From: a marine group bacterium Sva0996 bin134
GTDB lineage: Bacteria > Actinomycetota > Acidimicrobiia > Acidimicrobiales > Bin134
Direction of reading: 5' to 3'
Length of the DNA: 64,000 nt
NCBI GenBank assembly: GCA_002239105.1
Contig: MPNQ01000006.1
Coordinates: 2,595 to 66,594 of the forward strand
Numbering within the stretch: the stretch's first letter is position 1; each line of letters begins with the position of its first letter. A program made the position numbers and the translations under genes. Of this stretch, positions 1 through 64,000 are shown piece by piece. Under the pieces are notes generated by a model that was given only the letters and a program-made list of their open reading frames with translations, was not told the origin of the DNA and searched no databases.

Positions 1-830
1 AGCCCTTCCTCGGCGAGCATCTCACCAACACCGGGCAAGTCCTTGGCCGCCATACCCGACGCCAAGTGGTAGAGGGCGATCAAGCTGTGGGTCTTGCCGC
101 CGCCGAAGTTGGTCTGAAGCTCGATAACCGGGTCGCCGCCGCTTCCCGACAGCCGGCTCACAGCACCCACCAAAAGATCACGCAGCCCTTGGGTGATATA
201 GGTGCGGGCGAAGAACTCTCTCGGATCCTGATACTCCGGCTCGGCATTGCCTTTGAGCACCTCGAACAAGTCAGCAGCGAACTCCGCTTGTTCAAAGTTG
301 CCCTGGGCCACATCTGAATGCGGCATGATGATGTCGCGCCAGGCGGTCAACCCCGCCGTCGGGTGCCCCTCGGTGGGTTTGGCCGCCGTCTTGCGCCGCT
401 GGGCCCGTGACTCCTCATCCACCATCTGGCGCATCAAGTCGCGCCGCAAATCCCGGATCTTCTGACGCTCATCCAGGTTGCCAAAGGCCTCCAGCAGCCG
501 CTCCATGGAGTCGAGCGCCCGGGCCGTGTCGTCGGTGGACAGCGCCTGCTGGTGCGCCCAGCTGTTGCGGGCGTCGGCCACCTCGAACACCAGCGCCCGC
601 ACCGCCGGCGGAAAGCCGTGGCCGAACACTTCCTGCCAAGTGGCCTTCATCCCCTTGAACAGAAACGCCGCATCCTCAGTCGACGGGCTGCGCTCGGGAG
701 TGTGCAGCCGCCCATTGACCGCCTCGAGCCACCCGTCGCCATAGAACCCTCGCCACGTGTCCTCGCACTTCGGCCGCAGCCCATCGCGCAGCAGATCGAG
801 CGCCCTTGAGATGCGCTCGGTATTGGCCAT
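1..830 (-). CDS. Swt1-like HEPN domain fused to DUF499/COG1483-type P-loop ATPase (first 276 codons; the gene runs off the left edge)
   Basis: Absent from the ORF track because there is no stop in the window. My reverse-complement translation from ATG 830-828 reads MANTERISRALDLLRDGLRPKCEDTW... It contains a HEPN Rx4H motif (FEVADARNSWAHQQ). About 250 aa in lies the Walker A stretch ELQTNFGGGKTHSLIALYHL, typical of DUF499 ATPases that accompany DUF1156 methylases. Confidence 0.8.
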   Translation of the reverse strand, partial: MANTERISRALDLLRDGLRPKCEDTWRGFYGDGWLEAVNGRLHTPERSPSTEDAAFLFKGMKATWQEVFGHGFPPAVRALVFEVADARNSWAHQQALSTDDTARALDSMERLLEAFGNLDERQKIRDLRRDLMRQMVDEESRAQRRKTAAKPTEGHPTAGLTAWRDIIMPHSDVAQGNFEQAEFAADLFEVLKGNAEPEYQDPREFFARTYITQGLRDLLVGAVSRLSGSGGDPVIELQTNFGGGKTHSLIALYHLASGMAAKDLPGVGEMLAEEG

Positions 831-993
831 CACCATCGGCGGCACCTACCTTGCTGCTCACGCACGGGGCGAGCATACGACAAGAGCTCCAAAGCGCTTA
901 GAGTCTGCGTGGTATTGGGCGCTGGAGTCCGAACACAGGGGGCTAGCATGAACGGACGACAGGGCAGAAGTCTGAAGAAAACTCTGACTCCTA

Positions 994-1022
994 TTGCTAT
1001 TCTCATGACTATTCGGTATATC
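994..1022 (+). promoter_or_regulatory. Candidate sigma70-type promoter for the TA cassette (near-leaderless)
   Basis: TTGCTA (994-999), a 17-nt spacer, then TATATC (1017-1022), 7 nt before the ATG at 1030. It sits in a locally AT-rich stretch. There is no Shine-Dalgarno sequence, consistent with a leaderless or short-leader mRNA. Confidence 0.3.
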
Positions 1023-1029
1023 TAAGGCA

Positions 1030-1293
1030 ATGTTGGATCGCAAAGACCCGATGAGCGCCATCCCGGCGCTTACCGAAGAGGAAAAGAACGAGATCCGAGA
1101 AGAGTGGGCCGACTACGTGCCTGACCCCATCATCATCTCGGAAGCCCGCAAGAAGGAGCTCCGCGAGGAAAATGAGCGGTACCTTGCCGAACTCATCGAG
1201 GAAGTAGGAGAGCCAACGGCCGAGGAAATGGCCCGCGCCGAGGCCTGGTGGCGCCCCATCAAGGAACACCTCACAAAAGACATCCACCAGTGA
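1030..1293 (+). CDS. Putative antitoxin, acidic 87-aa protein of no recognisable family
   Basis: Small acidic ORF directly upstream of a PIN toxin. Its TGA stop overlaps the toxin GTG start (GTGA at 1290-1293). Confidence 0.55.
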   Translation: MLDRKDPMSAIPALTEEEKNEIREEWADYVPDPIIISEARKKELREENERYLAELIEEVGEPTAEEMARAEAWWRPIKEHLTKDIHQ

Positions 1294-1676
1294 GGGCCCT
1301 CATACTGGACTCCGGGGCAGTAACCGGCCTCGCGCGCCAGTATCAGCGATCGCCCGCCAATCTCCGACTGGACGAAAGTCCGGACACGTGGTCGGCAGTC
1401 GTGCCTTCCCTCGTTCTCGTCGAATGCCTGTCGGGTCGACAGCGCGCGGACGCGATGGTCAATCGCTTCTTGAAGAGATGCCAGGTAGTTGACGGCCCCC
1501 ACGAAACCCTTGCACGGCGCGCGGGTTCTTTGAGGGCGCAGGCTGGGCGCGGCTCAGCCGTAGATGCTGTGGTGGTTGCCATGGCCGAGCCTGGAGGGGC
1601 CGTACTAACCGGTGACCTCAGAGATCTCAAAGCACTGGCGGCCTACGCACAAGACGTCAGCGTCTTCAGCATGTAG
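1290..1676 (+). CDS. vapC: PIN-domain (VapC-like) toxin
   Basis: The four PIN acidic positions are visible: ALILDSGA, LVLVECLSG, SAVDAVVVAM, LTGDLRDL. The GTG at 1290 is in frame with the track ORF 1248-1676 and is coupled to the upstream stop. Confidence 0.75.
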   Translation: MRALILDSGAVTGLARQYQRSPANLRLDESPDTWSAVVPSLVLVECLSGRQRADAMVNRFLKRCQVVDGPHETLARRAGSLRAQAGRGSAVDAVVVAMAEPGGAVLTGDLRDLKALAAYAQDVSVFSM

Positions 1677-1760
1677 CAGCCAATCTCCGGCTGGACACCT
1701 GCTCTTCGGTCTCGTCGCGCGGTACAAGGTGCCCACTTTCGGCTATTGGCGCAAGTGCCG

Positions 1761-4523
1761 TCAGAGCATCGATTCTTGGACGGGGCCCGTGGCCGCGGCT
1801 TCGGTGGCGTCGGCGCCGGAGCGTAGGTTGGGCCAGGCGGTGATGAGCCCGTTGTAGGCCCCGGCTTCGGCCGCCCACCCCTTGTCGTTGGCCTTCTGAT
1901 ACAGGAGATAGGCGAGCTGGCGAGCTCGCTCGCCGTAGCCGCCCAGAGTGTGCAGCAGTTCAGACGCTTCCGACTCCGACCTCTCCAAAGCGGCAATCAA
2001 ATGCTGCACCGACTCCCAAACCGTACGCCGAAGATCATCAACGGGTGAATAGCCCGGTGGAAGCTCCGAGCGCTCATAGAGCCGGAACTTGCCTGCGCGG
2101 GCCTCGCCGATACCCGATTCCTCGACCCCCGCCAGCGACGTGTTCTTCGCCCGGGCCACGCTGTCGGCATCCCCCGACGGCCCAGGGGTGTACCCATGCT
2201 CAGAGAACCAGGTGAGCGCGAACCGGGTGTCAGCATCCAGTTCCGCATCCTCCCCATCGAGCACCTCGCCCAACACATCGTTGATGATGGCCAACGCCGC
2301 CGACACCGGCATCGCCGACCCATCCGCCTCCACCACCTTGGCATACCGCGAGAACACCTTGATCCCCGGCCCAATAGTGGACTGCGCCATGTCTACCGGG
2401 GCGATGTTGCCGGATTGGAGGATGCGCACCGCGTCGGGAAGCTCCTCGCGCAACGCCGCGATGAACTCGCCGCGCGTGGCGAGCGATGCTTGAGCAGACC
2501 GAGGGCGACAAGCCAGCACAATGGAGGATGCCAAAGCGTTAGTTCCCCGGGCGAGGATTCGCCCCGGAGATTCTGTCCTGATCGGCCAAGTAGCGTTGAC
2601 CTGCAGTCCAGCGTCAAGCACTGCTTGGAGGAATGTGTCCCAACCGGTGGCGCGTACTTCGCCGTCGCGGGTCTCAGTTGCCTTGTAGGCATAGTAGATC
2701 GTAGTTGGCACATCGGCATTCTGGTATTGGACTACTTGGGCCATGAAATCGGCCATACCCGACTCAAAATGCTCCTCAGCCTCTTGCCTTGAACCGGCCC
2801 GATATCGGTTGGCGATCAATTCCTCGGCCTTCGGCGTCAGCAGAGTGGAGCACTCGTCGGGCCACACCCTGAAGAGGTTCTTGCGCAACCAGACGTAGAA
2901 GAAATCTGATAGATCAGCGTAGGAGATGTTGTCGTAATAGGGCGGATCGGTAGAAATGATCGAACCTGCACACTCGCGCACGCGGGCTCGAGCGTCTCGC
3001 TGCACCGCCTCCGCCTCGCCCTGGGCAAGAAAAGCGGCAAGTGATTTGCACACTTTTGACAGGCAAAGTGACCAACTACCCCCAGAATTAGAAAACGGAT
3101 TGGCCTCTGCGAAATCCCAGGTCATAGGAATCGCCTGCCTTGCAAAGGACTCCCGAAGAGCTCCCCGGTCATTCATCCAGGTCACAATGCTTGACCAAAG
3201 GTTTGCGCACTTGTCCACAGCGAATGCCAGATAGGTGACCACAGCGTCCGCGTAGGCTGTTGCTCTGCGACCGCCTTCGTGAAACCGCACGCCGTCGCTG
3301 GCCATGCCCACGGCAAGTGCATCCGAGGCCACCCGCTCAGCCACCTCTCCAAGCAGATCAGAGAATGTGGTCAACGCTGTGAGCTGACGAGGTGTAAACA
3401 GCTTCCACCACTCGTCGAATCCATATACGTAGACGGTGCCTCCAGTCAGCTTCTCTGGGTTCTTGCCATCCGGCTTCCATTCAGGTTCTCCACACTTTGC
3501 GGCTTCCCGTTCTTCAGGCATGACAGGGAGGTAGCTACGGCCGCCAACTCCTTCGGCCACCACAGCCATCAATTGCTGGCTCATACGTCCGGCGCGGCTT
3601 TCAGTCTTGATGTATTCGCCGGAAATCGCCGCTCCAGTGGCGATGCAGGTGCCATTGCCCCGGTTCACAGTCCTTTCGTATGCCGGTTCGCCGCCATCCC
3701 GAATCACGTAGCTGATGGTCTGGGTTTCCCTGTCGATGACCGGCTCAATCCATACCTTCGGCTTGCCCGGACGGTTGGCCAGCGTCCAAGACGCCACCAG
3801 AGGCACATGGCCCGACCAACTCGGATCGGGCGACTCCACGGTTCGGGCCCAGATCCACGCAATTGGTGTCAGCTTTTCACCGCTGGGTCCGGTGGCACTT
3901 GGATAGAGGTGCCCAATGCGCCGCTCAGCCTCATCTCTCATCCAATGGCCGTACGCCTCCACATCGGCTGCCAACCCCTGAGCCCGCTCCCATGTGGTGA
4001 GCGTCTTGTCAATGTCTGGATGAACTGGTGGTACGCCAGCAAAGCGTGGCGGGATCTCGATCATCGCCTTGTTGATCAGCACCGCTACCGGATTCAGGTC
4101 ACCTGCCAGGGCCTTCAACCCAAGTCGTTGAGCTTCCAGAGGAATCGCCCCACCTCCGGCAAAGGGGTCAAGAATCGGCGGGGGCCCATCCGGAAAGCAC
4201 CGGTCAATCTCCACACGTGCCTCAGCAAGCACCTCAGGGTTATCGGAGTTTTCCCACTTCACCAGCCGCTCCAAGATGCGAAACAGCCGCTGCCGTTCAG
4301 CCTCCTGCTCATCAGGCGTCAACGATGTATCCCCCGATGGATCATCCACCAGAGACGCCCAAATCACCGCCCGAGCCGCCGCCAACGGCCGCCGAGCCCA
4401 CCACAAGTGCAATGTCGACGGATGCCCATGCCGAATCGACTTCTCCCTCGCCGCCTCCGCATTGATCACCGCCAACGGCAACGCCACCTCAATCAGCTTC
4501 GGCCGATACGCCTCGCCTGCCAC
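1761..4523 (-). CDS. DUF1156-family (COG1743) DNA methyltransferase, N6-adenine/N4-cytosine type
   Basis: The N-terminus KLIEVALPLAVINAEAAREKSIRHGHPSTLHLWWARRPLAAARAV is the DUF1156 signature. SAM-binding motif I is ILDPFAGGGAIPLEA and catalytic motif IV is STDPPYYDNISY. Length 920 aa, GTG start. Confidence 0.9.
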   Translation of the reverse strand: MAGEAYRPKLIEVALPLAVINAEAAREKSIRHGHPSTLHLWWARRPLAAARAVIWASLVDDPSGDTSLTPDEQEAERQRLFRILERLVKWENSDNPEVLAEARVEIDRCFPDGPPPILDPFAGGGAIPLEAQRLGLKALAGDLNPVAVLINKAMIEIPPRFAGVPPVHPDIDKTLTTWERAQGLAADVEAYGHWMRDEAERRIGHLYPSATGPSGEKLTPIAWIWARTVESPDPSWSGHVPLVASWTLANRPGKPKVWIEPVIDRETQTISYVIRDGGEPAYERTVNRGNGTCIATGAAISGEYIKTESRAGRMSQQLMAVVAEGVGGRSYLPVMPEEREAAKCGEPEWKPDGKNPEKLTGGTVYVYGFDEWWKLFTPRQLTALTTFSDLLGEVAERVASDALAVGMASDGVRFHEGGRRATAYADAVVTYLAFAVDKCANLWSSIVTWMNDRGALRESFARQAIPMTWDFAEANPFSNSGGSWSLCLSKVCKSLAAFLAQGEAEAVQRDARARVRECAGSIISTDPPYYDNISYADLSDFFYVWLRKNLFRVWPDECSTLLTPKAEELIANRYRAGSRQEAEEHFESGMADFMAQVVQYQNADVPTTIYYAYKATETRDGEVRATGWDTFLQAVLDAGLQVNATWPIRTESPGRILARGTNALASSIVLACRPRSAQASLATRGEFIAALREELPDAVRILQSGNIAPVDMAQSTIGPGIKVFSRYAKVVEADGSAMPVSAALAIINDVLGEVLDGEDAELDADTRFALTWFSEHGYTPGPSGDADSVARAKNTSLAGVEESGIGEARAGKFRLYERSELPPGYSPVDDLRRTVWESVQHLIAALERSESEASELLHTLGGYGERARQLAYLLYQKANDKGWAAEAGAYNGLITAWPNLRSGADATEAAATGPVQESML

Positions 4524-4672
4524 GAACGGCCACGGTAGCCAACTGGGGCGGCAAGATTATGGCGCTGGCCGGAACCGCAGCACCTGATCGATAACTTTAG
4601 TGCTATTTCAATATATTTGCTGTACTGTAGAATACGAGTGGATCGAGTAGCCATGAGGACAGAAGCAGCACC

Positions 4673-5089
4673 TTGTCACCCCCGTACTACAACAGCTTGC
4701 CGGCGCAGTTTCAGTTGGAGTTGGAGACAGCTCGCCGAATCGGCCTCACGCCTGTCGAGATTCCCAGCACAGCATTCGATGCCTTGGCGGCCGAAGGTGA
4801 GAGGATGATCTACGTCGTAGCGGGCGGCCAACTGTTGGCGTCCAAGCGACAAGTGGGCGTTGAGCACGTCTCCCATGCGGTGCTCGCCCATGACGGCCCC
4901 GTACAAGCCGCAGGCGAGTTTGAAATCGTGGGTGAAGATGGGGTGCTCGTTGTGTCGGCGCTCAACAACATGAGCGGCCACTACCAGCCAGCCGCAGAAA
5001 GCCTCGAAGTTGCCCAACAGGCGTTCGAAGCCGCTGGAATCCGTATACGTTCGGGTGCTGTTCACCGCTACGATTTTGAGGCACCATGA
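4673..5089 (+). CDS. Hypothetical small protein (138 aa from TTG 4673, or 94 aa from ATG 4805), coupled to the 1470-aa gene
   Basis: Protein-like composition. Its TGA stop overlaps the ATG of the next gene (ATGA at 5086-5089). Conserved-looking core: HVSHAVLAHDGPVQAAGEFEI...LNNMSGHYQP. I cannot assign a family. Confidence 0.55.
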   Translation: MSPPYYNSLPAQFQLELETARRIGLTPVEIPSTAFDALAAEGERMIYVVAGGQLLASKRQVGVEHVSHAVLAHDGPVQAAGEFEIVGEDGVLVVSALNNMSGHYQPAAESLEVAQQAFEAAGIRIRSGAVHRYDFEAP

Positions 5090-8000
5090 CTGCTACTACA
5101 ACGCCGAACCCGCCCGTCGAACCGACACAAGAGATAGTTAACTCCGCGCTGCTGCGCATCGAAGAGGCGACGGACTACTACGCATTCGAGCAGGCATGGA
5201 TCGATGGACTGCGCAGGCTGTCCGCCTCAAGCGCCGGCGACATGAGAGTGCTGCTATTGGCAGAAGCTGGCAGGCGGCTCAATGTGTTTGACGAGGTGGC
5301 GGACGACGTGGCGCGGCGGAGCTGGCTTCGCCAAGTGGTCGAAGAGGTGCGGTTGCGCGGTGACGCAGTCCAGGGTGGAGAGCTTGCGGCAGTGGCCGCC
5401 AAAGAACTCCGAGAGGCCTTTGCTCGCGCCCGTCCAGAGATTGCCGATCTGCGGGCTGCGGTAACTGGCGGGGAGAACTTACAAGAATTCGCTATTCGAT
5501 GTCCCCTCGCTGCGGATCGAGTCCGTGACCTCGGAAGGATTGCTGAAGGGCTGAGCAGCAGCGGACTGCTGGCCCTTGGGCCTGCCGAAGACCACGGTAT
5601 GGCCCGCGACCTCGCGAATGCACTGACCCCTCCGGTTCCACTTATCCCCTCGGTTCCTGAATCCCTGCGGGTGACTCGGGACGAACTGCTGGTGTGGGCG
5701 AAAGCGGGCGGCTCGGACCAAGTGCTGCCCCGCCTGGTTCGCAGCCTCATTGCCGAGACTGAGCCGTCCGCTGAGTGGCTCGATATGCCTGCGGGCACCG
5801 CGGTCACATCGTCCGGTTGGGACGGCATCGTGCGATGCTCACGAGGCAATCGCTACGTGCCAGCCGGTCAGTCGGTCTGGGAGTTGTCAACCAAACAGAA
5901 CGGCTCGCATGAGAAGGCTGGCCGCGACTACGCGAAGCGGGTCACCACATCACCACGTGAAGAACGAACCGATTTGGCTTATGTGGCCGTTGTGTCAGCC
6001 CCGTGGACCAAAGCCCGAGAATTCAAGCAGTACCGCACGGCGAAGGGCGACTTCCGGCAGGTGGAGGCCCTGAACGTCGACAGCTTGGAGGATTGGTTGG
6101 AGTGCGCGCCCGCCACCACGGTATGGCTGCGCGAGCAGATGGGGGCTCCGGTGGCAGGAATCGGCTTGCTCTCGCCATGGTGGTCAAAGTGGTTGGAATC
6201 GACCAGGACACCCCTTGACGAGGGGTTTGTACTGGCAGGACGCGAACAGGCCGCGGGGAACTTGCGTGACCGCTGCCGACAGGGTCGGGGGGTCGTAACC
6301 GTTGGGGGCCGCATCCAGCGCGACGAGATCTTGGCGTTCGTTGCGGCTGCGCTTGTCGCAGGAGACACTTCGGAGGCATCGTTCGGCGACGTGCTGTACG
6401 TGACTACCCACGACACCGCACGTCGTCTGTTCGCTGTGGATGCACTTTCGGGCAACCAGGGGCGCAGCCGTCTGACCCCCGCGCTGACGGTGGTCGTACC
6501 GTCGGCAGAGTTCGCTGAACATCTACCCGCAGGGAGCCCGCATCGAATGATCGTGCCGGTCCCAGGCTCTACACAGGCCGAGATTGTCCTTGATGCCGTC
6601 GACTCAGGACTAGTGGCCCAACGATTGCAAGACAATCGAGTGGAGCTTCATGCGGCACACAAGCTCGGAGGAATGGCTCGAATGAGCCTGATGGCACTCA
6701 GAAGGCACCTCAGCGTCGACCCCGCTTTGCACACGCCGGAATGGGCAAAGGGGCAGGCCAGCAAGATGCTGCGACGGAGCCTGCTGCTCGGCGGCTGGAA
6801 TGAATCCCATGAGGGCGACCGCAAGACCGTAGAGGGGTTCACCGGCCTTCCATCCGATGCGGTTGCCGAGGCTTTGCGACAGTTCGACGCTGGTGATGCC
6901 CCCATGACTACGACCGGCGAACTGGTCCATACCGTTTCACCGGCGGATACTTGGCTGCTGTTGCACGATCAGCTTTCTGCCAGCGACGTGGCGGAATTCG
7001 CGGAGGTCGCCCACGAGGTACTGACTGATGCCGATCCACTGTGGGAGCTAGACAGGGAAGAAGTACTCCGTGCCCAGATTGAGGGAATCCAGGCGAGGTA
7101 CTCGTCTCAGCTCAAACAGGGAGTCGCAACTACTCTTGCACTGGCTGGCAGCAAACCGTCAGCGTCGGGCGGGGCCACTTCGTCGAGTTCGGGAATGGCT
7201 GAGGGCATCACTCGAAGATTGCTCAGATCAGCAATGGACGACGAAAGCCCTAGAACCTGGGTTGCCGTTTCCGACACATTGCCGCTTCTAGCGGAGGCCT
7301 CACCCGAAGCCGTGCTCGAAGCCCTGCGTACCTGCCTCGCCGAGTCGCACGCCTTCGCGCAAGCTATGTTCACCGATGGCGACTCTGACTGGTTCGGCCA
7401 TACCGCTTCGTCGCCCCATTTTCGCATCCTTAATGCTCTGGAAGTCCTCGCGTGGTCGCCTGAGCATCTATTGGCCACCGCGGACGTGCTCTCTCGGCTA
7501 GCCCAGATCGACCCCGGAGGCCGGTACTCGAATCGACCGGATGAGAGCCTCGCCTCAATCATGTGTCCGTGGCTACCCAACACATCGGCAGACTTTGAAG
7601 TTCGTCTCGCAACAGTCCGGATGTTGCGACAATCCCATTCAAATGTCGCCTGGGCGTTGATGCTGTCGATGCTGCCAGAACGCCATGGTGTCCAGCACCC
7701 GAGCGAAATGCCTCGATTCCGCGACTGGAGGCCAGGTCAGCCAGCGGTGACACAGCGAGAGTACGCCGAAACAACCATTGCAGTCGCAGAGATGCTCATT
7801 GAGGACGTCGGTGTGGATTCTGAGCGCTGGACAGCTTTGGTCAGACACATCGCCGATTTACCAGGCGAGGCGCGTCGCAAGGCAATCGCAGGAATCAGCA
7901 GAATTGCTGCAACAGGCGCCGATGAGACATTCAAGTCGAGGATGTGGCCGCTGTTGCGGGACCTAGTGGCTCGTCACCGCCGCAACAGTGAAACCAATTG

Positions 8001-9498
8001 GGCGCTATCGGAAACCGATTTGGAATCGCTAGAACAGGCACAGGACCTTCTTCGTCCGGCTGCGCCTGCTGTCTCCTATGGCCAACTGTTCTCATCGGGC
8101 CTGCTGCAAATCGATGGTGTCGAGGCGGCAAATGGGTACGAGGAGTTCCAAGCGACGTTACGGCCAAAGCAGGCGGAAGCAATAGGGGCAGTCTTTGCCG
8201 GCGGCGGTCTCGAGGCGGTGTTCGAATTCGCCGGTTCGGTGGACGAGCCTCGCCGAGTTGGCTCGGCCCTAGCCAGATACAACTCGGCCCTTGACAAGAA
8301 CATTCTCAGGGCCATGGAAGCCGCATCCGGGGCGGTCACGGAAGTCGCCTTGGGCTATTTCGACCACCGGTTCGCCGAACTGCGATGGGAAGGACTGGAC
8401 GGGCTTATCTCAGAGAACCATGTGTCGCCGAGGGTCGCCGCTGACGTGCTGCGGGCACCGCCGCCGGTGGAGTTGCCCTGGACTCGGGTAGACGCTTGGG
8501 GTGAAGAGGTTGCGACCGAGTACTGGAGTCGGGTGGGCTACTACGACCTCGGGATTCCACAGGAGTTGAGCCAACTGCTCGAGGTGTGTCGTCGACTGCG
8601 GAAGGCGGGACGCCTCGAATTGGCGGGGAACCTGCTCTCGATCCGCTCGACCACCCATGAGTCTCATTCGGACTTCGCCGACGAGGCTGCGGAGTGGCTT
8701 GAGCAGCGGATCAAGCGACCTGATACCGAGACCGAATATAACGACATGACCTACTGGCGATTGGTCTCCCTATTCAAGGTGCTGGACAAGCACCGGGACC
8801 ACCTCGGCACCAGTCGAGTCGCCATCCTTGAGTGGCACTACCACCCGCTCCTGCACCACGACCCAGATTTCAGTGCCCCAAACCTGTATCGGGAGCTGGC
8901 TTCTGACCCCGAACTCTTCGCCCAGTTTGTTGAGTGGGCTTTCAAACCAGCCACCGCTACGCCGGATGAGCGACCTCCGTTGACCGAAGCCCAACAACAG
9001 ATGGCGCTCAGCGCTTACCAACTATTGCGTAGCTGGCCTGCCTCGCAGTTCGTACCCGCACTCGACGACGGCGGCGCGCTGGACGCTGCTTCGCTCCAAG
9101 CTTGGATTGACAGCGCTCGTTCACGTTTGGCCGCAAGTGACCGATCTACCATTGGCGACGAGATGATCGGTGCCGCCCTCGCCGCGTCCCCCAAGGACCC
9201 GGACGGCGAGTGGCCTGGCCTTGCTGTCCGCAACCTACTGGAACGACTGCAATGCGACAGCCTTGAGGGAGGATTCCTAATGGCCGTTCGAAACCAACGC
9301 GGCGTCACGTCCCGCTCCTTGACGGCCGGCGGTGAGCAAGAGCGGCATCTCACCGAGAGCTACAAGGAACAGAGCCGCCGATTCCAGGAATGGCCCCGCA
9401 CAGCGGCCATCTTTAGCAAGCTCGCCCGCAGCTACGAACACGAGGCCCGTCTTCACGACCGCGAAGCCGAGACCGTCCGCCGAGGCCTACCGACATAG
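5086..9498 (+). CDS. Giant (1470 aa) defense-island protein: N-terminal helical extension, variant Mrr/PD-(D/E)xK-like module, long helical-repeat C-terminal region, no P-loop
   Basis: One uninterrupted ORF with protein-like composition throughout. Residues ~200-340 (LPRLVRSLIAET...SSGWDGIVRC...GQSVWELSTKQ...YVAVVSAPW...VEALNVDSLEDWLE) align by eye with the N-terminal nuclease module of the 1384-aa STAND protein (FEELACTLIEE...GDPDGGREG...CAWQAKY...YLVVLPIDL...VEFALIGKHELVKAL). There is no GxxxxGK[ST] anywhere. Confidence 0.75.
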   Translation: MTATTTPNPPVEPTQEIVNSALLRIEEATDYYAFEQAWIDGLRRLSASSAGDMRVLLLAEAGRRLNVFDEVADDVARRSWLRQVVEEVRLRGDAVQGGELAAVAAKELREAFARARPEIADLRAAVTGGENLQEFAIRCPLAADRVRDLGRIAEGLSSSGLLALGPAEDHGMARDLANALTPPVPLIPSVPESLRVTRDELLVWAKAGGSDQVLPRLVRSLIAETEPSAEWLDMPAGTAVTSSGWDGIVRCSRGNRYVPAGQSVWELSTKQNGSHEKAGRDYAKRVTTSPREERTDLAYVAVVSAPWTKAREFKQYRTAKGDFRQVEALNVDSLEDWLECAPATTVWLREQMGAPVAGIGLLSPWWSKWLESTRTPLDEGFVLAGREQAAGNLRDRCRQGRGVVTVGGRIQRDEILAFVAAALVAGDTSEASFGDVLYVTTHDTARRLFAVDALSGNQGRSRLTPALTVVVPSAEFAEHLPAGSPHRMIVPVPGSTQAEIVLDAVDSGLVAQRLQDNRVELHAAHKLGGMARMSLMALRRHLSVDPALHTPEWAKGQASKMLRRSLLLGGWNESHEGDRKTVEGFTGLPSDAVAEALRQFDAGDAPMTTTGELVHTVSPADTWLLLHDQLSASDVAEFAEVAHEVLTDADPLWELDREEVLRAQIEGIQARYSSQLKQGVATTLALAGSKPSASGGATSSSSGMAEGITRRLLRSAMDDESPRTWVAVSDTLPLLAEASPEAVLEALRTCLAESHAFAQAMFTDGDSDWFGHTASSPHFRILNALEVLAWSPEHLLATADVLSRLAQIDPGGRYSNRPDESLASIMCPWLPNTSADFEVRLATVRMLRQSHSNVAWALMLSMLPERHGVQHPSEMPRFRDWRPGQPAVTQREYAETTIAVAEMLIEDVGVDSERWTALVRHIADLPGEARRKAIAGISRIAATGADETFKSRMWPLLRDLVARHRRNSETNWALSETDLESLEQAQDLLRPAAPAVSYGQLFSSGLLQIDGVEAANGYEEFQATLRPKQAEAIGAVFAGGGLEAVFEFAGSVDEPRRVGSALARYNSALDKNILRAMEAASGAVTEVALGYFDHRFAELRWEGLDGLISENHVSPRVAADVLRAPPPVELPWTRVDAWGEEVATEYWSRVGYYDLGIPQELSQLLEVCRRLRKAGRLELAGNLLSIRSTTHESHSDFADEAAEWLEQRIKRPDTETEYNDMTYWRLVSLFKVLDKHRDHLGTSRVAILEWHYHPLLHHDPDFSAPNLYRELASDPELFAQFVEWAFKPATATPDERPPLTEAQQQMALSAYQLLRSWPASQFVPALDDGGALDAASLQAWIDSARSRLAASDRSTIGDEMIGAALAASPKDPDGEWPGLAVRNLLERLQCDSLEGGFLMAVRNQRGVTSRSLTAGGEQERHLTESYKEQSRRFQEWPRTAAIFSKLARSYEHEARLHDREAETVRRGLPT

Positions 9499-9683
9499 CT
9501 CCACCGCACAGTCAGCAAGCACCTAGATGGATTCCTCGGCGGCACCCGACACTCCCACGAAACTACTCCGCTCCACAGTCCCCGCCCTCAATTTCCGGCT
9601 CTCCACAAAAAGCGGGGAAGCTCACTCGGTTGGTACCCAACCTCGGCAAGTCAGCAATGGGGGCGTTTGCTCGTACAGGAGCC

Positions 9684-10967
9684 TCACATGAACATTCGAT
9701 AGGGATAGGCGCTTCGCGGGAGATCCGGCACATTTGCGATGATCCGGGCTAGGCGCTGTGAATAGCGAATCGTAACTGGGACTGGGTCGTACAACGCGTC
9801 GTTGTTCCAGTCCATCTTTGTGAGAGCTAGGAGTTCGGATGCGATGACTTCAAGGGGCCCGCGACCCATCTGCCTGGTAAGGACCAAGGGAGATGGGATA
9901 CTCTTCCCACCCTGAAAGAAGCTGCTCCCTCGTTGTGCTACCGAGGGAGCATTCCCAGCCACCCAAAGCAGTGCTGAAGTTCCCGAGAGGGGGACCATCG
10001 TCCCACGGTGCACGGGATACCCATCGGGCTGGCTCTTGCTCCCTTGTTTCTGCGGTGCCTGAAGCCAGACTCCCCGCCACTTCACGTCCGTGGTCACCTT
10101 CACACACTCAACTTCTTCCACGGCGACCAGTGCATCGGACACGCCGGCAAGCTCTTCCTCCTTGAAGTCCGTAGTCTTGTGTACAGCCACTCGCTTCGGT
10201 ACCTGGCCACCGTTGCGGCGCCTGTACATATCCAGGCTCCTTGCCAGAACAGCCCGCATGTCCGATCGGCTGAGGTATGGATTACGCCGAGCGTCCTCAG
10301 AATTGTCGAGGGGGTCTCGAGCGTCGTATGCCACGAACTGCATACCGCCGCCGTCCGCATCGAACAACTGGGAGCAACAGGTTACGAACCTGGCCTCCTT
10401 CGGGTTGCCCCGGAGAGCATAGGCAAGCCCTATGTAGGCGCTTTCCGAGGGAACCCCTGGAAGCGGAGCTAGTCGCCACGGCGTCCCGCCAGCTTTGACA
10501 TAGAGAGCGATGGCTAACCGCCACGAGAGTGATGCCACATATGGAAAATCAAATGTGCGGTCGTTGATGACCTGCGTAGGCATTGACAGCTCTGCGCCAA
10601 TCGCCTTTAGCTCGTCGTGGGCGTCGAAGCCCTCACCATGGAGTCCAGGTTCCCAACCATCGGGCAAGTGGACAACTGCAACATCGAACTGGTCCCTAAC
10701 ATCTGCCAGTCGCCGGAGATTCTGTGATATTGCTCGGCGGACTAACTCATGGGGAGGTCCATCCCCGAGTTCATCTAGCTGAGATGGCCAGTCCAGCCGT
10801 GTGCATTCGGGGGCTGGAACAAGGGGTACGCCAAAGAGCGGCTCAAACCCAGGATACTCGAGGACGTAGTCGCGGCGATCCGAGGGCCGTTGTGTCTGCC
10901 TCAGGTTGCCGAGGACCTTTCTGCGTCCCTCGCTGCCCGAATCTGGGCCTACGATGGCGACTCGCAC
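9684..10967 (-). CDS. Short prokaryotic Argonaute (MID + PIWI only), predicted catalytically inactive
   Basis: 427 aa. MID 5'-end pocket pattern is H..K/Q/K (FDAHDELKAIG, MPTQVIN, LYVKAGGTPWRL). PIWI core is AYIGLAYAL...RVAVHKTTDF, where active Agos carry GxDV and RDG. The Ago-like C-terminal tail is YPYRMFM. GTG start, with a stop just upstream, so it cannot be longer. Confidence 0.85.
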   Translation of the reverse strand: MRVAIVGPDSGSEGRRKVLGNLRQTQRPSDRRDYVLEYPGFEPLFGVPLVPAPECTRLDWPSQLDELGDGPPHELVRRAISQNLRRLADVRDQFDVAVVHLPDGWEPGLHGEGFDAHDELKAIGAELSMPTQVINDRTFDFPYVASLSWRLAIALYVKAGGTPWRLAPLPGVPSESAYIGLAYALRGNPKEARFVTCCSQLFDADGGGMQFVAYDARDPLDNSEDARRNPYLSRSDMRAVLARSLDMYRRRNGGQVPKRVAVHKTTDFKEEELAGVSDALVAVEEVECVKVTTDVKWRGVWLQAPQKQGSKSQPDGYPVHRGTMVPLSGTSALLWVAGNAPSVAQRGSSFFQGGKSIPSPLVLTRQMGRGPLEVIASELLALTKMDWNNDALYDPVPVTIRYSQRLARIIANVPDLPRSAYPYRMFM

Positions 10968-11412
10968 CGAGTCGGACCAATCAGCCAGGCAAGCTGACCG
11001 GTCCTCTGGCCGAACGTACGCGCGAAAGCGTCGGATGAGATGTGGTCAACCACGAGCCTGGTCCTGAGCGATTGTGGCCTCCTGATCCCCACCGAGTTGC
11101 AGGAGGCCTTCCAACGGCTTGCAAACACCCCTTGAGGAATCGTTCTTGTTCTCCAAGACTCGGTTCAGGTGGTTCATCGGCTGGGCCTGCTTGTAATTAC
11201 GCTTGCGTACTTTGGGACGCTCACTATACCTGCAAAAACTTCAAAGCGCCAGAGCAGTTTGTTGCAACGGATTTCTCCTGCTTGACGGCCCTGCCACAAG
11301 CCCTACCCACATCATCTAGGCCGCATCACGACCCTTCTGGAAGCCAGAGATTCTCAATGCCCCCCACAACCGAAGGTGTGATGCAATCGGCTAACTCTGT
11401 GGAAGTCAATGC

Positions 11413-12072
11413 CTAGTTGGCATCCTCCGTAGGACTTTCAACTGCTTCCAGGAATCGATACATGCCGGACGAGGGGTTGTTGTTCGGGAATTTGGTGTCA
11501 TTGCCCTCATGCCTCTCGGCCAGGAAGCGAGCACGTCGTGCCGCTTCATGGCGGATGTGCATGTACATGGCGCCTTCGAGTCCCTTGCCCTTGGTGCCAT
11601 CGTGTTTTGCTAGCTGACGTTTCGCTGCGTTCGTGGAGAGTGCAGCTGCCTGGTCTTGGAAATGCAACAATTGCCACAGTTCGAAGCAAGGATTCGAAAC
11701 CGCGACTGGGATGCCTAGGTTGTTGGCAAGATCCATGGCCTCGTTCAGCCTGGGGTGTCTTTTCGGCTGCTCGACATCGAAGATGCACCAGACCTCGTCG
11801 ATCTCGCTCCTCTGGTCCTTGGCGTCCCTATGGGCAACGGCGGCCTTTCTCACCAGCGCCAAGGGGTCAAACCCAGCGGCGGTCTCGTCTATCTCGATGG
11901 CGACCGAGGCAATGTCGCGCACCTCGGGCTGTCGCTTCAGTGCTTTGAGGTAGTCGACCTCCGTCCTCTTGCCTTCACAAAACGCAAGGACAGTGCGCCT
12001 GGGAGAGCGGGTGGCAGTCTTGCGGCGTAGCGACTTGTCCTTGCCTTTCCTACCTCGTGTTGATCGAGCCAT
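11413..12072 (-). CDS. rloB: RloB-like (TOPRIM-like) protein
   Basis: VLAFCEGKRTEVDYLKAL and DEVWCIFDVEQ...GIPVAVSNPCFELWQLLHF match the RloB family signature. The ATG shares one nucleotide with the upstream ATPase stop (TGATG). Confidence 0.85.
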   Translation of the reverse strand: MARSTRGRKGKDKSLRRKTATRSPRRTVLAFCEGKRTEVDYLKALKRQPEVRDIASVAIEIDETAAGFDPLALVRKAAVAHRDAKDQRSEIDEVWCIFDVEQPKRHPRLNEAMDLANNLGIPVAVSNPCFELWQLLHFQDQAAALSTNAAKRQLAKHDGTKGKGLEGAMYMHIRHEAARRARFLAERHEGNDTKFPNNNPSSGMYRFLEAVESPTEDAN

Positions 12073-13340
12073 CAGGTCGATTGCTCGGAAAGGCCGAGAG
12101 CTCGACGCACGTCGATGTGATCGATTTCGGGAACTGCACCAAACCGTCCCTGCAAGTAGGCCCGCTCAAGATTCAGCGACTGCCTCACCTTGTCGCCGCC
12201 GAATTCTGCAAGGGCTATGAGGCGAGTTGCGCCGTCGGAACCCTTCTCGGTGAGCCAGACCTCATCGCGATTGAGCGTGCTGAGCAGGGACGTGTCGTGG
12301 GTGGCCAAGATGAGCTGGGCGCCGTGGGGGTTGGTCTGCGGGTCTTGGAACAGTTCGACGAGACGGGCCGACAATCGAGGGTGCAGGCTCGCATCGGCCT
12401 CATCGAACAAGAGAACCTGTCCCTGCTTCAGTGCTTCAAGCGCTGGCCCCAAGAGGCTGAACAGCATTTGAGTGCCTGCCGATTCCTCGTTCGGCCAGAA
12501 CTTGATGGGCTTTTCTCCATCGTGATGCACAAAGACCAGCTGTTCATGGGTGTCACCGGTGGTTCGATCTTCCAATTCGATGATGTCGAAGTCTGTGATC
12601 CCCGGATCAGCAAGACGCAGCAACTCCATAGCCGCCTCACCACGGGTAACGGAACCGAAGACCTGTTGTTCGCGTATGCCCGCGTCTTCAAATTGTGAGT
12701 AAGTGTCCGGAGCAAGGAAGGAAATCCAGATAGGCAGTCGACCCCGTCTCCGATTGAATCCGTGGGCATTGATTTCGGCAATCCGAGAGAGCTTGCGGCT
12801 CGCGGCCTCGATTGCAGGATCGCCTACACGTTTGCCTGCGGAGAGGACCAGCGTCGTTGGGGTAAGAAGCTCCTTGGTCCCCCTAGTGCCGCTCAGTCCG
12901 CGGCGGAAGTGGACCGCCTCGCCTTCCCTCTCGAAGAGCATCCGTCGTCTCCGCTCGGGGTAGCTGCACAAACTTTCGTACAGCACGGCAGAGTCATCGA
13001 CTTCAAGCTGGTAACCATGGCGAACGCCGTCGACAATGAAATCCATGTCGAACGTCGAGGGCTGATCCGGCCCCTTGCCAAAGCGGTGAAGATCTCGAGC
13101 AATGGAGTCCCCTCCTCCTCGTAGGGAGGTAGCCACGGCATACGACATCCAATGGAGAGCATCCAGAACGTTGGACTTGCCTGAGGCATTAGGGCCGTAG
13201 ATGCCGGCGGTCGTCAGGACGCGCTCTGATAAGCGGTCAAAGCCGCGCGTGGCGGCGCGGTCTTCGTCCACGGCAATCATCGACAACTCCACAGGATCGA
13301 GGATCGAGCGGTGATTGGAAACCTGGAATCGCAGCAGCAT
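12072..13340 (-). CDS. AAA_21/ABC-type ATPase, RloA-like partner of RloB
   Basis: Walker A is GIYGPNASGKSNVLDAL, Walker B is VLLFDEADASLHP, and the H-loop is LILATHDTSLL. I prefer the ATG at 13340 (MLLRFQVSNHRSI), preceded by GGGAGGG, over the track's TTG at 13370. Confidence 0.85.
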   Translation of the reverse strand: MLLRFQVSNHRSILDPVELSMIAVDEDRAATRGFDRLSERVLTTAGIYGPNASGKSNVLDALHWMSYAVATSLRGGGDSIARDLHRFGKGPDQPSTFDMDFIVDGVRHGYQLEVDDSAVLYESLCSYPERRRRMLFEREGEAVHFRRGLSGTRGTKELLTPTTLVLSAGKRVGDPAIEAASRKLSRIAEINAHGFNRRRGRLPIWISFLAPDTYSQFEDAGIREQQVFGSVTRGEAAMELLRLADPGITDFDIIELEDRTTGDTHEQLVFVHHDGEKPIKFWPNEESAGTQMLFSLLGPALEALKQGQVLLFDEADASLHPRLSARLVELFQDPQTNPHGAQLILATHDTSLLSTLNRDEVWLTEKGSDGATRLIALAEFGGDKVRQSLNLERAYLQGRFGAVPEIDHIDVRRALGLSEQST

Positions 13341-13429
13341 GGCAGAGCCCTCCCAGCCATACGATAGCAATCTTGTTTCTAATTTCGTCAGATTTATACG
13401 AAATCACCGTGCAGAATGCTGTTTGTTGC

Positions 13430-13678
13430 TCAGAAAGGACCTTGGGAGAGGGTAGCGACGTTGAGCACCAGACCGGTTTGGGCAAAGTGGAAGTAGAAGT
13501 CACGGAAGAGGCCGATGAGGTAACGGACGGTGGGGACCCCATAAGTGGCGAGGTTGTCGAGCCCCCCGGCAAATGGCCTTGCCATTTGGATCGGAAGACG
13601 TCGATGCTGCAGCACGAAATGTCGGGTGCCCTCAGGAGAGGCCTCCATCCGGACACTTCCAATCGCTCTTGCGGGCAA
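13430..13678 (-). pseudogene. Decayed remnant of a DUF3883-type helicase C-terminus (ghost of the 19195-22731 gene's 3' end)
   Basis: The track ORF ends ...GVPTVRYLIGLFRDFYFHFAQTGLVLNVATL. The helicase ends ...EPPTVRYLLDPFRDVTLHFAQPGVPLTVAAL. DNA 13451-13536 vs 19225-19310 shares about 60 of 86 ungapped identities in my hand alignment. The catalytic ExK position reads LQH, and nothing helicase-like lies upstream. Confidence 0.7.
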
Positions 13679-13687
13679 ATTACATGC

Positions 13688-14152
13688 ATGATAGAAGGAG
13701 AGGTCCCATCAGCGGATCAGCTAGCGCCAGGAACTGATTGGACAAATATGCCGCAGACAAAGGACCACGAGAACGTCCACGAAGGCCAGCCGCGTGACTC
13801 CAAGGGCCGCTACGCCTCCTGGGGACTCGCTGGAGATGGGATCAACGAGTCCGCAAAGGTGCTCGAGCACAAACTCGTTAGCGGCTCCACAGCCGAAATC
13901 GTGGCCGCCTCCCAACATCTCATAGCCGCTGTCAACCGCGTGCCAACCCTCACCCCACTCGAAGCCGAACAGATCTCCTCGGTGGCCAAGACCTTCGGAG
14001 CCGGAGCAATCCCAACCGACATCTGGCTTGAACTCGACCGGGCATGCCGCAACGCATCCTCGTCCGCCAGAGACCATCGCGCCACCATCGACAAGAAGCG
14101 CCTAACCGCCCGAGCCCAGCGAGACAGGGCCGAAATCAATAGGCATCAGTAA
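13688..14152 (+). CDS. Hypothetical protein (154 aa from ATG 13688, or 134 aa from ATG 13748)
   Basis: ORF upstream of and co-oriented with the STAND gene. The 5' part of the track ORF (13373-13687) is antisense to the helicase ghost and unlikely to be coding. No recognisable domain. Confidence 0.4.
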   Translation: MIEGEVPSADQLAPGTDWTNMPQTKDHENVHEGQPRDSKGRYASWGLAGDGINESAKVLEHKLVSGSTAEIVAASQHLIAAVNRVPTLTPLEAEQISSVAKTFGAGAIPTDIWLELDRACRNASSSARDHRATIDKKRLTARAQRDRAEINRHQ

Positions 14153-14270
14153 ACGCCATGCCCCAATCCCTGCGAGAACTCCCCTCTGGCACCAAAAGGA
14201 GCGGCGACTGGTACGCGATCACCAGCTGCTGCGTGAACTTCGACTGGCTGGTGGCACTCAATCGTCGGGT

Positions 14271-17200
14271 ATGCCAATGAGCCCCCGATTGCCCGACATC
14301 GACTTCAGGCGCATCCGACCCTACGGTTCTCCCGCATCGCGGGATGGTGGGTTCGAGGAGTTGGCCTGCACCCTGATCGAGGAGGCGGTCTGCGAATGGC
14401 CCGAAGGCACCGAGTTCGCCCGCTTTGGCGATCCCGACGGGGGCCGCGAGGGCAGGGCGACTCTGCCCGACGGCACGGTCTGTGCTTGGCAGGCCAAGTA
14501 CCTGTTCCTCTTCGACGCGTCGGCAACCAGCCAAATCGAGCGGTCGGTCGAACGGGTGCTGCAAAACGAGCCGATGTTGTGCCGGTATCTGGTGGTGCTC
14601 CCAATCGACCTGCCGGCAGGCGACACGCCAGGGCGCACATCGGCCCGTTATCGCTGGGAAAACAAGGTCGGGGAATGGCGGGAATCGGCACTAGCATCAG
14701 GCAGGTCGGTTGAGTTTGCGCTCATTGGTAAGCATGAACTTGTTAAGGCGCTGACAAGCCCCGGGCAGGCAGGGCGACTGCGCTACTGGTTCGACGAATC
14801 ATTCATGGATGGTCCCTGGTTCCAGTACCGGCTCGACGAGGCCATCGAGAAGGCGGGTCCTCGTTACTCCCCCGATGTCCATATCGGAGTGGAGGCAGCA
14901 CAAGTCTTGGAGGGGCTGGGCCGCACTGATCGGTTCACAGCAGAGTGGCGAGAATATTTGGCAGTTCTCCGGGAGAGTCGCCCGGGGCACTGGACAGCGC
15001 CCGAAGGCGACACGGGAGAGCTTGCTGAAGCGCTGTCTGCCTGCAAAGCCGCTATTGAAGAGGTCGACAGCGCGATCAGCTCGATCATTTTGGCACTCGG
15101 CGGCTACGGAGATCTGCCCGCTCCGGACAACGAGATTCAAGTTGCCCAAGAGGAGATTTGGAACATACTCGGGTTGCTGCGTGCCAACCATCTGTCGAAG
15201 ACCGGCTTCTACGTGGGCGACGCGGCCTTCTTGCACCGTGATGCGACTCGGGCGTTAGGCGCGCTCGACAACCTGGCAGCACTCGCTGGCTCGATGTCGA
15301 CCGGTGCGGCGCGGGTAGGCAAGGCGCTGATTGCTGGCAAAGCGGGGACAGGAAAGACCCATCTGTTCTGCGATATCGCCAAGGTGCGGGTTGAGACCGG
15401 GTGCCCCACCGTTTTGGTCATGGGCCAGGACTTCGATCAGCGGGCACCTCACCTCCAGATCCCCGAGTTGACGTCATTCGATGGGTCTGCCGAGGAGGAG
15501 GTGGAGGCGCTGGCTGCGGCTGCTGAGGCGTCGGGCGTCGTGGGGCTGCTGATGATCGATGCTTTGAACGAAAGTGAGCGCCCTGAGGGGTGGAATGACA
15601 ATTTGCGAGTGCTCCAGCGGATTGTCGCCCGGCACAAGCAGGTTGCCTTGGCGGTGAGCTGCCGCTCCGAGTTCGTGTCTGAGGCGGTGGGTGATACCAC
15701 CATGCCGAATATCGAGCACGAAGGCTTCGGCGAGGCCACTGAAGCAGCGGTCGTGCGGTATGCCCAGCACTACGACATTGGGTCGGTGAGCTTTCCGGTG
15801 CTGAATTCCGAGTTCTCCAATCCGCTGTTCCTAAGGCTGGCTTGCGAAGCGCTGGCAACGCTGGGCCGCGACAGTTTCCATCTGGACTCTGCCGGACTCA
15901 CCACGGTCTGCGACGCTTTCCTCGAAGCAGTCAACGACCGTCTCTCCCACCGCGAACGCTGCGACTACGACCCGGCGCGCCGCCTCGTACAGCAGGCGGT
16001 TCGCGTCCTGGCCGAAGCCACTGAAAGTCCGCCCATCGAGTGGGAGGCAGCGGAACAACTGCTCCAAGACATCCACCCCTCTGCTGGATGGTCCAAGTCT
16101 CTTCTTAAGGGCCTGATCGATGAGGGAGTCCTCATCAAGACTCCAGCCGGGGTCGGCTTCGGCTACCAGCGACTCGGTGACCTCGCCCGAGCCGCTCTGC
16201 ACTCCGAGAAAACCGACGCGGAAATCAGGCAATGGGCAACGAGCCTCGGCCGCCGAAGGTGGAGCCACAGGGGAGTTCTCGGAGCGCTGGCCGTCATGCT
16301 CCCCGAGACAAGAGGCGTAGAGCTTATCCAAACCCTCGCCGATGACGAGGGAAAGGTCAGCCGCGATCAACTCGATCTGTTCGTGGACAGCCTGGTCCTG
16401 CGGTCCGCGGGGGCAGTCAGCACAATCACCGTCGGGATTGTAAGGCAATTGCTAGGCAACGATGACCTGCGGGAGCTGCTATTCGACCAGCTTGTGCGGC
16501 TGTCCTGCGTTCCGGGCCATGCTCTCAATGCCGATCTGTTCCATGCATGGCTGATGGAACAAGATCTGGCCGAGCGCGACGCGCAATGGTCCCTCTTCCT
16601 CGTCGACCAGACGGAGTACCAGACACCGGTGCGGCGCCTGATCAACTGGGCACGAGATAACAGCGGCGGTGCCAAACCGGAGGTCAGGCGGCTAGCGGGG
16701 GTGATGCTCGGATGGATGCTGACAACCTCCGACAACCGCGTCAGAGACCAGGCGACTAAGGCCCTAGTCGCGCTCTTCGAGCCAGCACCCGACACCGCCG
16801 CAGAAGTGCTGCGGTCATTTCGTGGGGTAGACGACCCCTATGTGCTTGAGCGCCTCGCCGCAGCTGCCTGTGGAGCCGCGCTGCGCTCGTCCGACTCCAC
16901 AGCCCACCACAAGCTCGCCAACGGAACCACTGACATGTTCGCTGACGGGTGGCCCGCCCACCTGCTCACACGCGACTACGGCCACCGCATATTTCGGCTC
17001 GCAGTGAGCACGGGCTGGAATCCGCCTGGGGGAGGCAGTCCAGACGGGCATCCATACGGCGGACCGCCCTACGGGGCAGAGCTTCCTGTCCCCACCCGTA
17101 CCACTAGCCAGATCGAAACCATGGCCGGACCACCCAACTACCGCTACGGGTCAATATGGCGCTCCATAGATGATGGCGATTTCGGGAGATACATTTTGGC

Positions 17201-18425
17201 ACCGGCCCTCGGCCACTTCGATCTCGACCGCCAAGGGGATCTGATCGACTTGGCGGAGCGAACGGTGTTCGACCGGGTTGTCGAACTCGGATGGACCCCG
17301 GAGGTATTCCAAAAGGTTGACAGATCGCTGTCTTCGACATCGGGAAGAGATCACGCCGTAGAGCGTGTCGGCAAGAAATACCAGCGGATCGCGTTCTACG
17401 AACTACTGGGACGCCTAGCCGATAACTACGCAATACGAGAATGGGGCGACAGCCCAGCGATGCCGTACAGCCACGCCAAACAGTTGGTCTACCGCGACAT
17501 CGACCCCACTGTCCTCACCCGAAAGCCCGAGACCGACCCACCAACACCGTGGTTCTCGCCGGCACAGGCAGCCTTCGATCCGAAAGAGGCCGGGAAAGAG
17601 CCGACCGAAATCGAAGGGACTCCCGACCCCCTCGACTTGATTGCCGCGACGGACCAGAACAGCGAATCGTGGCTCGTCCTCGAAACATACGCCGACTGGA
17701 AAGAACCACTGGCTCCCGAGCAGAAGGCGCTCCGCCCGCCCGAAGTCTGGGTCCGCCTGCAAATCTGCGGCTACCTGATCCCAGAGGACAAGCTCACCGA
17801 AATCCGCGAGTGGGCCGAGGGTAAAGACTGGAGCGAATTCGAGATACTCAAATCGCCTGACGTCTACAACGCACTTCTAGCGTCTCACCCTGACGACCCG
17901 GCATGGGCACAAGCCTCCACCGAACCCGACCGCTGGCTGCGTCAATCGGAGCAACTGCCATGCGATCTGTTCCCTGCCGCAGCCCAATACGCCGGAACCG
18001 GAACCGACAGAGATTATTCTGCCGCCCAAGAAACCATCGGATACGTCCCAAGCGGTCGGCTCCACAACCTGCTCCGCCTCACCCGCTGCGGCGACTTCGA
18101 GTGGAAGAACCAACAGGGCGTCACCATCGCAAGAGATCCGTCCGTCACCGTCGGCGGACCCGCCGCACTGCTCGCGCACCGCGACGAAACAGTCGAGCGG
18201 CTTTCAGAAGCAGGGCTGACGATCTTTTGGACTGCCCTAGCTGCAAAAGACCTCATACAGCAGGATTTTGGCCAGCCCGCCAACCCTCGATGGGTTACCG
18301 CCAGCGCAGCATACGCCCTTGACAACAGCGACGTGGTCCTCTTGTATGCCACTGCCCGGTCCTATGTGGGCCCGACAGAGACCGACAAACAGTCTTGGAG
18401 CGACATACTGAGAGACCGTGGCTAG
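14271..18425 (+). CDS. STAND-type P-loop NTPase with N-terminal Mrr-like (D...QxK) restriction-endonuclease domain and HEAT-like/helical C-terminal region (Avs-like architecture)
   Basis: Nuclease motifs: GFEELACTLIEE, FGDPDGGREG, CAWQAKYLF. Walker A is KALIAGKAGTGKTHLFCD and Walker B is VGLLMIDALNESE. A HEAT-like repeat is DNRVRDQATKALVALFE...DDPYVLERLAAAACGAAL. Length 1384 aa. Confidence 0.85.
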   Translation: MPMSPRLPDIDFRRIRPYGSPASRDGGFEELACTLIEEAVCEWPEGTEFARFGDPDGGREGRATLPDGTVCAWQAKYLFLFDASATSQIERSVERVLQNEPMLCRYLVVLPIDLPAGDTPGRTSARYRWENKVGEWRESALASGRSVEFALIGKHELVKALTSPGQAGRLRYWFDESFMDGPWFQYRLDEAIEKAGPRYSPDVHIGVEAAQVLEGLGRTDRFTAEWREYLAVLRESRPGHWTAPEGDTGELAEALSACKAAIEEVDSAISSIILALGGYGDLPAPDNEIQVAQEEIWNILGLLRANHLSKTGFYVGDAAFLHRDATRALGALDNLAALAGSMSTGAARVGKALIAGKAGTGKTHLFCDIAKVRVETGCPTVLVMGQDFDQRAPHLQIPELTSFDGSAEEEVEALAAAAEASGVVGLLMIDALNESERPEGWNDNLRVLQRIVARHKQVALAVSCRSEFVSEAVGDTTMPNIEHEGFGEATEAAVVRYAQHYDIGSVSFPVLNSEFSNPLFLRLACEALATLGRDSFHLDSAGLTTVCDAFLEAVNDRLSHRERCDYDPARRLVQQAVRVLAEATESPPIEWEAAEQLLQDIHPSAGWSKSLLKGLIDEGVLIKTPAGVGFGYQRLGDLARAALHSEKTDAEIRQWATSLGRRRWSHRGVLGALAVMLPETRGVELIQTLADDEGKVSRDQLDLFVDSLVLRSAGAVSTITVGIVRQLLGNDDLRELLFDQLVRLSCVPGHALNADLFHAWLMEQDLAERDAQWSLFLVDQTEYQTPVRRLINWARDNSGGAKPEVRRLAGVMLGWMLTTSDNRVRDQATKALVALFEPAPDTAAEVLRSFRGVDDPYVLERLAAAACGAALRSSDSTAHHKLANGTTDMFADGWPAHLLTRDYGHRIFRLAVSTGWNPPGGGSPDGHPYGGPPYGAELPVPTRTTSQIETMAGPPNYRYGSIWRSIDDGDFGRYILAPALGHFDLDRQGDLIDLAERTVFDRVVELGWTPEVFQKVDRSLSSTSGRDHAVERVGKKYQRIAFYELLGRLADNYAIREWGDSPAMPYSHAKQLVYRDIDPTVLTRKPETDPPTPWFSPAQAAFDPKEAGKEPTEIEGTPDPLDLIAATDQNSESWLVLETYADWKEPLAPEQKALRPPEVWVRLQICGYLIPEDKLTEIREWAEGKDWSEFEILKSPDVYNALLASHPDDPAWAQASTEPDRWLRQSEQLPCDLFPAAAQYAGTGTDRDYSAAQETIGYVPSGRLHNLLRLTRCGDFEWKNQQGVTIARDPSVTVGGPAALLAHRDETVERLSEAGLTIFWTALAAKDLIQQDFGQPANPRWVTASAAYALDNSDVVLLYATARSYVGPTETDKQSWSDILRDRG

Positions 18426-18635
18426 ATCCTTGTCAGGCACGCAGAAAAACACGGTCTTGTAGAGGCCGCTGACCCGGGTTGACGCTTCCCAGCGTTAATC
18501 AGGCCGCAAGAGACGTAAAGGGGGTGTAACGGCCTTCGATAGCTCGAACTGCCTCCCGGCCCCCTTGCGGGTGTCACACGTAGAGTCGAACCCCAACTAG
18601 CCGTTCATTCGACTTGCACTACGTCTTCGAGGGAG

Positions 18636-18926
18636 TCAGGGACCCCGGTGGGAAACGACAACACCAGGTGGCGCACCCAAAGCCGTCGCGACCCGGGCAA
18701 GGGTGTCGACTCAGTTCCGCTCGCCACCGCCCTCTTCGAGTCGGGATATGACCGACTGAGTGGTGCCCATGCGCTGAGCCAGTTCCCTCTGGCTGAGGTT
18801 GACCCCGCGGCGCATGTCATAAATCAACTGGCCCAGGGCCAAGTCATGCTCGATGCCAGCACGGCTCTCCTCTGAGGGTTCGCCGCGCTGCTTCTTGATG
18901 CTGTCCCATCGCGAGTGGTTGGCCAC
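18636..18926 (-). pseudogene. XRE-family HTH antitoxin (HigA-like) interrupted by an in-frame TGA
   Basis: GAAGGAGG lies 5 nt before GTG 18926. The HTH reads NLSQRELAQRMGTTQSVISRLEEGGGERN, then TGA (18713-18711). The same frame continues VDTLARVATALGAPPGVVVSHRGP to a TGA at 18638-18636. That continuation is exactly the expected last helix of an XRE domain. Confidence 0.6.
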
Positions 18927-18937
18927 GGTGTCCTCCT

Positions 18938-19108
18938 TCAAGGATTGCGCCGGGCGTATTCCTCGGCGACCTTGCGAGCGCAGGCGAATTCGGATCGCTC
19001 GTTGTCTCGCTGCTACGAGAGCTAGGAGACTATATCGACAGATTTAACCTCCATTGCAACGGTCGCTTGCAACGCCGCGTCGCCACCGGTACGATGGCAG
19101 TACCCACC
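18938..19108 (-). pseudogene. Decayed HigB/Gp49-like toxin remnant
   Basis: The frame ending at TGA 18940-18938 reads ...GGYCHRTGGDAALQATVAMEVKSVDIVS*LS*QRDNERSEFACARKVAEEYARRNP*. It carries two in-frame TAG stops (19013-19015, 19022-19024). The C-terminal pattern resembles HigB/Gp49 toxins, which precede XRE antitoxins. Confidence 0.35.
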
Positions 19109-19194
19109 CGGTGCTCACCTAGGGAGTCAAACCTCACCTAGGGTGTGCCGGGTCTTTCTATTCTGGGCACCCCCAGATACTCACTAGCTGCTGC

Positions 19195-22100
19195 TCAGCA
19201 GGGGGCTTGGGCGTCCTTGAGGAGGGCGGCGACGGTGAGAGGAACGCCGGGTTGGGCGAAGTGGAGGGTGACGTCTCGGAAGGGGTCAAGTAAGTAGCGG
19301 ACTGTGGGTGGCTCGGTGGGGTTGTCGGGGACGGAGACGACGGCTAGGCGCCAGTGGTCGGGGAGGGACTTGGCTTTGCTGATCTGCTGGGCACTGATGT
19401 GGATCTCGGTGGTTCGGGGAAGGTGGCCCTTGACCTCGATGAAGTAGTGGGTGCCGGTCTTGGGGTCGATTGAGAGCACGTCGTAGCCGGGGTTGCTGTG
19501 GGCCTGAGCTTCGGGATTGCGGCCGAGGGCTCGCTCAGCTTCTAGGACGGCGGCGACGGCTCGGCGGTCGGTCTCCATCTTGTCGGCGGTTTCTTCGGGG
19601 TCGGGCGGTGTGCCGCGGAGCTGATCAATGAGCCCCTGAGGCACGACGATGGCAGCGCCGACGATGGTGGGTGGGCTGTTGTGGAGGTCGTCTTCTCGGT
19701 CCAGTTCCAGGCGACGTCGAGTCAGGCGGGCAGCTAGATCGTCGGCCCTGGCGCGGGCACGGCCCGAGTTGAGGCGGGGCTTTTGGCCGGCGAGCTCCTG
19801 TTTCTTTAGTTCCTCGGCTCGCTGGTCCCAGTAGCGGATTTCGGCTTCGAGGCGTTCCCGTACTGCCTCCTTGACCTTCGCCACTCGAGCTTCGGTTACA
19901 CGAACGATCTCCTCGAAGTGCGGCTGAGAGAGGTGTTCTATGGCCCAGCTCTTGGCCGTCTCTTCAGCGGTGTGGTCGGCCCAGTCCAAGTCGAGTTGGC
20001 CTTTGAGAAGCGCGCGGTCTTCCTCGACTAGCGGTGCATAGCCGATATAGGGCTCGTTCCCAGCGCTCTTGGCGTTGCCCTGTTGGTCGATCTCCACATA
20101 CTGGAACCGACGAGATACCACCTGGCGATGGCCGTGGACTTGTCGCCCGTCGGTGACGGAATGATCTAGATAGACCAGAAGGCGGGGATCGGTAGAACGA
20201 TCCTCGGGGTCAACCAGAGTCGCTCCCCGGACCAGCGTGTGCTCGTGGTCGGCGAGCACTTTGTTGATGACTGCGGTGAGAAGTGGCGTGCCCGGTGAGA
20301 TCAGCTCGGCCCGGTCGCCTCCGTCGACCTGGATGCAGGCTTTATCAAAGGTCACCCGCTCGTAGCGGTCGTGCACCGGGCCGAGCGCTAGATGAGCATG
20401 CGAGCGGATCGCCGCTGGGATTCGGGTGATCTCGTAGCGGCCTCGTTCCCGTCCGGTTATGCGGCCGCCATACTGGCGAAGGGCTTCGGAGAAGAAGGCA
20501 TGCACAAACCACGGCTGCAACTTGCGGGCTCGGGCACGCTCCATATCCTCTCGGATCTTGTCGTTGGCCGCCGGATCGGCAAGACCGCCGACCAGAGCCC
20601 GTTTTTCCAACACATCCACCAGTTGATTGCCGATGTCACCCTCAATCACTTCTTGCATGTATTCGAGGTGGGCAGGATCGTCGTCGGCGGTGATGGCCTT
20701 GAGAAGCAATTCTTGGAGGGAAGTGTTGATATGAGAGTCGCCTAGCACGTCATACACCTGGTCGCCGTAGACGCCCCGCTGCTGCTCGATCTTCTCAAAC
20801 AATCGCGTGAATACAACACCTTCTCTGGTCTCGTGTGCGACCAAGTTCCACAGGTGGCAGGGCCGCTGCTGACCTATGCGGTGGATGCGACCGAACCGCT
20901 GTTCGATACGGTTCGGGTTCCATGGCAGGTCGTAGTTGACCATCATGTTGGCCACTTGAAGGTTGACGCCCTCACCAGCAGCATCAGTGGCCACCAGTAC
21001 TCGCACCGTGGGGTCGACCCGGAACCGGTCTTGGATGGCCCGGCGGTCGTGACGCTTGATGCCGCCGTGGATCACTGCCACCGCCTCGGGCCGGCCCAGC
21101 TCGGCGGTGACCCTTTCGGCCACGTAGTCGAGGGTGTCCTTATGCTCGGAAAAGATGATCAGCTTCCGAGGACCGGAAGGCGTGTCGTCGCCATCAGGGT
21201 TCTCTCCCTTGCCGGTTCGGAACTGCTCCGAGCGCAGCAGCCCCCGAAGCTGGATCCACTTCTCGTCGACACCACTGTTGCGCACTGCCTCGGCCAGCGT
21301 GGCCAGTCCTTCTAGTTCAACGACCTCGGCCTCGATCTCCTCGGCAGTGGCTGAAGCGGTGGCAGCGTCTATGACGTGGTCCTCAAGCTCCTCCAGCTCT
21401 ACATCGTCGAAGTTGTCGAAGTCGAAATCCTCCAGGTCGGCGAATCTCACTCCTTTGGGCAGGTCGGTCACCTGCACTGGTCTGCCGCCAGCGGTCAGGC
21501 GGCGCAGCTCAGCTGCTTGGTCTGCCAGTCGGTCTCTTCGACGGCGCAGAGAGTGGTAGATGGCCGCGGGGGACGAAGCCAGACGGCGCTGGAGCGCGGC
21601 CAGGGCGAACCCGAAAATGATCCCTCGCCGGCGGTCCCCCTCTTCCTGCATACGGCTTGCCCGGTCCATGCCGTTTCGCACGTATTCGGTGACCGCCTCG
21701 TAGAGGTCTTGTTCGGGATCCGACAGCTCGAAGTTGAGGCTCTTGGCAAACCGCTGAGGAAACAGACGCCTACCCTCGAAGGTGGTCAAGTTCTCCTTCA
21801 CCAGTCGGCGCATCACGTCGTCGGTTTCGGGCATCTCGTCGTCGCGCAGCCGCCCAGCGAACCGCTCGGGGTCGATGAGGGTCATGAAAGCCAAGAAGTC
21901 TTCGTTCTTGCCGTTGTGGGGAGTGGCCGACAGCAACAGGAAGTGACGGGTGCGCTCGCGCAGCACTTCGCCCAACTCGAAGCGCTTGGTCTTGCGTAGT
22001 TCGTCGCCGTAGAGGTGGGCCGACATTTTGTGGGCCTCGTCGACGATCACCAAGTCCCAGTCGGCCACCTTAAGCTTTTCGATGAGGTCCTCGGCCCGCG

Positions 22101-22731
22101 ACAACTGGTCGACGCGGGCCACCAGCAGGTTCTTCTCCAGAAACGGGTTGCCGGTGCGCGACGCCTCGACCGCCGAGCGGGACATCAGCTCGAAGCTGAG
22201 GCCGAACTTGTCCCACAGCTCGTCCTGCCACTGCTCCACCAGGCTGCCGGGGGCGACGATTAGGCAGCGGGCCACGTCGCCCCGAAGCATGAGCTCTCGG
22301 ATCAGCAAACCCGACATGATGGTCTTGCCAGCACCGGGGTCGTCGGCCAGCAAGAACTTGAGCGGGCGCTGCTCCAAGAAGCGGTTGTAGACGGCGTCGA
22401 TCTGGTGGGGGTAGGGCTCGATATTGGAGGTGTCCACCGCGGCATAGGGGTCGGACAGGTGAGCCGACTTCATGCGACGGGCTTCCGATGCCAGGCGGAA
22501 CGCGGCACCGTCGGCGTCGAAACTCCACCGCTGTTTGGACACCTCACCGATCCCGGCCAGGTCGTCCACCGTGATGATGCGCTCGCCGAGGCTCCCGCTG
22601 GCCGAGCGGTAGGTCAGGGTGGCCGAACCAGCCCCGTGGACTTCCAGGGCCACCACTGTCACGTCGCCGTCGGCCACCACTCCCGACAGCCGTATTCCAG
22701 CTGTGAGGTAGTCGAACTTCAGGCCAGTCAT
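19195..22731 (-). CDS. SNF2-family helicase with C-terminal DUF3883-like PD-(D/E)xK domain
   Basis: Helicase motifs: YPHQIDAV, LLADDPGAGKT (I), VIVDEAHKM (II), LLLSATPHNGK (III), VLVATDAAGEGVNLQ, YDLPWNPNRIEQRFGRIHRIGQ (VI). The C-terminal nuclease-like part is GYDVLSIDPKTGTHYFIEVKGH. Length 1178 aa. Confidence 0.9.
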   Translation of the reverse strand: MTGLKFDYLTAGIRLSGVVADGDVTVVALEVHGAGSATLTYRSASGSLGERIITVDDLAGIGEVSKQRWSFDADGAAFRLASEARRMKSAHLSDPYAAVDTSNIEPYPHQIDAVYNRFLEQRPLKFLLADDPGAGKTIMSGLLIRELMLRGDVARCLIVAPGSLVEQWQDELWDKFGLSFELMSRSAVEASRTGNPFLEKNLLVARVDQLSRAEDLIEKLKVADWDLVIVDEAHKMSAHLYGDELRKTKRFELGEVLRERTRHFLLLSATPHNGKNEDFLAFMTLIDPERFAGRLRDDEMPETDDVMRRLVKENLTTFEGRRLFPQRFAKSLNFELSDPEQDLYEAVTEYVRNGMDRASRMQEEGDRRRGIIFGFALAALQRRLASSPAAIYHSLRRRRDRLADQAAELRRLTAGGRPVQVTDLPKGVRFADLEDFDFDNFDDVELEELEDHVIDAATASATAEEIEAEVVELEGLATLAEAVRNSGVDEKWIQLRGLLRSEQFRTGKGENPDGDDTPSGPRKLIIFSEHKDTLDYVAERVTAELGRPEAVAVIHGGIKRHDRRAIQDRFRVDPTVRVLVATDAAGEGVNLQVANMMVNYDLPWNPNRIEQRFGRIHRIGQQRPCHLWNLVAHETREGVVFTRLFEKIEQQRGVYGDQVYDVLGDSHINTSLQELLLKAITADDDPAHLEYMQEVIEGDIGNQLVDVLEKRALVGGLADPAANDKIREDMERARARKLQPWFVHAFFSEALRQYGGRITGRERGRYEITRIPAAIRSHAHLALGPVHDRYERVTFDKACIQVDGGDRAELISPGTPLLTAVINKVLADHEHTLVRGATLVDPEDRSTDPRLLVYLDHSVTDGRQVHGHRQVVSRRFQYVEIDQQGNAKSAGNEPYIGYAPLVEEDRALLKGQLDLDWADHTAEETAKSWAIEHLSQPHFEEIVRVTEARVAKVKEAVRERLEAEIRYWDQRAEELKKQELAGQKPRLNSGRARARADDLAARLTRRRLELDREDDLHNSPPTIVGAAIVVPQGLIDQLRGTPPDPEETADKMETDRRAVAAVLEAERALGRNPEAQAHSNPGYDVLSIDPKTGTHYFIEVKGHLPRTTEIHISAQQISKAKSLPDHWRLAVVSVPDNPTEPPTVRYLLDPFRDVTLHFAQPGVPLTVAALLKDAQAPC

Positions 22732-22754
22732 CCGGGCAACGCTAGCCTGCGGCC

Positions 22755-23660
22755 ATGAGCGAGAGGCTTGATGGCAAAGCGGCGATGGTTACGGGGGCGG
22801 GGAATGGGATTGGGCGGGCTATCGCGCTGCTGTTGGCGGAGCATGGGGCGCAGGTGGTGGTCAATGATCTGGGGACCGACGAGTTGGGCGACGGGGCTGA
22901 TGCCTCCCATGCGGGCCGGACGGTGGCCGACATCGAGGCGGCGGGGGGCACGGCGGTGGCCAACCACAGCGACGTGGCCACTTTCGAGGGGGCCGGGGAT
23001 GTGGTGCAGCAGGTGGTGGACGCCTATGGGCGCATTGACATCGCGGTGAACTGCGCGGGGGCGGCCATCGGGGGGTCGATATATGAGATGGCACCGGAGT
23101 TGTATCACAAGACCATTGCGTTGCAGATGTCCCAGAAGTGGTACATCGCCCGCCATGCGGTGCCGCTGATGGTGGCCCAGGGCTGGGGCCGGGTGGTGAA
23201 TACCACCTCACACGGGGCGCTGGGCGATCTAGGCCAGCCGGCGTTCGCCGCGGCCATGGGCGGGGTGATCTCCATGACTAAGGCGATGGCCACCGAGACG
23301 GCGGGCACCGGGGTGACCGTGAACTGCCTGGCGCCGGGGGCAGCCACCCGGCTGCACGCCAAGTCGCATGACGAATTCAAGGCCTGGCACGAGCAGGGGA
23401 TCATCGACGACGAGATGTGGAACAGCTACCTCACCACTCCCCCGCCCGAGTACGTGGCACCTGCGGTGGTGTGGCTGTGCACCGACGCGGCCGACTACGT
23501 CAGCGGCCACGTGGTCCACGCCGCCGGCGGGCAGGTGGCGGTGTTCAACGAGCTGCGGGAGGAACGGGCCATCTACCGGGGTGACCACTCCCAGGTCGAC
23601 CCCTGGACCCTCGACGAACTCGACCACCTGTTTCCCCGCAACCTTCTGCCCCGGCCCTGA
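22755..23660 (+). CDS. SDR-family oxidoreductase
   Basis: GKAAMVTGAGNGIGRAIA Rossmann motif; 301 aa. Confidence 0.85.
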   Translation: MSERLDGKAAMVTGAGNGIGRAIALLLAEHGAQVVVNDLGTDELGDGADASHAGRTVADIEAAGGTAVANHSDVATFEGAGDVVQQVVDAYGRIDIAVNCAGAAIGGSIYEMAPELYHKTIALQMSQKWYIARHAVPLMVAQGWGRVVNTTSHGALGDLGQPAFAAAMGGVISMTKAMATETAGTGVTVNCLAPGAATRLHAKSHDEFKAWHEQGIIDDEMWNSYLTTPPPEYVAPAVVWLCTDAADYVSGHVVHAAGGQVAVFNELREERAIYRGDHSQVDPWTLDELDHLFPRNLLPRP

Positions 23661-23732
23661 GGAACAGCCGCTCGACCGGCCATTCCAAACTTCCTTCCCC
23701 GGCCCTGACGACTGGCCGCGCCGCCCCAGCGC

Positions 23733-24320
23733 TCAGAGGGCGTGCTGGCACACCCAGCGATGCATGGCGATACCCGAGGCCACGCCGGCATTGATGGAGC
23801 GGGTAGAGCCGAACTGGGTGATGGCCAGCACAGCCTCACAGGCGGCCACCGCCTCGGGGGACAGGCCGGGGCCTTCTTGGCCGAACAGCAGCACGCAGCG
23901 CTCGGGCAGCGAGTAGCCCTCGATGGGCACAGAGCCGGGGCCGTTGTCGATGCCCAGGATCGTCAGCTCGGCCTTGCCGGCCCAAGCCATTAGGTCTTCC
24001 AGTTCGGGGTGGTGCAAAACGTGCAGGTAGCGGTCGGTGACCATGGCCCCCCGCCGGTTCCAGCGGCGGCGGCCCACGATGTGCACCGCGGCCGCCCCGA
24101 AGGCGTTGGCGTTGCGAACCATGGTGCCGATGTTGAGATCGTGCTGCCAGTTCTCCACCGCAACGTGGAACCCGTGGCGGCGGGCGTCGAGGTCGGCCAC
24201 GATGGCCTCGTGGCACCAGAAGCGGTAGCAGTCCACCACGTTGCGGCTGTCGCCACCCTCCACCAACTCGGGGTCGAGGTGGGGCGGGAGGCGCTCAGCC
24301 CAGCGCGACAACGCCTGCAC
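23733..24320 (-). CDS. TrmH/SpoU-family RNA 2'-O-methyltransferase
   Basis: SpoU motifs: NIGTMVRNANAFGA, LLFGQEGPGLS, ITQFGSTRSINAGVASGIAM. Confidence 0.8.
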   Translation of the reverse strand: MQALSRWAERLPPHLDPELVEGGDSRNVVDCYRFWCHEAIVADLDARRHGFHVAVENWQHDLNIGTMVRNANAFGAAAVHIVGRRRWNRRGAMVTDRYLHVLHHPELEDLMAWAGKAELTILGIDNGPGSVPIEGYSLPERCVLLFGQEGPGLSPEAVAACEAVLAITQFGSTRSINAGVASGIAMHRWVCQHAL

Positions 24321-24428
24321 CCTCGTACCTGCTGCTCATGCCCTGAGTACCGTAAGCAGGATAGCCAACTCGCCTGATGCCCATCGGACGACGGTACCAA
24401 CTCCCCGTCCATCGGCTAGAAACAGTTC

Positions 24429-25742
24429 ATGAAGACCCGGGACTCCAAGCGCCACCGCTTCGCGGCCACAACCTCGATCCTGCTGGCCGTCTGCCTGATG
24501 GCGTCGGCGTGCAGCGACGCCGATGGCCCGGCCCTGGGCGACAGATCGCTCGGGGTCATCACCATACGCCCGGGCGAGGCCGTCCAGATCCGGTCGCTCA
24601 GCTCATTCGACATCCCCGGTGCCGGCCCACGGGACTACATCAATGCCGTCGAACTCGCCATCGAGGACTACGGGCCGATCCACGGCGCGTTCGCCGTCGA
24701 ACTCGGCGACCCCATCAACGACGAGTGTACGGCCGAAGACGGCCCGCAAGCAGCCCAGGCCGTGCTGGCCGATGCGAGCACCGTGGGAGTGATCGGCTCA
24801 TCCTGCTCGGTGACCGCCACCACTGCCGCGCCGCTGATCACCGCCGCGGGGCTGGTGATGATCTCCATGTCGAATACCTCGCCGCTGCTCACTTCCGACC
24901 TGGCCGGTACCCCCAGCCAGCACTACCTGACGGGGTACTACCGCACTGCTCACAACGACCTCTATCAGGGCGAGGCGGTAGCCGACTTCCTGCACGACAC
25001 GCTCGGACCCCAGAAGGTGGCGGTAGTCCATGAGGGCGACGCCTACACCGAGGGGCTGGCCCAGGCGTTCCGCAGCGCATTCGAGCGCCATGGCGGCACC
25101 ATCATCCAGTACATCAAGATCGAGTCAGGCACCACCGATGTCGCCGAAGTGTTGACCCGGATCGCAGCCGGCGAGCCCGATGCCCTCTTCTTCCCGCTCT
25201 ACCAGGACACCGGGGCCGACTTCATGGCAACCGTGAGGCAGCATGGAGGCTTCGAGGACACAGTGCTGGTCTCCGCCGACGGCGTCCTCCACTATTCGTT
25301 CATGGAATTGGACCACTCCGGTGGGGTGTATATCTCCGGCCCCGACCTGGACTTCGGCGACAACTCCAATCAAGCCACCGGCATGGACGCCGAGCAGGCG
25401 ACCGAGCGGTTCACCCACAATACGGGAGCGCCGCCGGTGCGGGCCTTCTGGGCCCACGCGTATGACGCCACCACGCTGCTGCTGGACGCCGTCACGGCCG
25501 CCTCCCGCGTCGAGCGCGGCAAGCTGGTAATCGACCGGGAGGGTATCCGCCAATATCTCGACCAAGTTGCGAACTACCAGGGCATCATCGGCGATATCAC
25601 CTGTGACGCGTTCGGAGATTGCGGTTCAGGAAGGATCTCCATCATCCAGCACCTCGATCCCAGCAATCCCGACGCATCCTGGGACAATGTGGTCTACCGG
25701 TTCTCCCCGCAGTCGCCCACCTCAACCGATACCCACGAATAG
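24429..25742 (+). CDS. ABC transporter substrate-binding lipoprotein (branched-chain amino acid / Leu-Ile-Val-binding type)
   Basis: Lipobox LLAVCLMASAC. Periplasmic-binding-protein type I composition (VIGSSCS, VAVVHEGDAYTEGL). Confidence 0.7.
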   Translation: MKTRDSKRHRFAATTSILLAVCLMASACSDADGPALGDRSLGVITIRPGEAVQIRSLSSFDIPGAGPRDYINAVELAIEDYGPIHGAFAVELGDPINDECTAEDGPQAAQAVLADASTVGVIGSSCSVTATTAAPLITAAGLVMISMSNTSPLLTSDLAGTPSQHYLTGYYRTAHNDLYQGEAVADFLHDTLGPQKVAVVHEGDAYTEGLAQAFRSAFERHGGTIIQYIKIESGTTDVAEVLTRIAAGEPDALFFPLYQDTGADFMATVRQHGGFEDTVLVSADGVLHYSFMELDHSGGVYISGPDLDFGDNSNQATGMDAEQATERFTHNTGAPPVRAFWAHAYDATTLLLDAVTAASRVERGKLVIDREGIRQYLDQVANYQGIIGDITCDAFGDCGSGRISIIQHLDPSNPDASWDNVVYRFSPQSPTSTDTHE

Positions 25743-25769
25743 CAGCCCGGTTGGGAGATCAGGCGCCGC

Positions 25770-26795
25770 TCAAACCATCGCAGCGATGCGCTCAGCGTGC
25801 TCGTCGAGTGATCCGAAACAGGGGGTGAGAGCCCAGGCCCGCTTGAGGTAGAGGTGGGCGTCGATCTCCCAGGTGAAGCCCATGCCGCCGTGGACCTGCA
25901 CGCAGTCTTTGCCGTTGTGGTCGGCGGCCTCGGCGGCCAAGATGCGGGCCCCCGATATCGCCCGCACCATCACCTGGTGCTCGCGATCGCCTCGCGCGTC
26001 GCCAGGATCAATCGTGCAGCCCTCGAAGTACAGATAGTCGCCGGGGCCCGCGGGCAGGCCGGGGCCGTGGGTGGCATCCATTACACAACCGGCGTAATAC
26101 AGGGCGGCTCGGGCCACCTCTTCCCGGCTGTACATGTCGGCGCACTTGTGCTTGATGGCCTGGAACTGGCCGATGGGCTTGCCGAACTGCTGGCGCTCCT
26201 GGGCATAGGCCACGGCCAGCTCCCGGGCGCCGGTGGCCAGGCCAACTTGGAGGGCTGAGTAAAGGAACACCGCCTGATTGGCCCAGCCGTAGCAGTAGTC
26301 GACCACTGCCTCGCCCTGGGGCAGAACAGCCACCCGCCCCACCGGCGTCAGCGGGTCCACCGAATGGGCGGCTTCAAACGACAGGTCAGCGGCGTCCACT
26401 CGCCACACGCCGTCTTTGTCCACCACCAGCAGGGCGTCAATCACGTCGGGATACTCCACCAATGCGGGCCCGATGGGACGCTCGATGAGGCCGACCACGG
26501 CGTCGTCAGTCCACCCAGAAGCCAACAGCGTGCCCACCAGCGGTCCGGGCACCAGGGACCGGCCCAACTGCTCGAATACCAGGCCAGCCTCGGCCCAGCC
26601 CAAGCCGACCCCGCCGTCTTCTTCGGGCACCACCAGCGAGAACACGCCCGTGTCGGCCAGCTCTGCCCACAGACGGCGGTCCACTCCGCCGCAGTCGGCC
26701 AGGCCCCGCACGGTGTCGATGTCGAAGCGGCCCTGGCACAGGTCCCGGATGCCGTCGCTCAGCGCGACTTGGTCGTCGGTCAGCTCGAAGTCCAT
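25770..26795 (-). CDS. Acyl-CoA dehydrogenase-family protein, small subunit type (341 aa)
   Basis: ACAD fold motifs (QERQQFGKPIGQFQAIKHKCADM). It starts on the base directly after the stop of the upstream 397-aa ACAD. Confidence 0.8.
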   Translation of the reverse strand: MDFELTDDQVALSDGIRDLCQGRFDIDTVRGLADCGGVDRRLWAELADTGVFSLVVPEEDGGVGLGWAEAGLVFEQLGRSLVPGPLVGTLLASGWTDDAVVGLIERPIGPALVEYPDVIDALLVVDKDGVWRVDAADLSFEAAHSVDPLTPVGRVAVLPQGEAVVDYCYGWANQAVFLYSALQVGLATGARELAVAYAQERQQFGKPIGQFQAIKHKCADMYSREEVARAALYYAGCVMDATHGPGLPAGPGDYLYFEGCTIDPGDARGDREHQVMVRAISGARILAAEAADHNGKDCVQVHGGMGFTWEIDAHLYLKRAWALTPCFGSLDEHAERIAAMV

Positions 26796-27989
26796 CTACC
26801 GCTCCTTGGGCAAGCCCAAGATGCGCTCGCCGATGATGTTTCGTTGAATCTCGGAGGTGCCCGCCGCTATCGACAGACTGAGGACGTACAGACGGCTGGC
26901 CACCATGTCGCCGCCGGTCTGCTCATCGCCGGCTTCGCTGCCAAACACCAGGGCCTCCCGCTCCAGCATGCGGTGGGCCAAGTCGGCCATGCGCTTTTTC
27001 ACGTCGGCGTAGTAGAGCTTGAACACCGAGCCACCCGGTCCGGGCATCCCGGTGCGCTGGGCTTGCGACACCACCCGCTTGGTCAGCGCCCACAGGGCGT
27101 CGTATTCGGCCTGAAGGCGACCGATCTCCCGGCGAATTTCGTCGTCGTCCCAGGCAAGAGATCCGTTGCAGGAAGTGTTGCGGGCGATGTCGGCCATGTC
27201 GGCCAGTTGGTTCAATGTGCCGAGCAGTTCGCTTATGAAGGCGGTGCCCCGCTCGAAGCTGAAGGTGACCATGGCCACCCGCCAACCGTCGTTCTCGTCG
27301 CCCACCCGGTTCTCCACCGGGATGCGGACCTCGTCGAAAAAGACCTCGCAGAACTCGCTGGATCCGGCAACGGTGGTGATAGGGCGGACCTCGATGCCGG
27401 GTAGGTCCATGGGACAGATCAGCCAGGTGATGCCGCGGTGCTTGGGGGCGTCGGGGTCGGTGCGCACCAGCAGCTCGCAGTAATCGGCCACGTGTCCGAA
27501 CGATGTCCAGATCTTCTGGCCGGTAACCACGTAGTGGTCGCCGTCGCGAATGGCCCGGGTAGACAGCGAGGCCAGGTCGGATCCCGCGTTGGGCTCGGAG
27601 AACCCCTGGCACCACACCTCCTCGCCCTTCAACATGGCGGGCAAGTGGCGGGCCTGCTGTTCGGAAGTGGCCTCGAGGATGAGGGTGGGACCGGCGTGGA
27701 GCTGGGCCACGAAGTTCATCCCCACATAGGGGGCACCCATCCGGGTGGTCTCCTCCAAGAAAATCAGGTGCTCGGTGGGGGTGGACCCCCGGCCGCCAAA
27801 CTCCGAGGGCCAATTGATGCCCGCGTACCCGGCGTCGTAGAGCTTGCGCTGCCAGCCCATGTCCCACTCCCGGCGAGCGGGCCAATCGTTGCTGTCTGGC
27901 GGGTCTCCCAGCGTAGGCAGCACATCGGTGAGCCAGGCGCGTAGCTCGTCGCGGAATGTGGCCTCTTCCGCGGTGAATCGAATGTCCAT
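26796..27989 (-). CDS. Acyl-CoA dehydrogenase (397 aa)
   Basis: GINWPSEFGGRG, WCQGFSEPNAGSDLA, and the C-terminal AAGTSEIQRNIIGERILGLP. Confidence 0.85.
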   Translation of the reverse strand: MDIRFTAEEATFRDELRAWLTDVLPTLGDPPDSNDWPARREWDMGWQRKLYDAGYAGINWPSEFGGRGSTPTEHLIFLEETTRMGAPYVGMNFVAQLHAGPTLILEATSEQQARHLPAMLKGEEVWCQGFSEPNAGSDLASLSTRAIRDGDHYVVTGQKIWTSFGHVADYCELLVRTDPDAPKHRGITWLICPMDLPGIEVRPITTVAGSSEFCEVFFDEVRIPVENRVGDENDGWRVAMVTFSFERGTAFISELLGTLNQLADMADIARNTSCNGSLAWDDDEIRREIGRLQAEYDALWALTKRVVSQAQRTGMPGPGGSVFKLYYADVKKRMADLAHRMLEREALVFGSEAGDEQTGGDMVASRLYVLSLSIAAGTSEIQRNIIGERILGLPKER

Positions 27990-28010
27990 CGGCAGCGATG
28001 GTACCTAGCC

Positions 28011-28529
28011 TTAGAGCAAGGGCAAGAGTTGATCCATCAGAGCGTCGATCTCGCGGACGCAGGCCACGAACTCGTAGTCCTCTCCTCCCCCGGGATCGAC
28101 CACCTCCTCATCGCGGGGCACCTTGGCATCGTCCAGGTTGAGGGCAGCCACCCGCTGGGCCAGCGGTTCGGATCCTGGTTTCAACTCGACCACCAAACGC
28201 TTGATGGTGGCGGTGCGGGCCGCCGCCTCGGGATGGACACGGCGCACGTAGTCCACATGCTCGGGAGCGAAGGCCACAATGAGGTCGGCCCCTTGAGCGT
28301 CGGCCGCTGTGAGCTGGTGGCTGCGATGGGTGCCGTCGGCCAATCCCAGAGATTCCAGAGCCCGCCGGGTTCGACCGCTCATAGGCAGGCCCTCGATGCT
28401 GTGGGTGCCCGCGCCGACGAAACGCACTTCGTCGGTGCGGTCCCGGCCAATGACGGTGGCCATCACGGAGCGGGCGGCGTTGCCGGTACACAGCATCACC
28501 ACTACTGGGTTGCTGCCAGATTCAGTCAT
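28011..28529 (-). CDS. Low-molecular-weight protein-tyrosine phosphatase / ArsC-like
   Basis: CX5R(S) P-loop VVVMLCTGNAARSVMA. I prefer the ATG at 28529 (MTESGSNP), which overlaps the upstream stop (ATGA). The track's 5' extension is Arg/Cys-rich and looks non-coding. Confidence 0.75.
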   Translation of the reverse strand: MTESGSNPVVVMLCTGNAARSVMATVIGRDRTDEVRFVGAGTHSIEGLPMSGRTRRALESLGLADGTHRSHQLTAADAQGADLIVAFAPEHVDYVRRVHPEAAARTATIKRLVVELKPGSEPLAQRVAALNLDDAKVPRDEEVVDPGGGEDYEFVACVREIDALMDQLLPLL

Positions 28530-28933
28530 AACCGCTCGGCGGCAGGTCGGACGAACAGAGCCTCGGCCTCGGCGGTAAGCAAACCCCCGGCATGGCACTG
28601 GCCAGCAGCAGTGACCCGCCGGCTGCGGGCGTCGGTCAACCACCCAGTTAGCACCAGCTCGGTATCGAGAGGGGTGAGTGCCCGGTATCGGACAGTCAGT
28701 CGGCCAGTGAACGCCCCCCTGCGCCCAGTCATCTTGTAGGGCAGCACCCCCAGCAAACTGTCGAACATGGCGGCCAGGTAGCCGCCATGGACACTGCCTT
28801 CAGGACCTTGGTAGTCCTCGCCCAAGCTCACTACCGCGGTCACGGTGGGACGTCCCAACTCGTCGACGTTGTAGCTCACATCCAGTGCGGGTGGCAGCAG
28901 AACGGGGGCTCGGAGCTGCTTCGATTCGCTCAC
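28526..28933 (-). CDS. PaaI/hotdog-fold thioesterase
   Basis: EGSVHGGYLAAMFDSLLG motif. The in-frame GTG at 28933 lies in the downstream copy of the 35-bp duplication; the start could be further upstream (track: 29056). Confidence 0.7.
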   Translation of the reverse strand: MSESKQLRAPVLLPPALDVSYNVDELGRPTVTAVVSLGEDYQGPEGSVHGGYLAAMFDSLLGVLPYKMTGRRGAFTGRLTVRYRALTPLDTELVLTGWLTDARSRRVTAAGQCHAGGLLTAEAEALFVRPAAERL

Positions 28934-28974
28934 GCCGATGGGGCTCGGAGCTGCTTCGATTCGCTCACGCCGAT
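28905..28974. repeat. Perfect 35-bp tandem duplication (2 copies) at a gene junction
   Basis: GGGGCTCGGAGCTGCTTCGATTCGCTCACGCCGAT occurs at 28905-28939 and again at 28940-28974. It is followed by a partial, imperfect third start (TGGGCTCGGCGCTG). Confidence 0.95.
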
Positions 28975-29414
28975 TGGGCTCGGCGCTGGGCCTCCTCGGC
29001 GATGCCGACAGCCATCTTGCCTGTCGCCGAGGACATGACCTGGCGCATGATCCCACCGGTTAGCGGAATGACGGTCTCGAACCAGGAGTCCCAGTGAAGC
29101 GTGCAACCGCTGCCGTCCTCGTCGGACACCAACAGCAAATCGGAGCGGCAGTTGCGCACCGGCATCGGCAGGCTCAGCACTCGGTAAGCCATGCGGTTGG
29201 GGGGGTCGAAGGTGGTGATCTCCTCCCGGGTGCGCATAGGGCCGATGTGGAACACCCGAATGGCGCCCACACCGTTGCGTTCGGGAGAGCCCTCGACCTC
29301 CAGATCGACCATGGAGCGGGGTACCCAGCGGGCATACAGCTCATGGTCGGTCATTACCTCCCAAGCCACTTCTTGGGGGGCGGCAATCGGTGTGGATGAA
29401 GAAACGGTGTGCAT
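28965..29414 (-). CDS. SRPBCC (START/polyketide-cyclase-like) family protein
   Basis: 149 aa with typical SRPBCC composition (VAWEVMTDHELYARW...IRVFHIGP...). The stop lies in the upstream copy of the 35-bp duplication. Confidence 0.65.
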   Translation of the reverse strand: MHTVSSSTPIAAPQEVAWEVMTDHELYARWVPRSMVDLEVEGSPERNGVGAIRVFHIGPMRTREEITTFDPPNRMAYRVLSLPMPVRNCRSDLLLVSDEDGSGCTLHWDSWFETVIPLTGGIMRQVMSSATGKMAVGIAEEAQRRAQSA

Positions 29415-29426
29415 GAGTGATGAGTT

Positions 29427-30245
29427 CTAGCCCAGGTAGGCGTCGCGGACCGCCGTGTTGTTGCGGACCTCCTCGGGCGAGCCCTCGCCGATTACCCGGC
29501 CCAAATTCAGCACGGTGATCAGGTCGCACTGGGCCATGACAAAGGCCACGTCGTGCTCCACCAGCAGCACCGAGCACTGGTCTTCAGACCGGATGGTCTG
29601 GATGATCTCACCAAGTTGGTCGGCCTCATCGTGTTCGATGCCCGAGGTGGGCTCGTCCAGCAGCAGGACTTTGGGACGTGACACGATGGCCCGGCCCAGT
29701 TCCACCATACGGGCCCGGGCGATGGGCAGTTCCCCCGCGGGAGTGTCCCGAATGTCGGTGAGGCCACACAGCTCCAGCACCTCGTCCACCCGTTGGCGCC
29801 TCTGAGCTTCGATACGGCGTCGGGCGGGCCACGCCACCAAGTCGGCGGCGATGCCGCCCCCGCCGCCTTCCCACTCCAATGCCGCCAGCACGTTGTCAGC
29901 CACCGACAACCAGCCGAAAGGCTGCTGGCGCTGGAACGTTCGGCGGATGCCCAGGCGGGCCCGAGATGTGGCCGGTCGGTCGGTGATTTCCTCACCCTCC
30001 AGCCAGATGGAACCGGCCGCAGGGGTGTTCACCCCGGTGATGCTGTCGAACAGAGTCGTCTTGCCGGCACCGTTGGGCCCGATGAGGCCCCGAACCTGGC
30101 CGGACGGCACCGACATGGTCACGTTGTCCACCGCCAGCACGCCGCCGAAGCGCACCGTGACCCCCTCAACTGCCAGAAGGGGCTGATCCGATTCGGCGGG
30201 ACGCTCCGCCACCGCAGTGGCACCCTCTGTGCTCATCTCGGCCAC
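29427..30245 (-). CDS. ABC transporter ATP-binding protein (LivG-like)
   Basis: Walker A is GLIGPNGAGKTTLF and Walker B is VLLLDEPTSG. N-terminal branched-chain-type extension. Confidence 0.85.
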   Translation of the reverse strand: MAEMSTEGATAVAERPAESDQPLLAVEGVTVRFGGVLAVDNVTMSVPSGQVRGLIGPNGAGKTTLFDSITGVNTPAAGSIWLEGEEITDRPATSRARLGIRRTFQRQQPFGWLSVADNVLAALEWEGGGGGIAADLVAWPARRRIEAQRRQRVDEVLELCGLTDIRDTPAGELPIARARMVELGRAIVSRPKVLLLDEPTSGIEHDEADQLGEIIQTIRSEDQCSVLLVEHDVAFVMAQCDLITVLNLGRVIGEGSPEEVRNNTAVRDAYLG

Positions 30246-30254
30246 GCTACTAGG

Positions 30255-31124
30255 TCACAAGCGGGAGATCACCGAGTCGGCGAAGGCAGCCATGGTGTCG
30301 CGCTTGAAGTCAATGGAGGACGTGGGCAGGCCGTGGCTGAACAGCCAGGGAACCACGTTGTAGTCGGTGACCCCCAGCTCGATGAGGCGCTCGATTTCGC
30401 CCAGTGTCGGCGTGTGGCCGAGGGCAATCATGATGCGGAAGTCATCACGGTCGGCGGTGCCGGCCTCCTGGCGGGCCGCGCTGAGCTGGCCCACCTTCTC
30501 CTCAAGTTCGTCGATCTCGAAGTTGATGCCCAACCAACCGTCCCAGCGGGCTGCGCGGCGGAGTGCCGGCTTGGACACCCCGCCGATGAGCACCGGCACC
30601 GGCTCTGTGGGCACCGGTTCCATCTGCACCGGAGGGAAGTCGTAGAACTTGCCGGAGTGGCTCACCATGCCTCCACCCAGGAACTTTCTCAGCACCTCCA
30701 GCATCTCGTCGGTGTGGCGACCCCGGCGGTGGAAGTCTTGGCCCGTGAGCAAGAACTCGTCCTTCATCCAGCCCACGCCCGCGCCCAGCTCCACTCGGTT
30801 GTCGCTGAACACCGCGGCAGTGGAGATCAGCTTGGCCACCGAGAACACCTCCCGAAGCGGGGGTATGTACACCATGGGCATGAACCGAAGTGTGGCGGTG
30901 TGCTGGGCCAGCACCGCTGCGGCCATCCACACATCAGGGAAGTCGGTGTTGGGATCCCACCAAATGCTCCCATCTTCGGAATAGGGGTAGGGAGCCTCGA
31001 TGGTCTGGGGCGTGACCAGGTGATCGGCGGTAGTCAGGCCAGTAAATCCCAGCTCTTCGGCGGCGATGGAGATGTCAACCAACTGCTCCGTCTCCGCAAA
31101 CGCGATGCTGTGCCAAAAGCGCAT
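30255..31124 (-). CDS. Luciferase-like monooxygenase (LLM) family oxidoreductase, possibly F420-dependent
   Basis: MRFWHSIAFAETEQLVDISIAAEELGFTGLTTADHLV is typical of the LLM class. I prefer the start at ATG 31124. Confidence 0.7.
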   Translation of the reverse strand: MRFWHSIAFAETEQLVDISIAAEELGFTGLTTADHLVTPQTIEAPYPYSEDGSIWWDPNTDFPDVWMAAAVLAQHTATLRFMPMVYIPPLREVFSVAKLISTAAVFSDNRVELGAGVGWMKDEFLLTGQDFHRRGRHTDEMLEVLRKFLGGGMVSHSGKFYDFPPVQMEPVPTEPVPVLIGGVSKPALRRAARWDGWLGINFEIDELEEKVGQLSAARQEAGTADRDDFRIMIALGHTPTLGEIERLIELGVTDYNVVPWLFSHGLPTSSIDFKRDTMAAFADSVISRL

Positions 31125-31197
31125 AAGGCCCTCCGAGTTGTCCTTGCCGCCGCAGCGTAACCGGACCAGCAATCAGCTGACCCGTTTGGTGGCTGTT

Positions 31198-32178
31198 CTA
31201 CAAGCCCAGAGCGGTGGCGATGCGGTTTCGGTGCCAGGCGGCATCGCCCCAGGCGGCGGACAGGGCCCAGCCTCGCTTCATCCACAGGTGCAGGTCGTAT
31301 TCGAAGGTGTAGCCGATGGCGCCGTGGCACTGGAGGGCGGTGCGGGAAGCCAGATCCACCGCTTCGGAGGCCAGCGCCTTGGCCATGGACACGTCCCGAC
31401 TGCGGTCGGGATCGCTGGTAGCGATGCACCAAGCGGCGTGTCGGGCGGTGGGGCGGGCGAATTCGATCTTGAGGGCGGCGTTAGCTAGGTGGTGCTTGAC
31501 CGCTTGGTAGCTGCCCACCGGCTTGCCGAACTGGTAGCGCTGGGCCACGTACTCCACGGTGGCGTCCAGAAGGTGCTGGGCCACGCCAACGCACTGGGCG
31601 GCCGCCGCGGCGGCGGAACGGTCGAAGGCCAGCGCAGGGTCGGCGTCGAGGGTCACCGCGTCTCCCTCCACCTCGAACAAACGCCGGGACCCGTCCACCG
31701 ATCGGTGTTCGACGAGCGACGCCCCGTCCACTGGCACGGCCCGAACCCGTTCGCCGATGAGCAGTATCAGATCGCAAGACGCTGCACCCACCGCGTAACC
31801 GCCAGCGGGGCCGGCGCACAGCGTTACCTCCCCGGATGCGGCCCGCTCAAGCCATGCATCGGATACGGGTCCTCCGGCTTCGGCCAGTGTGGGGATCCCC
31901 ACCGCGGTGTGCTCCAGCAGGGGCTCGGGCAGGGCAGCCCGACCGGCTTCCTCCAGGAGAAGCACCAGATCGGTTTCGTTCATGCCCAGCCCGCCCGCCG
32001 ACTCGGGGGCGGTCATCCCCACAACGCCCATCTCGGCAAGGGCAGTCCACAGTCCGTCGGTTCGGCCGTTGTCGTTCTCCCAAGCGGCTCTCACCACTTC
32101 AGGGGGGCATTCGTTTACCAAGATGTCCCGCACCGCCTCTTGGAACATCACCTGGTCGTCGCTGAACGAGAAATCCAC
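31198..32178 (-). CDS. Acyl-CoA dehydrogenase-family protein, small subunit type (326 aa)
   Basis: The GTG at 32178 lies 2 nt after the upstream ACAD stop (MDFSFSDDQVMFQEAV...). ACAD C-terminal motifs are present (QRYQFGKPVGSYQAVKHHLAN). The track's 5' extension overlaps the upstream gene. Confidence 0.75.
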   Translation of the reverse strand: MDFSFSDDQVMFQEAVRDILVNECPPEVVRAAWENDNGRTDGLWTALAEMGVVGMTAPESAGGLGMNETDLVLLLEEAGRAALPEPLLEHTAVGIPTLAEAGGPVSDAWLERAASGEVTLCAGPAGGYAVGAASCDLILLIGERVRAVPVDGASLVEHRSVDGSRRLFEVEGDAVTLDADPALAFDRSAAAAAAQCVGVAQHLLDATVEYVAQRYQFGKPVGSYQAVKHHLANAALKIEFARPTARHAAWCIATSDPDRSRDVSMAKALASEAVDLASRTALQCHGAIGYTFEYDLHLWMKRGWALSAAWGDAAWHRNRIATALGL

Positions 32179-32180
32179 GC

Positions 32181-33323
32181 CTACCGCCTCGGAAGTCCTA
32201 GAACTCGCTCGGAGATGATGTTTCTCTGGATCTCGTTGGTGCCGGCATATATCGGGCCTGACAGGGCGAACACGTAGCCGTCCATCCATGAGCTGTCGGC
32301 TCGCTCCCCATCGCGGCCCAGAAGCCGCAGGGCAGTGGCGTGCAGTTCCACGTCGAGTTCCGACCAGAGCACCTTCATGAAGCTGGCCTCTGAGCCGATG
32401 GGAGCGCCGCCCCGCAGGCGAGCCTCGGTGGCGTAGGTCTGCCAACGGTAGGCCTGCGCCCCCATCCAGGCGCTCACCACCTGGTCTCGCTGGTCCAGAT
32501 CGGGTCCCCGGCTCTCGGTAAGCTCCTGGTACAGGCCCACCAGCCGGTCGGCGGCGGCCATGAACCGGCCGGGTGCCCGCAGATTCAGCCCTCGCTCGCT
32601 GCCAGTGGTGGCCATGGCCACCGCCCAGCCCTCACCTTCGCCACCCAGCAGGTAGCGCTCATGCACCCGAGCGCCTTCGAAGAACAGTTCGGCAAAGCCG
32701 GGCTCGCCGTCCAAGCGGCCGATGGCCCGGGCCTCCAATCCCTCAGTGTCAGCGGGGACCAGCAGGTAGCTCAGGCCAGCGTGGCGCTCAGATTCCGGGT
32801 CGGAGCGCACCAAGCAAAAGAACCAGTCGGCGAACGCCCCCCGCGAGCACCAGGTCTTCTGGCCGTCGATCACGAAGTATTCGCCGTCGCGCGGGGCTTT
32901 GGTCTTGATCCCCGCTAGGTCTGACCCGGCATCGGGCTCCGACCAACCCTGGGCCCAGACCTCGTCGCCCCGGGCCATGGGGCGCAGGAAGCGGTCCTGC
33001 TGCTCGGGGGTGCCGAAGTCGAAGATGGTGGGAGCCAACAGGCTCACCCCGTTGGACGACACCCGACCCGGCGCCCCTGACGCCCAGTACTCCTCCTCGA
33101 AGATCAGCCACTCCACCAGAGAGGCCTCCCGGCCGCCGAAGCGCTCGGGCCACGACACCACCGCCCACCCGGCGTCGAACAAGATGTGCTCCCACGCCCG
33201 GTGCTCCTCAAAACCACCGGGAGTGTCCATCGACGCCAGCGGCTCCGCGGGCACATTCTCGGCCAGCCAGGTGCGGGCCTCTTCCCGGAATTCCCCTTCC
33301 GCCAGAGTGAACGACAAATCCAT
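32181..33323 (-). CDS. Acyl-CoA dehydrogenase (380 aa)
   Basis: VVSWPERFGGREAS, WAQGWSEPDAGSDLA, IYAGTNEIQRNIISERVLGLP. Confidence 0.85.
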   Translation of the reverse strand: MDLSFTLAEGEFREEARTWLAENVPAEPLASMDTPGGFEEHRAWEHILFDAGWAVVSWPERFGGREASLVEWLIFEEEYWASGAPGRVSSNGVSLLAPTIFDFGTPEQQDRFLRPMARGDEVWAQGWSEPDAGSDLAGIKTKAPRDGEYFVIDGQKTWCSRGAFADWFFCLVRSDPESERHAGLSYLLVPADTEGLEARAIGRLDGEPGFAELFFEGARVHERYLLGGEGEGWAVAMATTGSERGLNLRAPGRFMAAADRLVGLYQELTESRGPDLDQRDQVVSAWMGAQAYRWQTYATEARLRGGAPIGSEASFMKVLWSELDVELHATALRLLGRDGERADSSWMDGYVFALSGPIYAGTNEIQRNIISERVLGLPRR

Positions 33324-33377
33324 CAGCGCAGAACTCTAGGGCCAAAAGGCCGGTTGAGACGATGCCTGGTTGCCCCC

Positions 33378-33806
33378 TCATAGGCTGGATGGGGCAACGG
33401 CCAGATTCTCAGCCACCGCACCGTCATGAAGGCGGCGGTCCCACACGCCCATCACGAGATCAGAAACGCCCAGCTCCAGGGCGCTGGCCAGGTGGACGGC
33501 ATCGGCACCGCGCAGGCTGTGCCTCTTAGCCAGCTGGCCGGCGGCCATCTGCACGTTGCGAGTGAGCTCAACCGGGCGCATTGCGGCCCAGAACCCTTCC
33601 CAGTCATTCTCACACCGTGCCAGGCTGGCTTCGTCTAAGAGGTGGTTGCGCCCCGCCGCGGCCAATGCCGCCCGTACCTCCGGATAGGCAAGGCGACTCG
33701 ACACGGCCGCATCACATCCATCCCATAGCGCGGCCGCGATGTCACTCCCCGACTCCTCGACCACAAGTTTCACCAGGGCGCTGGCATCAAAATAGACGAC
33801 AGCCAC
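33378..33806 (-). CDS. vapC: PIN-domain VapC toxin
   Basis: MAVVYFDASALVKLVVEE...; acidic PIN residues present; directly downstream of a small antitoxin gene. Confidence 0.8.
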   Translation of the reverse strand: MAVVYFDASALVKLVVEESGSDIAAALWDGCDAAVSSRLAYPEVRAALAAAGRNHLLDEASLARCENDWEGFWAAMRPVELTRNVQMAAGQLAKRHSLRGADAVHLASALELGVSDLVMGVWDRRLHDGAVAENLAVAPSSL

Positions 33807-33809
33807 AGA

Positions 33810-34073
33810 TCAATCGCGCTGTTCAGCAACCAGATCGGAGACCGGACTATGGGACCGAGGTCGCTGGCGGCCGGTGGCCACAGGCCGACTTTGGGCTGAC
33901 GGCCGGGCAATGACCCCCTGCTGGACGAGAGATTCAATTGCAGAGGCGGTCTCCAACCCGACGATCTTGACCACCGGTATCCCCCGCTCAGTCACGACAA
34001 CCTCGTCGCCATCTCGAGCCCGACTCAGCCAGTGCCTCAGATTGGCCCGAAGCTCAGCAACTGCTACATCCAT
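33810..34073 (-). CDS. Phd/YefM-type antitoxin
   Basis: MDVAVAELRANLRHWLSRARDGDEVVVTERGIPVVKIV is a typical Phd/YefM N-terminus. I prefer the ATG at 34073. Confidence 0.75.
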   Translation of the reverse strand: MDVAVAELRANLRHWLSRARDGDEVVVTERGIPVVKIVGLETASAIESLVQQGVIARPSAQSRPVATGRQRPRSHSPVSDLVAEQRD

Positions 34074-34164
34074 GTTCAGAAGTGTACAACTTGCAGCGAG
34101 TGCTCTGTACACAAGATTCAGTTGGCGATGGCACCGGCTTAGGGATCAGCCGTTCTGTTCAGGG

Positions 34165-35226
34165 CTAATGGGTGGCCAGGCGATCCAAGACTTCCATGGC
34201 CTCGGCGATGATCGAGTCGATGATCTCCTGGCAGCTGGGAAGGGCGTCGATATTGCCCACGACCTGGCCGGTGGGCAAGATCCCGACTTCGGGGTGGCCG
34301 TCGACCATGGCGGCCTTGGTCATCATGGGAGCGTTGGCTGCCATGGCCATTTGAGCCCAGGTGAGGTCCAAGCTGCGACGCATAGCCAATCCCTCGGACA
34401 GAAGTTGGCGGTAGCCCACTCCGGTGAGGGCTCGGAACTTGAGCGCGTTGCGGGCGGCCCGGATGAACGACAGCGGTCCCGAGCGCTCCAGCCGGGAGAC
34501 CACATCGGTGTTGATCACCCGTTGGGGCACGCCATCGACTGCGGTGGTAACCACCGTGCCGGTGAGCTTGGTGTCCAGATACACGGCCTTGACATGGTCG
34601 GGGACGTCGCTGTCTGACGACAAGAGGAATCGGGTGCCCATGGCAACCCCGTCGGCGCCGAAGGCCAGGGCGGCGGCCAGCGAGCGTCCGTTCACCATGC
34701 CCCCGGCGGCAATGACCGGGATATCCACCGTGTCGACGACCGCGGGCAAAAGCAGGGAAGTGGCGATGGGGCCGGTGTGGCCTCCGCCCTCGGCGCCTTG
34801 GGCGATCACCGCGTCGACCCCCCACTCGGCCACCTTCTCGGCATGGCGGGGAGCGCCGATAGTGGGAACCACCACCACCCCGGCGTCCTTCAGCTTCTTG
34901 ACGATGGCTTCGCCGGGGGCCTGAGCGAAGCTGGCCACCGGAATCCCCGCGGCGATGATGTGGTCAACCCGTTGGTCGATGTCGGCGGCATCTGTGCGGA
35001 GATTCACCCCAAAAGGCCGGTCGGTGGCGGCAGCCACTGCGCTGATGGTCTCCACCATCTGACTGAATGTCAAGGGCGCGGCCGCAATGATGCCCAGACC
35101 GCCGGCATTGGATGTGGCTGCGGTTAGCCGAGCCCCGGATACCCAGCCCATGCCGGTTTGCACGATGGGGTGCTCCACCCCGAACAACTCGCACGCCCGA
35201 GTCCGCAGGCGGGGGTCAGCTGTCAC
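34165..35226 (-). CDS. ipdC: Nitronate monooxygenase-family (NMO) flavoprotein, IpdC-like
   Basis: NMO/FMN motifs: GMGWVSGARLTAATSNAGGLGII, AQGAEGGGHTG. Its position directly after the CoA-transferase A/B pair mirrors the mycobacterial ipdA-ipdB-ipdC arrangement. Confidence 0.6.
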   Translation of the reverse strand: MTADPRLRTRACELFGVEHPIVQTGMGWVSGARLTAATSNAGGLGIIAAAPLTFSQMVETISAVAAATDRPFGVNLRTDAADIDQRVDHIIAAGIPVASFAQAPGEAIVKKLKDAGVVVVPTIGAPRHAEKVAEWGVDAVIAQGAEGGGHTGPIATSLLLPAVVDTVDIPVIAAGGMVNGRSLAAALAFGADGVAMGTRFLLSSDSDVPDHVKAVYLDTKLTGTVVTTAVDGVPQRVINTDVVSRLERSGPLSFIRAARNALKFRALTGVGYRQLLSEGLAMRRSLDLTWAQMAMAANAPMMTKAAMVDGHPEVGILPTGQVVGNIDALPSCQEIIDSIIAEAMEVLDRLATH

Positions 35227-35274
35227 CGTAGAAACCCCTTGAATCGAATACGGGGGCCAGCGCTCATCTGGAGC

Positions 35275-36042
35275 TCAGCGGAACTCGGCCTTGCGGGCGC
35301 CACCAGGGTCGATCACCTCGCGGATGAGGCGCAACTCTTCCGCAGTGGGCAGCCGGGTTTCAGCCACGTCTTCGGTGCCAGCCAACTCGAAGGCAGTGGC
35401 CTCCGCTACCTGCTCCACCGTTACACCGGGGTGGACAGAGGCGATCCTCATGCGATTGTCGTCGGTCTGGAAGTCGAAAACCCCCAGGTTGGACACCACC
35501 CGTCGCACCTCGTGGAATCGGTTGCCCGGCGCGCCCAGTTCCCGCATCCGGTCGTATCCCGGCCCCGACACCACGTCTACTGAGGCCACGAACGAGCGGG
35601 TGGAGTGGTTGGGCACCCAATAGCTGGTGGGGTGGTTAATCAGGTTGCCAGGAGCGCCCCGCAGGCCGAGGAGTTGGGCCTTGGGCTGGCGGAAATCGCC
35701 GATAGCGGCGATGTTCTGGTTGCCCCACTGGTCGATCTGGCTGGCCCCCATCATCACGTGACGCTTGCCCGACCACACGATGTCAAACACGGTGCGGTAC
35801 GGCACCCATGACTCCACCATCTTTGGAGCATCGGGATCGCCCACCAGGAAGTCGTTGGCGGGCAGCACCGACACGGTGTCTGTGTACACCAGGTCGGGCT
35901 CGAAGACGGCCCGAGCCAGCCGGCCACCCACGATGGGCACGGTACCGATGGGATTGCACAAGATCTCGCCGTCGCCCCGGAAGGCTTCGGCGCAGGCCAC
36001 CACGCAGATCTCGTCGATGGTGGCTTCGACGGTGGTGCTCAT
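35275..36042 (-). CDS. ipdB: CoA-transferase family I, subunit B (IpdB-like)
   Basis: MSTTVEATIDEICVVACAEAFRGDGEIL... The start ATG 36042 overlaps the subunit A stop (ATGA). The track's 5' extension is spurious. Confidence 0.65.
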   Translation of the reverse strand: MSTTVEATIDEICVVACAEAFRGDGEILCNPIGTVPIVGGRLARAVFEPDLVYTDTVSVLPANDFLVGDPDAPKMVESWVPYRTVFDIVWSGKRHVMMGASQIDQWGNQNIAAIGDFRQPKAQLLGLRGAPGNLINHPTSYWVPNHSTRSFVASVDVVSGPGYDRMRELGAPGNRFHEVRRVVSNLGVFDFQTDDNRMRIASVHPGVTVEQVAEATAFELAGTEDVAETRLPTAEELRLIREVIDPGGARKAEFR

Positions 36043-36893
36043 GATCGGGCCTCCAGCGCTTTGAGGTACTCGGCATGGGAGGGAGCGTCGAGATAAGTGG
36101 AGCGAAACGCCTCCCAGGCCTCGGGATCGCGGGCCGTGGCCGCATATTCCCGTTGGAAGGATTCGTCGCGTCCGTAATCGGGCGGGCACTCAGTGAAGTG
36201 CGCTCCCTGGGGCGCCTCCACCACGCCGTCGGTGAAGATGCGCTGGATTCGCAGCGTGTGCACCGACCCCTCGTCGAGCAGGTTCTCGGTGGGCACGATC
36301 TTCTCGGTGCTCAGATAGGTCTTGTCGGCGGCCATGGCGAACAGATCGTCAAAATAGAGATCGGGACCCAGAAACTGGCCATTGCCGGCGGCGTCGGCCC
36401 TGTTCATGTGAATCAGCGCGGCATCGAGCCTGAAGGCGGGGATGGCCACCAACTCCTCCCCGTCATCATAGGGAGAGGTCACTGTGCGCAGGTCGGGGTT
36501 CATGGTCAGCATGTCGGAACCCAACCCGGCCCGGGTGGGATAGAACGGCACCCGGTGAGCGGCGGCCAAAAGTCCCAGGTAGAAGGCCCCCTCGTCCAGT
36601 TCGGTGAACTCAATGGCCCCACTCTGGCGGGCTTGGCGGAAGTGGGGCTCCAACGGGATGGAGTCGAGGGAGACGAACCCGTATACCGCCCGGCGAAGCT
36701 TGCCAGCGGCGCACAGCAGCCCGATGTCGGGACCGCCGTAGGCCACCACGGTCAGATCCTTGAGATCAGAGCGCAGAATGGCCCGCACCAGTGACATGGG
36801 TTTGCGACGGGATCCCCATCCGCCGATCCCTATGGTCATGCCGTCTTTCAATTCGGCAACGACCTCGTCTTCGGTCATCCGCTTGTCGACCAT
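36039..36893 (-). CDS. ipdA: CoA-transferase family I, subunit A (IpdA-like)
   Basis: GMTIGIGGWGSRRKPMSLVRAILRSDLKDLTVVAYGGPDIGLLCAAGK closely resembles my recollection of mycobacterial IpdA. Confidence 0.65.
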   Translation of the reverse strand: MVDKRMTEDEVVAELKDGMTIGIGGWGSRRKPMSLVRAILRSDLKDLTVVAYGGPDIGLLCAAGKLRRAVYGFVSLDSIPLEPHFRQARQSGAIEFTELDEGAFYLGLLAAAHRVPFYPTRAGLGSDMLTMNPDLRTVTSPYDDGEELVAIPAFRLDAALIHMNRADAAGNGQFLGPDLYFDDLFAMAADKTYLSTEKIVPTENLLDEGSVHTLRIQRIFTDGVVEAPQGAHFTECPPDYGRDESFQREYAATARDPEAWEAFRSTYLDAPSHAEYLKALEARS

Positions 36894-36927
36894 GGCGGCG
36901 ACGATAGCCCGCGCCTAGGACACGGCC

Positions 36928-37003
36928 CACACTGGCAGCAATGGTCTCCGAGAGCCAGTGGGGTGCCCGCCACACTCCCCATAGGGCACACTGGCAGCAA
37001 TGG
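36928..37003. repeat. 17-bp perfect direct repeat CACACTGGCAGCAATGG (36928-36944 and 36987-37003) in a divergent intergenic region
   Basis: Read directly from the sequence. The second copy contains the ATG (37000) of the SDR gene. A third partial CACACT lies at 36971. Confidence 0.9.
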
Positions 37004-37788
37004 ACGACCTCGATTTCACCGGCAAGACCGCCATCATCACCGGTGGCACCAAAGGGCTGGGCCGGGGCATGGCCACCCGTTTCCTGTCGGCGGGCGCCGA
37101 CGTGGTGATCTGCGCCCGCCGCCCGCCGGACGACCCGGTGATCGCTAACGGTCGGGAGGCCGTGTTTGTGGCCGCCGATGTGCGGGACCCCGAGCAGGTC
37201 GCCGGAGTGGTGACCGCCGCGGTGGAACGCACCGGGCGGGTGGACACCCTCATCAACAACGCGGGCGGGGCGCCTCCAGCCGACTCGGCCACGGTGTCGC
37301 CCCGGTTCAACGAGAAGATCGTGGCCCTGAACCTGATGGCCCCAATGGCGTTCAGCCAGGCGGTGTACCCGGTGATGCAGAACCAGGACAGCGGCGGGGT
37401 GATCCTCAACATCTCCTCGGTTTCGGGCATTAGGCCCAACCCGATGGGCATCGCCTACGGGGCGGCCAAGGCCGGGCTGTTGAACCTGAGCGAGACCCTG
37501 GCGGTGGAGTGGGGACCGAAGATACGGGTGCTTACCGTGACGGTCGGGCTGATCGTGACCGAGGACGCCTATTTGTATTACGGAGACGATGCCGGCATCG
37601 CCGCGGTGGGAGAGACCATCGCCCTGGGCCGCATGGGCCAACCCGACGACGTGGCCGACGTGTGCTTGTTCTTGGCGTCACCCATGGCCCGGTGGATGTC
37701 GGGGGCCAACATCAAGGTCCACGGCGGCGGGGAGAAGCCGGCCTATCTGGGCGTCTCCACCGGCGAGGTGGCCGCCGAGGACGGGTAA
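37000..37788 (+). CDS. SDR-family oxidoreductase
   Basis: GKTAIITGGTKGLGRG; YGAAKAG catalytic YxxxK. Confidence 0.85.
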   Translation: MDDLDFTGKTAIITGGTKGLGRGMATRFLSAGADVVICARRPPDDPVIANGREAVFVAADVRDPEQVAGVVTAAVERTGRVDTLINNAGGAPPADSATVSPRFNEKIVALNLMAPMAFSQAVYPVMQNQDSGGVILNISSVSGIRPNPMGIAYGAAKAGLLNLSETLAVEWGPKIRVLTVTVGLIVTEDAYLYYGDDAGIAAVGETIALGRMGQPDDVADVCLFLASPMARWMSGANIKVHGGGEKPAYLGVSTGEVAAEDG

Positions 37789-37798
37789 TCGCTCCACG

Positions 37799-38701
37799 AT
37801 GGCGGTGAGCATTCCGTTCGTGACCGAGCCCGAGGTGGACTACGGCGCGGTGGTGGAGATGGCCCCCGGTCTGCGCCGGGTGATGGCCAACAATCCCAGC
37901 AAGTTCACCTACCGGGGGACCGGGACCTACATCGTCGGACAGGGCCGGGTGGCCATCGTTGACCCCGGCCCCGACGACGCCGACCATGTCGCCGCGGTGC
38001 TGGCCGCAGTCGACGGTGAGCAGGTAGAGGCCCTGCTCATCACCCACACCCACCGGGACCATTCCCCCGCGTCCCGGGCAGTGGCCGAGGCCACCGGAGC
38101 TCCGGCCTACGGCTTTGGCCCCCACCCGGCGTCTGACACAGACGACGGCAAGAGCGAGGAGCGGGGCGACACTGACTTCGCCCCCGATATGGCCGTGGTG
38201 CACGGCGATGTGGTCGAAGGGCCGGGGTGGAGCTTCGAGTGCCTTTACACCCCCGGCCACATCTCCAACCACGTCGCCTACCGCTGGCGGGAAGCGGACG
38301 GGGTTTTTACCGGTGACCACATCATGGGGTGGTCCACCACCGTCATCCCTCCGCCCGACGGCAACATGACCGACTACCTGTCCAGCCTTCGGCTATTGGC
38401 CGATTCCCCCGGCGACCGCGTGTACTGGCCCACTCACGGTCCGCCGGTCACCGAGCCCCATGCGTTGGTGGAAGCCCTGTACGCCCACCGTCTAGATCGA
38501 GAGCGCCAGATCCTGGAGTGCCTGGCCACCGGGCCGCAGACCATCGCCGAGATGGTGGAGGTGATGTACGCCGACGTGGCCACAGAACTGCATGAGCCCG
38601 CCGCCCGCTCAGTGCTGGCCCACCTCATCGCCATGGTTGGCGACGGACGGGTGGATACCGACGGAGACGCGTCCGCAAAGGCGGTGTACTTCCGGGAATA
38701 G
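37799..38701 (+). CDS. MBL-fold metallo-hydrolase
   Basis: LLITHTHRDH (HxHxDH) motif. I prefer the ATG at 37799 (MAVSIPFVTEPE); the track's 5' extension overlaps the SDR in another frame. Confidence 0.8.
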   Translation: MAVSIPFVTEPEVDYGAVVEMAPGLRRVMANNPSKFTYRGTGTYIVGQGRVAIVDPGPDDADHVAAVLAAVDGEQVEALLITHTHRDHSPASRAVAEATGAPAYGFGPHPASDTDDGKSEERGDTDFAPDMAVVHGDVVEGPGWSFECLYTPGHISNHVAYRWREADGVFTGDHIMGWSTTVIPPPDGNMTDYLSSLRLLADSPGDRVYWPTHGPPVTEPHALVEALYAHRLDRERQILECLATGPQTIAEMVEVMYADVATELHEPAARSVLAHLIAMVGDGRVDTDGDASAKAVYFRE

Positions 38702-38741
38702 CAGGCGGAGCGGGCTGCGACCACCTCGCCCTGCTGTTCGA

Positions 38742-39437
38742 CTAGGAGACCGTTGCCGGAGACGCGTTCAAGTAGCAGGAGGTGAGGGCTGACGCCACCT
38801 CGTCCTGAGCCTCCCCGAAGCCCTCTCCGGTGTCGACCACCATGGCGTCTCTGACTACGGCCCGCAGCCCATCAACCGAAATTTGGGAGGCGATGCACTC
38901 GGCTCGATCAATGGGTTCACCCTCTGAGACCAAGACCTGGACCACGAAGTTCCGCCAGTCAACGCAACCCAAGGCAAGATTCTCAAGATCAAACGCCTCT
39001 CGATCGGAAATGTCGAACCAGTCCCCAAACACAAACAATCCCGGCTGCCGATATGCCTCAGCAAACGACTCCGGGTTGAGCCCCAGTTCGCCCAAGCGTT
39101 CGTCGGTGAACACGGCAAATGCCTCCTCGGCCAGGCAAATGATCTCCTGTCGCGACATAAACGTGGTGACCAGTTCGTCTCCCATAACCAGCTCTGAAAA
39201 GGTGTCGGTCAACTCTTGCCTGTTGGGCCCGGGTGGATCGCCATTACCAGCCTGGTCGCCATTGTCGGGGACAGCGGCGTCGGTAGGCGACGAACTGGGG
39301 GCTTCGACCGTCTCAGTGGACTGGACAGCGGGAGCCTGGGTAGCGGGGACAGACGGTGCGCTGCCCTCGCTGTCGCTCGAGCAGGCCGCTGCCACCAGGG
39401 TCAATGCGAATATCGGAATGAACCAGCCGCGGCACAT
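38742..39437 (-). CDS. Secreted lipoprotein with Cys-motif helical domain (paralogous to the N-terminal part of the next gene)
   Basis: Lipobox LTLVAAAC; low-complexity linker; motifs IICLAEEAFAVFTDERLGELG and AECIASQISVDGLRAV. Confidence 0.65.
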   Translation of the reverse strand: MCRGWFIPIFALTLVAAACSSDSEGSAPSVPATQAPAVQSTETVEAPSSSPTDAAVPDNGDQAGNGDPPGPNRQELTDTFSELVMGDELVTTFMSRQEIICLAEEAFAVFTDERLGELGLNPESFAEAYRQPGLFVFGDWFDISDREAFDLENLALGCVDWRNFVVQVLVSEGEPIDRAECIASQISVDGLRAVVRDAMVVDTGEGFGEAQDEVASALTSCYLNASPATVS

Positions 39438-39452
39438 AGGTCAACCCCAGCG

Positions 39453-40985
39453 TTAGCCGATTTCTTCAATGGTGACCGAGTTGACGGTTACCGGGGGTTC
39501 GGGGCCTCCGCCCAGTGGGTTGTCGGGCTGGTCGACGTGGCTGGCCAAAATGGCCTCGGCCACCGCCAGGCTGTCGGCGTCCATCTGTCCGAATACCACG
39601 TAAGTGCCCTGGCTGTTGAGCAGGGCGGTGTTCTCGTTGACGGCAAAGAAGAACTGGGCGCTGGCGCTGTTGGGCGCCCCGGTGCGGGCCATCACGATCT
39701 GTCCCGGTTCGTAGGTGAATCCGAAGCCCTCATCGGGAATGGTGTAGCCCGGTCCTGGGTCGCTCGGCGAATTGGTGTGGGGCGCCCCACCCTGGATGAT
39801 GCCGATGCTGGGGTCGGTGCGGAACAACAGCGTGCCGTCGTAGTAGTGATACCGGGCCAGCACTGCGAAATTGTTGGCCGTGATTGGCGTGTTGAACATG
39901 TCGAGGCTTATCCGCATCTCCCCCGCAGTGGTGTCGAACACTGCGGTGTACTGCTTGGCCGGATCCAAGCACAGGGGCTGGAGGCCATCGAAATCCAACA
40001 CTGTGGGTCCCGATCCATCGGCAGGCGGACATGGACCCGAACCGAAACTCTGCACCGCAGCGGGGCCGCCAGAGCCAGAATCGAATCCGCCCATTGCCTC
40101 AAGCTCTTCGGGGGTTAGGCACCGGTTCTGGAGGGCCGAGAGCTCGCCGAACATCTCTGCGATTTCCTCATCGCTCTCAGGCTCCTGGGCCCCGAGCATC
40201 ATGGCGACAAACTCATCGGACAGCCCGTCGGCCACGCACCTAGCACTCTCCTCAGATAGCCCGTCTTGGACAAATGTCTGATAGAGCATCTCCCGAACGT
40301 CGAAGCAAGCCTGCGACGCTGCTTGGACCTCCTCTGGCCCTATGCCTAAGTCATTCTCCGACTCGGCAATCACCACGCTCATCGCCATGGCCCGAATTCC
40401 ATCATCTGAAATCTCCGACGCGATGCAGCGGGCCTGCTCGCCTGGGACACCCTCAGCCTCGAATCCCTTAGTGAGTACCCATCGCCAATCAACACACTCC
40501 ACTGCCCTGTCCACCATCTCTGAAATCTCATCTTCGGTGATTGCATAGGTATCGCCAAGGGCAAGAATCCCTCTTTCTCGGTAAAACGCAGCTACCGACG
40601 AGCCGCTTATACCCAGTTCCACGAGCCGGTCGTCAGAAAGAACTCCGGCCAAGCCGTCGGCCAAGCAGCGAACCTGGTCTTCGGGAATGGTGAATGGACG
40701 GTATTCGTCCTGCATCGTGTCGTCTTCGTGAATCGCCGTGAACAGCGCGTCCGCCAAATCGCGTTGACCATCTGTGAGCACGACAGTGGCGTCGGTCGGA
40801 TCAGGGGCAGGGGTTGCCGCGACCTCGGTAGCCTCAGTGGGCTGGGGCACCGCCGTGGTCGCTGCCGCAGGCGGTGTGCTGTCGTCGTTGTCGCTAGAGC
40901 AAGCTGCGGCAACCAAGCAGACCAGGGCTAAAGGCAAGACCATTTTCAATATGCGCATCAGGGCACCCATCCTTCCAATCACCAC
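39453..40985 (-). CDS. Lipoprotein with repeated Cys-motif domain fused to a C-terminal cyclophilin-type peptidyl-prolyl isomerase
   Basis: Lipobox LVCLVAAAC. Cyclophilin core: FNTPITANNFAVLARYHYYDGTLLFR...GQIVMARTGAPNSASAQFFF. Confidence 0.8.
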   Translation of the reverse strand: MVIGRMGALMRILKMVLPLALVCLVAAACSSDNDDSTPPAAATTAVPQPTEATEVAATPAPDPTDATVVLTDGQRDLADALFTAIHEDDTMQDEYRPFTIPEDQVRCLADGLAGVLSDDRLVELGISGSSVAAFYRERGILALGDTYAITEDEISEMVDRAVECVDWRWVLTKGFEAEGVPGEQARCIASEISDDGIRAMAMSVVIAESENDLGIGPEEVQAASQACFDVREMLYQTFVQDGLSEESARCVADGLSDEFVAMMLGAQEPESDEEIAEMFGELSALQNRCLTPEELEAMGGFDSGSGGPAAVQSFGSGPCPPADGSGPTVLDFDGLQPLCLDPAKQYTAVFDTTAGEMRISLDMFNTPITANNFAVLARYHYYDGTLLFRTDPSIGIIQGGAPHTNSPSDPGPGYTIPDEGFGFTYEPGQIVMARTGAPNSASAQFFFAVNENTALLNSQGTYVVFGQMDADSLAVAEAILASHVDQPDNPLGGGPEPPVTVNSVTIEEIG

Positions 40986-41046
40986 CTACGACGCTCCAAC
41001 GGTACCCACGGTTCCTCCAAAAGCGGCGCAATTGGCGGTAGCCACC

Positions 41047-42186
41047 TCAGGCCACTGCGCCCGATGAGCGGAGCGCTTCCACCTGCTCGGCGGAGTAGCC
41101 CAGCTCTGTGAGCACCGAGTCGGTATCGGCTCCGGGAGACTGCGACGTCACCGCGGGCTCTGATGGCGTCCCCTCGAAACGGGGAGCGGGCCGCGGCTGG
41201 GTGACCCCGCTGAATTCGAAAAATGAATCACGGGCCTGGGCGTGAGGATGCGACGGGGTTTGCCCCATGGTGAGAACCGGGCTGACGCAGGCGTCGGTGC
41301 CGTCGAACACCGCCACCCACTCATCCAGAGTGCGCTGGGCGATGATCTCGGCTACCCGCTGCTTCATCTCCGGCCACCGACCCCGGTCCATCTGGTCGGG
41401 CAAATCTTCGGCTCCGGCCAGGCCGATGCCGGCCATGAACTCGGCGTGGAACTGGGGCTCGATAGCGCCCACTGCCAGCCACTTGCCGTCGGAAGTGCCG
41501 TATACCTCGTAGAAATACGCCCCAGAGTCCAAGAAATTGGCCCCGTAGTCGTCGGTCCAGAACCCGCTGGCATGGGCGGCATACAGCGGCGACAGAAGGT
41601 AGGCCGCACCGTCCACCATGGCGGCGTCCACCACCTGGCCTTCGCCGCCCCGGGCCACCTCCAACAGGGCGGCCACCATGCCCAGCACCAGGAACATCGA
41701 GCCGCCCCCGAAGTCGCCGATGAGATTGAGGGGCACCGTGGGCGGCTGTCCCGTCCGGCCGATGTGGGCCAGCGGGCCGGCCAACGAGATGTAGTTGATG
41801 TCGTGGCCGGCCCGGTCGGCCAGCGGACCGGACTGGCCCCAGCCGGTCATGCGCCCGTAGACCAGCTTGGGATTGTGGGCCAGACAAGCGTCAGGCCCGA
41901 CGCCGAGGCGCTCGGCCACCCCGGCCCGGAAGCCCTCGAACATGCCGTCGGACGCCTGAATTAGCCGGAGCACCGCCTCCACGCCTTCAGACTGCTTGAG
42001 GTTGAAGGCAACGGTCCGCTTGCCCCGCTCCATGGGACCCGATTGCGAGGCCACCGGGTTGCCTGAGCCGCCCACCCGATCTACCCGGATGACCTCGGCG
42101 CCCATGTCCGACAGCATCATCCCGGCGAACGGGGTCGGCCCGATCCCGGCCAACTCCACGATGCGCATTCCCTTCAGCGGACCCAT
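41047..42186 (-). CDS. Family III (CaiB/BaiF) CoA-transferase / alpha-methylacyl-CoA racemase-like
   Basis: MGPLKGMRIVELAGIGPTPFAGMMLSDMGAEVIRVDR. I prefer the start at ATG 42186; the upstream 107 codons of the track ORF look non-coding. Confidence 0.8.
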   Translation of the reverse strand: MGPLKGMRIVELAGIGPTPFAGMMLSDMGAEVIRVDRVGGSGNPVASQSGPMERGKRTVAFNLKQSEGVEAVLRLIQASDGMFEGFRAGVAERLGVGPDACLAHNPKLVYGRMTGWGQSGPLADRAGHDINYISLAGPLAHIGRTGQPPTVPLNLIGDFGGGSMFLVLGMVAALLEVARGGEGQVVDAAMVDGAAYLLSPLYAAHASGFWTDDYGANFLDSGAYFYEVYGTSDGKWLAVGAIEPQFHAEFMAGIGLAGAEDLPDQMDRGRWPEMKQRVAEIIAQRTLDEWVAVFDGTDACVSPVLTMGQTPSHPHAQARDSFFEFSGVTQPRPAPRFEGTPSEPAVTSQSPGADTDSVLTELGYSAEQVEALRSSGAVA

Positions 42187-42238
42187 GGCCCTACGGTATG
42201 CCTGCCACCCAATGCAACCGAAAGGCGGAGCGACACCG

Positions 42239-43057
42239 ATGAGCGCCAACGAACGGAAGACAGCCCTGGTCACCGGAGCCAGCCGGGGCATCGGAAAGGC
42301 CAGCGCCATCGCCCTGGCCCAAGCCGGGTTCGACGTAGCCGTGTCGGCCCGCACCCTGGTGGACGGAGCAGGCCGCGACATGTACAACCCCGATCTCGCC
42401 ATTCCCGGCGGACTCGACACCACCGTGGCCGCCATCGAAGCCGCGGGCCAGCGGGGGGTGGCATTCACCATGGACTTGTTGGACCGAGAAAGCGTGACGG
42501 CGTGCATCGACGGCGCACTGGATCACTTCGGCCACCTAGATGTACTGGTGAACAACGCCATCTACCAGGGCAAAGTGAGCATGACCCCGATCCTGGAGCT
42601 AGAAGAGCCCGACGTGCATCGGCTTTTTGAGGGAAACGTATTCGCGCAAATGGCGATCACCGAGCGGGTGCTGACCGCCATGGTTGAGCAGGGCTCGGGC
42701 ACCATCGTGAACATGATCTCGGCCTCGGCCTACACCGACCCGCCCGGCCCCATCGGAAAGGGAGGCTGGGGCATGGCCTACGCCATGAGCAAAGGGGCGT
42801 TCACCCGCATGACCCCCCACATCCATGTGGAGCACGGGCCAGAGGGCATCCGCTGCTTCAGCATCGACCCCGGCTATGTGATCACCGAGGCCGCCCGGGC
42901 TCGAAACACCGCCGGGACTTTCCCCTATCCCGGCGGCGAGCCGGCCACCATCGGTGCGGTGGTGGCCTGGCTGGCCACGTCGCCTGACGCCGACGACCAC
43001 CTCGGCGGCATCGTGTACGCCCAAAGCGAGTTCAAAAAGCGAGGCCTGTCGGCGTGA
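42239..43057 (+). CDS. SDR-family oxidoreductase
   Basis: KTALVTGASRGIGKASA; YAMSKGA. I prefer the start at ATG 42239. Confidence 0.8.
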   Translation: MSANERKTALVTGASRGIGKASAIALAQAGFDVAVSARTLVDGAGRDMYNPDLAIPGGLDTTVAAIEAAGQRGVAFTMDLLDRESVTACIDGALDHFGHLDVLVNNAIYQGKVSMTPILELEEPDVHRLFEGNVFAQMAITERVLTAMVEQGSGTIVNMISASAYTDPPGPIGKGGWGMAYAMSKGAFTRMTPHIHVEHGPEGIRCFSIDPGYVITEAARARNTAGTFPYPGGEPATIGAVVAWLATSPDADDHLGGIVYAQSEFKKRGLSA

Positions 43058-44010
43058 GGGCGGTGCGCCACACCCCCGAGGGCATCCGACCGGTAGAGGT
43101 GCCGATTCCTACCACGGTGGCGGTGGGAAACTCCGAAGGGGTGCGGATACGGCCCCGCTCGGTTGGCATCTGCCAGACCGACCTGAACATGGTGGGCTTC
43201 GGACCGAGGGAGATGACCTTCGGCCACGAGTTCGCCGGTGTGCTGGACGACGGAACCCCGGTGGCGATTGAGCCGATGGTGCCCTGCGAGGTGTGCGAGT
43301 TCTGCGCAATGGGCGACTACCACTGGTGCGAGAAATCGCACGAGATGATCGCTGGAGTGGCCTTCGACGGTGGCATGGCCGATGAGATCCTGCTGCCGGA
43401 GCGATGCCTGGTGCGTCTTCCTCACGGCCTGGATGTGGCCAACGCCTGCTTGTGCGAGCCGCTGGCGGTGAACATCCACAGCCTGATGCTGGGGCGGTTG
43501 GAGAGCCGCCACCGGGTGGCCGTCGTGGGCCCCGGCATCACCGGATTCGGCTTGCTGGGCGGGGCCGCGGCCCGCTGGCGGGGCTGTGTGGTGGACGTCG
43601 AGCCCGACCATGATCTTCACGCGGCGGCGGCCGAGCAGATGGGCCTTGGCGTAGGCCTGTCAGGCACCTATGACGTGGTAATCGAGGGCGACGGCTCAGA
43701 GCGCTCCATCACCCGCTCGGCCGAGGTGGCTCGTCCCGGCGGGACGGTGCTGCTGGTGGCCGGCTACTACCAGAACAAGCTGTTCGAGGTGCTGCCCTGG
43801 GTGCTTAAGGAGCTGACCGCGGTTTGGGGAACGTTCTACGGCCACCACGGTGCCGGTCGGGCATTCGACTCCGCGGCGGCGCTGCTGGCCCACCGCCCCG
43901 AGATAGCCGATGCCATGATCACCCAGCGCTTCCCCCTCGACGGCGCCGGAGAGGCATTCGCGTTGGCCGCCAGCGACACCCCCACGCTAAAGGTCGTCGT
44001 CGAGCCCTAG
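43054..44010 (+). CDS. Zinc-type medium-chain alcohol dehydrogenase/reductase
   Basis: GICQTDL, the GHEFAGV zinc-ligand region, and the second-zinc Cys cluster CEVCEFCAMGDYHWC. Overlaps the upstream stop. Confidence 0.8.
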   Translation: MRAVRHTPEGIRPVEVPIPTTVAVGNSEGVRIRPRSVGICQTDLNMVGFGPREMTFGHEFAGVLDDGTPVAIEPMVPCEVCEFCAMGDYHWCEKSHEMIAGVAFDGGMADEILLPERCLVRLPHGLDVANACLCEPLAVNIHSLMLGRLESRHRVAVVGPGITGFGLLGGAAARWRGCVVDVEPDHDLHAAAAEQMGLGVGLSGTYDVVIEGDGSERSITRSAEVARPGGTVLLVAGYYQNKLFEVLPWVLKELTAVWGTFYGHHGAGRAFDSAAALLAHRPEIADAMITQRFPLDGAGEAFALAASDTPTLKVVVEP

Positions 44011-44016
44011 TTCAGA

Positions 44017-44763
44017 TCAGACCAAGAACGTCTCTCGTAGGCGCTCGATGGTTTGAGGTTTGACGCCATATTCTAGGGCGTAGCCCTCGGGGCCGCCCCA
44101 ACGAACATCAACGATGTCCAACAGCTCGGACATGGCGCTAATGGGGGCCGTGGTGATGTCGTCGGGCAGCTTTTCCCAAACTTTGGCCATGTCGGGCAGC
44201 TCGGCAAGCCCCCGTTCCCGGATAAGGGGAGCCGCAGGAGCAGTGGCCGCATAGTCCCCCACGATGTCCTGGCGGTCTACTCCGACCAATCCCAAAGTCA
44301 GCGCGGCCAGACAGCCAGTGCGGTCCTTTCCGGCCATGCAGAAAAAGGCGGTCGGCCACCGATCGGGATCGGCCACCAGCTCGATGGCGGCGGCAAACCG
44401 CTCTCCCCCGCTGCTGATCATGTTCTCGTAGAGCTGTCCGAAGGAGCGGCTCAGCAGATCGGGATCGGGGCGCTCATAAGTGTGCATGGTCCGATCTGTC
44501 GTGCCGATGTGGTGCTCGACAATGCCCAGTGATGGATCAAGCACTCCAACCCGCTCTCGCTCGTCATTCGCCCGCAAGTCCACGGCGGTGCGGATGCCCA
44601 ATCGACCAGTGACAACTGCGCCATCAGCCGGGCTGAGACGGTGCATCGAGTCAGCCCTAAACAGCACGCCCCATTTGGTAGTGCCGCCCAATGTGCTGGC
44701 ATAACCGCCCAAGTCCCGGAAGTTCACGCACCCGTCCAGCGGAATGCGTCGCTGATGGTTCAT
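44017..44763 (-). CDS. Protein-tyrosine phosphatase (CX5R, Y_phosphatase3-like)
   Basis: FFCMAGKDRTG active-site loop; NFRDLGG N-terminal motif. Confidence 0.8.
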   Translation of the reverse strand: MNHQRRIPLDGCVNFRDLGGYASTLGGTTKWGVLFRADSMHRLSPADGAVVTGRLGIRTAVDLRANDERERVGVLDPSLGIVEHHIGTTDRTMHTYERPDPDLLSRSFGQLYENMISSGGERFAAAIELVADPDRWPTAFFCMAGKDRTGCLAALTLGLVGVDRQDIVGDYAATAPAAPLIRERGLAELPDMAKVWEKLPDDITTAPISAMSELLDIVDVRWGGPEGYALEYGVKPQTIERLRETFLV

Positions 44764-44822
44764 TGCCTCTGTTCCCGTCTTCTCTCCGGCCCTGCAATCT
44801 AGAACACCACTAGCGTGGGATC

Positions 44823-45161
44823 GTGGTCGGGAAGATCCATGTGCTGGACGAGTTGACAGTAGAACCGGGACTGCTAGACCAAGTGCGGCAGCTCATGGCG
44901 CAGGGCTACATGGCCGGTGCTTCTGATCGGGGGATGACGCTGGAGCAGACGTGGCTGACCCCGCCGGTGGAGCTGTTCGACCAGCCCAACACGCTGGTGT
45001 ACCTGTGGTCGGTGCCCGATGCCGCTGCCTGGTGGGCCATGCGGGGTGCTGCCGGAAGGGATCCCAGTGTCAGCGAATTCTGGACCGAGATGGATGCCCT
45101 ATGCGTGCATCGGAAGAGGCGATTCCTCGTGACCGATCCGCTTGTTGAGGAGGGGCGATGA
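44823..45161 (+). CDS. Small alpha/beta-barrel (NIPSNAP/Dabb-like) protein
   Basis: 112-aa ORF with protein-like composition; overlaps the next gene's start (ATGA). Confidence 0.5.
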   Translation: MVGKIHVLDELTVEPGLLDQVRQLMAQGYMAGASDRGMTLEQTWLTPPVELFDQPNTLVYLWSVPDAAAWWAMRGAAGRDPSVSEFWTEMDALCVHRKRRFLVTDPLVEEGR

Positions 45162-45739
45162 GCCGGGAGCTGGCGCTGGTAACCCTGGTTGATGGGGCGG
45201 ACCCCGACCAGGTGACTGAGTTGGAAGAGTCGGTAGTGCTGGGCCGACATCTGCCGGGCACGGTGGGAGGCGGCCACTACACCTGGGACGGGATCGACGA
45301 TCCGGTGCCTCCCGGTTTCGAGGACGTGGCCCATTTCGACCTGGTGGAACTGGAGCTCATCGACGGCTCTCTGGGCGACCCCGGATTCACCGGGAAGATC
45401 AAGCGCACCCTCCTGCTTCAGGTCCAGACCGATGCACACGCCGACTCAGTGGCCGCCTTCGAGCGAGACCTCATGGCCATGCCCGACCACATCCCGGCCA
45501 TCGTGAACTGGGCTCTCAGCCGGGTCATCGGCCCGGCCACCACTCGGTGGACCCACTGCTGGGAGCAGGAGTACTACACCCTCGACGGGCTCAAAGTGGA
45601 CTACATGATGAGCCCCCACCATTGGGGGTTGATCGACGGCTGGTTCGATCCCGAGATGCCCCAGCAGATTGTGGACCTCGATCTGGCCCACGTCTACCAC
45701 GACACCGACCGCTCCGCTCTGGCCGCCGCCCTCGACTAG
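45158..45739 (+). CDS. Dabb-like (stress-responsive alpha/beta-barrel) two-domain protein
   Basis: Duplicated about-90-aa halves (HFDLVEL..., HCWEQEY...). The assignment is tentative. Confidence 0.5.
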   Translation: MSRELALVTLVDGADPDQVTELEESVVLGRHLPGTVGGGHYTWDGIDDPVPPGFEDVAHFDLVELELIDGSLGDPGFTGKIKRTLLLQVQTDAHADSVAAFERDLMAMPDHIPAIVNWALSRVIGPATTRWTHCWEQEYYTLDGLKVDYMMSPHHWGLIDGWFDPEMPQQIVDLDLAHVYHDTDRSALAAALD

Positions 45740-46518
45740 GGATGCTGGGAGCTGACTGAGACGATCTCGCCGGTCATGTAGGTGGAGTAGTCGCTGGCCA
45801 GAAACACCATCACGTTGGCCACTTCCCACGGTTCTGCGGCCCGGTCGAAGGCCTCCAACGAGATCAGGTCGTCGAGGAATTCTTGGCTGGAAACCTTGGC
45901 CAAAAACGGGTGCATGGCCAGGCTGGGGGCCACGCAGTTGACCCGCACACCGGTCTCGGCCGCCTCCATGGCCGCGCAGCGGGTCAGGGCCATCACCCCC
46001 GCTTTGGCCGCGGCGTAATGGCTCTGGCCCGCCTGGGCCCGCCATCCCATGACCGAGGCGTTGTTGACGATGACCCCCGAACCCCGCGGCATCATGTGGC
46101 GCAACGCGGCCCGGGTAGTTCGCATGGTGCCGTTGAGGGTGACGTCGACCACAACATTCCACTGGTCGTCGGTCATGTCCACCAGGTTGGCAGTGCCACC
46201 CAAACCGGCGTTGTTGATCATCACGTCAACGTGGCCCAGCTCGGCTACCGCGGCATCGATCAGGGCCTGGACCTCTTCCTCGACCGTGACATTGCACAAT
46301 TGCGTGGCGGGGCGAGAACCGAACTCCTCGGCCAAGCGGTTGGCGGCCTCGTCCAGCCGGTGCCCGTGAATATCGCTGATCAGAACCTGGGCGCCCTCGG
46401 CAATGCACCGGCGAGCGGCAGCGAAGCCGAGTCCAGTGCCCGCCGCGGCGGTCACCACCACGGTCTTGCCCTCCAGCAGCCCCCGGCCCGGCGGCTCGGG
46501 GGGCACATCCCGGCTCAC
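45736..46518 (-). CDS. SDR-family oxidoreductase
   Basis: GKTVVVTAAAGTGLGFA; YAAAKAG. GTG 46518 overlaps the upstream stop (GTGA). Confidence 0.8.
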   Translation of the reverse strand: MSRDVPPEPPGRGLLEGKTVVVTAAAGTGLGFAAARRCIAEGAQVLISDIHGHRLDEAANRLAEEFGSRPATQLCNVTVEEEVQALIDAAVAELGHVDVMINNAGLGGTANLVDMTDDQWNVVVDVTLNGTMRTTRAALRHMMPRGSGVIVNNASVMGWRAQAGQSHYAAAKAGVMALTRCAAMEAAETGVRVNCVAPSLAMHPFLAKVSSQEFLDDLISLEAFDRAAEPWEVANVMVFLASDYSTYMTGEIVSVSSQHP

Positions 46519-47408
46519 GGCGATACCGGAACCGGCGGCAAGTCCTTCATGGCCTCGGCCAGATCGGCAATGGTCCACTCCCGCTCATCGTCGAGGAAGT
46601 CCTGGCGCAGCCACGGGGTGTACCAGCGGACGTCGCCCCCTTTGGCCATGAACACTCGCCTGGTCACGTCGCAGTCGGCCGTGGCCAGCCAGCCCACCAC
46701 CGGAGCGGGATGGAAGGGATGGAATACGTCAAAGCCCTCGGCGGGCTTGGCCACCATCTCGGCCACTCCGGGCGCCCCCTCGGTCATGCGGGTGCGGCCG
46801 GCGGGAGTGACGCAGTTCACCCGCACGCCGTAGCGCCCTAGTTCTTGGGCGATGATCACCGTCATCCCGGCAATGGCCGACTTGGCCGCCCCGTAGTTGG
46901 ACTGCCCCACCTGGCCGATCAGCCCTGAGGTGGAGCTGATATTGATCACCGAGGCATTGACTGCCTCTCCAGCCTTGGACTGGTCGCGCCACCAGCCCGC
47001 GCACACCCGGGTCATGCAGAACGTGGTCTTGAGGTGGCCGCGGATCACCGAGTCCCAATCGTCCTCGCTCATGGAGGCGAACATCTTGTCTCGCAGGATG
47101 CCGGCATTGTTTACCAGCACATCCACTCCCCCGAATGCATCCAGCGACTGGGCCAGCAGCGACTCGGCTCCGGCCATCTCGGCCACGTCGTCACTGTTGG
47201 CCACAGCGGTTCCGCCGGCAGCGGCGATCTCGTCTACCACCGCCTGGGCCACAGCCGGGTCGGCACCAGTGCCGTCGGCTTCGCAGCCCAAGTCGTTGAC
47301 CACCACCTTGGCTCCTTCGGCGGCAAACAGCAGGGCGTAGTGGCGGCCAATCCCCCGGCCGGCGCCGGTGATGACGGCAATCCGCCCCTCGAGGGCGCCG
47401 CTGGGCAT
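46515..47408 (-). CDS. SDR-family oxidoreductase (about 300 aa, extended type)
   Basis: GRIAVITGAGRGIGRHYA; YGAAKSA. The ATG at 47408 shares one nt with the upstream stop. Confidence 0.8.
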   Translation of the reverse strand: MPSGALEGRIAVITGAGRGIGRHYALLFAAEGAKVVVNDLGCEADGTGADPAVAQAVVDEIAAAGGTAVANSDDVAEMAGAESLLAQSLDAFGGVDVLVNNAGILRDKMFASMSEDDWDSVIRGHLKTTFCMTRVCAGWWRDQSKAGEAVNASVINISSTSGLIGQVGQSNYGAAKSAIAGMTVIIAQELGRYGVRVNCVTPAGRTRMTEGAPGVAEMVAKPAEGFDVFHPFHPAPVVGWLATADCDVTRRVFMAKGGDVRWYTPWLRQDFLDDEREWTIADLAEAMKDLPPVPVSP

Positions 47409-48310
47409 CAGCTGCCCTGAGCCGCCTGGCGCTGAGCTGCCTGCGCTTCCAGCATGGCCATGGTGGGGTGTTCCTCGGTGCCGACGGTGCGGGGCAGCGC
47501 CTCTTCGATGCCCTCCGGTGTCCAACTGCTGCCGGGGGCGTACATGGAGCGAAGCTCGCCGAACTGAGCCCACACTGAAATTCGGGGACCAACCACGGTG
47601 TACACCTGAGCGGTGATATCCCGAGCCTGGTCACTGAGCAGGTACGCGGCCAAAGGCGCCACGTCCTCGGGCTCGCCGGCCTCGATCTCGAACGGAACGT
47701 TCTCCGACATGCGGGTCTTGGCGCTGGGGGCGATGCAGTTGGCATTGATGCCGTAGCGTTTCAGGGCCAGCGCGGCGCTCTTGGTGAGCGAGATGATTCC
47801 CCCCTTGGCCGCCGAGTAGTTGCACTGGGAGGTCGATCCGGTGAACGCCCCCGAGGTGATGCCAACCAGCGACCCCCCGGATTCCTGCTTGCGCATGATG
47901 GCCGAGGCGTGCTTGTACACGGTGAAGTGGCCCTTTAGATGAACCCTGACCACATCGTCGAATTCTTCTTCGGTCATATTGAAGATCATCCGCTCCCGCA
48001 GGATGCCGGCCACGCACACCGCGCCGTCGATCGAGCCCCAGGTGTCCACCGCGGCCTGCACGGCGGCCGAGCCGCCCTCCATAGTGCTTATATCGGAGGC
48101 TAGGGCCAGAGCAGTGCCACCGGCCGCCTCGATCTCGGCCACCACCGCGTCAGCCACCTCCGACGACGGATCGGCGCCCGCCAGCGACACGCCGTAGTCG
48201 GCCACCACCACGTTGGCACCGGCGGCGGCGCAGCCCATGGCGATGGCTCGACCGATGCCGTTGCCCGCGCCGGTGACGACGATGTTCTTGCCTTCCAAAT
48301 ATCCAGTCAC
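47408..48310 (-). CDS. SDR-family oxidoreductase (about 300 aa, extended type)
   Basis: GKNIVVTGAGNGIGRAIA; YSAAKGG. Confidence 0.85.
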   Translation of the reverse strand: MTGYLEGKNIVVTGAGNGIGRAIAMGCAAAGANVVVADYGVSLAGADPSSEVADAVVAEIEAAGGTALALASDISTMEGGSAAVQAAVDTWGSIDGAVCVAGILRERMIFNMTEEEFDDVVRVHLKGHFTVYKHASAIMRKQESGGSLVGITSGAFTGSTSQCNYSAAKGGIISLTKSAALALKRYGINANCIAPSAKTRMSENVPFEIEAGEPEDVAPLAAYLLSDQARDITAQVYTVVGPRISVWAQFGELRSMYAPGSSWTPEGIEEALPRTVGTEEHPTMAMLEAQAAQRQAAQGS

Positions 48311-48321
48311 GGGCGAAAACC

Positions 48322-49062
48322 CTACCCGTCGCTTGGAGCCAGTAGTTGGTCGAAGAGCTGGGCCAATCCCTCGGGGGGGATTCGGCCACTTCCTCTGAGA
48401 GCCAACGTCCCGTCCCCGAACACGAAAGCCCAGAACGGGGTGCCCGCCTGACCAAAGGCCACGGCCACCTCATTGTCGGCGCTGTCCACCAGAACAGGGA
48501 ATGGCCAACCCTCGTCGGCCAACCATTGGCTGGGCGGATAATTGTCCCTACCGGAGTCCACCAAGGTGACCACGCTTAGAAGGTCAACCCCTTCAGGCAA
48601 GCTGTTGCCCTCGGCCAGCCAGTTGGTGAGCTCGACAACCTCAGCCTGGCAAGCCGGACACCAGTGAGCCAGGAACACGATGGCGGCCGGCCGCTCTCCT
48701 GGTGTCCATTCCAACGGCGAGCCATCTATGGCAGTGCCATTGAGGGCGGGCACCGGTTGGCCGAATGCTGGATCGGCATCAGGTGAAGCCCCAATCGGTC
48801 CAAGCGGTTGTCCGACGACCTGCACCGGGGCAACCTCGACCACGGTGGGAACCTGGGTAGCTGTGGGTGTTTCGGCAGGTGTGGGCTGCTCAGTGGCCGC
48901 AGGGGTCTCCGATGGCGCGGGCTGCTCAGTGGCTGGGGGCGAAGCGACCGAGGTCGGATCCGGGGCCGTATCGTCGTCGCCTCCACAGGCAGCTGCCAAC
49001 AGCAGGACAGTGGCAGTCAGCGCTACAAATCGGCGAACGGGGCGCTTTGAATTCATAACCAC
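48322..49062 (-). CDS. TlpA/ResA-like thioredoxin-fold lipoprotein
   Basis: Lipobox LLLAAAC; Pro/Thr/Glu-rich linker; WCPAC redox motif. Confidence 0.8.
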   Translation of the reverse strand: MVMNSKRPVRRFVALTATVLLLAAACGGDDDTAPDPTSVASPPATEQPAPSETPAATEQPTPAETPTATQVPTVVEVAPVQVVGQPLGPIGASPDADPAFGQPVPALNGTAIDGSPLEWTPGERPAAIVFLAHWCPACQAEVVELTNWLAEGNSLPEGVDLLSVVTLVDSGRDNYPPSQWLADEGWPFPVLVDSADNEVAVAFGQAGTPFWAFVFGDGTLALRGSGRIPPEGLAQLFDQLLAPSDG

Positions 49063-49076
49063 AGGCTACGGGCTGG

Positions 49077-49877
49077 CTAGAGCGGCATCACCACGCCGCC
49101 GTTGGGCCGCATGGTCTGGCCGGTAACGAACCGCCCGGCCTCAGAGCACAGGTACAAGATGGCGTAGGCGATGTCGTTGGGGTTCCCCACATAGCCCAGC
49201 GGGTTCATCTGGGCGATGGTGTCGAAGTGGTTCCTCTGACGCTCGGGGTCGACTTTGCCGTCGTCGTTGAGAAAATGGCGGTCATAGATGGGCGTCTCGA
49301 TAGAACCAGGAGCCACCGCATTCACCCGGATGGGGGCCATCTCCACTGCGGCGGTGCGGGTAATCATCTTCACCGCGGCCTTCGTTAGGGCATACACCGA
49401 GATCATGGGTGCGGGCATGTCGGCACCGGCTGACGACAGGTTGACGATGGACCCCGACTTCTGGTCGGCCATGGCTCGCCCGGCCGCTGCGGTGCCCCAA
49501 TAGACGCCTTTGATGTTCACGTTCATCACCCGCTCAAGCTGTTCTGGCGTGGTGTCCACGATGAGGCTGTCGGTGATGATCCCGGCGTTGTTCACCATGA
49601 TGTCGAGTCGACCGTGCCGGTTCGCCGCATCGGCCACCAGCGCGTCCACCGCCGCCTTGTCGCTCACATCAGTGGGAACCGCCGACCAGGAGGCCCCCAG
49701 CGCATCCAGCTCGCCGCCGGTCTCGCCCATCCCGTCGGCGTCCACGTCGCCCAACACCACCGAGGCTCCGGCCTTGGCCAGCGTCACCGCCGTCCCCCGG
49801 CCAATACCCGAGGCCGCCCCGGTGACCACTGCCACCCGGTCGGAAATATCAAACGCCGCCAAGATGTCGTCATGCAT
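49077..49877 (-). CDS. SDR-family oxidoreductase
   Basis: DRVAVVTGAASGIGRG; YALTKAA. I prefer the start at ATG 49877 (MHDDILAAF). Confidence 0.8.
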   Translation of the reverse strand: MHDDILAAFDISDRVAVVTGAASGIGRGTAVTLAKAGASVVLGDVDADGMGETGGELDALGASWSAVPTDVSDKAAVDALVADAANRHGRLDIMVNNAGIITDSLIVDTTPEQLERVMNVNIKGVYWGTAAAGRAMADQKSGSIVNLSSAGADMPAPMISVYALTKAAVKMITRTAAVEMAPIRVNAVAPGSIETPIYDRHFLNDDGKVDPERQRNHFDTIAQMNPLGYVGNPNDIAYAILYLCSEAGRFVTGQTMRPNGGVVMPL

Positions 49878-49936
49878 AGCCCCATCATGGCAACTGCACA
49901 GCCCCCAAGCCCCACCGGGCCAATCCAATGCTGATT

Positions 49937-51421
49937 TCAGCCAGCCTTTGAGGCCTCCACTCCCACCGAATTCGACCCTAGCTCGCTGTTTCTAGGACGA
50001 GTATCGATGCCCAAAGCAAGCACCATTACGATGGCACCCGCGACCGCAGCAACTCCGAACAGCCAGGGCTGTTGGTTTGCTAATCGAAGACCTGTTCTTT
50101 CCCACAACATCAAGGTCGCAATCGAGACAAAAGCGCTACCCAATACAACGAAAGTCTGGTGATATGCTAACCCCAGTCCGAGGTTTTGCGGTGCGAACGA
50201 CCGAACAACGGCCCCTGCCACCGAGACCTCGCCGATCGTTGCTCCTACAGCAAATACGATCAAGGCGCCGAACCATGCTAAGGGGTTCAAAGCAACATAA
50301 TCTTCGATCCAACCTGATGTCGACCACTCGCTCCCAATTTGACCAAGCCATAAAGACGAAGCCAGAAGGCACGCACCTGCGACAATAATATACTGTTTAG
50401 GGCCTCGCCTGTCCGCTAACCGTCCAACCCAAAGTGGCAGTAGTAACAACCCAGCAATAGCACCGACCATAAGACTGGAAATATGCTCAGCTTGAACCAT
50501 TATACTGCCGACATCAACAATAAAACTAGACAACCCATACGACAGTAGAGCAGTTCCTAGAGTGAAAGCAACGGCAGCACAGTTCGCAAACAATACATTT
50601 CGATTCATGGCCTCTTTGACTGTCAACATCGAAAAATTTCCACGGACAGAATGATAAACTAGTAGGAGAGTTAGTAGCGGACCCATGGCTAAGAAAGCTA
50701 CAACTCTCCAATCAACCCAACCCCATACTTGTGTCCGTGTAACTACAAACAAGAATGAACCTACCGCACCTGCTGCCAAGATCATGCCGGTAACATCCAG
50801 ATGCCTTTTAGAGCACTCGTCACGGAACTCCACCAACTTTGTGCCCACTACGAACAGTGTTGCTATTCCAATGACGAGATACACGGTAAGCGCCCAAGCC
50901 CAGTCCGAGGAGGAGCCCAAACTCCATTCAAACGGATCAAGTGGAAACTTGAGTAGTTCAACAATAAGAACAATCACTCCGACCATGCAATAGTATCCCC
51001 CCAATGCGGTTGATCTTCGACGGGAAGGTACCACCGCTAGCAATATTGCTATACCCGCAGGGAGAACTGCCGCGTTACCAGTTCCGTGCAACGCTCTGCC
51101 CAGAATATAAATCGCTCCATTAGGTGCCATCACCTCAAGAGAAACCCCACTTGTAATGAGAGCGATTCCAGCCATGAACACCTGTTTTCGCCCATAACAA
51201 TCAGCTAATCGGCCAGCAGGCATCAAAAGAGCTCCTGACGTTACAAAATAAGCGGTGCTGCTCCATCGAAATACTTCGATCCGATCATCTTGGAGATATT
51301 CGACCACGAAGCTGAAATAGTTGAACGAGGCGTAGAGGACGGACAACACGACCGAACCTGAAATCAACAGGATTACTCGGAGTGGCGGGGACGCCGAAGG
51401 CGGAATAGACGGATTGTCCAT
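49937..51421 (-). CDS. MFS transporter (DHA-type drug/H+ antiporter-like), compositionally foreign
   Basis: MFS motif A is GRLADCYGRKQVF, with about 12-14 hydrophobic spans. ATG 51421 (MDNPSIPPS) lies 2 nt after the DUF35 stop. The track's 667-aa ORF is an in-frame read-through into the upstream gene region. Confidence 0.8.
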   Translation of the reverse strand: MDNPSIPPSASPPLRVILLISGSVVLSVLYASFNYFSFVVEYLQDDRIEVFRWSSTAYFVTSGALLMPAGRLADCYGRKQVFMAGIALITSGVSLEVMAPNGAIYILGRALHGTGNAAVLPAGIAILLAVVPSRRRSTALGGYYCMVGVIVLIVELLKFPLDPFEWSLGSSSDWAWALTVYLVIGIATLFVVGTKLVEFRDECSKRHLDVTGMILAAGAVGSFLFVVTRTQVWGWVDWRVVAFLAMGPLLTLLLVYHSVRGNFSMLTVKEAMNRNVLFANCAAVAFTLGTALLSYGLSSFIVDVGSIMVQAEHISSLMVGAIAGLLLLPLWVGRLADRRGPKQYIIVAGACLLASSLWLGQIGSEWSTSGWIEDYVALNPLAWFGALIVFAVGATIGEVSVAGAVVRSFAPQNLGLGLAYHQTFVVLGSAFVSIATLMLWERTGLRLANQQPWLFGVAAVAGAIVMVLALGIDTRPRNSELGSNSVGVEASKAG

Positions 51422-51423
51422 TG

Positions 51424-51840
51424 TCAGGCGGGTTCCCAGAAGACCATGGCGTGGGTGTCGTCGTAGGTGCGGGCGTAGGCGGAGACGGGCATGCCGATCT
51501 CGACGGTTTCGGGGTCGACGCCGGTGAGGCCGCCGAACATCCTCACTCCCTCGGGGAGGTCGATCATGGCCAGAACGTAGGGCAACTCGGCGAAGGCCGG
51601 TACCCCATATTGGCGCACCACGGTGTAGGTGTAGACGTTGCCGGTGCCGGCGGCCTCCATCCACTCGGGCACAGCGGCGCAGGCGGTGCACAGCGCTCGG
51701 GGGTAATGCTGGCGGTGGCCGCATTCGGGGCACTGCTGGATGAGCAGACGGCCTTCGGCGGCAGCGGCAAAGAACTCGCCGTACTCCCCTTCGCCGGCGG
51801 GGACCGGCCCCTGCCACTGGAGGTCGCGGACAACCCTCAT
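51424..51840 (-). CDS. DUF35 Zn-ribbon/OB-fold protein (thiolase partner)
   Basis: CPECGHRQHYPRALCTAC zinc ribbon followed by an OB-fold segment. Overlaps the upstream thiolase-like gene stop. Confidence 0.8.
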   Translation of the reverse strand: MRVVRDLQWQGPVPAGEGEYGEFFAAAAEGRLLIQQCPECGHRQHYPRALCTACAAVPEWMEAAGTGNVYTYTVVRQYGVPAFAELPYVLAMIDLPEGVRMFGGLTGVDPETVEIGMPVSAYARTYDDTHAMVFWEPA

Positions 51841-53015
51841 GACGGCCGGTCCTTACCCAAGATGACGGTGCCGATGGCCGAGAGCCAGCCGCCGGAGCCG
51901 CAGGCCAGAGCAACCTCGGCATCAGGCACCTGGGCCTCACCAGCGTCGCCCCGGAGCTGGCGTACCGCCTCGATCAGCAAGAAGATGCCCCGCATCCCCG
52001 GATGGTTGGACGACAGTCCCCCGCCATCGGTATTCGTGGGCATCGACCCGCCCCGTCGCAGGTGGCCCTCCTCGACGTAGGCGCCACCTTCGCCTCGGCC
52101 GCAGAAACCCAGGCCTTCCAGCATCAGCAGCACGGTGATGGTGAAGCTGTCGTAGAGCTGGGCGGTGTCGATGTCGGCCGGTGCAATCCCTGCCTGGCCC
52201 ATCGCCTCCGGACCGCAGACCGCGGCCCCCATCTCGGTGAAGTCGGGCATCTGGTGGATGTTCCAGTGGGTCTGGGTACCCGCCGCCCCCAGCACATAGG
52301 CAGGGGGCTGTCGCAGGTCGCGGGCGATCTCCTCGGTGGTCATCACCAGCGCCCCGCCACCGTCGGTGATCACGCAACAGTCCAGCTTGTGCAGCGGGTC
52401 GGCGATCGTGCGGCTGTTCACCACGTCGTCCACGGTTATGGGGTCGCGGTAGCGGGCATCGGGGTTGAGCCCAGCGAACTCCCTGACCCCTACCGCTATC
52501 TCAGCCAGCTGCTCTGACGTGATGCCGAACTCGTGCATGTGGCGGCGGGCGGCCAGAGCATAGGCGCCCACCAGGGGCAGGCCGTAGGGCGTGGCCATCT
52601 GCATGGCCCCGGCTACCGGCTGGGCATCGCGCTGAAAGCCGCCGGTGCCCAGCACTCGGCCCATGCGAGTGAGTTGGTCGGAGCCGTAGGTGATCAGCAC
52701 GGTGTCGCACAGCCCCTGTCGGATGGCCGCGGCAGCGTGCTGTACATGGAACTCGAACGACGATCCCCCCACCATGGTCCCGTCGATGTAGCGGTGGTTC
52801 ACCCCCAGGTATTCGGCCATTGAGACGGCATCATCGCCGGCTCCCGGCCCCCCGCCGCTGGTGCTGACGTATCCGTCGATGGCCGATTTGGCGATGCCAC
52901 AGTCGGCAATAGCCCGCCGGGCAGCCAGCGCATGGTGCTGCACCGAGTTCAAATGCGGCACCACCGGATAATCGCTGAGGCCAATACCGCAGATGACTGG
53001 GTTTCGGGAAGGCAT
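51837..53015 (-). CDS. Thiolase-like lipid-transfer protein (Ltp/SCP-x type)
   Basis: Thiolase-fold motifs (ICGIGLSDY..., NTDGGGLSSNHPGMRG); 392 aa; adjacent to the DUF35 gene. Confidence 0.8.
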   Translation of the reverse strand: MPSRNPVICGIGLSDYPVVPHLNSVQHHALAARRAIADCGIAKSAIDGYVSTSGGGPGAGDDAVSMAEYLGVNHRYIDGTMVGGSSFEFHVQHAAAAIRQGLCDTVLITYGSDQLTRMGRVLGTGGFQRDAQPVAGAMQMATPYGLPLVGAYALAARRHMHEFGITSEQLAEIAVGVREFAGLNPDARYRDPITVDDVVNSRTIADPLHKLDCCVITDGGGALVMTTEEIARDLRQPPAYVLGAAGTQTHWNIHQMPDFTEMGAAVCGPEAMGQAGIAPADIDTAQLYDSFTITVLLMLEGLGFCGRGEGGAYVEEGHLRRGGSMPTNTDGGGLSSNHPGMRGIFLLIEAVRQLRGDAGEAQVPDAEVALACGSGGWLSAIGTVILGKDRPS

Positions 53016-54256
53016 CAGGTCAGTGTCTCGAGGATCTGGTTGTGCTCGCCCACGTGGGGGGCCCGGTGGCGGATGCGGAAGGGAGACTTGGGGGCGATAT
53101 AGGGCGCCCCCAGATAGGTGAAGCTGCGGCCCAGGTCCTCGTGCTCCACCTCCACAGGGAAGCCTCGCTCCTTGAAGTGGGGGTCGGCCAGCACCTCCTC
53201 AGGCGAGTAGATGATGCCTACCGCTAGCCCCCGATCCTGGGCGCCGATGAAGAAGTCGTAGGCGGTCACGTTTTCGGCGATGAACCGCACCGCGTCGCGG
53301 CCTGCGCCGAAGATAGCGGTGGCCTCTGCATCTTGGCCGACCATCGAGAGGTGCAGGGGTTCCTCCCGCTCCGCTCCTATCTCCAAGAAGAACGCCTCCT
53401 CGAACTGGTCGCGCAAACCGAGGTCGGTCAGCCAGTCGAGCACCACGGCGAAGTCCTTGGACTTGGTGGGAGGGAACCCGGTGTGGACGTCGATGCCGTC
53501 GGTTGCCAGCGCCCGCACAAACGTGGTGGGGTGGACCGCAGCATGGCGACCGGTCTGGCGCTGCACCTCTTGGCCAGCCACCAGCCACTCTGCAGAGGCG
53601 AACTCGGTGGTCACATTGACGGCGGCGTGCATGTTCACATCCACGAATTGGCCTTGGCCAGTTTGCTCCCGCACCAACAGCGCGGTCTGCACCGAGAGCA
53701 CCGCGAACACCGATCCAGTGTGGTACCCCTGATTGCCGCCACCCCGCTGGGGCGGTATGGCGTGGTCGTCATAGCCGCAGCTCCACGCCGGGCCTCCCGC
53801 GGCTAGAACGGTCAGGTCAATGCTCTCCTCTTGAGAACGCGGCCCGGTGCGGCCGAACGGGGTGAGGGAGACCCAGATCAGCTCGGTGTGCTCGGCCCGC
53901 AGAACGTCGTGGTCTATGCCCAGGTCGGCCAGCCGGCCGGGCCGTTCCGACTCCAGCACCACATCGGCGGTGTCTGCCAGGGAGCGGAACCGGCTTTGGT
54001 CGGCTTCGTCCTCCAAATCCAGGGTTACCCCCAGCTTGGAAGAGTTGTAGTGCCACCACCACAGGCTGCGCCCCGGGCCGGGCTCGTCACCCAAGAACGG
54101 CTCGAAACTTCGGGTGTGATGACCGCCAGGGGGCTCCACCACGATGACCTCGGCCCCCATGCCAGCCAGCATCTGCCCGGCGAAGGCCGAGGCCTCCCCG
54201 GCCAGCTCCACCACTCGAATGCCAGACAGGGCACCGGGAAGGTCGTTGCCAACCAT
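53015..54256 (-). CDS. Family III (CaiB/BaiF) CoA-transferase
   Basis: GIRVVELAGEASAFAGQMLAGMGAEVIVVEPPGG. Confidence 0.8.
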   Translation of the reverse strand: MVGNDLPGALSGIRVVELAGEASAFAGQMLAGMGAEVIVVEPPGGHHTRSFEPFLGDEPGPGRSLWWWHYNSSKLGVTLDLEDEADQSRFRSLADTADVVLESERPGRLADLGIDHDVLRAEHTELIWVSLTPFGRTGPRSQEESIDLTVLAAGGPAWSCGYDDHAIPPQRGGGNQGYHTGSVFAVLSVQTALLVREQTGQGQFVDVNMHAAVNVTTEFASAEWLVAGQEVQRQTGRHAAVHPTTFVRALATDGIDVHTGFPPTKSKDFAVVLDWLTDLGLRDQFEEAFFLEIGAEREEPLHLSMVGQDAEATAIFGAGRDAVRFIAENVTAYDFFIGAQDRGLAVGIIYSPEEVLADPHFKERGFPVEVEHEDLGRSFTYLGAPYIAPKSPFRIRHRAPHVGEHNQILETLT

Positions 54257-55485
54257 CAGATCACCCCCTCTGAGGCCAGGTCGGTCAATTCAGCGTCGGA
54301 ATAACCGAGCAGTCCGCCGAGTATTTGCCGATTGTGCTGGCCCAGCAGGGGGCCCCCTCGTTCCAGAACCCAGTCGGTTTCCGAGAAATGGACAGGGATT
54401 CCGTCAACCCTCACCCGGCCCATCTCCCCGTGGGTGACGGTGGGCCACAAGCCCCAGGCCTCGGTATTGGGGTCGTTGTCGATCCGGTCCACCGGCTTGG
54501 CCACCCCGGCAGCGGCCACTCCCAGCGCTTGCAGCTCGGCCGCCGCCTTGAACCGATCCCGGCCCGATGTCCACGCCCGAACTGAGTCGTCCAGCTCGTC
54601 CTCGTGGGCCAGCCGACCGGCCAAGTCGTCGAACCGGCTGTCGTCGATGTCCATGAGCTCGGCGATGGCCTGCCAGTCGTGGTCGTCTCGGGCGGCAAGG
54701 GCCAACCAGGCGTCGTGGCCGTCGGCCTCGTAGATGCCGTGGGGGGCCATGGCCGGAAACTGGCTGCGATTGGAGTACGGCATTCCGTCGCGCCGCAGCG
54801 GACGCCCGTTCACGGTGTGGTCGAGCGCTACCGGGCCGAGCATGGTGGCCCCGGCGTCGGTACACGACATGTCGATCCACTGACCCTCGCCGGTGCGGCT
54901 GCGGTGGATGAGCCCGGCCATGATGGCCATGGCCATGAAGTTCCCGCCGTGGTGGTCCATGTAGGAGTAGCCCCACCCGGCCGAGGGCATGTCGGGAAGC
55001 CCGGAGGTGAAGGTGAGGCCGCAGCAGGCCTGAACGATCGGACCCCAGGTCTTGTACTTGCGGTAGGGGCCGACGTGGCCGAATCCGCAGTTGGACACGT
55101 ACAAGATGTCGGGCTTGATCTCCTTGAGGCGTTGGTAGCCGAAGCCGAGTCGCTCCAGAACCCCAGCAGCGAAATTCTCGGTGACGGCGTCGCTTACCGC
55201 AATGATCTCGGTGAGGAGCTCCTTGCCCCGGTCGGTGCGGAGGTTGAGCGTGACCCCCAGCTTCTCCACGTTGTGGTTGTTGAAGCACCCGCCAAACTCG
55301 TGGCCCCGGCGCTCGTCCACAAACGGCGACGTTCCCCGGAGCACATCCCATTTGCCCAGGCGCACCGGATCCTCGATACGGATGATCTCAGCGCCGAAGG
55401 CGGCCATCCACCGGGTGGCCCCCGCTCCGGCCAGTTGACCGGTGAAATCGCAGATGCGGATATGCGACAAAGCCTCAGATTTCAC
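54256..55485 (-). CDS. Family III (CaiB/BaiF) CoA-transferase
   Basis: HIRICDFTGQLAGAGATRWMAAFGAEIIRIEDP. Its stop shares one nt with the start of the next gene. Confidence 0.8.
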   Translation of the reverse strand: MKSEALSHIRICDFTGQLAGAGATRWMAAFGAEIIRIEDPVRLGKWDVLRGTSPFVDERRGHEFGGCFNNHNVEKLGVTLNLRTDRGKELLTEIIAVSDAVTENFAAGVLERLGFGYQRLKEIKPDILYVSNCGFGHVGPYRKYKTWGPIVQACCGLTFTSGLPDMPSAGWGYSYMDHHGGNFMAMAIMAGLIHRSRTGEGQWIDMSCTDAGATMLGPVALDHTVNGRPLRRDGMPYSNRSQFPAMAPHGIYEADGHDAWLALAARDDHDWQAIAELMDIDDSRFDDLAGRLAHEDELDDSVRAWTSGRDRFKAAAELQALGVAAAGVAKPVDRIDNDPNTEAWGLWPTVTHGEMGRVRVDGIPVHFSETDWVLERGGPLLGQHNRQILGGLLGYSDAELTDLASEGVI

Positions 55486-55557
55486 GGCCAGACCTTACGC
55501 GGTCTGATTCCGCGGCGACCGAGTCGGGAAAGGCCGACAGTCTCTAGGCTTCAGCCC

Positions 55558-56484
55558 GTGCGAGTGCTACACCACATGGAAGACGGACGGCTCGACCCGG
55601 TCATCGCCCAATTCAAAGACGTGGATTTCGTGTATGTCCCCCGCCAGGGCGACTTACCCGAGGATGCGTCCGGCGACGTGCTTCTGACCATCCCCCGGGA
55701 CTATCCCAACCTGGCCGAGCTCCTGGACCGGGGAGTGGAGTGGGTTCACGTGACCAGCACCGGGATTGACGGGTTCCCGCTCGAGCTGTTGGGCGACCGG
55801 GTGATGACCTGCTCACGGGGAGCCGGGGCCATCGCCATCTCGGAATGGTGCCTGACCATGATGCTGGCCTTCGAGAAAGACCTGCCCGGGGTGTGGCTGA
55901 ACAATCCCCCTGAGCGGTGGTTTACCGCTGACCTAGGCGCCCTCTACGGCAAGACGCTGGGCTTGATAGGTCTGGGCGGTATCGGCACCGCAGTGGCCCG
56001 CCGGGCGCTGGCCTTCGACATGTCGGTGCTGGCCATTCGCCGCACCGCCGCGCCCTCCCCGATGGAGGGGGTGGAGATTGTCGGCTCACTGACCGAGCTG
56101 CTGGGCCGCTCCGACCACATCGTGGTGGCCGCTCCGGCTACTTCGGCCACCCGCCATCTGCTGGATGCCGACGCCTTGGCCGCGGCCAAGCCGGGAGCCC
56201 ACATCGTCAACATCGCTCGGGGCGACCTCATCGACCAAGACGCCTTGCGGGCCGCGCTCGACAGCGGCCATATCGCCCGAGCATCGCTTGACACAGTGGA
56301 GCCCGAACCCCTGCCCGAGGGCCACTGGCTCTACAGCCACCCCCAGGCGCGGGTGAGCGCCCACGTGTCGTGGTGCATGCCCGACTCCTGGGACCTGCTC
56401 ATGGCCCCCTTCGCTGACAACATTCAGCGCCGCCTCTCCGGACAGCCCCTCTATGGGATCGTCAACCCCGACGAGGAGTACTAG
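55558..56484 (+). CDS. D-isomer-specific 2-hydroxyacid dehydrogenase family, NAD-binding
   Basis: GKTLGLIGLGGIGTAVARRA (GxGxxG); NIARGDLID; D-2-HDH C-terminal His region. Only the last 309 codons of the 626-aa track ORF are credible (GTG 55558 or ATG 55576). Confidence 0.75.
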   Translation: MRVLHHMEDGRLDPVIAQFKDVDFVYVPRQGDLPEDASGDVLLTIPRDYPNLAELLDRGVEWVHVTSTGIDGFPLELLGDRVMTCSRGAGAIAISEWCLTMMLAFEKDLPGVWLNNPPERWFTADLGALYGKTLGLIGLGGIGTAVARRALAFDMSVLAIRRTAAPSPMEGVEIVGSLTELLGRSDHIVVAAPATSATRHLLDADALAAAKPGAHIVNIARGDLIDQDALRAALDSGHIARASLDTVEPEPLPEGHWLYSHPQARVSAHVSWCMPDSWDLLMAPFADNIQRRLSGQPLYGIVNPDEEY

Positions 56485-56487
56485 CCA

Positions 56488-57969
56488 CTAGCCGCCAGTC
56501 GCCAAGATGGCCGCTACCACGTCGCGGCGGCGGACTTGGAGGGTGGCCGGGGTTCGGGGGATGGCGTCCAAAGCCTCGATGCGACGGGGGTGCTTGTACC
56601 GGGCAAGTCGATCGCTCAGGTGGTTCCGCACATCGTCGGGAGTGGGCAGGGTCGCTCCCGGGGACAGCACGAAGACGGCACACACCACCTCGCCCCAGCG
56701 GTCGTCGGATACGCCCACCACGGCCACTTCAGCTGCGCCGGGAAAGTCGGCCAGATGGCTTTCAACTTCAGCAGGCGACACCGTCTCGCCGCCAGTGCGG
56801 ATCACGTCTTTGACTCGGCCGGTAATGGAGTAGAAGCCGTCGCCGTCCACCTCAGCCAAGTCTCCGGTGCGGAACCAGCCGTCGTCGCTGAATGCCTCCT
56901 CGGTGGCCTCGGGATTGTCGAAGTAACCGTCGAACATGAACGGGGAACGGGTTTGCAACTCGCCCCGGTCGAGCCGTACTTCGGCACCCGTATGGGCTTG
57001 GCCGCAGCTTCCCGGTCGGTATTCCATGTCGGCGTCGTCCAACATGGTCACAGATCCGGCTTCGGTGGAGCCGTAGAACACTCGCCGATGGGCGTTGGGG
57101 AACGCGGCTTTCAAGTCGGCCAGCAACTCTGGCGGGGTGGCCGAGGTACCCGAGGTGGCGAACCGCAGCGACGCCATGTCTTGGTGCCGGCCAGCTTCTA
57201 GCACTCGGCGCCACACCGCGGGGATGCAGTTCATGTATGCGGCCTGATGGGCCTGCACGGCGTCAATCAACACATCGGCTTCGGCCCGGTCGGTGAACAC
57301 CACCACCCCCCGTGCCTGCCAGGCCTGTAGGGCGATGGTCCAGGCTCCCATGTGGAACATCGGGTACATGCACACCGTGGCGCCTCGGGGCTCGAGCAGC
57401 GCGGGAGTGCGGGTGCGCAGCCAGTTGCACCGGTGCGACAGCACCACGCCCTTCGACTTCCCCGTGCTGCCGCTGGTGAAAAACACCACGTGGGGGTCGG
57501 TCTCCCCCACGCTCGACGGGGGCTCCGCCGCAGGGGAAGCCGATTCGGCCTCGGCCACCAAGTCGAGCCCAGGCCCGGTCCCCCCCAACCGGACCAGCGG
57601 CACCTCCACCGCCTCTGCTACACCCTGGCCGGCCTCGGCGTGACCAGAATCGGTCACCAGGAGCTTGGGACGGGCCAGCCCCACCATCTCAGCCGCCTCA
57701 TCTGACGAGAGCCGGGCGTTGGCCGGAGCGAACACTGCTCCCATGCGGGCCAGCGCCACGAACAGCGCCACCGATTCCAGGTTGTTGTCGCTCCATGTCA
57801 CCACCCGGTCGCCCCGGCTCACCCCAAGCCCGGTCAACACATGAGCCATCTGGTTGGCCCGCCGGCCGAGCTCCCCATAGGAGATCGTCTGCCCACCCAG
57901 CACCGCCGCAGGACGAGACGGCACCGCCGCGGCCGCATTGTCGAACACCGAGCCGATCACCAACTCCAT
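56488..57969 (-). CDS. AMP-dependent acyl-CoA synthetase/ligase
   Basis: AMP-binding motifs: VFFTSGSTGKSKGV, YGSTEAG, WFRTGDL. I prefer the start at ATG 57969 (MELVIGSVFD). Confidence 0.8.
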   Translation of the reverse strand: MELVIGSVFDNAAAAVPSRPAAVLGGQTISYGELGRRANQMAHVLTGLGVSRGDRVVTWSDNNLESVALFVALARMGAVFAPANARLSSDEAAEMVGLARPKLLVTDSGHAEAGQGVAEAVEVPLVRLGGTGPGLDLVAEAESASPAAEPPSSVGETDPHVVFFTSGSTGKSKGVVLSHRCNWLRTRTPALLEPRGATVCMYPMFHMGAWTIALQAWQARGVVVFTDRAEADVLIDAVQAHQAAYMNCIPAVWRRVLEAGRHQDMASLRFATSGTSATPPELLADLKAAFPNAHRRVFYGSTEAGSVTMLDDADMEYRPGSCGQAHTGAEVRLDRGELQTRSPFMFDGYFDNPEATEEAFSDDGWFRTGDLAEVDGDGFYSITGRVKDVIRTGGETVSPAEVESHLADFPGAAEVAVVGVSDDRWGEVVCAVFVLSPGATLPTPDDVRNHLSDRLARYKHPRRIEALDAIPRTPATLQVRRRDVVAAILATGG

Positions 57970-58041
57970 CGCCGGGCACACTACCGGGCGACAAGCACCG
58001 ATCAGGCCTGTACTCACTGCGACCACTACCTTCGATGAAGA

Positions 58042-58725
58042 ATGACGAAACAGACGCCAGCACAGTCGGATGCTCGGAAAAGAGATCTTGCGCTCGAAAA
58101 GGCCTACGCCACCAAGGGTCCAGAGGCCAACCGGGAGCTGTACGCGTCGTGGGCCCCGACCTACGAGTCGGGCTTCATCGTCGACAGCGGTTACGTGTAC
58201 CACCAGGAGGTGGTCAAGGTCTTCTGCGACAGCTTTTCTGAGCTCAGCGGACCGGTGCTGGATGTGGGGTGCGGAACCGGAGTGATCGGCGGCGAGCTGG
58301 CCAAGATGGGCCTGTCAGTCATCGACGGCATCGACATCTCGCCGGAAATGCTGGCCGAAGCCGCGGCCAAGACTCACAACGGCCGCCCGGTGTACCGGAA
58401 GCTCATCGAAGCCGACCTCACCGGTCGGACCGAGCTGGCCGATGGCGCCTACGCCGGCGTCGTGAGCTCAGGAGCGTTCACCCATGGAATCCTCGGACCG
58501 GAGACGATTTCGGAACTGCTGCGGGCGGCCAGCCCCGGTGCCCGTTTCGCTCTGGGGATCAACTCTGCACACTTCAAGGAGTTCGGCTTCGACCAATGGC
58601 TGGACAAGCGGCGGTCTGACGGCCATATCGCGGACCTTGAATTCAAGTTGCGGCCGATCTACGGCGACGTCGACGAGGACGACCCCAACCAGTGGACCCG
58701 AATCGCCGCATTCGCCGCCGGGTGA
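58042..58725 (+). CDS. Class I SAM-dependent methyltransferase
   Basis: VLDVGCGTGVIGGEL motif I. Confidence 0.75.
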   Translation: MTKQTPAQSDARKRDLALEKAYATKGPEANRELYASWAPTYESGFIVDSGYVYHQEVVKVFCDSFSELSGPVLDVGCGTGVIGGELAKMGLSVIDGIDISPEMLAEAAAKTHNGRPVYRKLIEADLTGRTELADGAYAGVVSSGAFTHGILGPETISELLRAASPGARFALGINSAHFKEFGFDQWLDKRRSDGHIADLEFKLRPIYGDVDEDDPNQWTRIAAFAAG

Positions 58726-58779
58726 GCGAAGCCGCCGGAATCTTCAGCCTGGCTAACGGCAACGTGGCACCATGGAGAC

Positions 58780-60006
58780 ATGAGCTTGACGTCCGATCCG
58801 CTCCCGGGCACCGAAGAAGACAACGCGTTCGATCCCTTCGCCTACCCCGAGGAAGTCCCCCACGACACCCTGACCGAGCTTCGGTCCGAGTGCCCGGTGG
58901 CCCGCACCCCCACCGGCTGGTACCTGACCAAGTTTGACCACGTGCTGGACGCCACCAAAGACGTGGAGACTTTTGTGTCCAGCTTCCGCGATCCCGGCGT
59001 GGTGGTGCCCGAGGAGGAGAAGCTAATCAGCGAGATCCCCGAACCGCGCCACGGCAAGGTGCGGCGGATCATCAACGCCACCGTGGCCCATCACAAGTCG
59101 ATGCGGGCCGAGCCTTTCGTGCGGGATCTGTGCCACCAGTACCTCGACCCGATCCTGGAGCGGGGCCACGGCGAACTGGTAGCCGAGTTCATCACCCCGG
59201 TGCCCATCAACGTGATCTCCCACCTCATCGGCGTGCCTGCCGAGGACTGGGAGCAGTTCCACGCTTGGACCGACGAGGTGGTGCTAGGCGACTACCCCCG
59301 CACCAACCGCAACGAGCGGGGAGAGGGCCTGGCCGGCGCCCACCCCGAGTTCTGCGCCTACATCGATGCCCTGATCGCCGACCGGAGGGCCAGCGACAAA
59401 GCCCCCGACGATCTGGTTACCCGCCTCATCACCACCGAGATCGAGGGCCACCGCCTCACCGATGTGGAGATCCGCACCCAGCTGGCCTTCCTCATCATGT
59501 CGGGCAACGAGACCACCCGGCATCTGATCGGCAACCTGCTGTGGCGCATCATCGGCGACCCCACTCTCTTTGGCACCCTCAAGGCCGACCGCAGCCTGTG
59601 CGAGCGGGCAGTGGAGGAATCGCTGCGGATCGACTCCCCTGCCCACATGCTCATCCGGGATTGCACTGCCGACACCGACGTGTTCGGTACCCCAATGCAG
59701 GCTGGCGACAAGATCGTGTTCGGCGTGTCGTCGGCCAACCGGGACGAGGATTACTTTGACGACCCCAACGCATTCCGGCTCGACCGGGACCGCCCCAAAG
59801 ATCACATCGCCTTCGGTGGCGGCCCCCACATCTGCCCCGGCGCCAGCCTGGCCCGCCTCGAGGGCCGCGTGGCTCTGGAGGTGTTCTTGGACCGGGTGGC
59901 AACCGCCGAGCTGGCTCCCGGCTGCGTCCGCAAGAAGACCCCGGTGTTCTGGGCCAACGGACCCGACCGCCTCGACGCCTTCTTGACCCCGGAATCCGCT
60001 GGCTAA
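58780..60006 (+). CDS. Cytochrome P450
   Basis: Heme-binding loop FGGGPHICPGASLA; I-helix AGNETT-like MSGNETT; EESLR (ExxR). Confidence 0.9.
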   Translation: MSLTSDPLPGTEEDNAFDPFAYPEEVPHDTLTELRSECPVARTPTGWYLTKFDHVLDATKDVETFVSSFRDPGVVVPEEEKLISEIPEPRHGKVRRIINATVAHHKSMRAEPFVRDLCHQYLDPILERGHGELVAEFITPVPINVISHLIGVPAEDWEQFHAWTDEVVLGDYPRTNRNERGEGLAGAHPEFCAYIDALIADRRASDKAPDDLVTRLITTEIEGHRLTDVEIRTQLAFLIMSGNETTRHLIGNLLWRIIGDPTLFGTLKADRSLCERAVEESLRIDSPAHMLIRDCTADTDVFGTPMQAGDKIVFGVSSANRDEDYFDDPNAFRLDRDRPKDHIAFGGGPHICPGASLARLEGRVALEVFLDRVATAELAPGCVRKKTPVFWANGPDRLDAFLTPESAG

Positions 60007-60046
60007 ACAAAGGCAACCAGCCTGGTACTTAGCAGGCTATGATGTA

Positions 60047-60059
60047 GTAACGTTGTTAC
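60047..60059. promoter_or_regulatory. Inverted repeat GTAAC-GTT-GTTAC upstream of the TA cassette (candidate antitoxin operator)
   Basis: Read directly from the sequence. It lies in an AT-rich stretch 5 nt before the AAGGAGG Shine-Dalgarno (60064-60070) of the antitoxin gene. Confidence 0.35.
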
Positions 60060-60078
60060 AAATAAGGAGGTCCGGCTG

Positions 60079-60342
60079 ATGCCCCCCGCTGCAACCAGCA
60101 TGAGCAGTCGAGAGTTCAACCAGGGCACGGGGAATGCCAAGAAAGCGGCATGCAGCGGACCGGTTTACATTACTGACCGAGGCCGACCTGCCTTCGTGCT
60201 TATGAGCTACGACCACTACCAGCAGCTTCTCGACGATCAGCCAAGCCTCGTCGACTTGTTGAGCCTCACCCCCGGAGTAGGCGACATCGAATTGGAGATT
60301 CCCAAGCTTGACGATTCGGGCAAGCCCGCCGTCTTCGACTGA
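60079..60342 (+). CDS. Phd/YefM-type antitoxin
   Basis: SSREFNQGTGNAKKAACSGPVYITDRGRPAFVLMSYDHYQQLL. AAGGAGG lies 8 nt upstream. Its stop overlaps the toxin ATG (TGATG). Confidence 0.8.
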   Translation: MPPAATSMSSREFNQGTGNAKKAACSGPVYITDRGRPAFVLMSYDHYQQLLDDQPSLVDLLSLTPGVGDIELEIPKLDDSGKPAVFD

Positions 60343-60767
60343 TGTACGTGCTCGACACGAACTTCGTCTCCGAAATTCGCAAGATCAGAACCGGAAAAGC
60401 CGATCCAGGGGTTGCGGCTTGGGCCCGCCGGGTAGCAACCGGTCTCACATACATCTCGGCTATCACCATTCAAGAATTGGAGCACGGTGTGCTTTTGGCT
60501 GAGCGCCGTGACCCAGCCGCAGGGTTAACGCTGAGAAACTGGCTCGACAACGACGTATACGGCGCATTCGAGCAGCGGATCCTGCCAATCGACGCGACGG
60601 TCGCCCGTCTGGCCGCGGCACTTCATGTCCCCAACCCTGCTCCCGTCAACGATGCGCTGATTGCGGCAACGGCCATGGGCAACGGAATGGCCATCGTCAC
60701 TCGCAACTCCAGCGACTTCGAGCGCTTCGACAGCCTTCAGGTCTTGAACCCGTGGACGCAGGCATGA
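60342..60767 (+). CDS. vapC: PIN-domain VapC/FitB-like toxin
   Basis: MYVLDTNFVSEIRK...ITIQELEHG...NDALIAATA...VTRNSSDFE. Confidence 0.85.
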   Translation: MYVLDTNFVSEIRKIRTGKADPGVAAWARRVATGLTYISAITIQELEHGVLLAERRDPAAGLTLRNWLDNDVYGAFEQRILPIDATVARLAAALHVPNPAPVNDALIAATAMGNGMAIVTRNSSDFERFDSLQVLNPWTQA

Positions 60768-61612
60768 CGGACAGCCAGCCAATCTCAGACACAGACACTG
60801 CCTGTTCCGGCGGAGAGCGCTACACCCACGGCTACCACCAAGTGATCGTGGGGTGGCACTCACGGCGCACTGCCGAGGCATGCGCCGCCTTCTTGCTGCC
60901 TCGACTGCGGCCTGATGCCGAGGTGCTCGACATCGGTTGCGGCTCGGGCACCATCACCACTGGCCTGGCCCGCCGCGCTAGCCGCGTGGTGGGTTTGGAC
61001 ATGTCGGCTGAGGTCGTGGACGCAGCCCGGGCCCACGCTGACGACTGTGGCTTGTCCAACGCATCGTTCGAGGTGGGTTCGGTTTACGACCTGCCGTGGG
61101 ACGACAACAGCTTCGACGTGGTGTACGCCCATCAGGTAGTCCAGCACCTCTCCGATCCGGTCCGAGCCTTGAAGGAGGCCGGGCGAGTACTGCGGCCGGG
61201 CGGACTCGTGGCGGTGCGGGACTCCGACTACGAAACCATGGTCCACGCCCCCGTGTTCCCGGCCATCGAGCGCTGGCGGGATCTATACCACCAAGTGGCC
61301 TCCGCCAACGGCGGCGAAGCCGATGCGGGGCGCTATCTGCTGTCGTGGGTGACAGAGGCTGGCTTCACCGATATTGAGACCACCGCCAGCACCACCGCCC
61401 ATACCGACCAAGAGGGTCGGACTGTGTGGGGGGAGATGTGGGCGGTCCGGGTGATCGACAGCGACTTTGCCAACCATGCAGTGAGCAACGGGTTCGCTAC
61501 CCGGGCCGAACTGCAAGAGATCTCCGACGCCTTCCGCCAGTGGGCCGCCCAGCCCGACGGATTCTGGGCCTGGATAAACGGCGAGGTCATCGGGGTTTGC
61601 CCGTCGGACTGA
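60764..61612 (+). CDS. Class I SAM-dependent methyltransferase
   Basis: VLDIGCGSGTIT motif I. The ATG at 60764 overlaps the VapC stop (ATGA); the track start at 60752 is also possible. Confidence 0.75.
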   Translation: MTDSQPISDTDTACSGGERYTHGYHQVIVGWHSRRTAEACAAFLLPRLRPDAEVLDIGCGSGTITTGLARRASRVVGLDMSAEVVDAARAHADDCGLSNASFEVGSVYDLPWDDNSFDVVYAHQVVQHLSDPVRALKEAGRVLRPGGLVAVRDSDYETMVHAPVFPAIERWRDLYHQVASANGGEADAGRYLLSWVTEAGFTDIETTASTTAHTDQEGRTVWGEMWAVRVIDSDFANHAVSNGFATRAELQEISDAFRQWAAQPDGFWAWINGEVIGVCPSD

Positions 61613-61622
61613 CGGGAAACCG

Positions 61623-62552
61623 CTAATCGACCGGCGGGCTCTCGATCAGCTCCACGCAGGTGCCGTCGGGGTCCTCGAAGAACAGAGCCCGGAGGTCGGA
61701 CGGCAGCCCAGGGCCCATCTCCAGCGCCACCGGCGGGGAGTAGCAGGTGACCCCGGCATCCACCAGCGCGGCATAGTCCCGGCCGATGTCGTCGGTGAGC
61801 AGCGCCATGCGGAAAATGCCCAACTCGTTTGCCTTCCGACGGGCGCTGCCGGTGGGCTGAGGCTGCTTCCATTCCACCAAGTCGAGAATGAAGCCAGATG
61901 GCTTGGCTCCGGGGGCGCCGATGAACCAGGCATCCCAGGCAACGTCCCCGTCCACTCGGAACCCAGCACCAGGCTGGAACTCAGTTGGACAGGAGCGGAT
62001 GCGGGCGTCCAGCCCGAGCACGTCGTAGTAGAAGTGGCGGGACCGCTCCAGATCGGAGCAGTTCACGTTGACATGGGCCAGGCGAGTGCTGTCGGCCTGC
62101 ACGAATTGCACCGCAGTGCCGTCGGGATCTGAGCACACGAACAGCTCAGGGGCGGCCATTCCCTCAGCCCCCAAGTTGACCCGCACTGGGGGCGACCACA
62201 CGTCGTGTCCCGCCTCGGTGAGACGGTGGTGCAGCCCGGCCAAGTCGTCAGTGAGGATGCACAGCCGGGCAAAGCCCAACTCGGTGACCGACGCTGGGGG
62301 CGACCCCGACGGCCGTGGCACCTGCCACTCCAACAAGTCCAGCACTACCCCGCCGGGAGCGTCGTCTCCAGCCATGATCCAAGCGTCCCACTGCACCTCG
62401 TCCAACCCGAACGCCCCACCCGGCTGAGGCCGCTCCGGCCGAGTGCGAACCGTCGTCTTCAACCCAACCAAGTCCCGGTAAAAGCCCAGCGACCGCTCCA
62501 AATCAGAGCAATTCACATTGACATGAAAAAACCGCAACGGCCCCACAGACAT
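61623..62552 (-). CDS. Two-domain VOC (glyoxalase/bleomycin-resistance/dioxygenase) family protein
   Basis: Duplicated FFHVNVNCSDLERSLGFY / LAHVNVNCSDLERSRHFY modules. The start is ATG 62552 or GTG 62591. Confidence 0.75.
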   Translation of the reverse strand: MSVGPLRFFHVNVNCSDLERSLGFYRDLVGLKTTVRTRPERPQPGGAFGLDEVQWDAWIMAGDDAPGGVVLDLLEWQVPRPSGSPPASVTELGFARLCILTDDLAGLHHRLTEAGHDVWSPPVRVNLGAEGMAAPELFVCSDPDGTAVQFVQADSTRLAHVNVNCSDLERSRHFYYDVLGLDARIRSCPTEFQPGAGFRVDGDVAWDAWFIGAPGAKPSGFILDLVEWKQPQPTGSARRKANELGIFRMALLTDDIGRDYAALVDAGVTCYSPPVALEMGPGLPSDLRALFFEDPDGTCVELIESPPVD

Positions 62553-62619
62553 GGGACGTTGACTACCACACCCATGACCAACAATCCCCACCGCGAATAA
62601 GGGATGTCGATCAGACCGA

Positions 62620-63024
62620 TCAGCCCTTGATGGTGAGGAGCTCTAGGAGGTTGCCGTCGGGGTCGCGGAAGTAGACGGACTGGCCGCGTTCGCCGTTGCT
62701 GGCGGGGCGAGGGGCGGGGCCTTCGATGACTTCGATGCCGTGTTCGGCAAGGTGGGCCTGGGCTTCAGCAATGGTTGCGCCCCAGCGGAAGCACAGGTCT
62801 ACCGAGCCCGGGGTGGGGAGGCGGGCGTGGGGGGAGGCCGGGGCGGCGCCGGGATGCACATTGATGCGGTTGGCCCCCACCTGCATCATCACGATCGGCA
62901 TCTTGCCGGCCCGGAACTCCTCCAGGTACATGGGTTCCGCCCCCAGTACCTCGCCGTAGAAGGCCACGGTGGTTTCCACGTCGGCCACAGTGATGGCCAG
63001 ATGGTCGAATCCCTCAACGCTCAT
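62620..63024 (-). CDS. VOC/glyoxalase-family protein
   Basis: FDHLAITVADVETTVAFYGEVLGA; 134 aa. Confidence 0.75.
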   Translation of the reverse strand: MSVEGFDHLAITVADVETTVAFYGEVLGAEPMYLEEFRAGKMPIVMMQVGANRINVHPGAAPASPHARLPTPGSVDLCFRWGATIAEAQAHLAEHGIEVIEGPAPRPASNGERGQSVYFRDPDGNLLELLTIKG

Positions 63025-63776
63025 GATGTCTCCGTTCGCAAGGGGATACCCGCGGTGGAGCCCCCGTCGATGATGTACTCGTGGCCTGTCTGGTACGACG
63101 CCGCTTCCGACACCAGATAGCAGGCCAGATCGGCCACCTCGGAGGCCACCCCCGCCCGTTGGAGAGGCACATGGCCGAATAGCTCCGGACGGCCGTGGCG
63201 ATCAGCCGACAACATGGCGGTCTCGATCGGGCCGGGGTGGATGGAGTTCACCCTGATCCCCTTGGGCCCCAGCTCAATGGCCGCCACCTTGGTTAGCCCC
63301 CGCACCGCCCACTTGGTGCCACCGTAGGCCGCGTGGAGGGGGATCCCCTCCATTCCCGCAATCGACGAGATGTTGACAATGCCCCCGCCGCCGGCCTCGG
63401 CCATGGGATCGGCCACGGTCTGGATGCCCAGAAACGTGCCCAGGTAGTTCACTTGCCAGATCCGGTGCAGGCTCTCGGGGGTCTCGTCGGCAATGGAGGC
63501 GGTCCAGTGGACAGCGGCGTTGTTCACCAGTGCCCGCAGCGGTCCCCGCTCCACCGCGGCGGCCACCACCCGAGTCCAGTCGTCGGGCGAGGACACATCG
63601 TGGCGCAGGTATAGAGCCTGGTCCCCCAGATCAGCGGCCACCGCCTCCCCCTGCTCGTCGAGCACGTCGCCCATCACCACGAATGCACCCTCGGCTACGA
63701 ATTTCCGGGCCTCGGCCTCGCCCTGGCCCCGGGCCGCTCCGGTAACTATCGCTACTCGTCCGTCAAGACATCCCAT
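63021..63776 (-). CDS. SDR-family oxidoreductase (hydroxysteroid dehydrogenase-like)
   Basis: GRVAIVTGAARGQGEA; YGGTKWA. Confidence 0.85.
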   Translation of the reverse strand: MGCLDGRVAIVTGAARGQGEAEARKFVAEGAFVVMGDVLDEQGEAVAADLGDQALYLRHDVSSPDDWTRVVAAAVERGPLRALVNNAAVHWTASIADETPESLHRIWQVNYLGTFLGIQTVADPMAEAGGGGIVNISSIAGMEGIPLHAAYGGTKWAVRGLTKVAAIELGPKGIRVNSIHPGPIETAMLSADRHGRPELFGHVPLQRAGVASEVADLACYLVSEAASYQTGHEYIIDGGSTAGIPLRTETS

Positions 63777-63829
63777 GAGGGATGTTCTAGCCGATCAGCT
63801 CACTGCGGCTGGGAGTAGTGTTCTCAGCC

Positions 63830-64000
63830 ATGCCATACCCGCAATCAGTCCTTGACATAGCCGCCCGCATCAACAACTGGGGGCGATGGGGAGAAGACGA
63901 CCAGATCGGCACGCTCAACTTCCTCACTGACGAGGTGGTGAAGGAGGCCGCCCTATGCATCCGCACCGGCAAGCGCATCTCGCTGGCTTATCCCCTGCAC
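63830..64000 (+). CDS. Cyclase-family protein (kynurenine-formamidase-like), N-terminal 57 codons; runs off the right edge
   Basis: My translation from ATG 63830 is MPYPQSVLDIAARINNWGRWGEDDQIGTLNFLTDEVVKEAALCIRTGKRISLAYPLH. The NWGRWG..DQ.GTLN motif is typical of this family. Confidence 0.6.
   Translation, partial: MPYPQSVLDIAARINNWGRWGEDDQIGTLNFLTDEVVKEAALCIRTGKRISLAYPLH

Follow-up and report, generated by a model that had tools for sequence, protein, structure and literature searches.

A conserved gene pair of a polymorphic-toxin domain homologue and a giant STAND-like protein without Walker motifs, a candidate anti-phage defence module from an Acidimicrobiales genome

The DNA analysed here, hereafter the window, is a stretch of 64,000 nucleotides from the marine group bacterium Sva0996 bin134 (Acidimicrobiales; assembly GCA_002239105.1, contig MPNQ01000006.1, positions 2,595 to 66,594 of the forward strand). 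The locus under study is a pair of overlapping genes located in a cassette between hmaA and hmaB, which also contains a short pAgo, AbiL and Avs2. The 427-aa neighbour of the pair was identified as a short class I pAgo (PADLOC, 7e-179) and the 1384-aa STAND protein of the window as Avs2 (PADLOC, 2e-291). The features of the pair are as follows, positions being those of the window:

4588 to 4617, plus strand: promoter-like site, sigma-70-like TCGATA-18-TATATT, one match
4673 to 5089, plus strand: small gene, a 138-aa ORF with TTG start, free-standing homologue of a polymorphic-toxin C-terminal domain
5078 to 5089, plus strand: translational-coupling junction of the small and the giant gene, GAGG at 5078-5081, then ATGA
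5086 to 9498, plus strand: giant gene, a 1470-aa ORF with ATG start
5086 to 5655, plus strand: N-terminal extension (N-ext), giant residues 1-190, all-helical in the model (helices 14-179)
5671 to 6120, plus strand: PD-(D/E)xK-like (Mrr-like) nuclease module, giant residues 196-345, assigned by model topology and family-wide conservation
6148 to 6945, plus strand: degenerate STAND-like NOD, giant residues 355-620, assigned by model, Foldseek and motif-free alignment
6760 to 9495, plus strand: sensor module of about 900 aa, giant residues 559-1470, assigned by hhalign to E. coli proteins and weak PD-Lambda-4_A matches

Both ORFs and their stop/start overlap had been described in an initial annotation of this DNA and are borne out by the coordinates, with the giant ATG and the small-gene TGA overlapping in ATGA (5086-5089) and the GAGG ending 4 nt before the ATG. 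Of 30 homologous loci, 27 retain the ATGA overlap, preceded in each by a G-rich Shine-Dalgarno-like stretch; hence the overlap is not due to chance, and the pair is conserved and, as had been proposed, translationally coupled. An AT-rich divergent intergenic region (4524-4672) separates hmaB from the small gene and holds the promoter-like site, which constitutes weak evidence as the match count is no higher than expected from shuffled sequence. Junction-spanning contigs were absent from the 'organism A' runs, whose contigs are fragmentary and of low depth and which may not be RNA.

Direct sequence searches with both proteins against Pfam, NCBIfam, PADLOC and the PDB gave nothing usable (the single JAB match, E 0.026, was dismissed as noise): neither Pfam nor any PADLOC model matches the small protein, and the giant protein is without a match in Pfam, NCBIfam, PADLOC or the PDB sequences. 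The earlier view that neither protein can be placed was nevertheless overtaken for both. For the small protein, a profile search retrieved 1182 relatives, and in 83 of the best 149 of these the domain forms the extreme C-terminus of a larger protein, in which the Pfam regions N-terminal to it are RHS repeats, DUF6531, PT-HINT, DUF637 and ALF. The carriers are thus Rhs, CdiA and PT-HINT polymorphic toxins, and the homology spans the full length of the small protein with the invariant His, Ser, Gly and Asn kept. Judged by these profile matches, Rhs/CdiA/PT-HINT toxins share an unannotated C-terminal toxin domain, to which the small protein is homologous while being free-standing. Its invariant residues (R59, H68, P76, G81, E82, N99, S101, G102, H103 and P106; alignment A3) include those of an NNxSGHYxP motif. 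The model of the small protein (pLDDT 92.5) gave no fold match in the PDB with Foldseek (best E 0.077) and matched two unnamed viral models in BFVD. Metagenomes were scanned for the toxin family with a 6-sequence alignment.

The gene following each related polymorphic toxin is immunity-like, encodes about 180 aa and often has an overlapping stop/start; the ATGA junction of the pair follows the same order of toxin and then partner, and its second gene, like many immunity genes, starts within such an ATGA overlap. Differences from the polymorphic toxins were identified in two respects. The small ORF comprises the toxin domain alone, without N-terminal delivery or repeat region, and the protein is free-standing and intracellular, homologues of the same length being encoded upstream of other giant genes. 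Furthermore, its downstream partner is a 1470-aa sensor-nuclease, and the N-ext of this partner is unlike the cognate immunity family of about 180 aa (12 proteins from Rhs, CdiA and PT-HINT loci), to which hhalign detected no similarity (E 0.28-0.39). The idea that the N-ext is a fused immunity protein therefore received no sequence-level support. Two candidate Rosetta-stone proteins, P0200 (a fusion of the small protein and the N-ext) and P0290 (a fusion of toxin and immunity protein), were set aside, as both look like read-through or a gene-calling merge.

Co-occurrence ties the small gene to the N-ext. All 31 assessable long forms of the giant gene have both (counting L028, which holds a decayed small-gene remnant), both are absent from all 47 loci without N-ext, and locus L089 contributes a further pair of N-ext and small gene that is 36% identical. 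The free-standing small gene hence accompanies every giant form with an N-ext and no other. The giant family as such is widely but patchily distributed across Bacteria and Archaea, including Actinomycetota, Proteobacteria, Acidobacteria, Methanothrix, E. coli islands and plasmids, of which 24 carry a member.

The structure of the giant protein was modelled by AlphaFold for residues 1-700 (pLDDT 85.5), using an input alignment of database proteins only. The helical N-terminal extension of about 200 aa that had been described from the sequence is present in the model. The module that follows was found to possess a core of alpha-beta-beta-beta-alpha-beta topology (alpha1 210-225, beta2 247-251, beta3 261-268, beta4 298-303), which supports the previously claimed PD-(D/E)xK nuclease-like module at the level of the fold; it matched neither a PD-(D/E)xK sequence model nor any sequence of the PDB, and a PDB profile search with this module alone returned chance matches only. 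D246 is positioned just before beta2, E266 within beta3 and K277 on alpha2, and these three residues are kept family-wide in the alignments; together with D281 and R285 they show little or no variation across Bacteria and Archaea. Conservation of E224, located on alpha1, is confined to the actinobacterial members. The lysine of (D/E)xK had rightly been described as missing: its position is taken by Ser, Thr or Gly, and the invariant K277 on the following helix is found instead.

It had further been proposed, from motifs aligned by eye, that this module is related to the N-terminal module of the STAND protein Avs2. The motifs coincide exactly with core elements of the modelled fold, and hhalign returned the same alignment, which however is not significant (E 0.19; BLASTP E > 0.5). 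As neither BLASTP nor hhalign, be it with the family profile or the N-module profile, detects sequence homology of the two N-terminal modules, their agreement is one of fold and topology only.

The resemblance to STAND proteins had, on the other hand, been understated. Foldseek against the PDB gave Avs3 as the best match (8dgc, E 1.1e-5, probability 1.0, 697 columns), followed by Avs4 (8dgf, E 1.3e-4) and then CED-4, RFC, ORC and AVAST5, and the entire succession of nuclease, NBD, helical and winged-helix parts resembles Avs3/Avs4 at the fold level. The giant protein thus presents the tripartite layout of Avs proteins, with an N-terminal effector-type module, a central NOD and a C-terminal module of about 900 aa. 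The description of the remaining 1100 aa as helical repeats is valid in part, as residues 355-620 comprise an alpha/beta NBD-like domain, a helical domain and a winged-helix-like element in the model of residues 1-700. Within the NBD-like domain, beta1 (402-408) is connected to alpha1 (412-423) by a short loop, which measures about 3 residues in all 30 aligned relatives; an acidic Walker B is likewise missing from all of them. The absence of a P-loop, as noted initially, was confirmed and extended: a GK[ST] tripeptide occurs nowhere in the giant protein, and neither Walker A nor Walker B is present in any family member aligned.

The C-terminal module, which probably consists of helical repeats, provided the link to described defence systems. 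With the family alignment A2, hhalign aligned giant residues 559 to about 1460 with residues 36-917 of a 930-aa E. coli protein adjoining gapS6a (E 3e-96, probability 100%), and an E. coli protein of 1180 aa was matched at E 7e-123; the 930-aa protein is located in a P2-like prophage hotspot, the 1180-aa protein in an IS-flanked island. Moreover, weak collinear matches to the PADLOC model PD-Lambda-4_A were found in 15 of 31 relatives (best E 5.3e-7) and map to the sensor region, and the short forms of the family (about 1250-1280 aa) are of the same length as this model (1283 positions). The giant protein itself does not match PD-Lambda-4_A at E <= 1, and a tblastn search of plasmids, meant to retrieve an E. 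coli Avs8A sequence for comparison, found only members of the giant family. Based on the hhalign alignments and the weak matches of its relatives, the giant protein is thus related to GAPS6b-like proteins and, weakly, to PD-lambda-4A/Avs8A.

PD-lambda-4, that is Avs8, was reported to consist of an Mrr nuclease and STAND protein sensing the major capsid protein (MCP) (PMC12236752, PMC13581612). In common with the pair, this system is a two-gene operon of a giant and a small protein, the former of which begins with an Mrr-like nuclease, has a NOD at its centre and ends in a long sensor, which in Avs8A is TPR-like and senses the HK97 major capsid protein. Degenerate Walker motifs were described for KpAvs8 (PMC13581612), whereas in the family of the window Walker A and B are lost throughout and not in a few members. 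Further differences are that the window protein itself falls below detection by the PD-Lambda-4_A model, that a 190-aa N-terminal extension has not been described for Avs8, and that its small partner is a polymorphic-toxin domain and not of the type of Avs8B, for which zinc-ribbon and CoiA N-terminal models were given as best HHpred matches (PMC9519451 supplement). The validated defence system GAPS6 (10.1101/2023.03.28.534373) offers the second comparison, as the E. coli locus of GapS6a and the 930-aa protein likewise places a small gene upstream of a large sensor gene, to whose product the C-terminal 900 aa or so of the giant protein are homologous. The E. coli GapS6a is, however, a HetE-N protein (Pfam, 7e-39) unrelated to the small protein of the window (hhalign with A3, E 0.62), and the 930-aa protein lacks the nuclease and the NBD-like part. 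GAPS6b of Vibrio, from Gamma-Mobile-Trio islands, is described as TPR + PINc, and the E. coli protein may be its orthologue. With Avs2, Avs3 (8DGC) and Avs4 (8DGF), finally, the giant protein shares the order of folds over residues 200-700 or so and the location in a defence island, but differs from them in having no NTP-binding motifs, no detectable sequence similarity and a sensor of another family.

Considering this, the two genes are best explained as an anti-phage defence module that is complete in itself and of the Avs type (STAND-type pattern recognition), a reading which we regard as probable. The earlier suggestion that the giant protein is some kind of defence sensor/effector is supported by the Avs3/Avs4 fold matches, the shared sensor module and the defence context. 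The suggested mechanism assumes that in the resting state the N-ext would occupy the position of the immunity protein and keep the small toxin inactive. That the N-ext neutralises the toxin in this manner is inferred from gene position and co-occurrence alone, since no similarity of the N-ext to the immunity family was detected. Upon infection, the C-terminal module would bind a conserved phage protein, which by analogy with Avs8 may be an HK97-fold major capsid protein. Binding would then lead to oligomerisation independent of ATP hydrolysis, a mode proposed for KpAvs8 with its degenerate Walker motifs, and oligomerisation in turn would switch on the nuclease. Finally, the triggered N-ext would free or activate the toxin as a second effector, whereby the infected cell would be killed or arrested.

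More tentatively, and as a possibility held with clearly less confidence, a nucleotide-independent pattern-recognition receptor derived from STAND proteins may have domesticated a polymorphic toxin-immunity pair as its effector stage. The N-ext would then be a highly diverged fused immunity domain, the binding of a phage protein would release the pre-bound toxin without an NTP switch, and the toxin would belong to an enzyme family never characterised. The sensor of about 900 aa would be a mobile 'plug-in', whose effectors, fused or separate, might be interchangeable between an Mrr-like nuclease, a HetE-N protein and a polymorphic-toxin domain.

Among the alternatives to the Avs-like module, the one that survives best, albeit as an unlikely one, assumes that the nuclease-like and NBD-like modules are inactive relics, so that the giant protein would serve only as scaffold or sensor, and in this clade the small toxin domain alone would be the effector. 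The missing (D/E)xK lysine, the restricted conservation of E224 and the loss of Walker A/B are in line with this, as is the gain of a separate effector gene precisely in the clade carrying the small gene and the pairing of the E. coli sensor module, devoid of nuclease and NBD, with a separate small HetE-N protein. The near-invariance of D246, E266, K277, D281 and R285 across Bacteria and Archaea, by contrast, argues for a functional active site, and the short forms have no other effector.

Rather improbable is the notion of a toxin-antitoxin or addiction module, in which the giant protein neutralises the small toxin and the island is thereby stabilised, with no specific phage sensing by the giant protein. 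The toxin-like gene standing first with the ATGA overlap, as in toxin/immunity pairs, the strict co-occurrence of small gene and N-ext and the decay of several copies of the pair would fit such a module. It is opposed by relatives that have no small gene and yet conserve the nuclease, NOD and sensor, about 1250 aa in all, at 26-36% identity, the function of this core therefore being independent of the toxin, and by a sensor module common to validated or candidate phage-defence proteins.

That the pair is not independent but an accessory or regulatory part of the surrounding Hma (helicase-methylase-ATPase) system was considered as well and is held to be doubtful. In the window as well as in at least 13 related loci of sponge symbionts, the pair lies between hmaB and hmaA on the strand opposite to them, and short-form relatives are found beside weaker matches to the HmaA and HmaB of the window (L024), to HmaB (L056) or to HmaA in part (L070; 29% over 333 aa). 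Many loci of the same clade are nonetheless without Hma and have cas genes, in some copies cas3 and GSU0053/GSU0054-type genes, or metabolic genes as neighbours, and distant homologues are found by themselves, on plasmids as well as in prophage hotspots. In the window the slot also houses pAgo, AbiL and Avs2, which is the behaviour of an insertion hotspot. Metagenome contigs branch at the borders of the cassette.

The weakest proposal, that the giant protein together with the small protein supplies the adjacent short pAgo with the sensor/effector partner it lacks, in place of the usual APAZ-effector, draws on the lack of an APAZ partner gene beside this pAgo in the window and on the convergent stops at 9498 and 9684, whose 185-bp spacing as initially noted is confirmed by the coordinates, but the genes are not operonic, pAgo adjacency occurs in a single one of 79 related loci (L002, the closest syntenic relative, with the same arrangement), many contexts of the pair are without any pAgo and no PADLOC pAgo-partner or APAZ model matched the giant protein or its relatives, so that this earlier proposal is largely refuted by the co-occurrence data and now appears very improbable.

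Avs/STAND receptors are believed to depend on the switch function of their NTPase. The giant family keeps the NOD fold without Walker motifs and as such would offer a natural test of nucleotide-free, oligomerising immune receptors. The pair also connects interbacterial polymorphic toxins with anti-phage immunity, two fields usually studied separately, as the tip of a secreted toxin appears to be reused as a free intracellular protein that would be tied to its sensor by a lineage-specific docking extension. The toxin domain family, with more than 1000 representatives, its immunity family and the unannotated sensor module of about 900 aa, common to GAPS6-like and Avs8-like systems, are candidates for curation in Pfam, PADLOC and DefenseFinder. 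For the sponge symbionts, the findings identify an insertion slot inside the Hma operon which collects defence cargo.

The small and the giant gene were located as follows.

Genes of the pair
4673 to 5089, forward strand: small ORF, 138 aa, TTG start
5086 to 9498, forward strand: giant ORF, 1470 aa

Both ORFs and their overlap are present as described in the initial annotation, the ATGA at 5086-5089 being common to both, and a GAGG lies 4 nt 5' of the giant ATG. This ATGA junction is retained in 27 of 30 loci, and the window DNA was recovered whole in six sponge metagenomes. Neither protein has a match in Pfam, NCBIfam, PADLOC or the PDB sequences. A word-indexed search identified 156 near-full-length relatives of the giant, none of which carries a function name or a Pfam match and whose named sources are mostly sponge-symbiont MAGs (Ca. 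Poriferisodalis, Acidimicrobiaceae). A scan of species-representative genomes revealed 79 giant-family loci in two tiers, namely long forms from Acidimicrobiia (48-90% identity, about 1450-1500 aa) and short forms (about 1250-1380 aa) with 26-41% identity across window residues ~196-1468, the hosts of which include Streptomyces, Micromonospora, Lentzea, Rhizobium, Oceanimonas, Nitrospira, Acidobacteria and Methanothrix. Judged by sequence, the giant hence belongs to a real, widespread protein family, whose gene neighbourhoods vary strongly between loci and which is present on 24 plasmids, annotated there as 'HTH regulator' or 'hypothetical'. In some short forms an XRE-type HTH domain replaces the helical N-terminal extension (residues ~1-190 of the giant). 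Among the many short-form homologues with an N-terminal XRE, HTH_3 or HTH_17 domain are loci L058, L062, L071 and L051 and the plasmid hits H1-H8; their RefSeq label, 'helix-turn-helix transcriptional regulator', conceals a nuclease-sensor protein of ~1250 aa. One genome (OZ244832.1) harbours two paralogous pairs (L011 and L029), and at several of these and of the loci L004, L010, L016, L019, L028, L030, L032 and L045 the small or the giant gene is frameshifted or truncated, pointing to frequent decay.

Structure prediction for giant residues 1-700 (pLDDT 85.5) yielded the following arrangement.

Elements of the predicted model
Residues 14-179: helices of the N-terminal extension
Alpha1 210-225, beta 229-233, beta 247-251, beta 261-268, alpha2 274-288, beta 298-303: alpha-beta-beta-beta-alpha-beta unit
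Residues 359-500: Rossmann-like alpha/beta domain
To about residue 616: helical domain and winged-helix-like element

The motifs that had been aligned by eye in the initial annotation coincide exactly with alpha1, beta2, beta3 and beta4 of this model, and the (D/E)xK lysine noted as missing there is indeed absent from the nuclease module, an invariant K277 residing on the following helix. D246, E266, K277, D281 and R285 are conserved throughout the giant family, the conservation of E224 being limited to its actinobacterial members. On the basis of the model, the module was read as a variant PD-(D/E)xK nuclease, which is probably active because its polar triad is under selection. When the model was compared with the PDB using Foldseek, Avs3 (8dgc, E 1.1e-5) and Avs4 (8dgf, 1.3e-4) ranked highest, with a probability of 1.0 each, followed by CED-4, clamp-loader subunits, ORC2 and AVAST5; the top ranks of Avs3 and Avs4 imply that the STAND resemblance spans the entire architecture of effector plus NOD (NBD, helical domain and winged helix). 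A kinship with the N-terminus of Avs2, the window's own 1384-aa STAND protein, had been proposed earlier; the best hhalign alignment reproduces the by-eye pairing, but significance was not reached, every sequence comparison between the two proteins being non-significant. The P-loop was rightly reported as missing, with no GK[ST] tripeptide in the whole giant protein; no family member possesses a Walker A motif, the beta1-alpha1 loop comprising about three residues, or an acidic residue at the Walker B position. As the defining P-loop is absent, membership of the giant in the STAND proteins sensu stricto was ruled out.

Relationships of the giant family to known defence systems were identified. 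When 31 diverse family members were scanned with PADLOC, 15 matched PD-Lambda-4_A (best E 5.3e-7), a model whose 1283 positions equal the short-form length; the matches are collinear, with residues 599-739 of the homologue at L079 pairing with model positions 596-737 and residues 147-202 of that at L035 with positions 151-205. PD-lambda-4 has since been renamed Avs8. Avs8A is described as a combination of an Mrr nuclease with a P-loop STAND protein, for which HK97-fold major capsid proteins act as the trigger; Avs8B is its small partner (PMC12236752). The sensing of major capsid proteins was confirmed by Lee et al. 2026, the Walker A and B motifs of KpAvs8 being degenerate (PMC13581612). Independently, relatives on E. 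coli chromosomes were reached by a DNA search with a plasmid copy of enterobacterial origin. One of them lies in a hotspot of a P2-like prophage, flanked by ogr and the tail genes (L108, NZ_CP195804, 5675-8793), where the gene after an annotated gapS6a encodes a 930-aa hypothetical protein; in hhalign this protein covers residues 559 to about 1460 of the giant with a probability of 100% (E 3e-96). The 106-aa GapS6a contains the Pfam domain HetE-N (7e-39), the name of which was taken from a fungal NLR N-terminus. A further E. coli protein of 1180 aa, encoded in an IS-flanked island, aligns with giant residues 551-1460 (hhalign E 7e-123), its N-terminal 280 aa being unrelated. The C-terminal ~900 aa of the giant therefore form a discrete module, recombined with different effectors that are either fused or separately encoded. 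In the GAPS6-type E. coli locus, the partner adjoining the homologue of this sensor module is the HetE-N protein GapS6a; as a defence system of two genes, GAPS6 has been validated by experiment (10.1101/2023.03.28.534373). A locus of the same type is found on the Buttiauxella plasmid pBTX_57 (L107, NZ_CP033075.1), where a gapS6a-like gene and a ~920-aa sensor-module protein are encoded shortly after ltrA, the gene for the reverse transcriptase/maturase of a group II intron.

The small protein was characterized separately. Its homologues of the same length are encoded directly upstream of long-form giants, and its model (pLDDT 92.5) has no fold match in the PDB. Among 1.84 billion representatives, a profile search revealed 1182 relatives, and in 83 of the best 149 of these the domain is located at the extreme C-terminus of a larger protein. 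Among eight such carriers scanned against Pfam, seven possess RHS repeats, DUF6531, PT-HINT, DUF637/Fil_haemagg or ALF repeats, and the C-terminal tip was without a match in all eight. The invariant residues of the aligned toxin tips include His64, Ser97-Gly98-His99 and Pro102; their counterparts in the small protein, likewise invariant, are H68, S101-G102-H103 and P106. Shared invariants and C-terminal placement thus mark the small protein, at the level of sequence, as a polymorphic-toxin domain without annotation that occurs here in free-standing form, and its conserved basic residue and two histidines would be compatible with an RNase that needs no metal. The toxin-like family extends beyond bacterial polymorphic toxins. 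In the library proteins P0183, P0184, P0208, P0226 and P0324, which are of low complexity and eukaryotic in appearance, the domain is N-terminal or present in 3-4 tandem copies, and the fold of the small protein matches two unnamed viral BFVD models (G8DGH9, E 6e-5, and E5EQ39, E 6.5e-4).

A gene of 176-199 aa without a Pfam match is located 3' of four of the six toxins examined and at eight further metagenome loci, frequently with a stop/start overlap with the toxin gene; a fifth copy was found in an uncalled frame at L087, which brings the set to 13 loci with 12 distinct sequences. These genes form one family with the C-terminal end W..L.P.LP, whose products presumably confer immunity to the related Rhs, CdiA and PT-HINT toxins as their cognate partners.

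Putative immunity genes
L083, 8625-9206
L084, 7051-7581
L086, 4268-4867
L088, 5032-5616
L090-L098

The 159-aa gene downstream of the toxin at L081 is unrelated, and one subclade of the toxins is accompanied by a second type of downstream gene, of 122-132 aa (L099, L100, L102). The small gene is found upstream in all 31 assessable long forms, a decayed remnant at L028 included, and is absent from all 47 loci without the N-terminal extension. Gene and extension are both missing in the short forms nearest to the sponge clade (L024 and L034, 39-48% identity), and both are present in a pair with 36% identity that stems from an unrelated run. Considering this co-occurrence and the overlap, the extension resides in the exact position of an immunity gene; it has no similarity to the putative immunity family in hhalign (E 0.28-0.39). 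From position and co-variation we infer that the extension neutralises the toxin.

The pair is embedded in a defence island.

Defence genes around the pair
1761 to 4523, reverse strand: HmaB, 920 aa, methyltransferase, PADLOC E = 0
9684 to 10967, reverse strand: short class I pAgo, 427 aa, PADLOC 7e-179
11413 to 12072 and 12072 to 13370, reverse strand: AbiLii/AbiLi, PADLOC 3.7e-24 and 3.5e-89
14271 to 18425, forward strand: Avs2, PADLOC 2e-291
19195 to 22731, reverse strand: HmaA, 1178 aa, SNF2 helicase, PADLOC E = 0

HmaB and HmaA are separated by 14.7 kb of unrelated defence cargo (the pair, pAgo, AbiLii/AbiLi and Avs2), and all genes between them are cargo within one Hma operon, the interior of which looks like an insertion hotspot. 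In sponge symbionts, the same slot holds the pair at 13 or more related loci; other copies of the pair adjoin metabolic genes or cas genes (cas3 and those of GSU0053/GSU0054 type). PADLOC agrees with the pAgo and STAND neighbours of the initial annotation, but the link to pAgo drawn there is not supported, as L002, the relative closest in synteny, is the one locus where pAgo adjoins the pair. No APAZ-effector partner gene is located near the pAgo, which may be an orphan or a decaying system. The AbiLii/AbiLi pair sits between pAgo and Avs2, its ATPase being also AriA-like. At both borders of the small-plus-giant cassette (4502-4506 and 9663), sponge-metagenome contigs part from the window sequence, which suggests that strains carry alternative cargo there; including 'organism A' runs, contigs also leave at 9070, with several continuations.

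Domain architecture, homologies, co-variation and defence-island context were documented directly, and in the best-supported reading the giant is a sensor-nuclease of Avs-like type that probably works independently of nucleotides and has GAPS6b-like proteins and Avs8A as its relatives. It would sense a phage protein, possibly, by analogy to Avs8, the capsid protein, and oligomerise without ATP, upon which its nuclease would act and the toxin, until then held sequestered, would be released. One lineage of the family would have gained a docking extension together with a co-translated free toxin domain serving as second effector.

Follow-up and report, generated by a model that had tools for sequence, protein, structure and literature searches.

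The short pAgo gene found in the 64-kb window (the whole stretch of DNA that was analysed) is very probably what is left of a recently inactivated SIR2-APAZ/short-pAgo (SPARSA, S1B-type) operon, which is located in a defence island within an Hma system. SPARSA is an obligate heterodimer: guided by RNA, the pAgo half detects invader DNA, upon which NAD+ is depleted by the Sir2 half. A 1.9-kb deletion has taken almost all of the partner gene and pAgo codons 1-53. The heterodimer that defines SPARSA cannot form from the locus as it stands, and the pAgo remnant most probably yields no functional product. The initial annotation of this DNA had described a nuclease-dead short pAgo which was either a stranded orphan or the user of a non-APAZ partner. 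The orphan option was right, and more strongly than had been stated: the pAgo lacks its 5' end, and 26 codons of its partner gene are still attached as a stub. The features of the locus are listed in Table 1.

Table 1. Features of the SPARSA remnant and of the surrounding defence island (window coordinates)
Feature	Position	Strand	Remarks
Host defence island	1-22731	.	Hma system split by inserted cassettes
HmaC (DUF499 ATPase)	below 836	-	PADLOC E 5e-52
HmaB (DUF1156 methylase)	1761-4523	-	PADLOC E 0
Convergent two-gene cassette	4673-9498	+	138-aa ORF overlapping 1470-aa ORF; outside the pAgo system
Short pAgo ORF, 5'-truncated	9684-10967	-	427 codons; residues 57-483 of 483-aa homologues
Deletion junction	10976-10981	.	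Out-of-frame fusion of SIR2-APAZ codon 26 with pAgo codon 54
SIR2-APAZ gene stub	10976-11053	-	First 26 codons, VVDHISSDAFARTFGQRTGQLAWLIG; start at 11053 read as GTG
Upstream region left from the former SPARSA operon	11054-11412	-	Aligns with RloB-SIR2 spacers of L001 and L008
AbiLii, RloB-like	11413-12072	-	219 aa, intact; Pfam RloB E 4e-35; PADLOC AbiLii E 4e-24
AbiLi, AAA_21 ABC-type ATPase	12072-13370	-	Intact; Pfam AAA_21 E 4e-33; PADLOC AbiLi E 3.5e-89
Avs2	14271-18425	+	PADLOC E 2e-291
HmaA (SNF2 helicase)	19195-22731	-	PADLOC E 0

The truncated pAgo gene and the stub of its partner

The pAgo ORF was found as it had been annotated, and its 427 codons contain no stops and no frameshifts. 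PADLOC assigned it to pAgo_I (class I short pAgo, E 7e-179) with a match to positions 46-457 of the 457 in the model, and model positions 1-45 were left unmatched. The ORF was 96% identical to P0001, a protein of 483 aa, over 100% of the query, and its identity to the 483-aa pAgos sited behind SIR2-APAZ genes was 88-96%. Of the 120 closest homologues listed, nearly all have a length of about 480 aa (483 aa in the clade nearest to the window); the window ORF aligns with them from residue 57 and lacks the first 56 residues. At the DNA level, the pAgo homology reaches about 10976, which is codon 54 (in blastn, window 10976-9678 corresponds to 10160-11458 of the related locus L002, where pAgo is matched from nt 160). 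In a 15-sequence alignment (A2), conservation reaches at least 90% at eleven of these 56 positions. In the solved structure of GsSir2/Ago, the MID domain comprises residues 1-218 and opens with N-terminal beta-hairpins (PMC10781750); a relative with 91% identity (P0003) matched the GsAgo chain 8in8_C with E 3e-96, and this chain was aligned from its residue 8 to query residue 10. The missing residues are conserved and belong to the MID fold. The earlier description of the product as MID plus PIWI was correct as to its class but not as to its completeness, since the N-terminal part of MID is gone.

The motifs quoted for the protein (DAHDELKAIG, PTQVIN, YVKAGGTPWRL, GLAY and HKT) are all present in the translation. 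The MID 5'-end pocket motifs and the entire PIWI domain are intact, and GLAY and HKT, read directly at the expected PIWI positions, are invariant across the family alignment; all short pAgos are stated to be catalytically inactive (10.1101/2021.12.14.472599). The window pAgo belongs to the same clade as characterised SPARSA such as Geobacter sulfurreducens GsSir2/Ago (PDB 8in8 and related entries), whose family shares the pocket motifs and the presumably non-catalytic GLAY and HKT, but the window holds only 26 codons of SIR2-APAZ, and its pAgo lacks the first 56 residues, the start codon and the ribosome-binding site. Two homologues called as short proteins, P0116 (426 aa) and P0047 (422 aa), were rejected as examples of a functional truncated form: each has a complete SIR2_2 gene upstream, with a spacing of about 57 codons left out of the gene call, and their short starts are miscalled or frameshifted.

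The gaps on both sides of the pAgo ORF are as reported, 185 bp (9499-9683) to the convergent 1470-aa gene and 445 bp (10968-11412) to RloB, the latter with a GC content of 0.546 compared with about 0.59-0.61 around it. It had been concluded that there was no room for an APAZ gene. Such a gene is indeed absent, but the spacer holds the stub of one. In blastn, window 11055-10976 corresponds to L002 8143-8222, the start (first 78 nt) of a 619-aa SIR2-APAZ gene, whose product was identified by PADLOC as Aga_SIR2-PNTD1-PNTD2 (E 3e-191), and 25 of the 26 residues of the stub translation agree with the SIR2 N-terminus of L001. The stub was the sole match when the whole 64-kb window was searched with SIR2-APAZ by tblastn (E 2e-8), and a trans-encoded partner in the window was rejected on this basis.

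The junction was aligned five ways at the DNA level, using the window and the two parental sites each of L001 and L002. The blastn coordinates show a single clean deletion, by which about 1.94 kb of L002 (8223-10159) is missing from the window, and its polarity is evident. The heptamer CTGGCTG is found at both parental sites, 6-13 nt 5' of the break, and the break itself shows no more than 4 nt of microhomology. An IS-mediated origin was considered because L001 has an IS element within SIR2-APAZ, but it was rejected, as no IS end lies at either window breakpoint. In the intact relatives the 619-aa SIR2-APAZ gene overlaps the start of the 483-aa pAgo gene by 4 nt, and GGAG is located 7-8 nt ahead of the pAgo ATG. 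The window GTG at 10967 is preceded by TGGCTGATTGGTCCGACTCG and has no Shine-Dalgarno sequence. We propose that the ancestor had the same overlapping pair of genes, with AbiL already adjoining it. The deletion brought the two fused codons together, and with it went the complete effector/APAZ partner, the start codon of pAgo with its GGAG ribosome-binding site and the conserved N-terminal 53-56 MID residues. NAD+ depletion and defence are expected to be absent in the window, because the Sir2 effector is deleted.

Within the retained upstream region, a conserved block, CCAAAGTACGCnnGCGTAATTACAAGCAGG at about 11216-11186, is visible also upstream of SIR2-APAZ in L002. The 43-codon ORF reported in the spacer (11046-11177, minus strand) is present, but it was rejected as a gene because in L008 a stop interrupts its frame after 19 codons; judged by this comparison, it is probably not a gene. 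The Rfam search of the spacer gave no match beyond a chance-level hit (E 0.6), and consensus promoters or terminators were not found in it. The stub ORF continues out of frame into the pAgo sequence as far as the stop TAG at 10952-10950, giving 34 codons in total. The upstream region of the operon and the SIR2 start codon are kept, which speaks against decay, and the remnant may still be transcribed; weak re-initiation at GTG 10967 is conceivable, with the stub ORF ending 15 nt past it.

Linkage to SIR2-APAZ and substitution pattern

A full-length SIR2-APAZ gene is located directly 5' of pAgo in 74 of the 80 related genome loci, and at the remaining loci either a contig end truncates the sequence (L016, L064, L068, L075, L084) or the copies are damaged (L012, L057, L074). 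Wherever pAgo has upstream room in these 80 loci, SIR2-APAZ is directly 5' of it; the linkage is constant. The locus L008 has the layout of the window with the operon intact, namely AbiLi, AbiLii, SIR2-APAZ, pAgo and the convergent 1470-aa and 138-aa genes, and L001 shows the same gene order. The initial annotation had reasoned that adjacency to RloB/AAA_21 would be accidental if this pAgo clade always had a canonical APAZ gene and never had RloB/AAA_21 beside it. The first part was found and the second was not, as AbiL adjoins SPARSA in the same orientation in L001 and L008 and divergently in L020/L021. In sponge-associated Acidimicrobiia, SPARSA has been disrupted by deletion (window), by IS insertion (L001) and by an insertion (L012).

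Since the split from L001, the window branch has accumulated 6 non-synonymous and 17 synonymous changes, and the L001 branch 6 and 19. The pairwise dN/dS is 0.095 against a background of 0.06-0.08, and the substitution counts carry no clear signature of relaxed selection on the remnant. Four of the six window-specific replacements (P92L, R131L, L303M and V476A) are at positions that are otherwise constant in five relatives. The substitution pattern would fit a very recent deletion, and equally continued selection on the truncated protein. We attribute the still-open frame of 427 codons to the recency of the event.

It is conceivable that the truncated pAgo is still expressed at a low level, free of effector and partner, and serves in guide or target sequestering or in a regulatory role. 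Its intact pocket motifs and PIWI domain, the kept upstream region and SIR2 start, the overlap of the stub ORF with GTG 10967, which makes re-initiation conceivable, and the lack of an excess of non-synonymous changes agree with this idea. We nevertheless consider it unlikely, because the missing 56 residues are conserved and belong to the MID fold, the Shine-Dalgarno sequence is absent and most of the window-specific replacements affect otherwise constant positions. In addition, short pAgos of this kind have been purified and act as heterodimers, in which APAZ and Sir2 wrap the pAgo and bury about 1400 and 1500 A^2 at the interfaces (PMC10781750). Protection needs both Sir2 and Ago, which form a stable heterodimer (bioRxiv 10.1101/2021.12.14.472599; PMC10781750).

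Neighbouring defence genes and the deletion allele

The RloB and AAA_21 ATPase genes on the pAgo strand were confirmed by Pfam. AbiLi comprises 432 codons if it begins at TTG 13370, or 422 aa if it begins at ATG 13340, and its translation contains Walker A (GPNASGKS) and Walker B (LLFDEAD) motifs; its stop overlaps the AbiLii start by one base. Together they constitute a complete AbiL system, a two-gene abortive-infection system that the window pair matches in both genes with nothing unusual seen, and which is independent of the SPARSA remnant beside it. On the other side, the 138-aa and 1470-aa ORFs had no Pfam, PADLOC or NCBIfam hits and are another independent cassette. The 1470-aa family has 156 members, all of about 1450-1500 aa, and is without pAgo in four of four distant loci (L091-L094). 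The AlphaFold2 model of residues 1-470 of the 1470-aa protein was mediocre (pLDDT 62), and Foldseek with this model found nothing in PDB at E <=1e-3, so that the protein was rejected as a nuclease or partner; there was a faint likeness to nucleases of the PD-(D/E)xK type, for example EndoMS (E 0.2, with the mediocre model). All three Hma genes are in the window, where they are only the genomic setting, and they are split by the 138-aa/1470-aa pair, the SPARSA remnant, AbiL and Avs2. In L002/L003 an intact SPARSA operon lies between the same helicase (HmaA) and methylase (HmaB) genes, and the Hma helicase-methylase gap serves as a slot for variable defence cassettes.

The initial annotation had suggested that the pAgo functions with a non-APAZ partner or effector, either the ATPase/TOPRIM pair or the convergent 1470-aa protein. 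The pAgo is co-oriented with AbiL, AbiL adjoins SPARSA in several relatives, and the 427-codon frame is intact with a low dN/dS. Our results, however, make such a switch of partners highly improbable. All relatives with upstream room have SIR2-APAZ, in L008 in an intact version, and at the AbiL-adjacent loci (L001, L008, L020, L021) SIR2-APAZ or its remnants are found in every one, so AbiL accompanies and never replaces it, while about 70 other SPARSA loci are without AbiL. The AbiL pair fits complete stand-alone models and the 1470-aa family occurs without pAgo. The 1470-, 138-, 43- and 259-aa products, AbiLi and AbiLii were compared by hhalign with a 70-sequence APAZ profile and a full SIR2-APAZ profile, and no APAZ-like sequence was found in any of them (probability <=2.5%). 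The pAgo has also lost its conserved N-terminal segment, start codon and ribosome-binding site. A recurrent pairing of APAZ-less pAgo with AbiL was not encountered in diverged lineages; the APAZ-less form is limited to one near-clonal, sequence-identical population. As a variant, re-initiation behind the 34-codon SIR2 stub could still yield the truncated pAgo, which would be retained through cooperation with the AbiL pair. We give this variant just as little credence; if true, it would mean a guide-directed AbiL, and AbiL recurs beside SPARSA in Acidimicrobiia.

The deletion allele is real and not a fault of assembly. The source consists of metagenome-type assemblies and the parental sites share only a 7-nt repeat, but an artefact hiding an intact operon can practically be dismissed, as this repeat is far too short for assembly-graph collapse, 18 contigs encode the 1470-aa protein of the window, and at each of the six places examined, which represent six samples from three sources (ENA, JGI and NCBI), the DNA is identical to the window across the junction, with 0 differences in the 1729 bp between the pAgo stop and RloB. 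Identical DNA has been given differing gene calls, with pAgo starts yielding 427, 299 or 181 aa; extra decay in L085-L087 and L090 (299- and 181-aa calls) was rejected, because their DNA is identical to the window and the choice of start alone differs.

Implications for annotation of short pAgo loci

This locus represents a known system in decay, not a novel pairing of Argonaute with an ATPase, and it has little importance beyond its correct annotation. The proper label is a SPARSA pseudogene remnant, composed of a SIR2-APAZ stub and a 5'-truncated pAgo, beside an intact AbiL system, instead of an orphan or novel pAgo. It is a cautionary case: when a short pAgo seems to lack APAZ, the first things to look for are a truncated N terminus and stubs of the partner gene. 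The repeated disruption of SPARSA is consistent with the turnover of costly abortive-infection systems in defence islands.

Truncation of the pAgo gene and loss of its partner

The 427-aa product of the pAgo ORF contains all the MID and PIWI motifs quoted in the initial annotation, and the gaps described there (185 bp downstream to the convergent 1470-aa ORF, 445 bp upstream) and the two co-oriented upstream genes, encoding an AAA_21 ATPase and a RloB-like protein, were recovered as well. The GC content of the 445-bp spacer is 0.546 versus about 0.6 in the surroundings. A Pfam search of the pAgo product gave no match, and the PADLOC class I short-pAgo model matched it with an E value of 7e-179; of the 457 positions of this model, 46-457 are covered. 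Among the 120 closest homologues listed, nearly all have a length of about 480 aa (483 aa for those of the closest clade), and the nearest show identities of 96%, 93%, 91% and 90% across the whole query. Their conserved 56-residue start, MSATARPG.LAPYTPL.EP.L.FSS....D.HPLRGL...GPYSKNSLA.YSDS, stands directly before VRVAIVGP, the first residues of the window pAgo, and is missing from the latter; 11 of the 56 positions reach a conservation of 90% or more in a 15-sequence alignment (A2). In the solved Sir2/Ago complex of G. sulfurreducens the MID domain comprises residues 1-218, with N-terminal beta-hairpins at its start (PMC10781750), and the pAgo homologue P0003 aligned from its residue 10 with chain 8in8_C. 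Because PADLOC positions 1-45 are unmatched, the homologues are longer and the conserved 56 residues are absent, the window ORF is an N-terminally truncated pAgo.

In two related Acidimicrobiia MAGs (L002 and L003; pAgo 91% identical), a 619-aa SIR2_2 gene and the 483-aa pAgo gene share an overlap of 4 nt, and the product of the former is SIR2-APAZ (PADLOC Aga_SIR2-PNTD1-PNTD2, E 3e-191). The blastn comparison of the window with L002 gave two adjoining matches (see table), and 1937 bp of L002 (8223-10159) have no counterpart in the window. The stub translated from GTG 11053 reads VVDHISSDAFARTFGQRTGQLAWLIG, of which 25 of 26 residues agree with the SIR2 N-terminus of L001; beyond them translation is out of frame, giving PTRCESPS and then a stop. 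In the junction alignment both parental sites have CTGGCTG shortly 5' of the break, and at the break itself microhomology does not exceed 4 nt. Since a stub of the partner gene is retained and a conserved pAgo segment is lost, the polarity is fixed: the operon was once intact and suffered a deletion, and the APAZ-less state is not the ancestral one. The suggestion that this pAgo is a stranded orphan was thus right; it is truncated, with the SIR2-APAZ stub adjoining.

An assembly artefact as the source of the deletion is effectively excluded, because the six places examined for the deletion allele match the window without a single difference along the 1729 bp between the pAgo stop and RloB, with identical spacing. 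They come from six samples: the ENA assemblies ERZ27241798, ERZ27241788 and ERZ27241795, the JGI metagenomes 3300027327 and 3300002151, and the NCBI MAG GCA_026710925.1. The 1470-aa protein of the window is carried by 18 contigs.

Coordinates of features in the window and in related loci
Locus	Feature	Coordinates	Strand	Counterpart in L002	Remark
Window	HmaC	below 836
Window	HmaB methylase	1761-4523
Window	138-aa/1470-aa cassette	4673-9498	+
Window	pAgo ORF	9684-10967	-
Window	pAgo remnant	10976-9678		10160-11458	pAgo codon 54 to stop (blastn)
Window	SIR2-APAZ stub	11055-10976		8143-8222	first 78 nt of SIR2-APAZ (blastn)
Window	block CCAAAGTACGCnnGCGTAATTACAAGCAGG	~11186-11228	-
Window	ORF	13237-13689	-
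Window	ORF	13373-14152	+
Window	Avs2	14271-18425
Window	HmaA helicase	19195-22731
L001	AbiL	4150-6095			co-oriented upstream of SPARSA
L001	SIR2-APAZ	6446-10004			IS (DDE_Tnp_1_4) at codon ~200
L008	AbiL	1828-3778			co-oriented upstream of SPARSA
L020/L021	AbiL	1995-3931			divergent from SPARSA
L012	SIR2-APAZ	2715-5995			1.4-kb insertion at codon ~478
L057	SIR2-APAZ	5549-6001			only C-terminal 150 aa kept
L074	SIR2-APAZ	4073-5622			frameshifted
L016, L064, L068, L075, L084	SIR2-APAZ				cut by contig end

SIR2-APAZ linkage and the proposed alternative partners

A pattern scan with one genome per species yielded 80 loci, and by tblastn SIR2-APAZ ends directly 5' of pAgo in every locus with room for it, being full-length in 74 of the 80 and cut by a contig end or damaged in the other six. 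P0116 and P0047, two homologues with gene calls of about 425 aa, likewise have a full SIR2_2 gene upstream. The most telling relative is the sponge-associated MAG L008 (pAgo 90% identical), whose gene order of AbiLi, AbiLii, intact SIR2-APAZ, 483-aa pAgo and convergent 1470-aa and 138-aa genes is the exact window layout before the deletion. In L001 (pAgo 96% identical) the genes follow one another in the same way, but SIR2-APAZ is interrupted by an IS element. Several related loci (L001, L012, L057 and L074) show independent damage to the partner gene; it is intact in L011, a chromosome-level assembly of the same isolate as L012, and the frameshifts of L074 could be long-read sequencing errors.

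The initial annotation had proposed the ATPase-TOPRIM pair or the giant 1470-aa protein as partner of the pAgo, and neither is supported. The PADLOC matches are AbiLi for the ATPase (E 3.5e-89) and AbiLii for the RloB protein (E 4e-24), and because both are matched and intact and their genes overlap, the pair is a complete, ordinary AbiL system. SIR2-APAZ or its remnants are present wherever AbiL adjoins SPARSA (L001, L008 and L020/L021), and SPARSA occurs without AbiL in about 70 loci, mostly proteobacterial; the at least two distinct arrangements of AbiL beside SPARSA among Acidimicrobiia probably reflect defence-island clustering. The 1470-aa gene occurs without any pAgo in four distant loci, beside type I-U cas genes, a reverse transcriptase, PemK or Hma genes. 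APAZ-like sequence was sought in every neighbour with APAZ and SIR2-APAZ profiles (70 sequences), with probabilities of at most 2.5%, and no second SIR2-APAZ was found across the 64-kb window.

The 1470-aa cassette, also seen in L001, L008 and L091-L094, consists of the 1470-aa ORF and an overlapping smaller one (about 60-160 aa), and its surroundings are those of defence islands. The cassette had no family match in Pfam, PADLOC or NCBIfam, and the 1470-aa family has only 156 homologues in 5.8 billion proteins, all of about 1450-1500 aa; sponge-associated Acidimicrobiia (Ca. Poriferisodalis) account for most of them. AlphaFold2 modelled residues 1-470 with a confident helical domain at 11-180 and an alpha-beta-beta-beta-alpha-beta unit at about 198-331 with invariant D246, E266 and K277, which faintly resembles PD-(D/E)xK; the model had no significant match in the PDB. 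The 138-aa/1470-aa pair is a candidate uncharacterised defence gene pair.

Genomic setting

The region forms a defence island inside an Hma system, which at 1-22731 is split by inserted defence cassettes. The gap between helicase and methylase behaves as an integration hotspot because its cargo differs: Avs2, AbiL, the SPARSA remnant and the 1470-aa pair in the window, an HTH_66 and PIN_10 pair with an intact SPARSA operon in L002/L003, and PemK with the 1470-aa gene in L093. The two ORFs between AbiLi and Avs2 had no family match; gene calls there in sister contigs are a 72-aa (-) and a 134-aa (+) gene.

The non-coding block CCAAAGTACGCnnGCGTAATTACAAGCAGG is conserved upstream of the SIR2-APAZ start in L001, L008 and L002, at a distance of about 130-160 nt. 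Two small palindromes, TACGC..GCGTA and GTAATTAC, lie within it, and ahead of it stands a TAnnnT motif, which reads TATAGT in the window and TATGGT in both L001 and L008. This block is a putative promoter or operator of the SPARSA operon, kept in the window despite the destruction of the operon.

Timing of the deletion and fate of the remnant

For the pAgo pair of window and L001, dN/dS is 0.095 (dS 0.18); other close pairs give 0.06-0.08. With L002 and L008 used to polarise the changes, 6 non-synonymous and 17 synonymous ones fall on the window branch, against 6 and 19 on the L001 branch. Neutral decay is expected to give about three non-synonymous changes per synonymous one, and because 6:17 is far from this ratio, the pAgo gene appears to have been under purifying selection for most of the window branch and the deletion to be recent. 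Four of the six window-specific replacements (P92L, R131L, L303M and V476A) lie at sites otherwise constant among the five relatives compared, which is suggestive, not significant.

Gene callers picked pAgo starts giving 427, 299 or 181 aa on identical DNA because there is no credible start site. In intact relatives GGAG lies 7-8 nt before the pAgo ATG; GTG 10967 of the window is preceded by TGGCTGATTGGTCCGACTCG, and the GGAG is not kept. Defence needs both Sir2 and Ago, which act as a tight heterodimer (10.1101/2021.12.14.472599; PMC10781750), and since both are required and part of the MID fold and the translation signals are missing, we infer that the remnant is non-functional. Some residual pAgo may still be made through re-initiation past the 34-codon stub ORF.

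SPARSA of the S1B type has a separate SIR2-APAZ and a complete pAgo, whereas the window keeps only the SIR2-APAZ stub and pAgo from codon 54; the S1B assignment is based on the PADLOC models and the separate SIR2-APAZ gene in relatives. In the window lineage, an intact SIR2-APAZ/pAgo operon beside AbiL underwent a deletion that joined the SIR2-APAZ stub out of frame to the pAgo remnant. The locus is thus not a new pAgo system but a known one, SPARSA, caught shortly after its inactivation beside an ordinary AbiL system.
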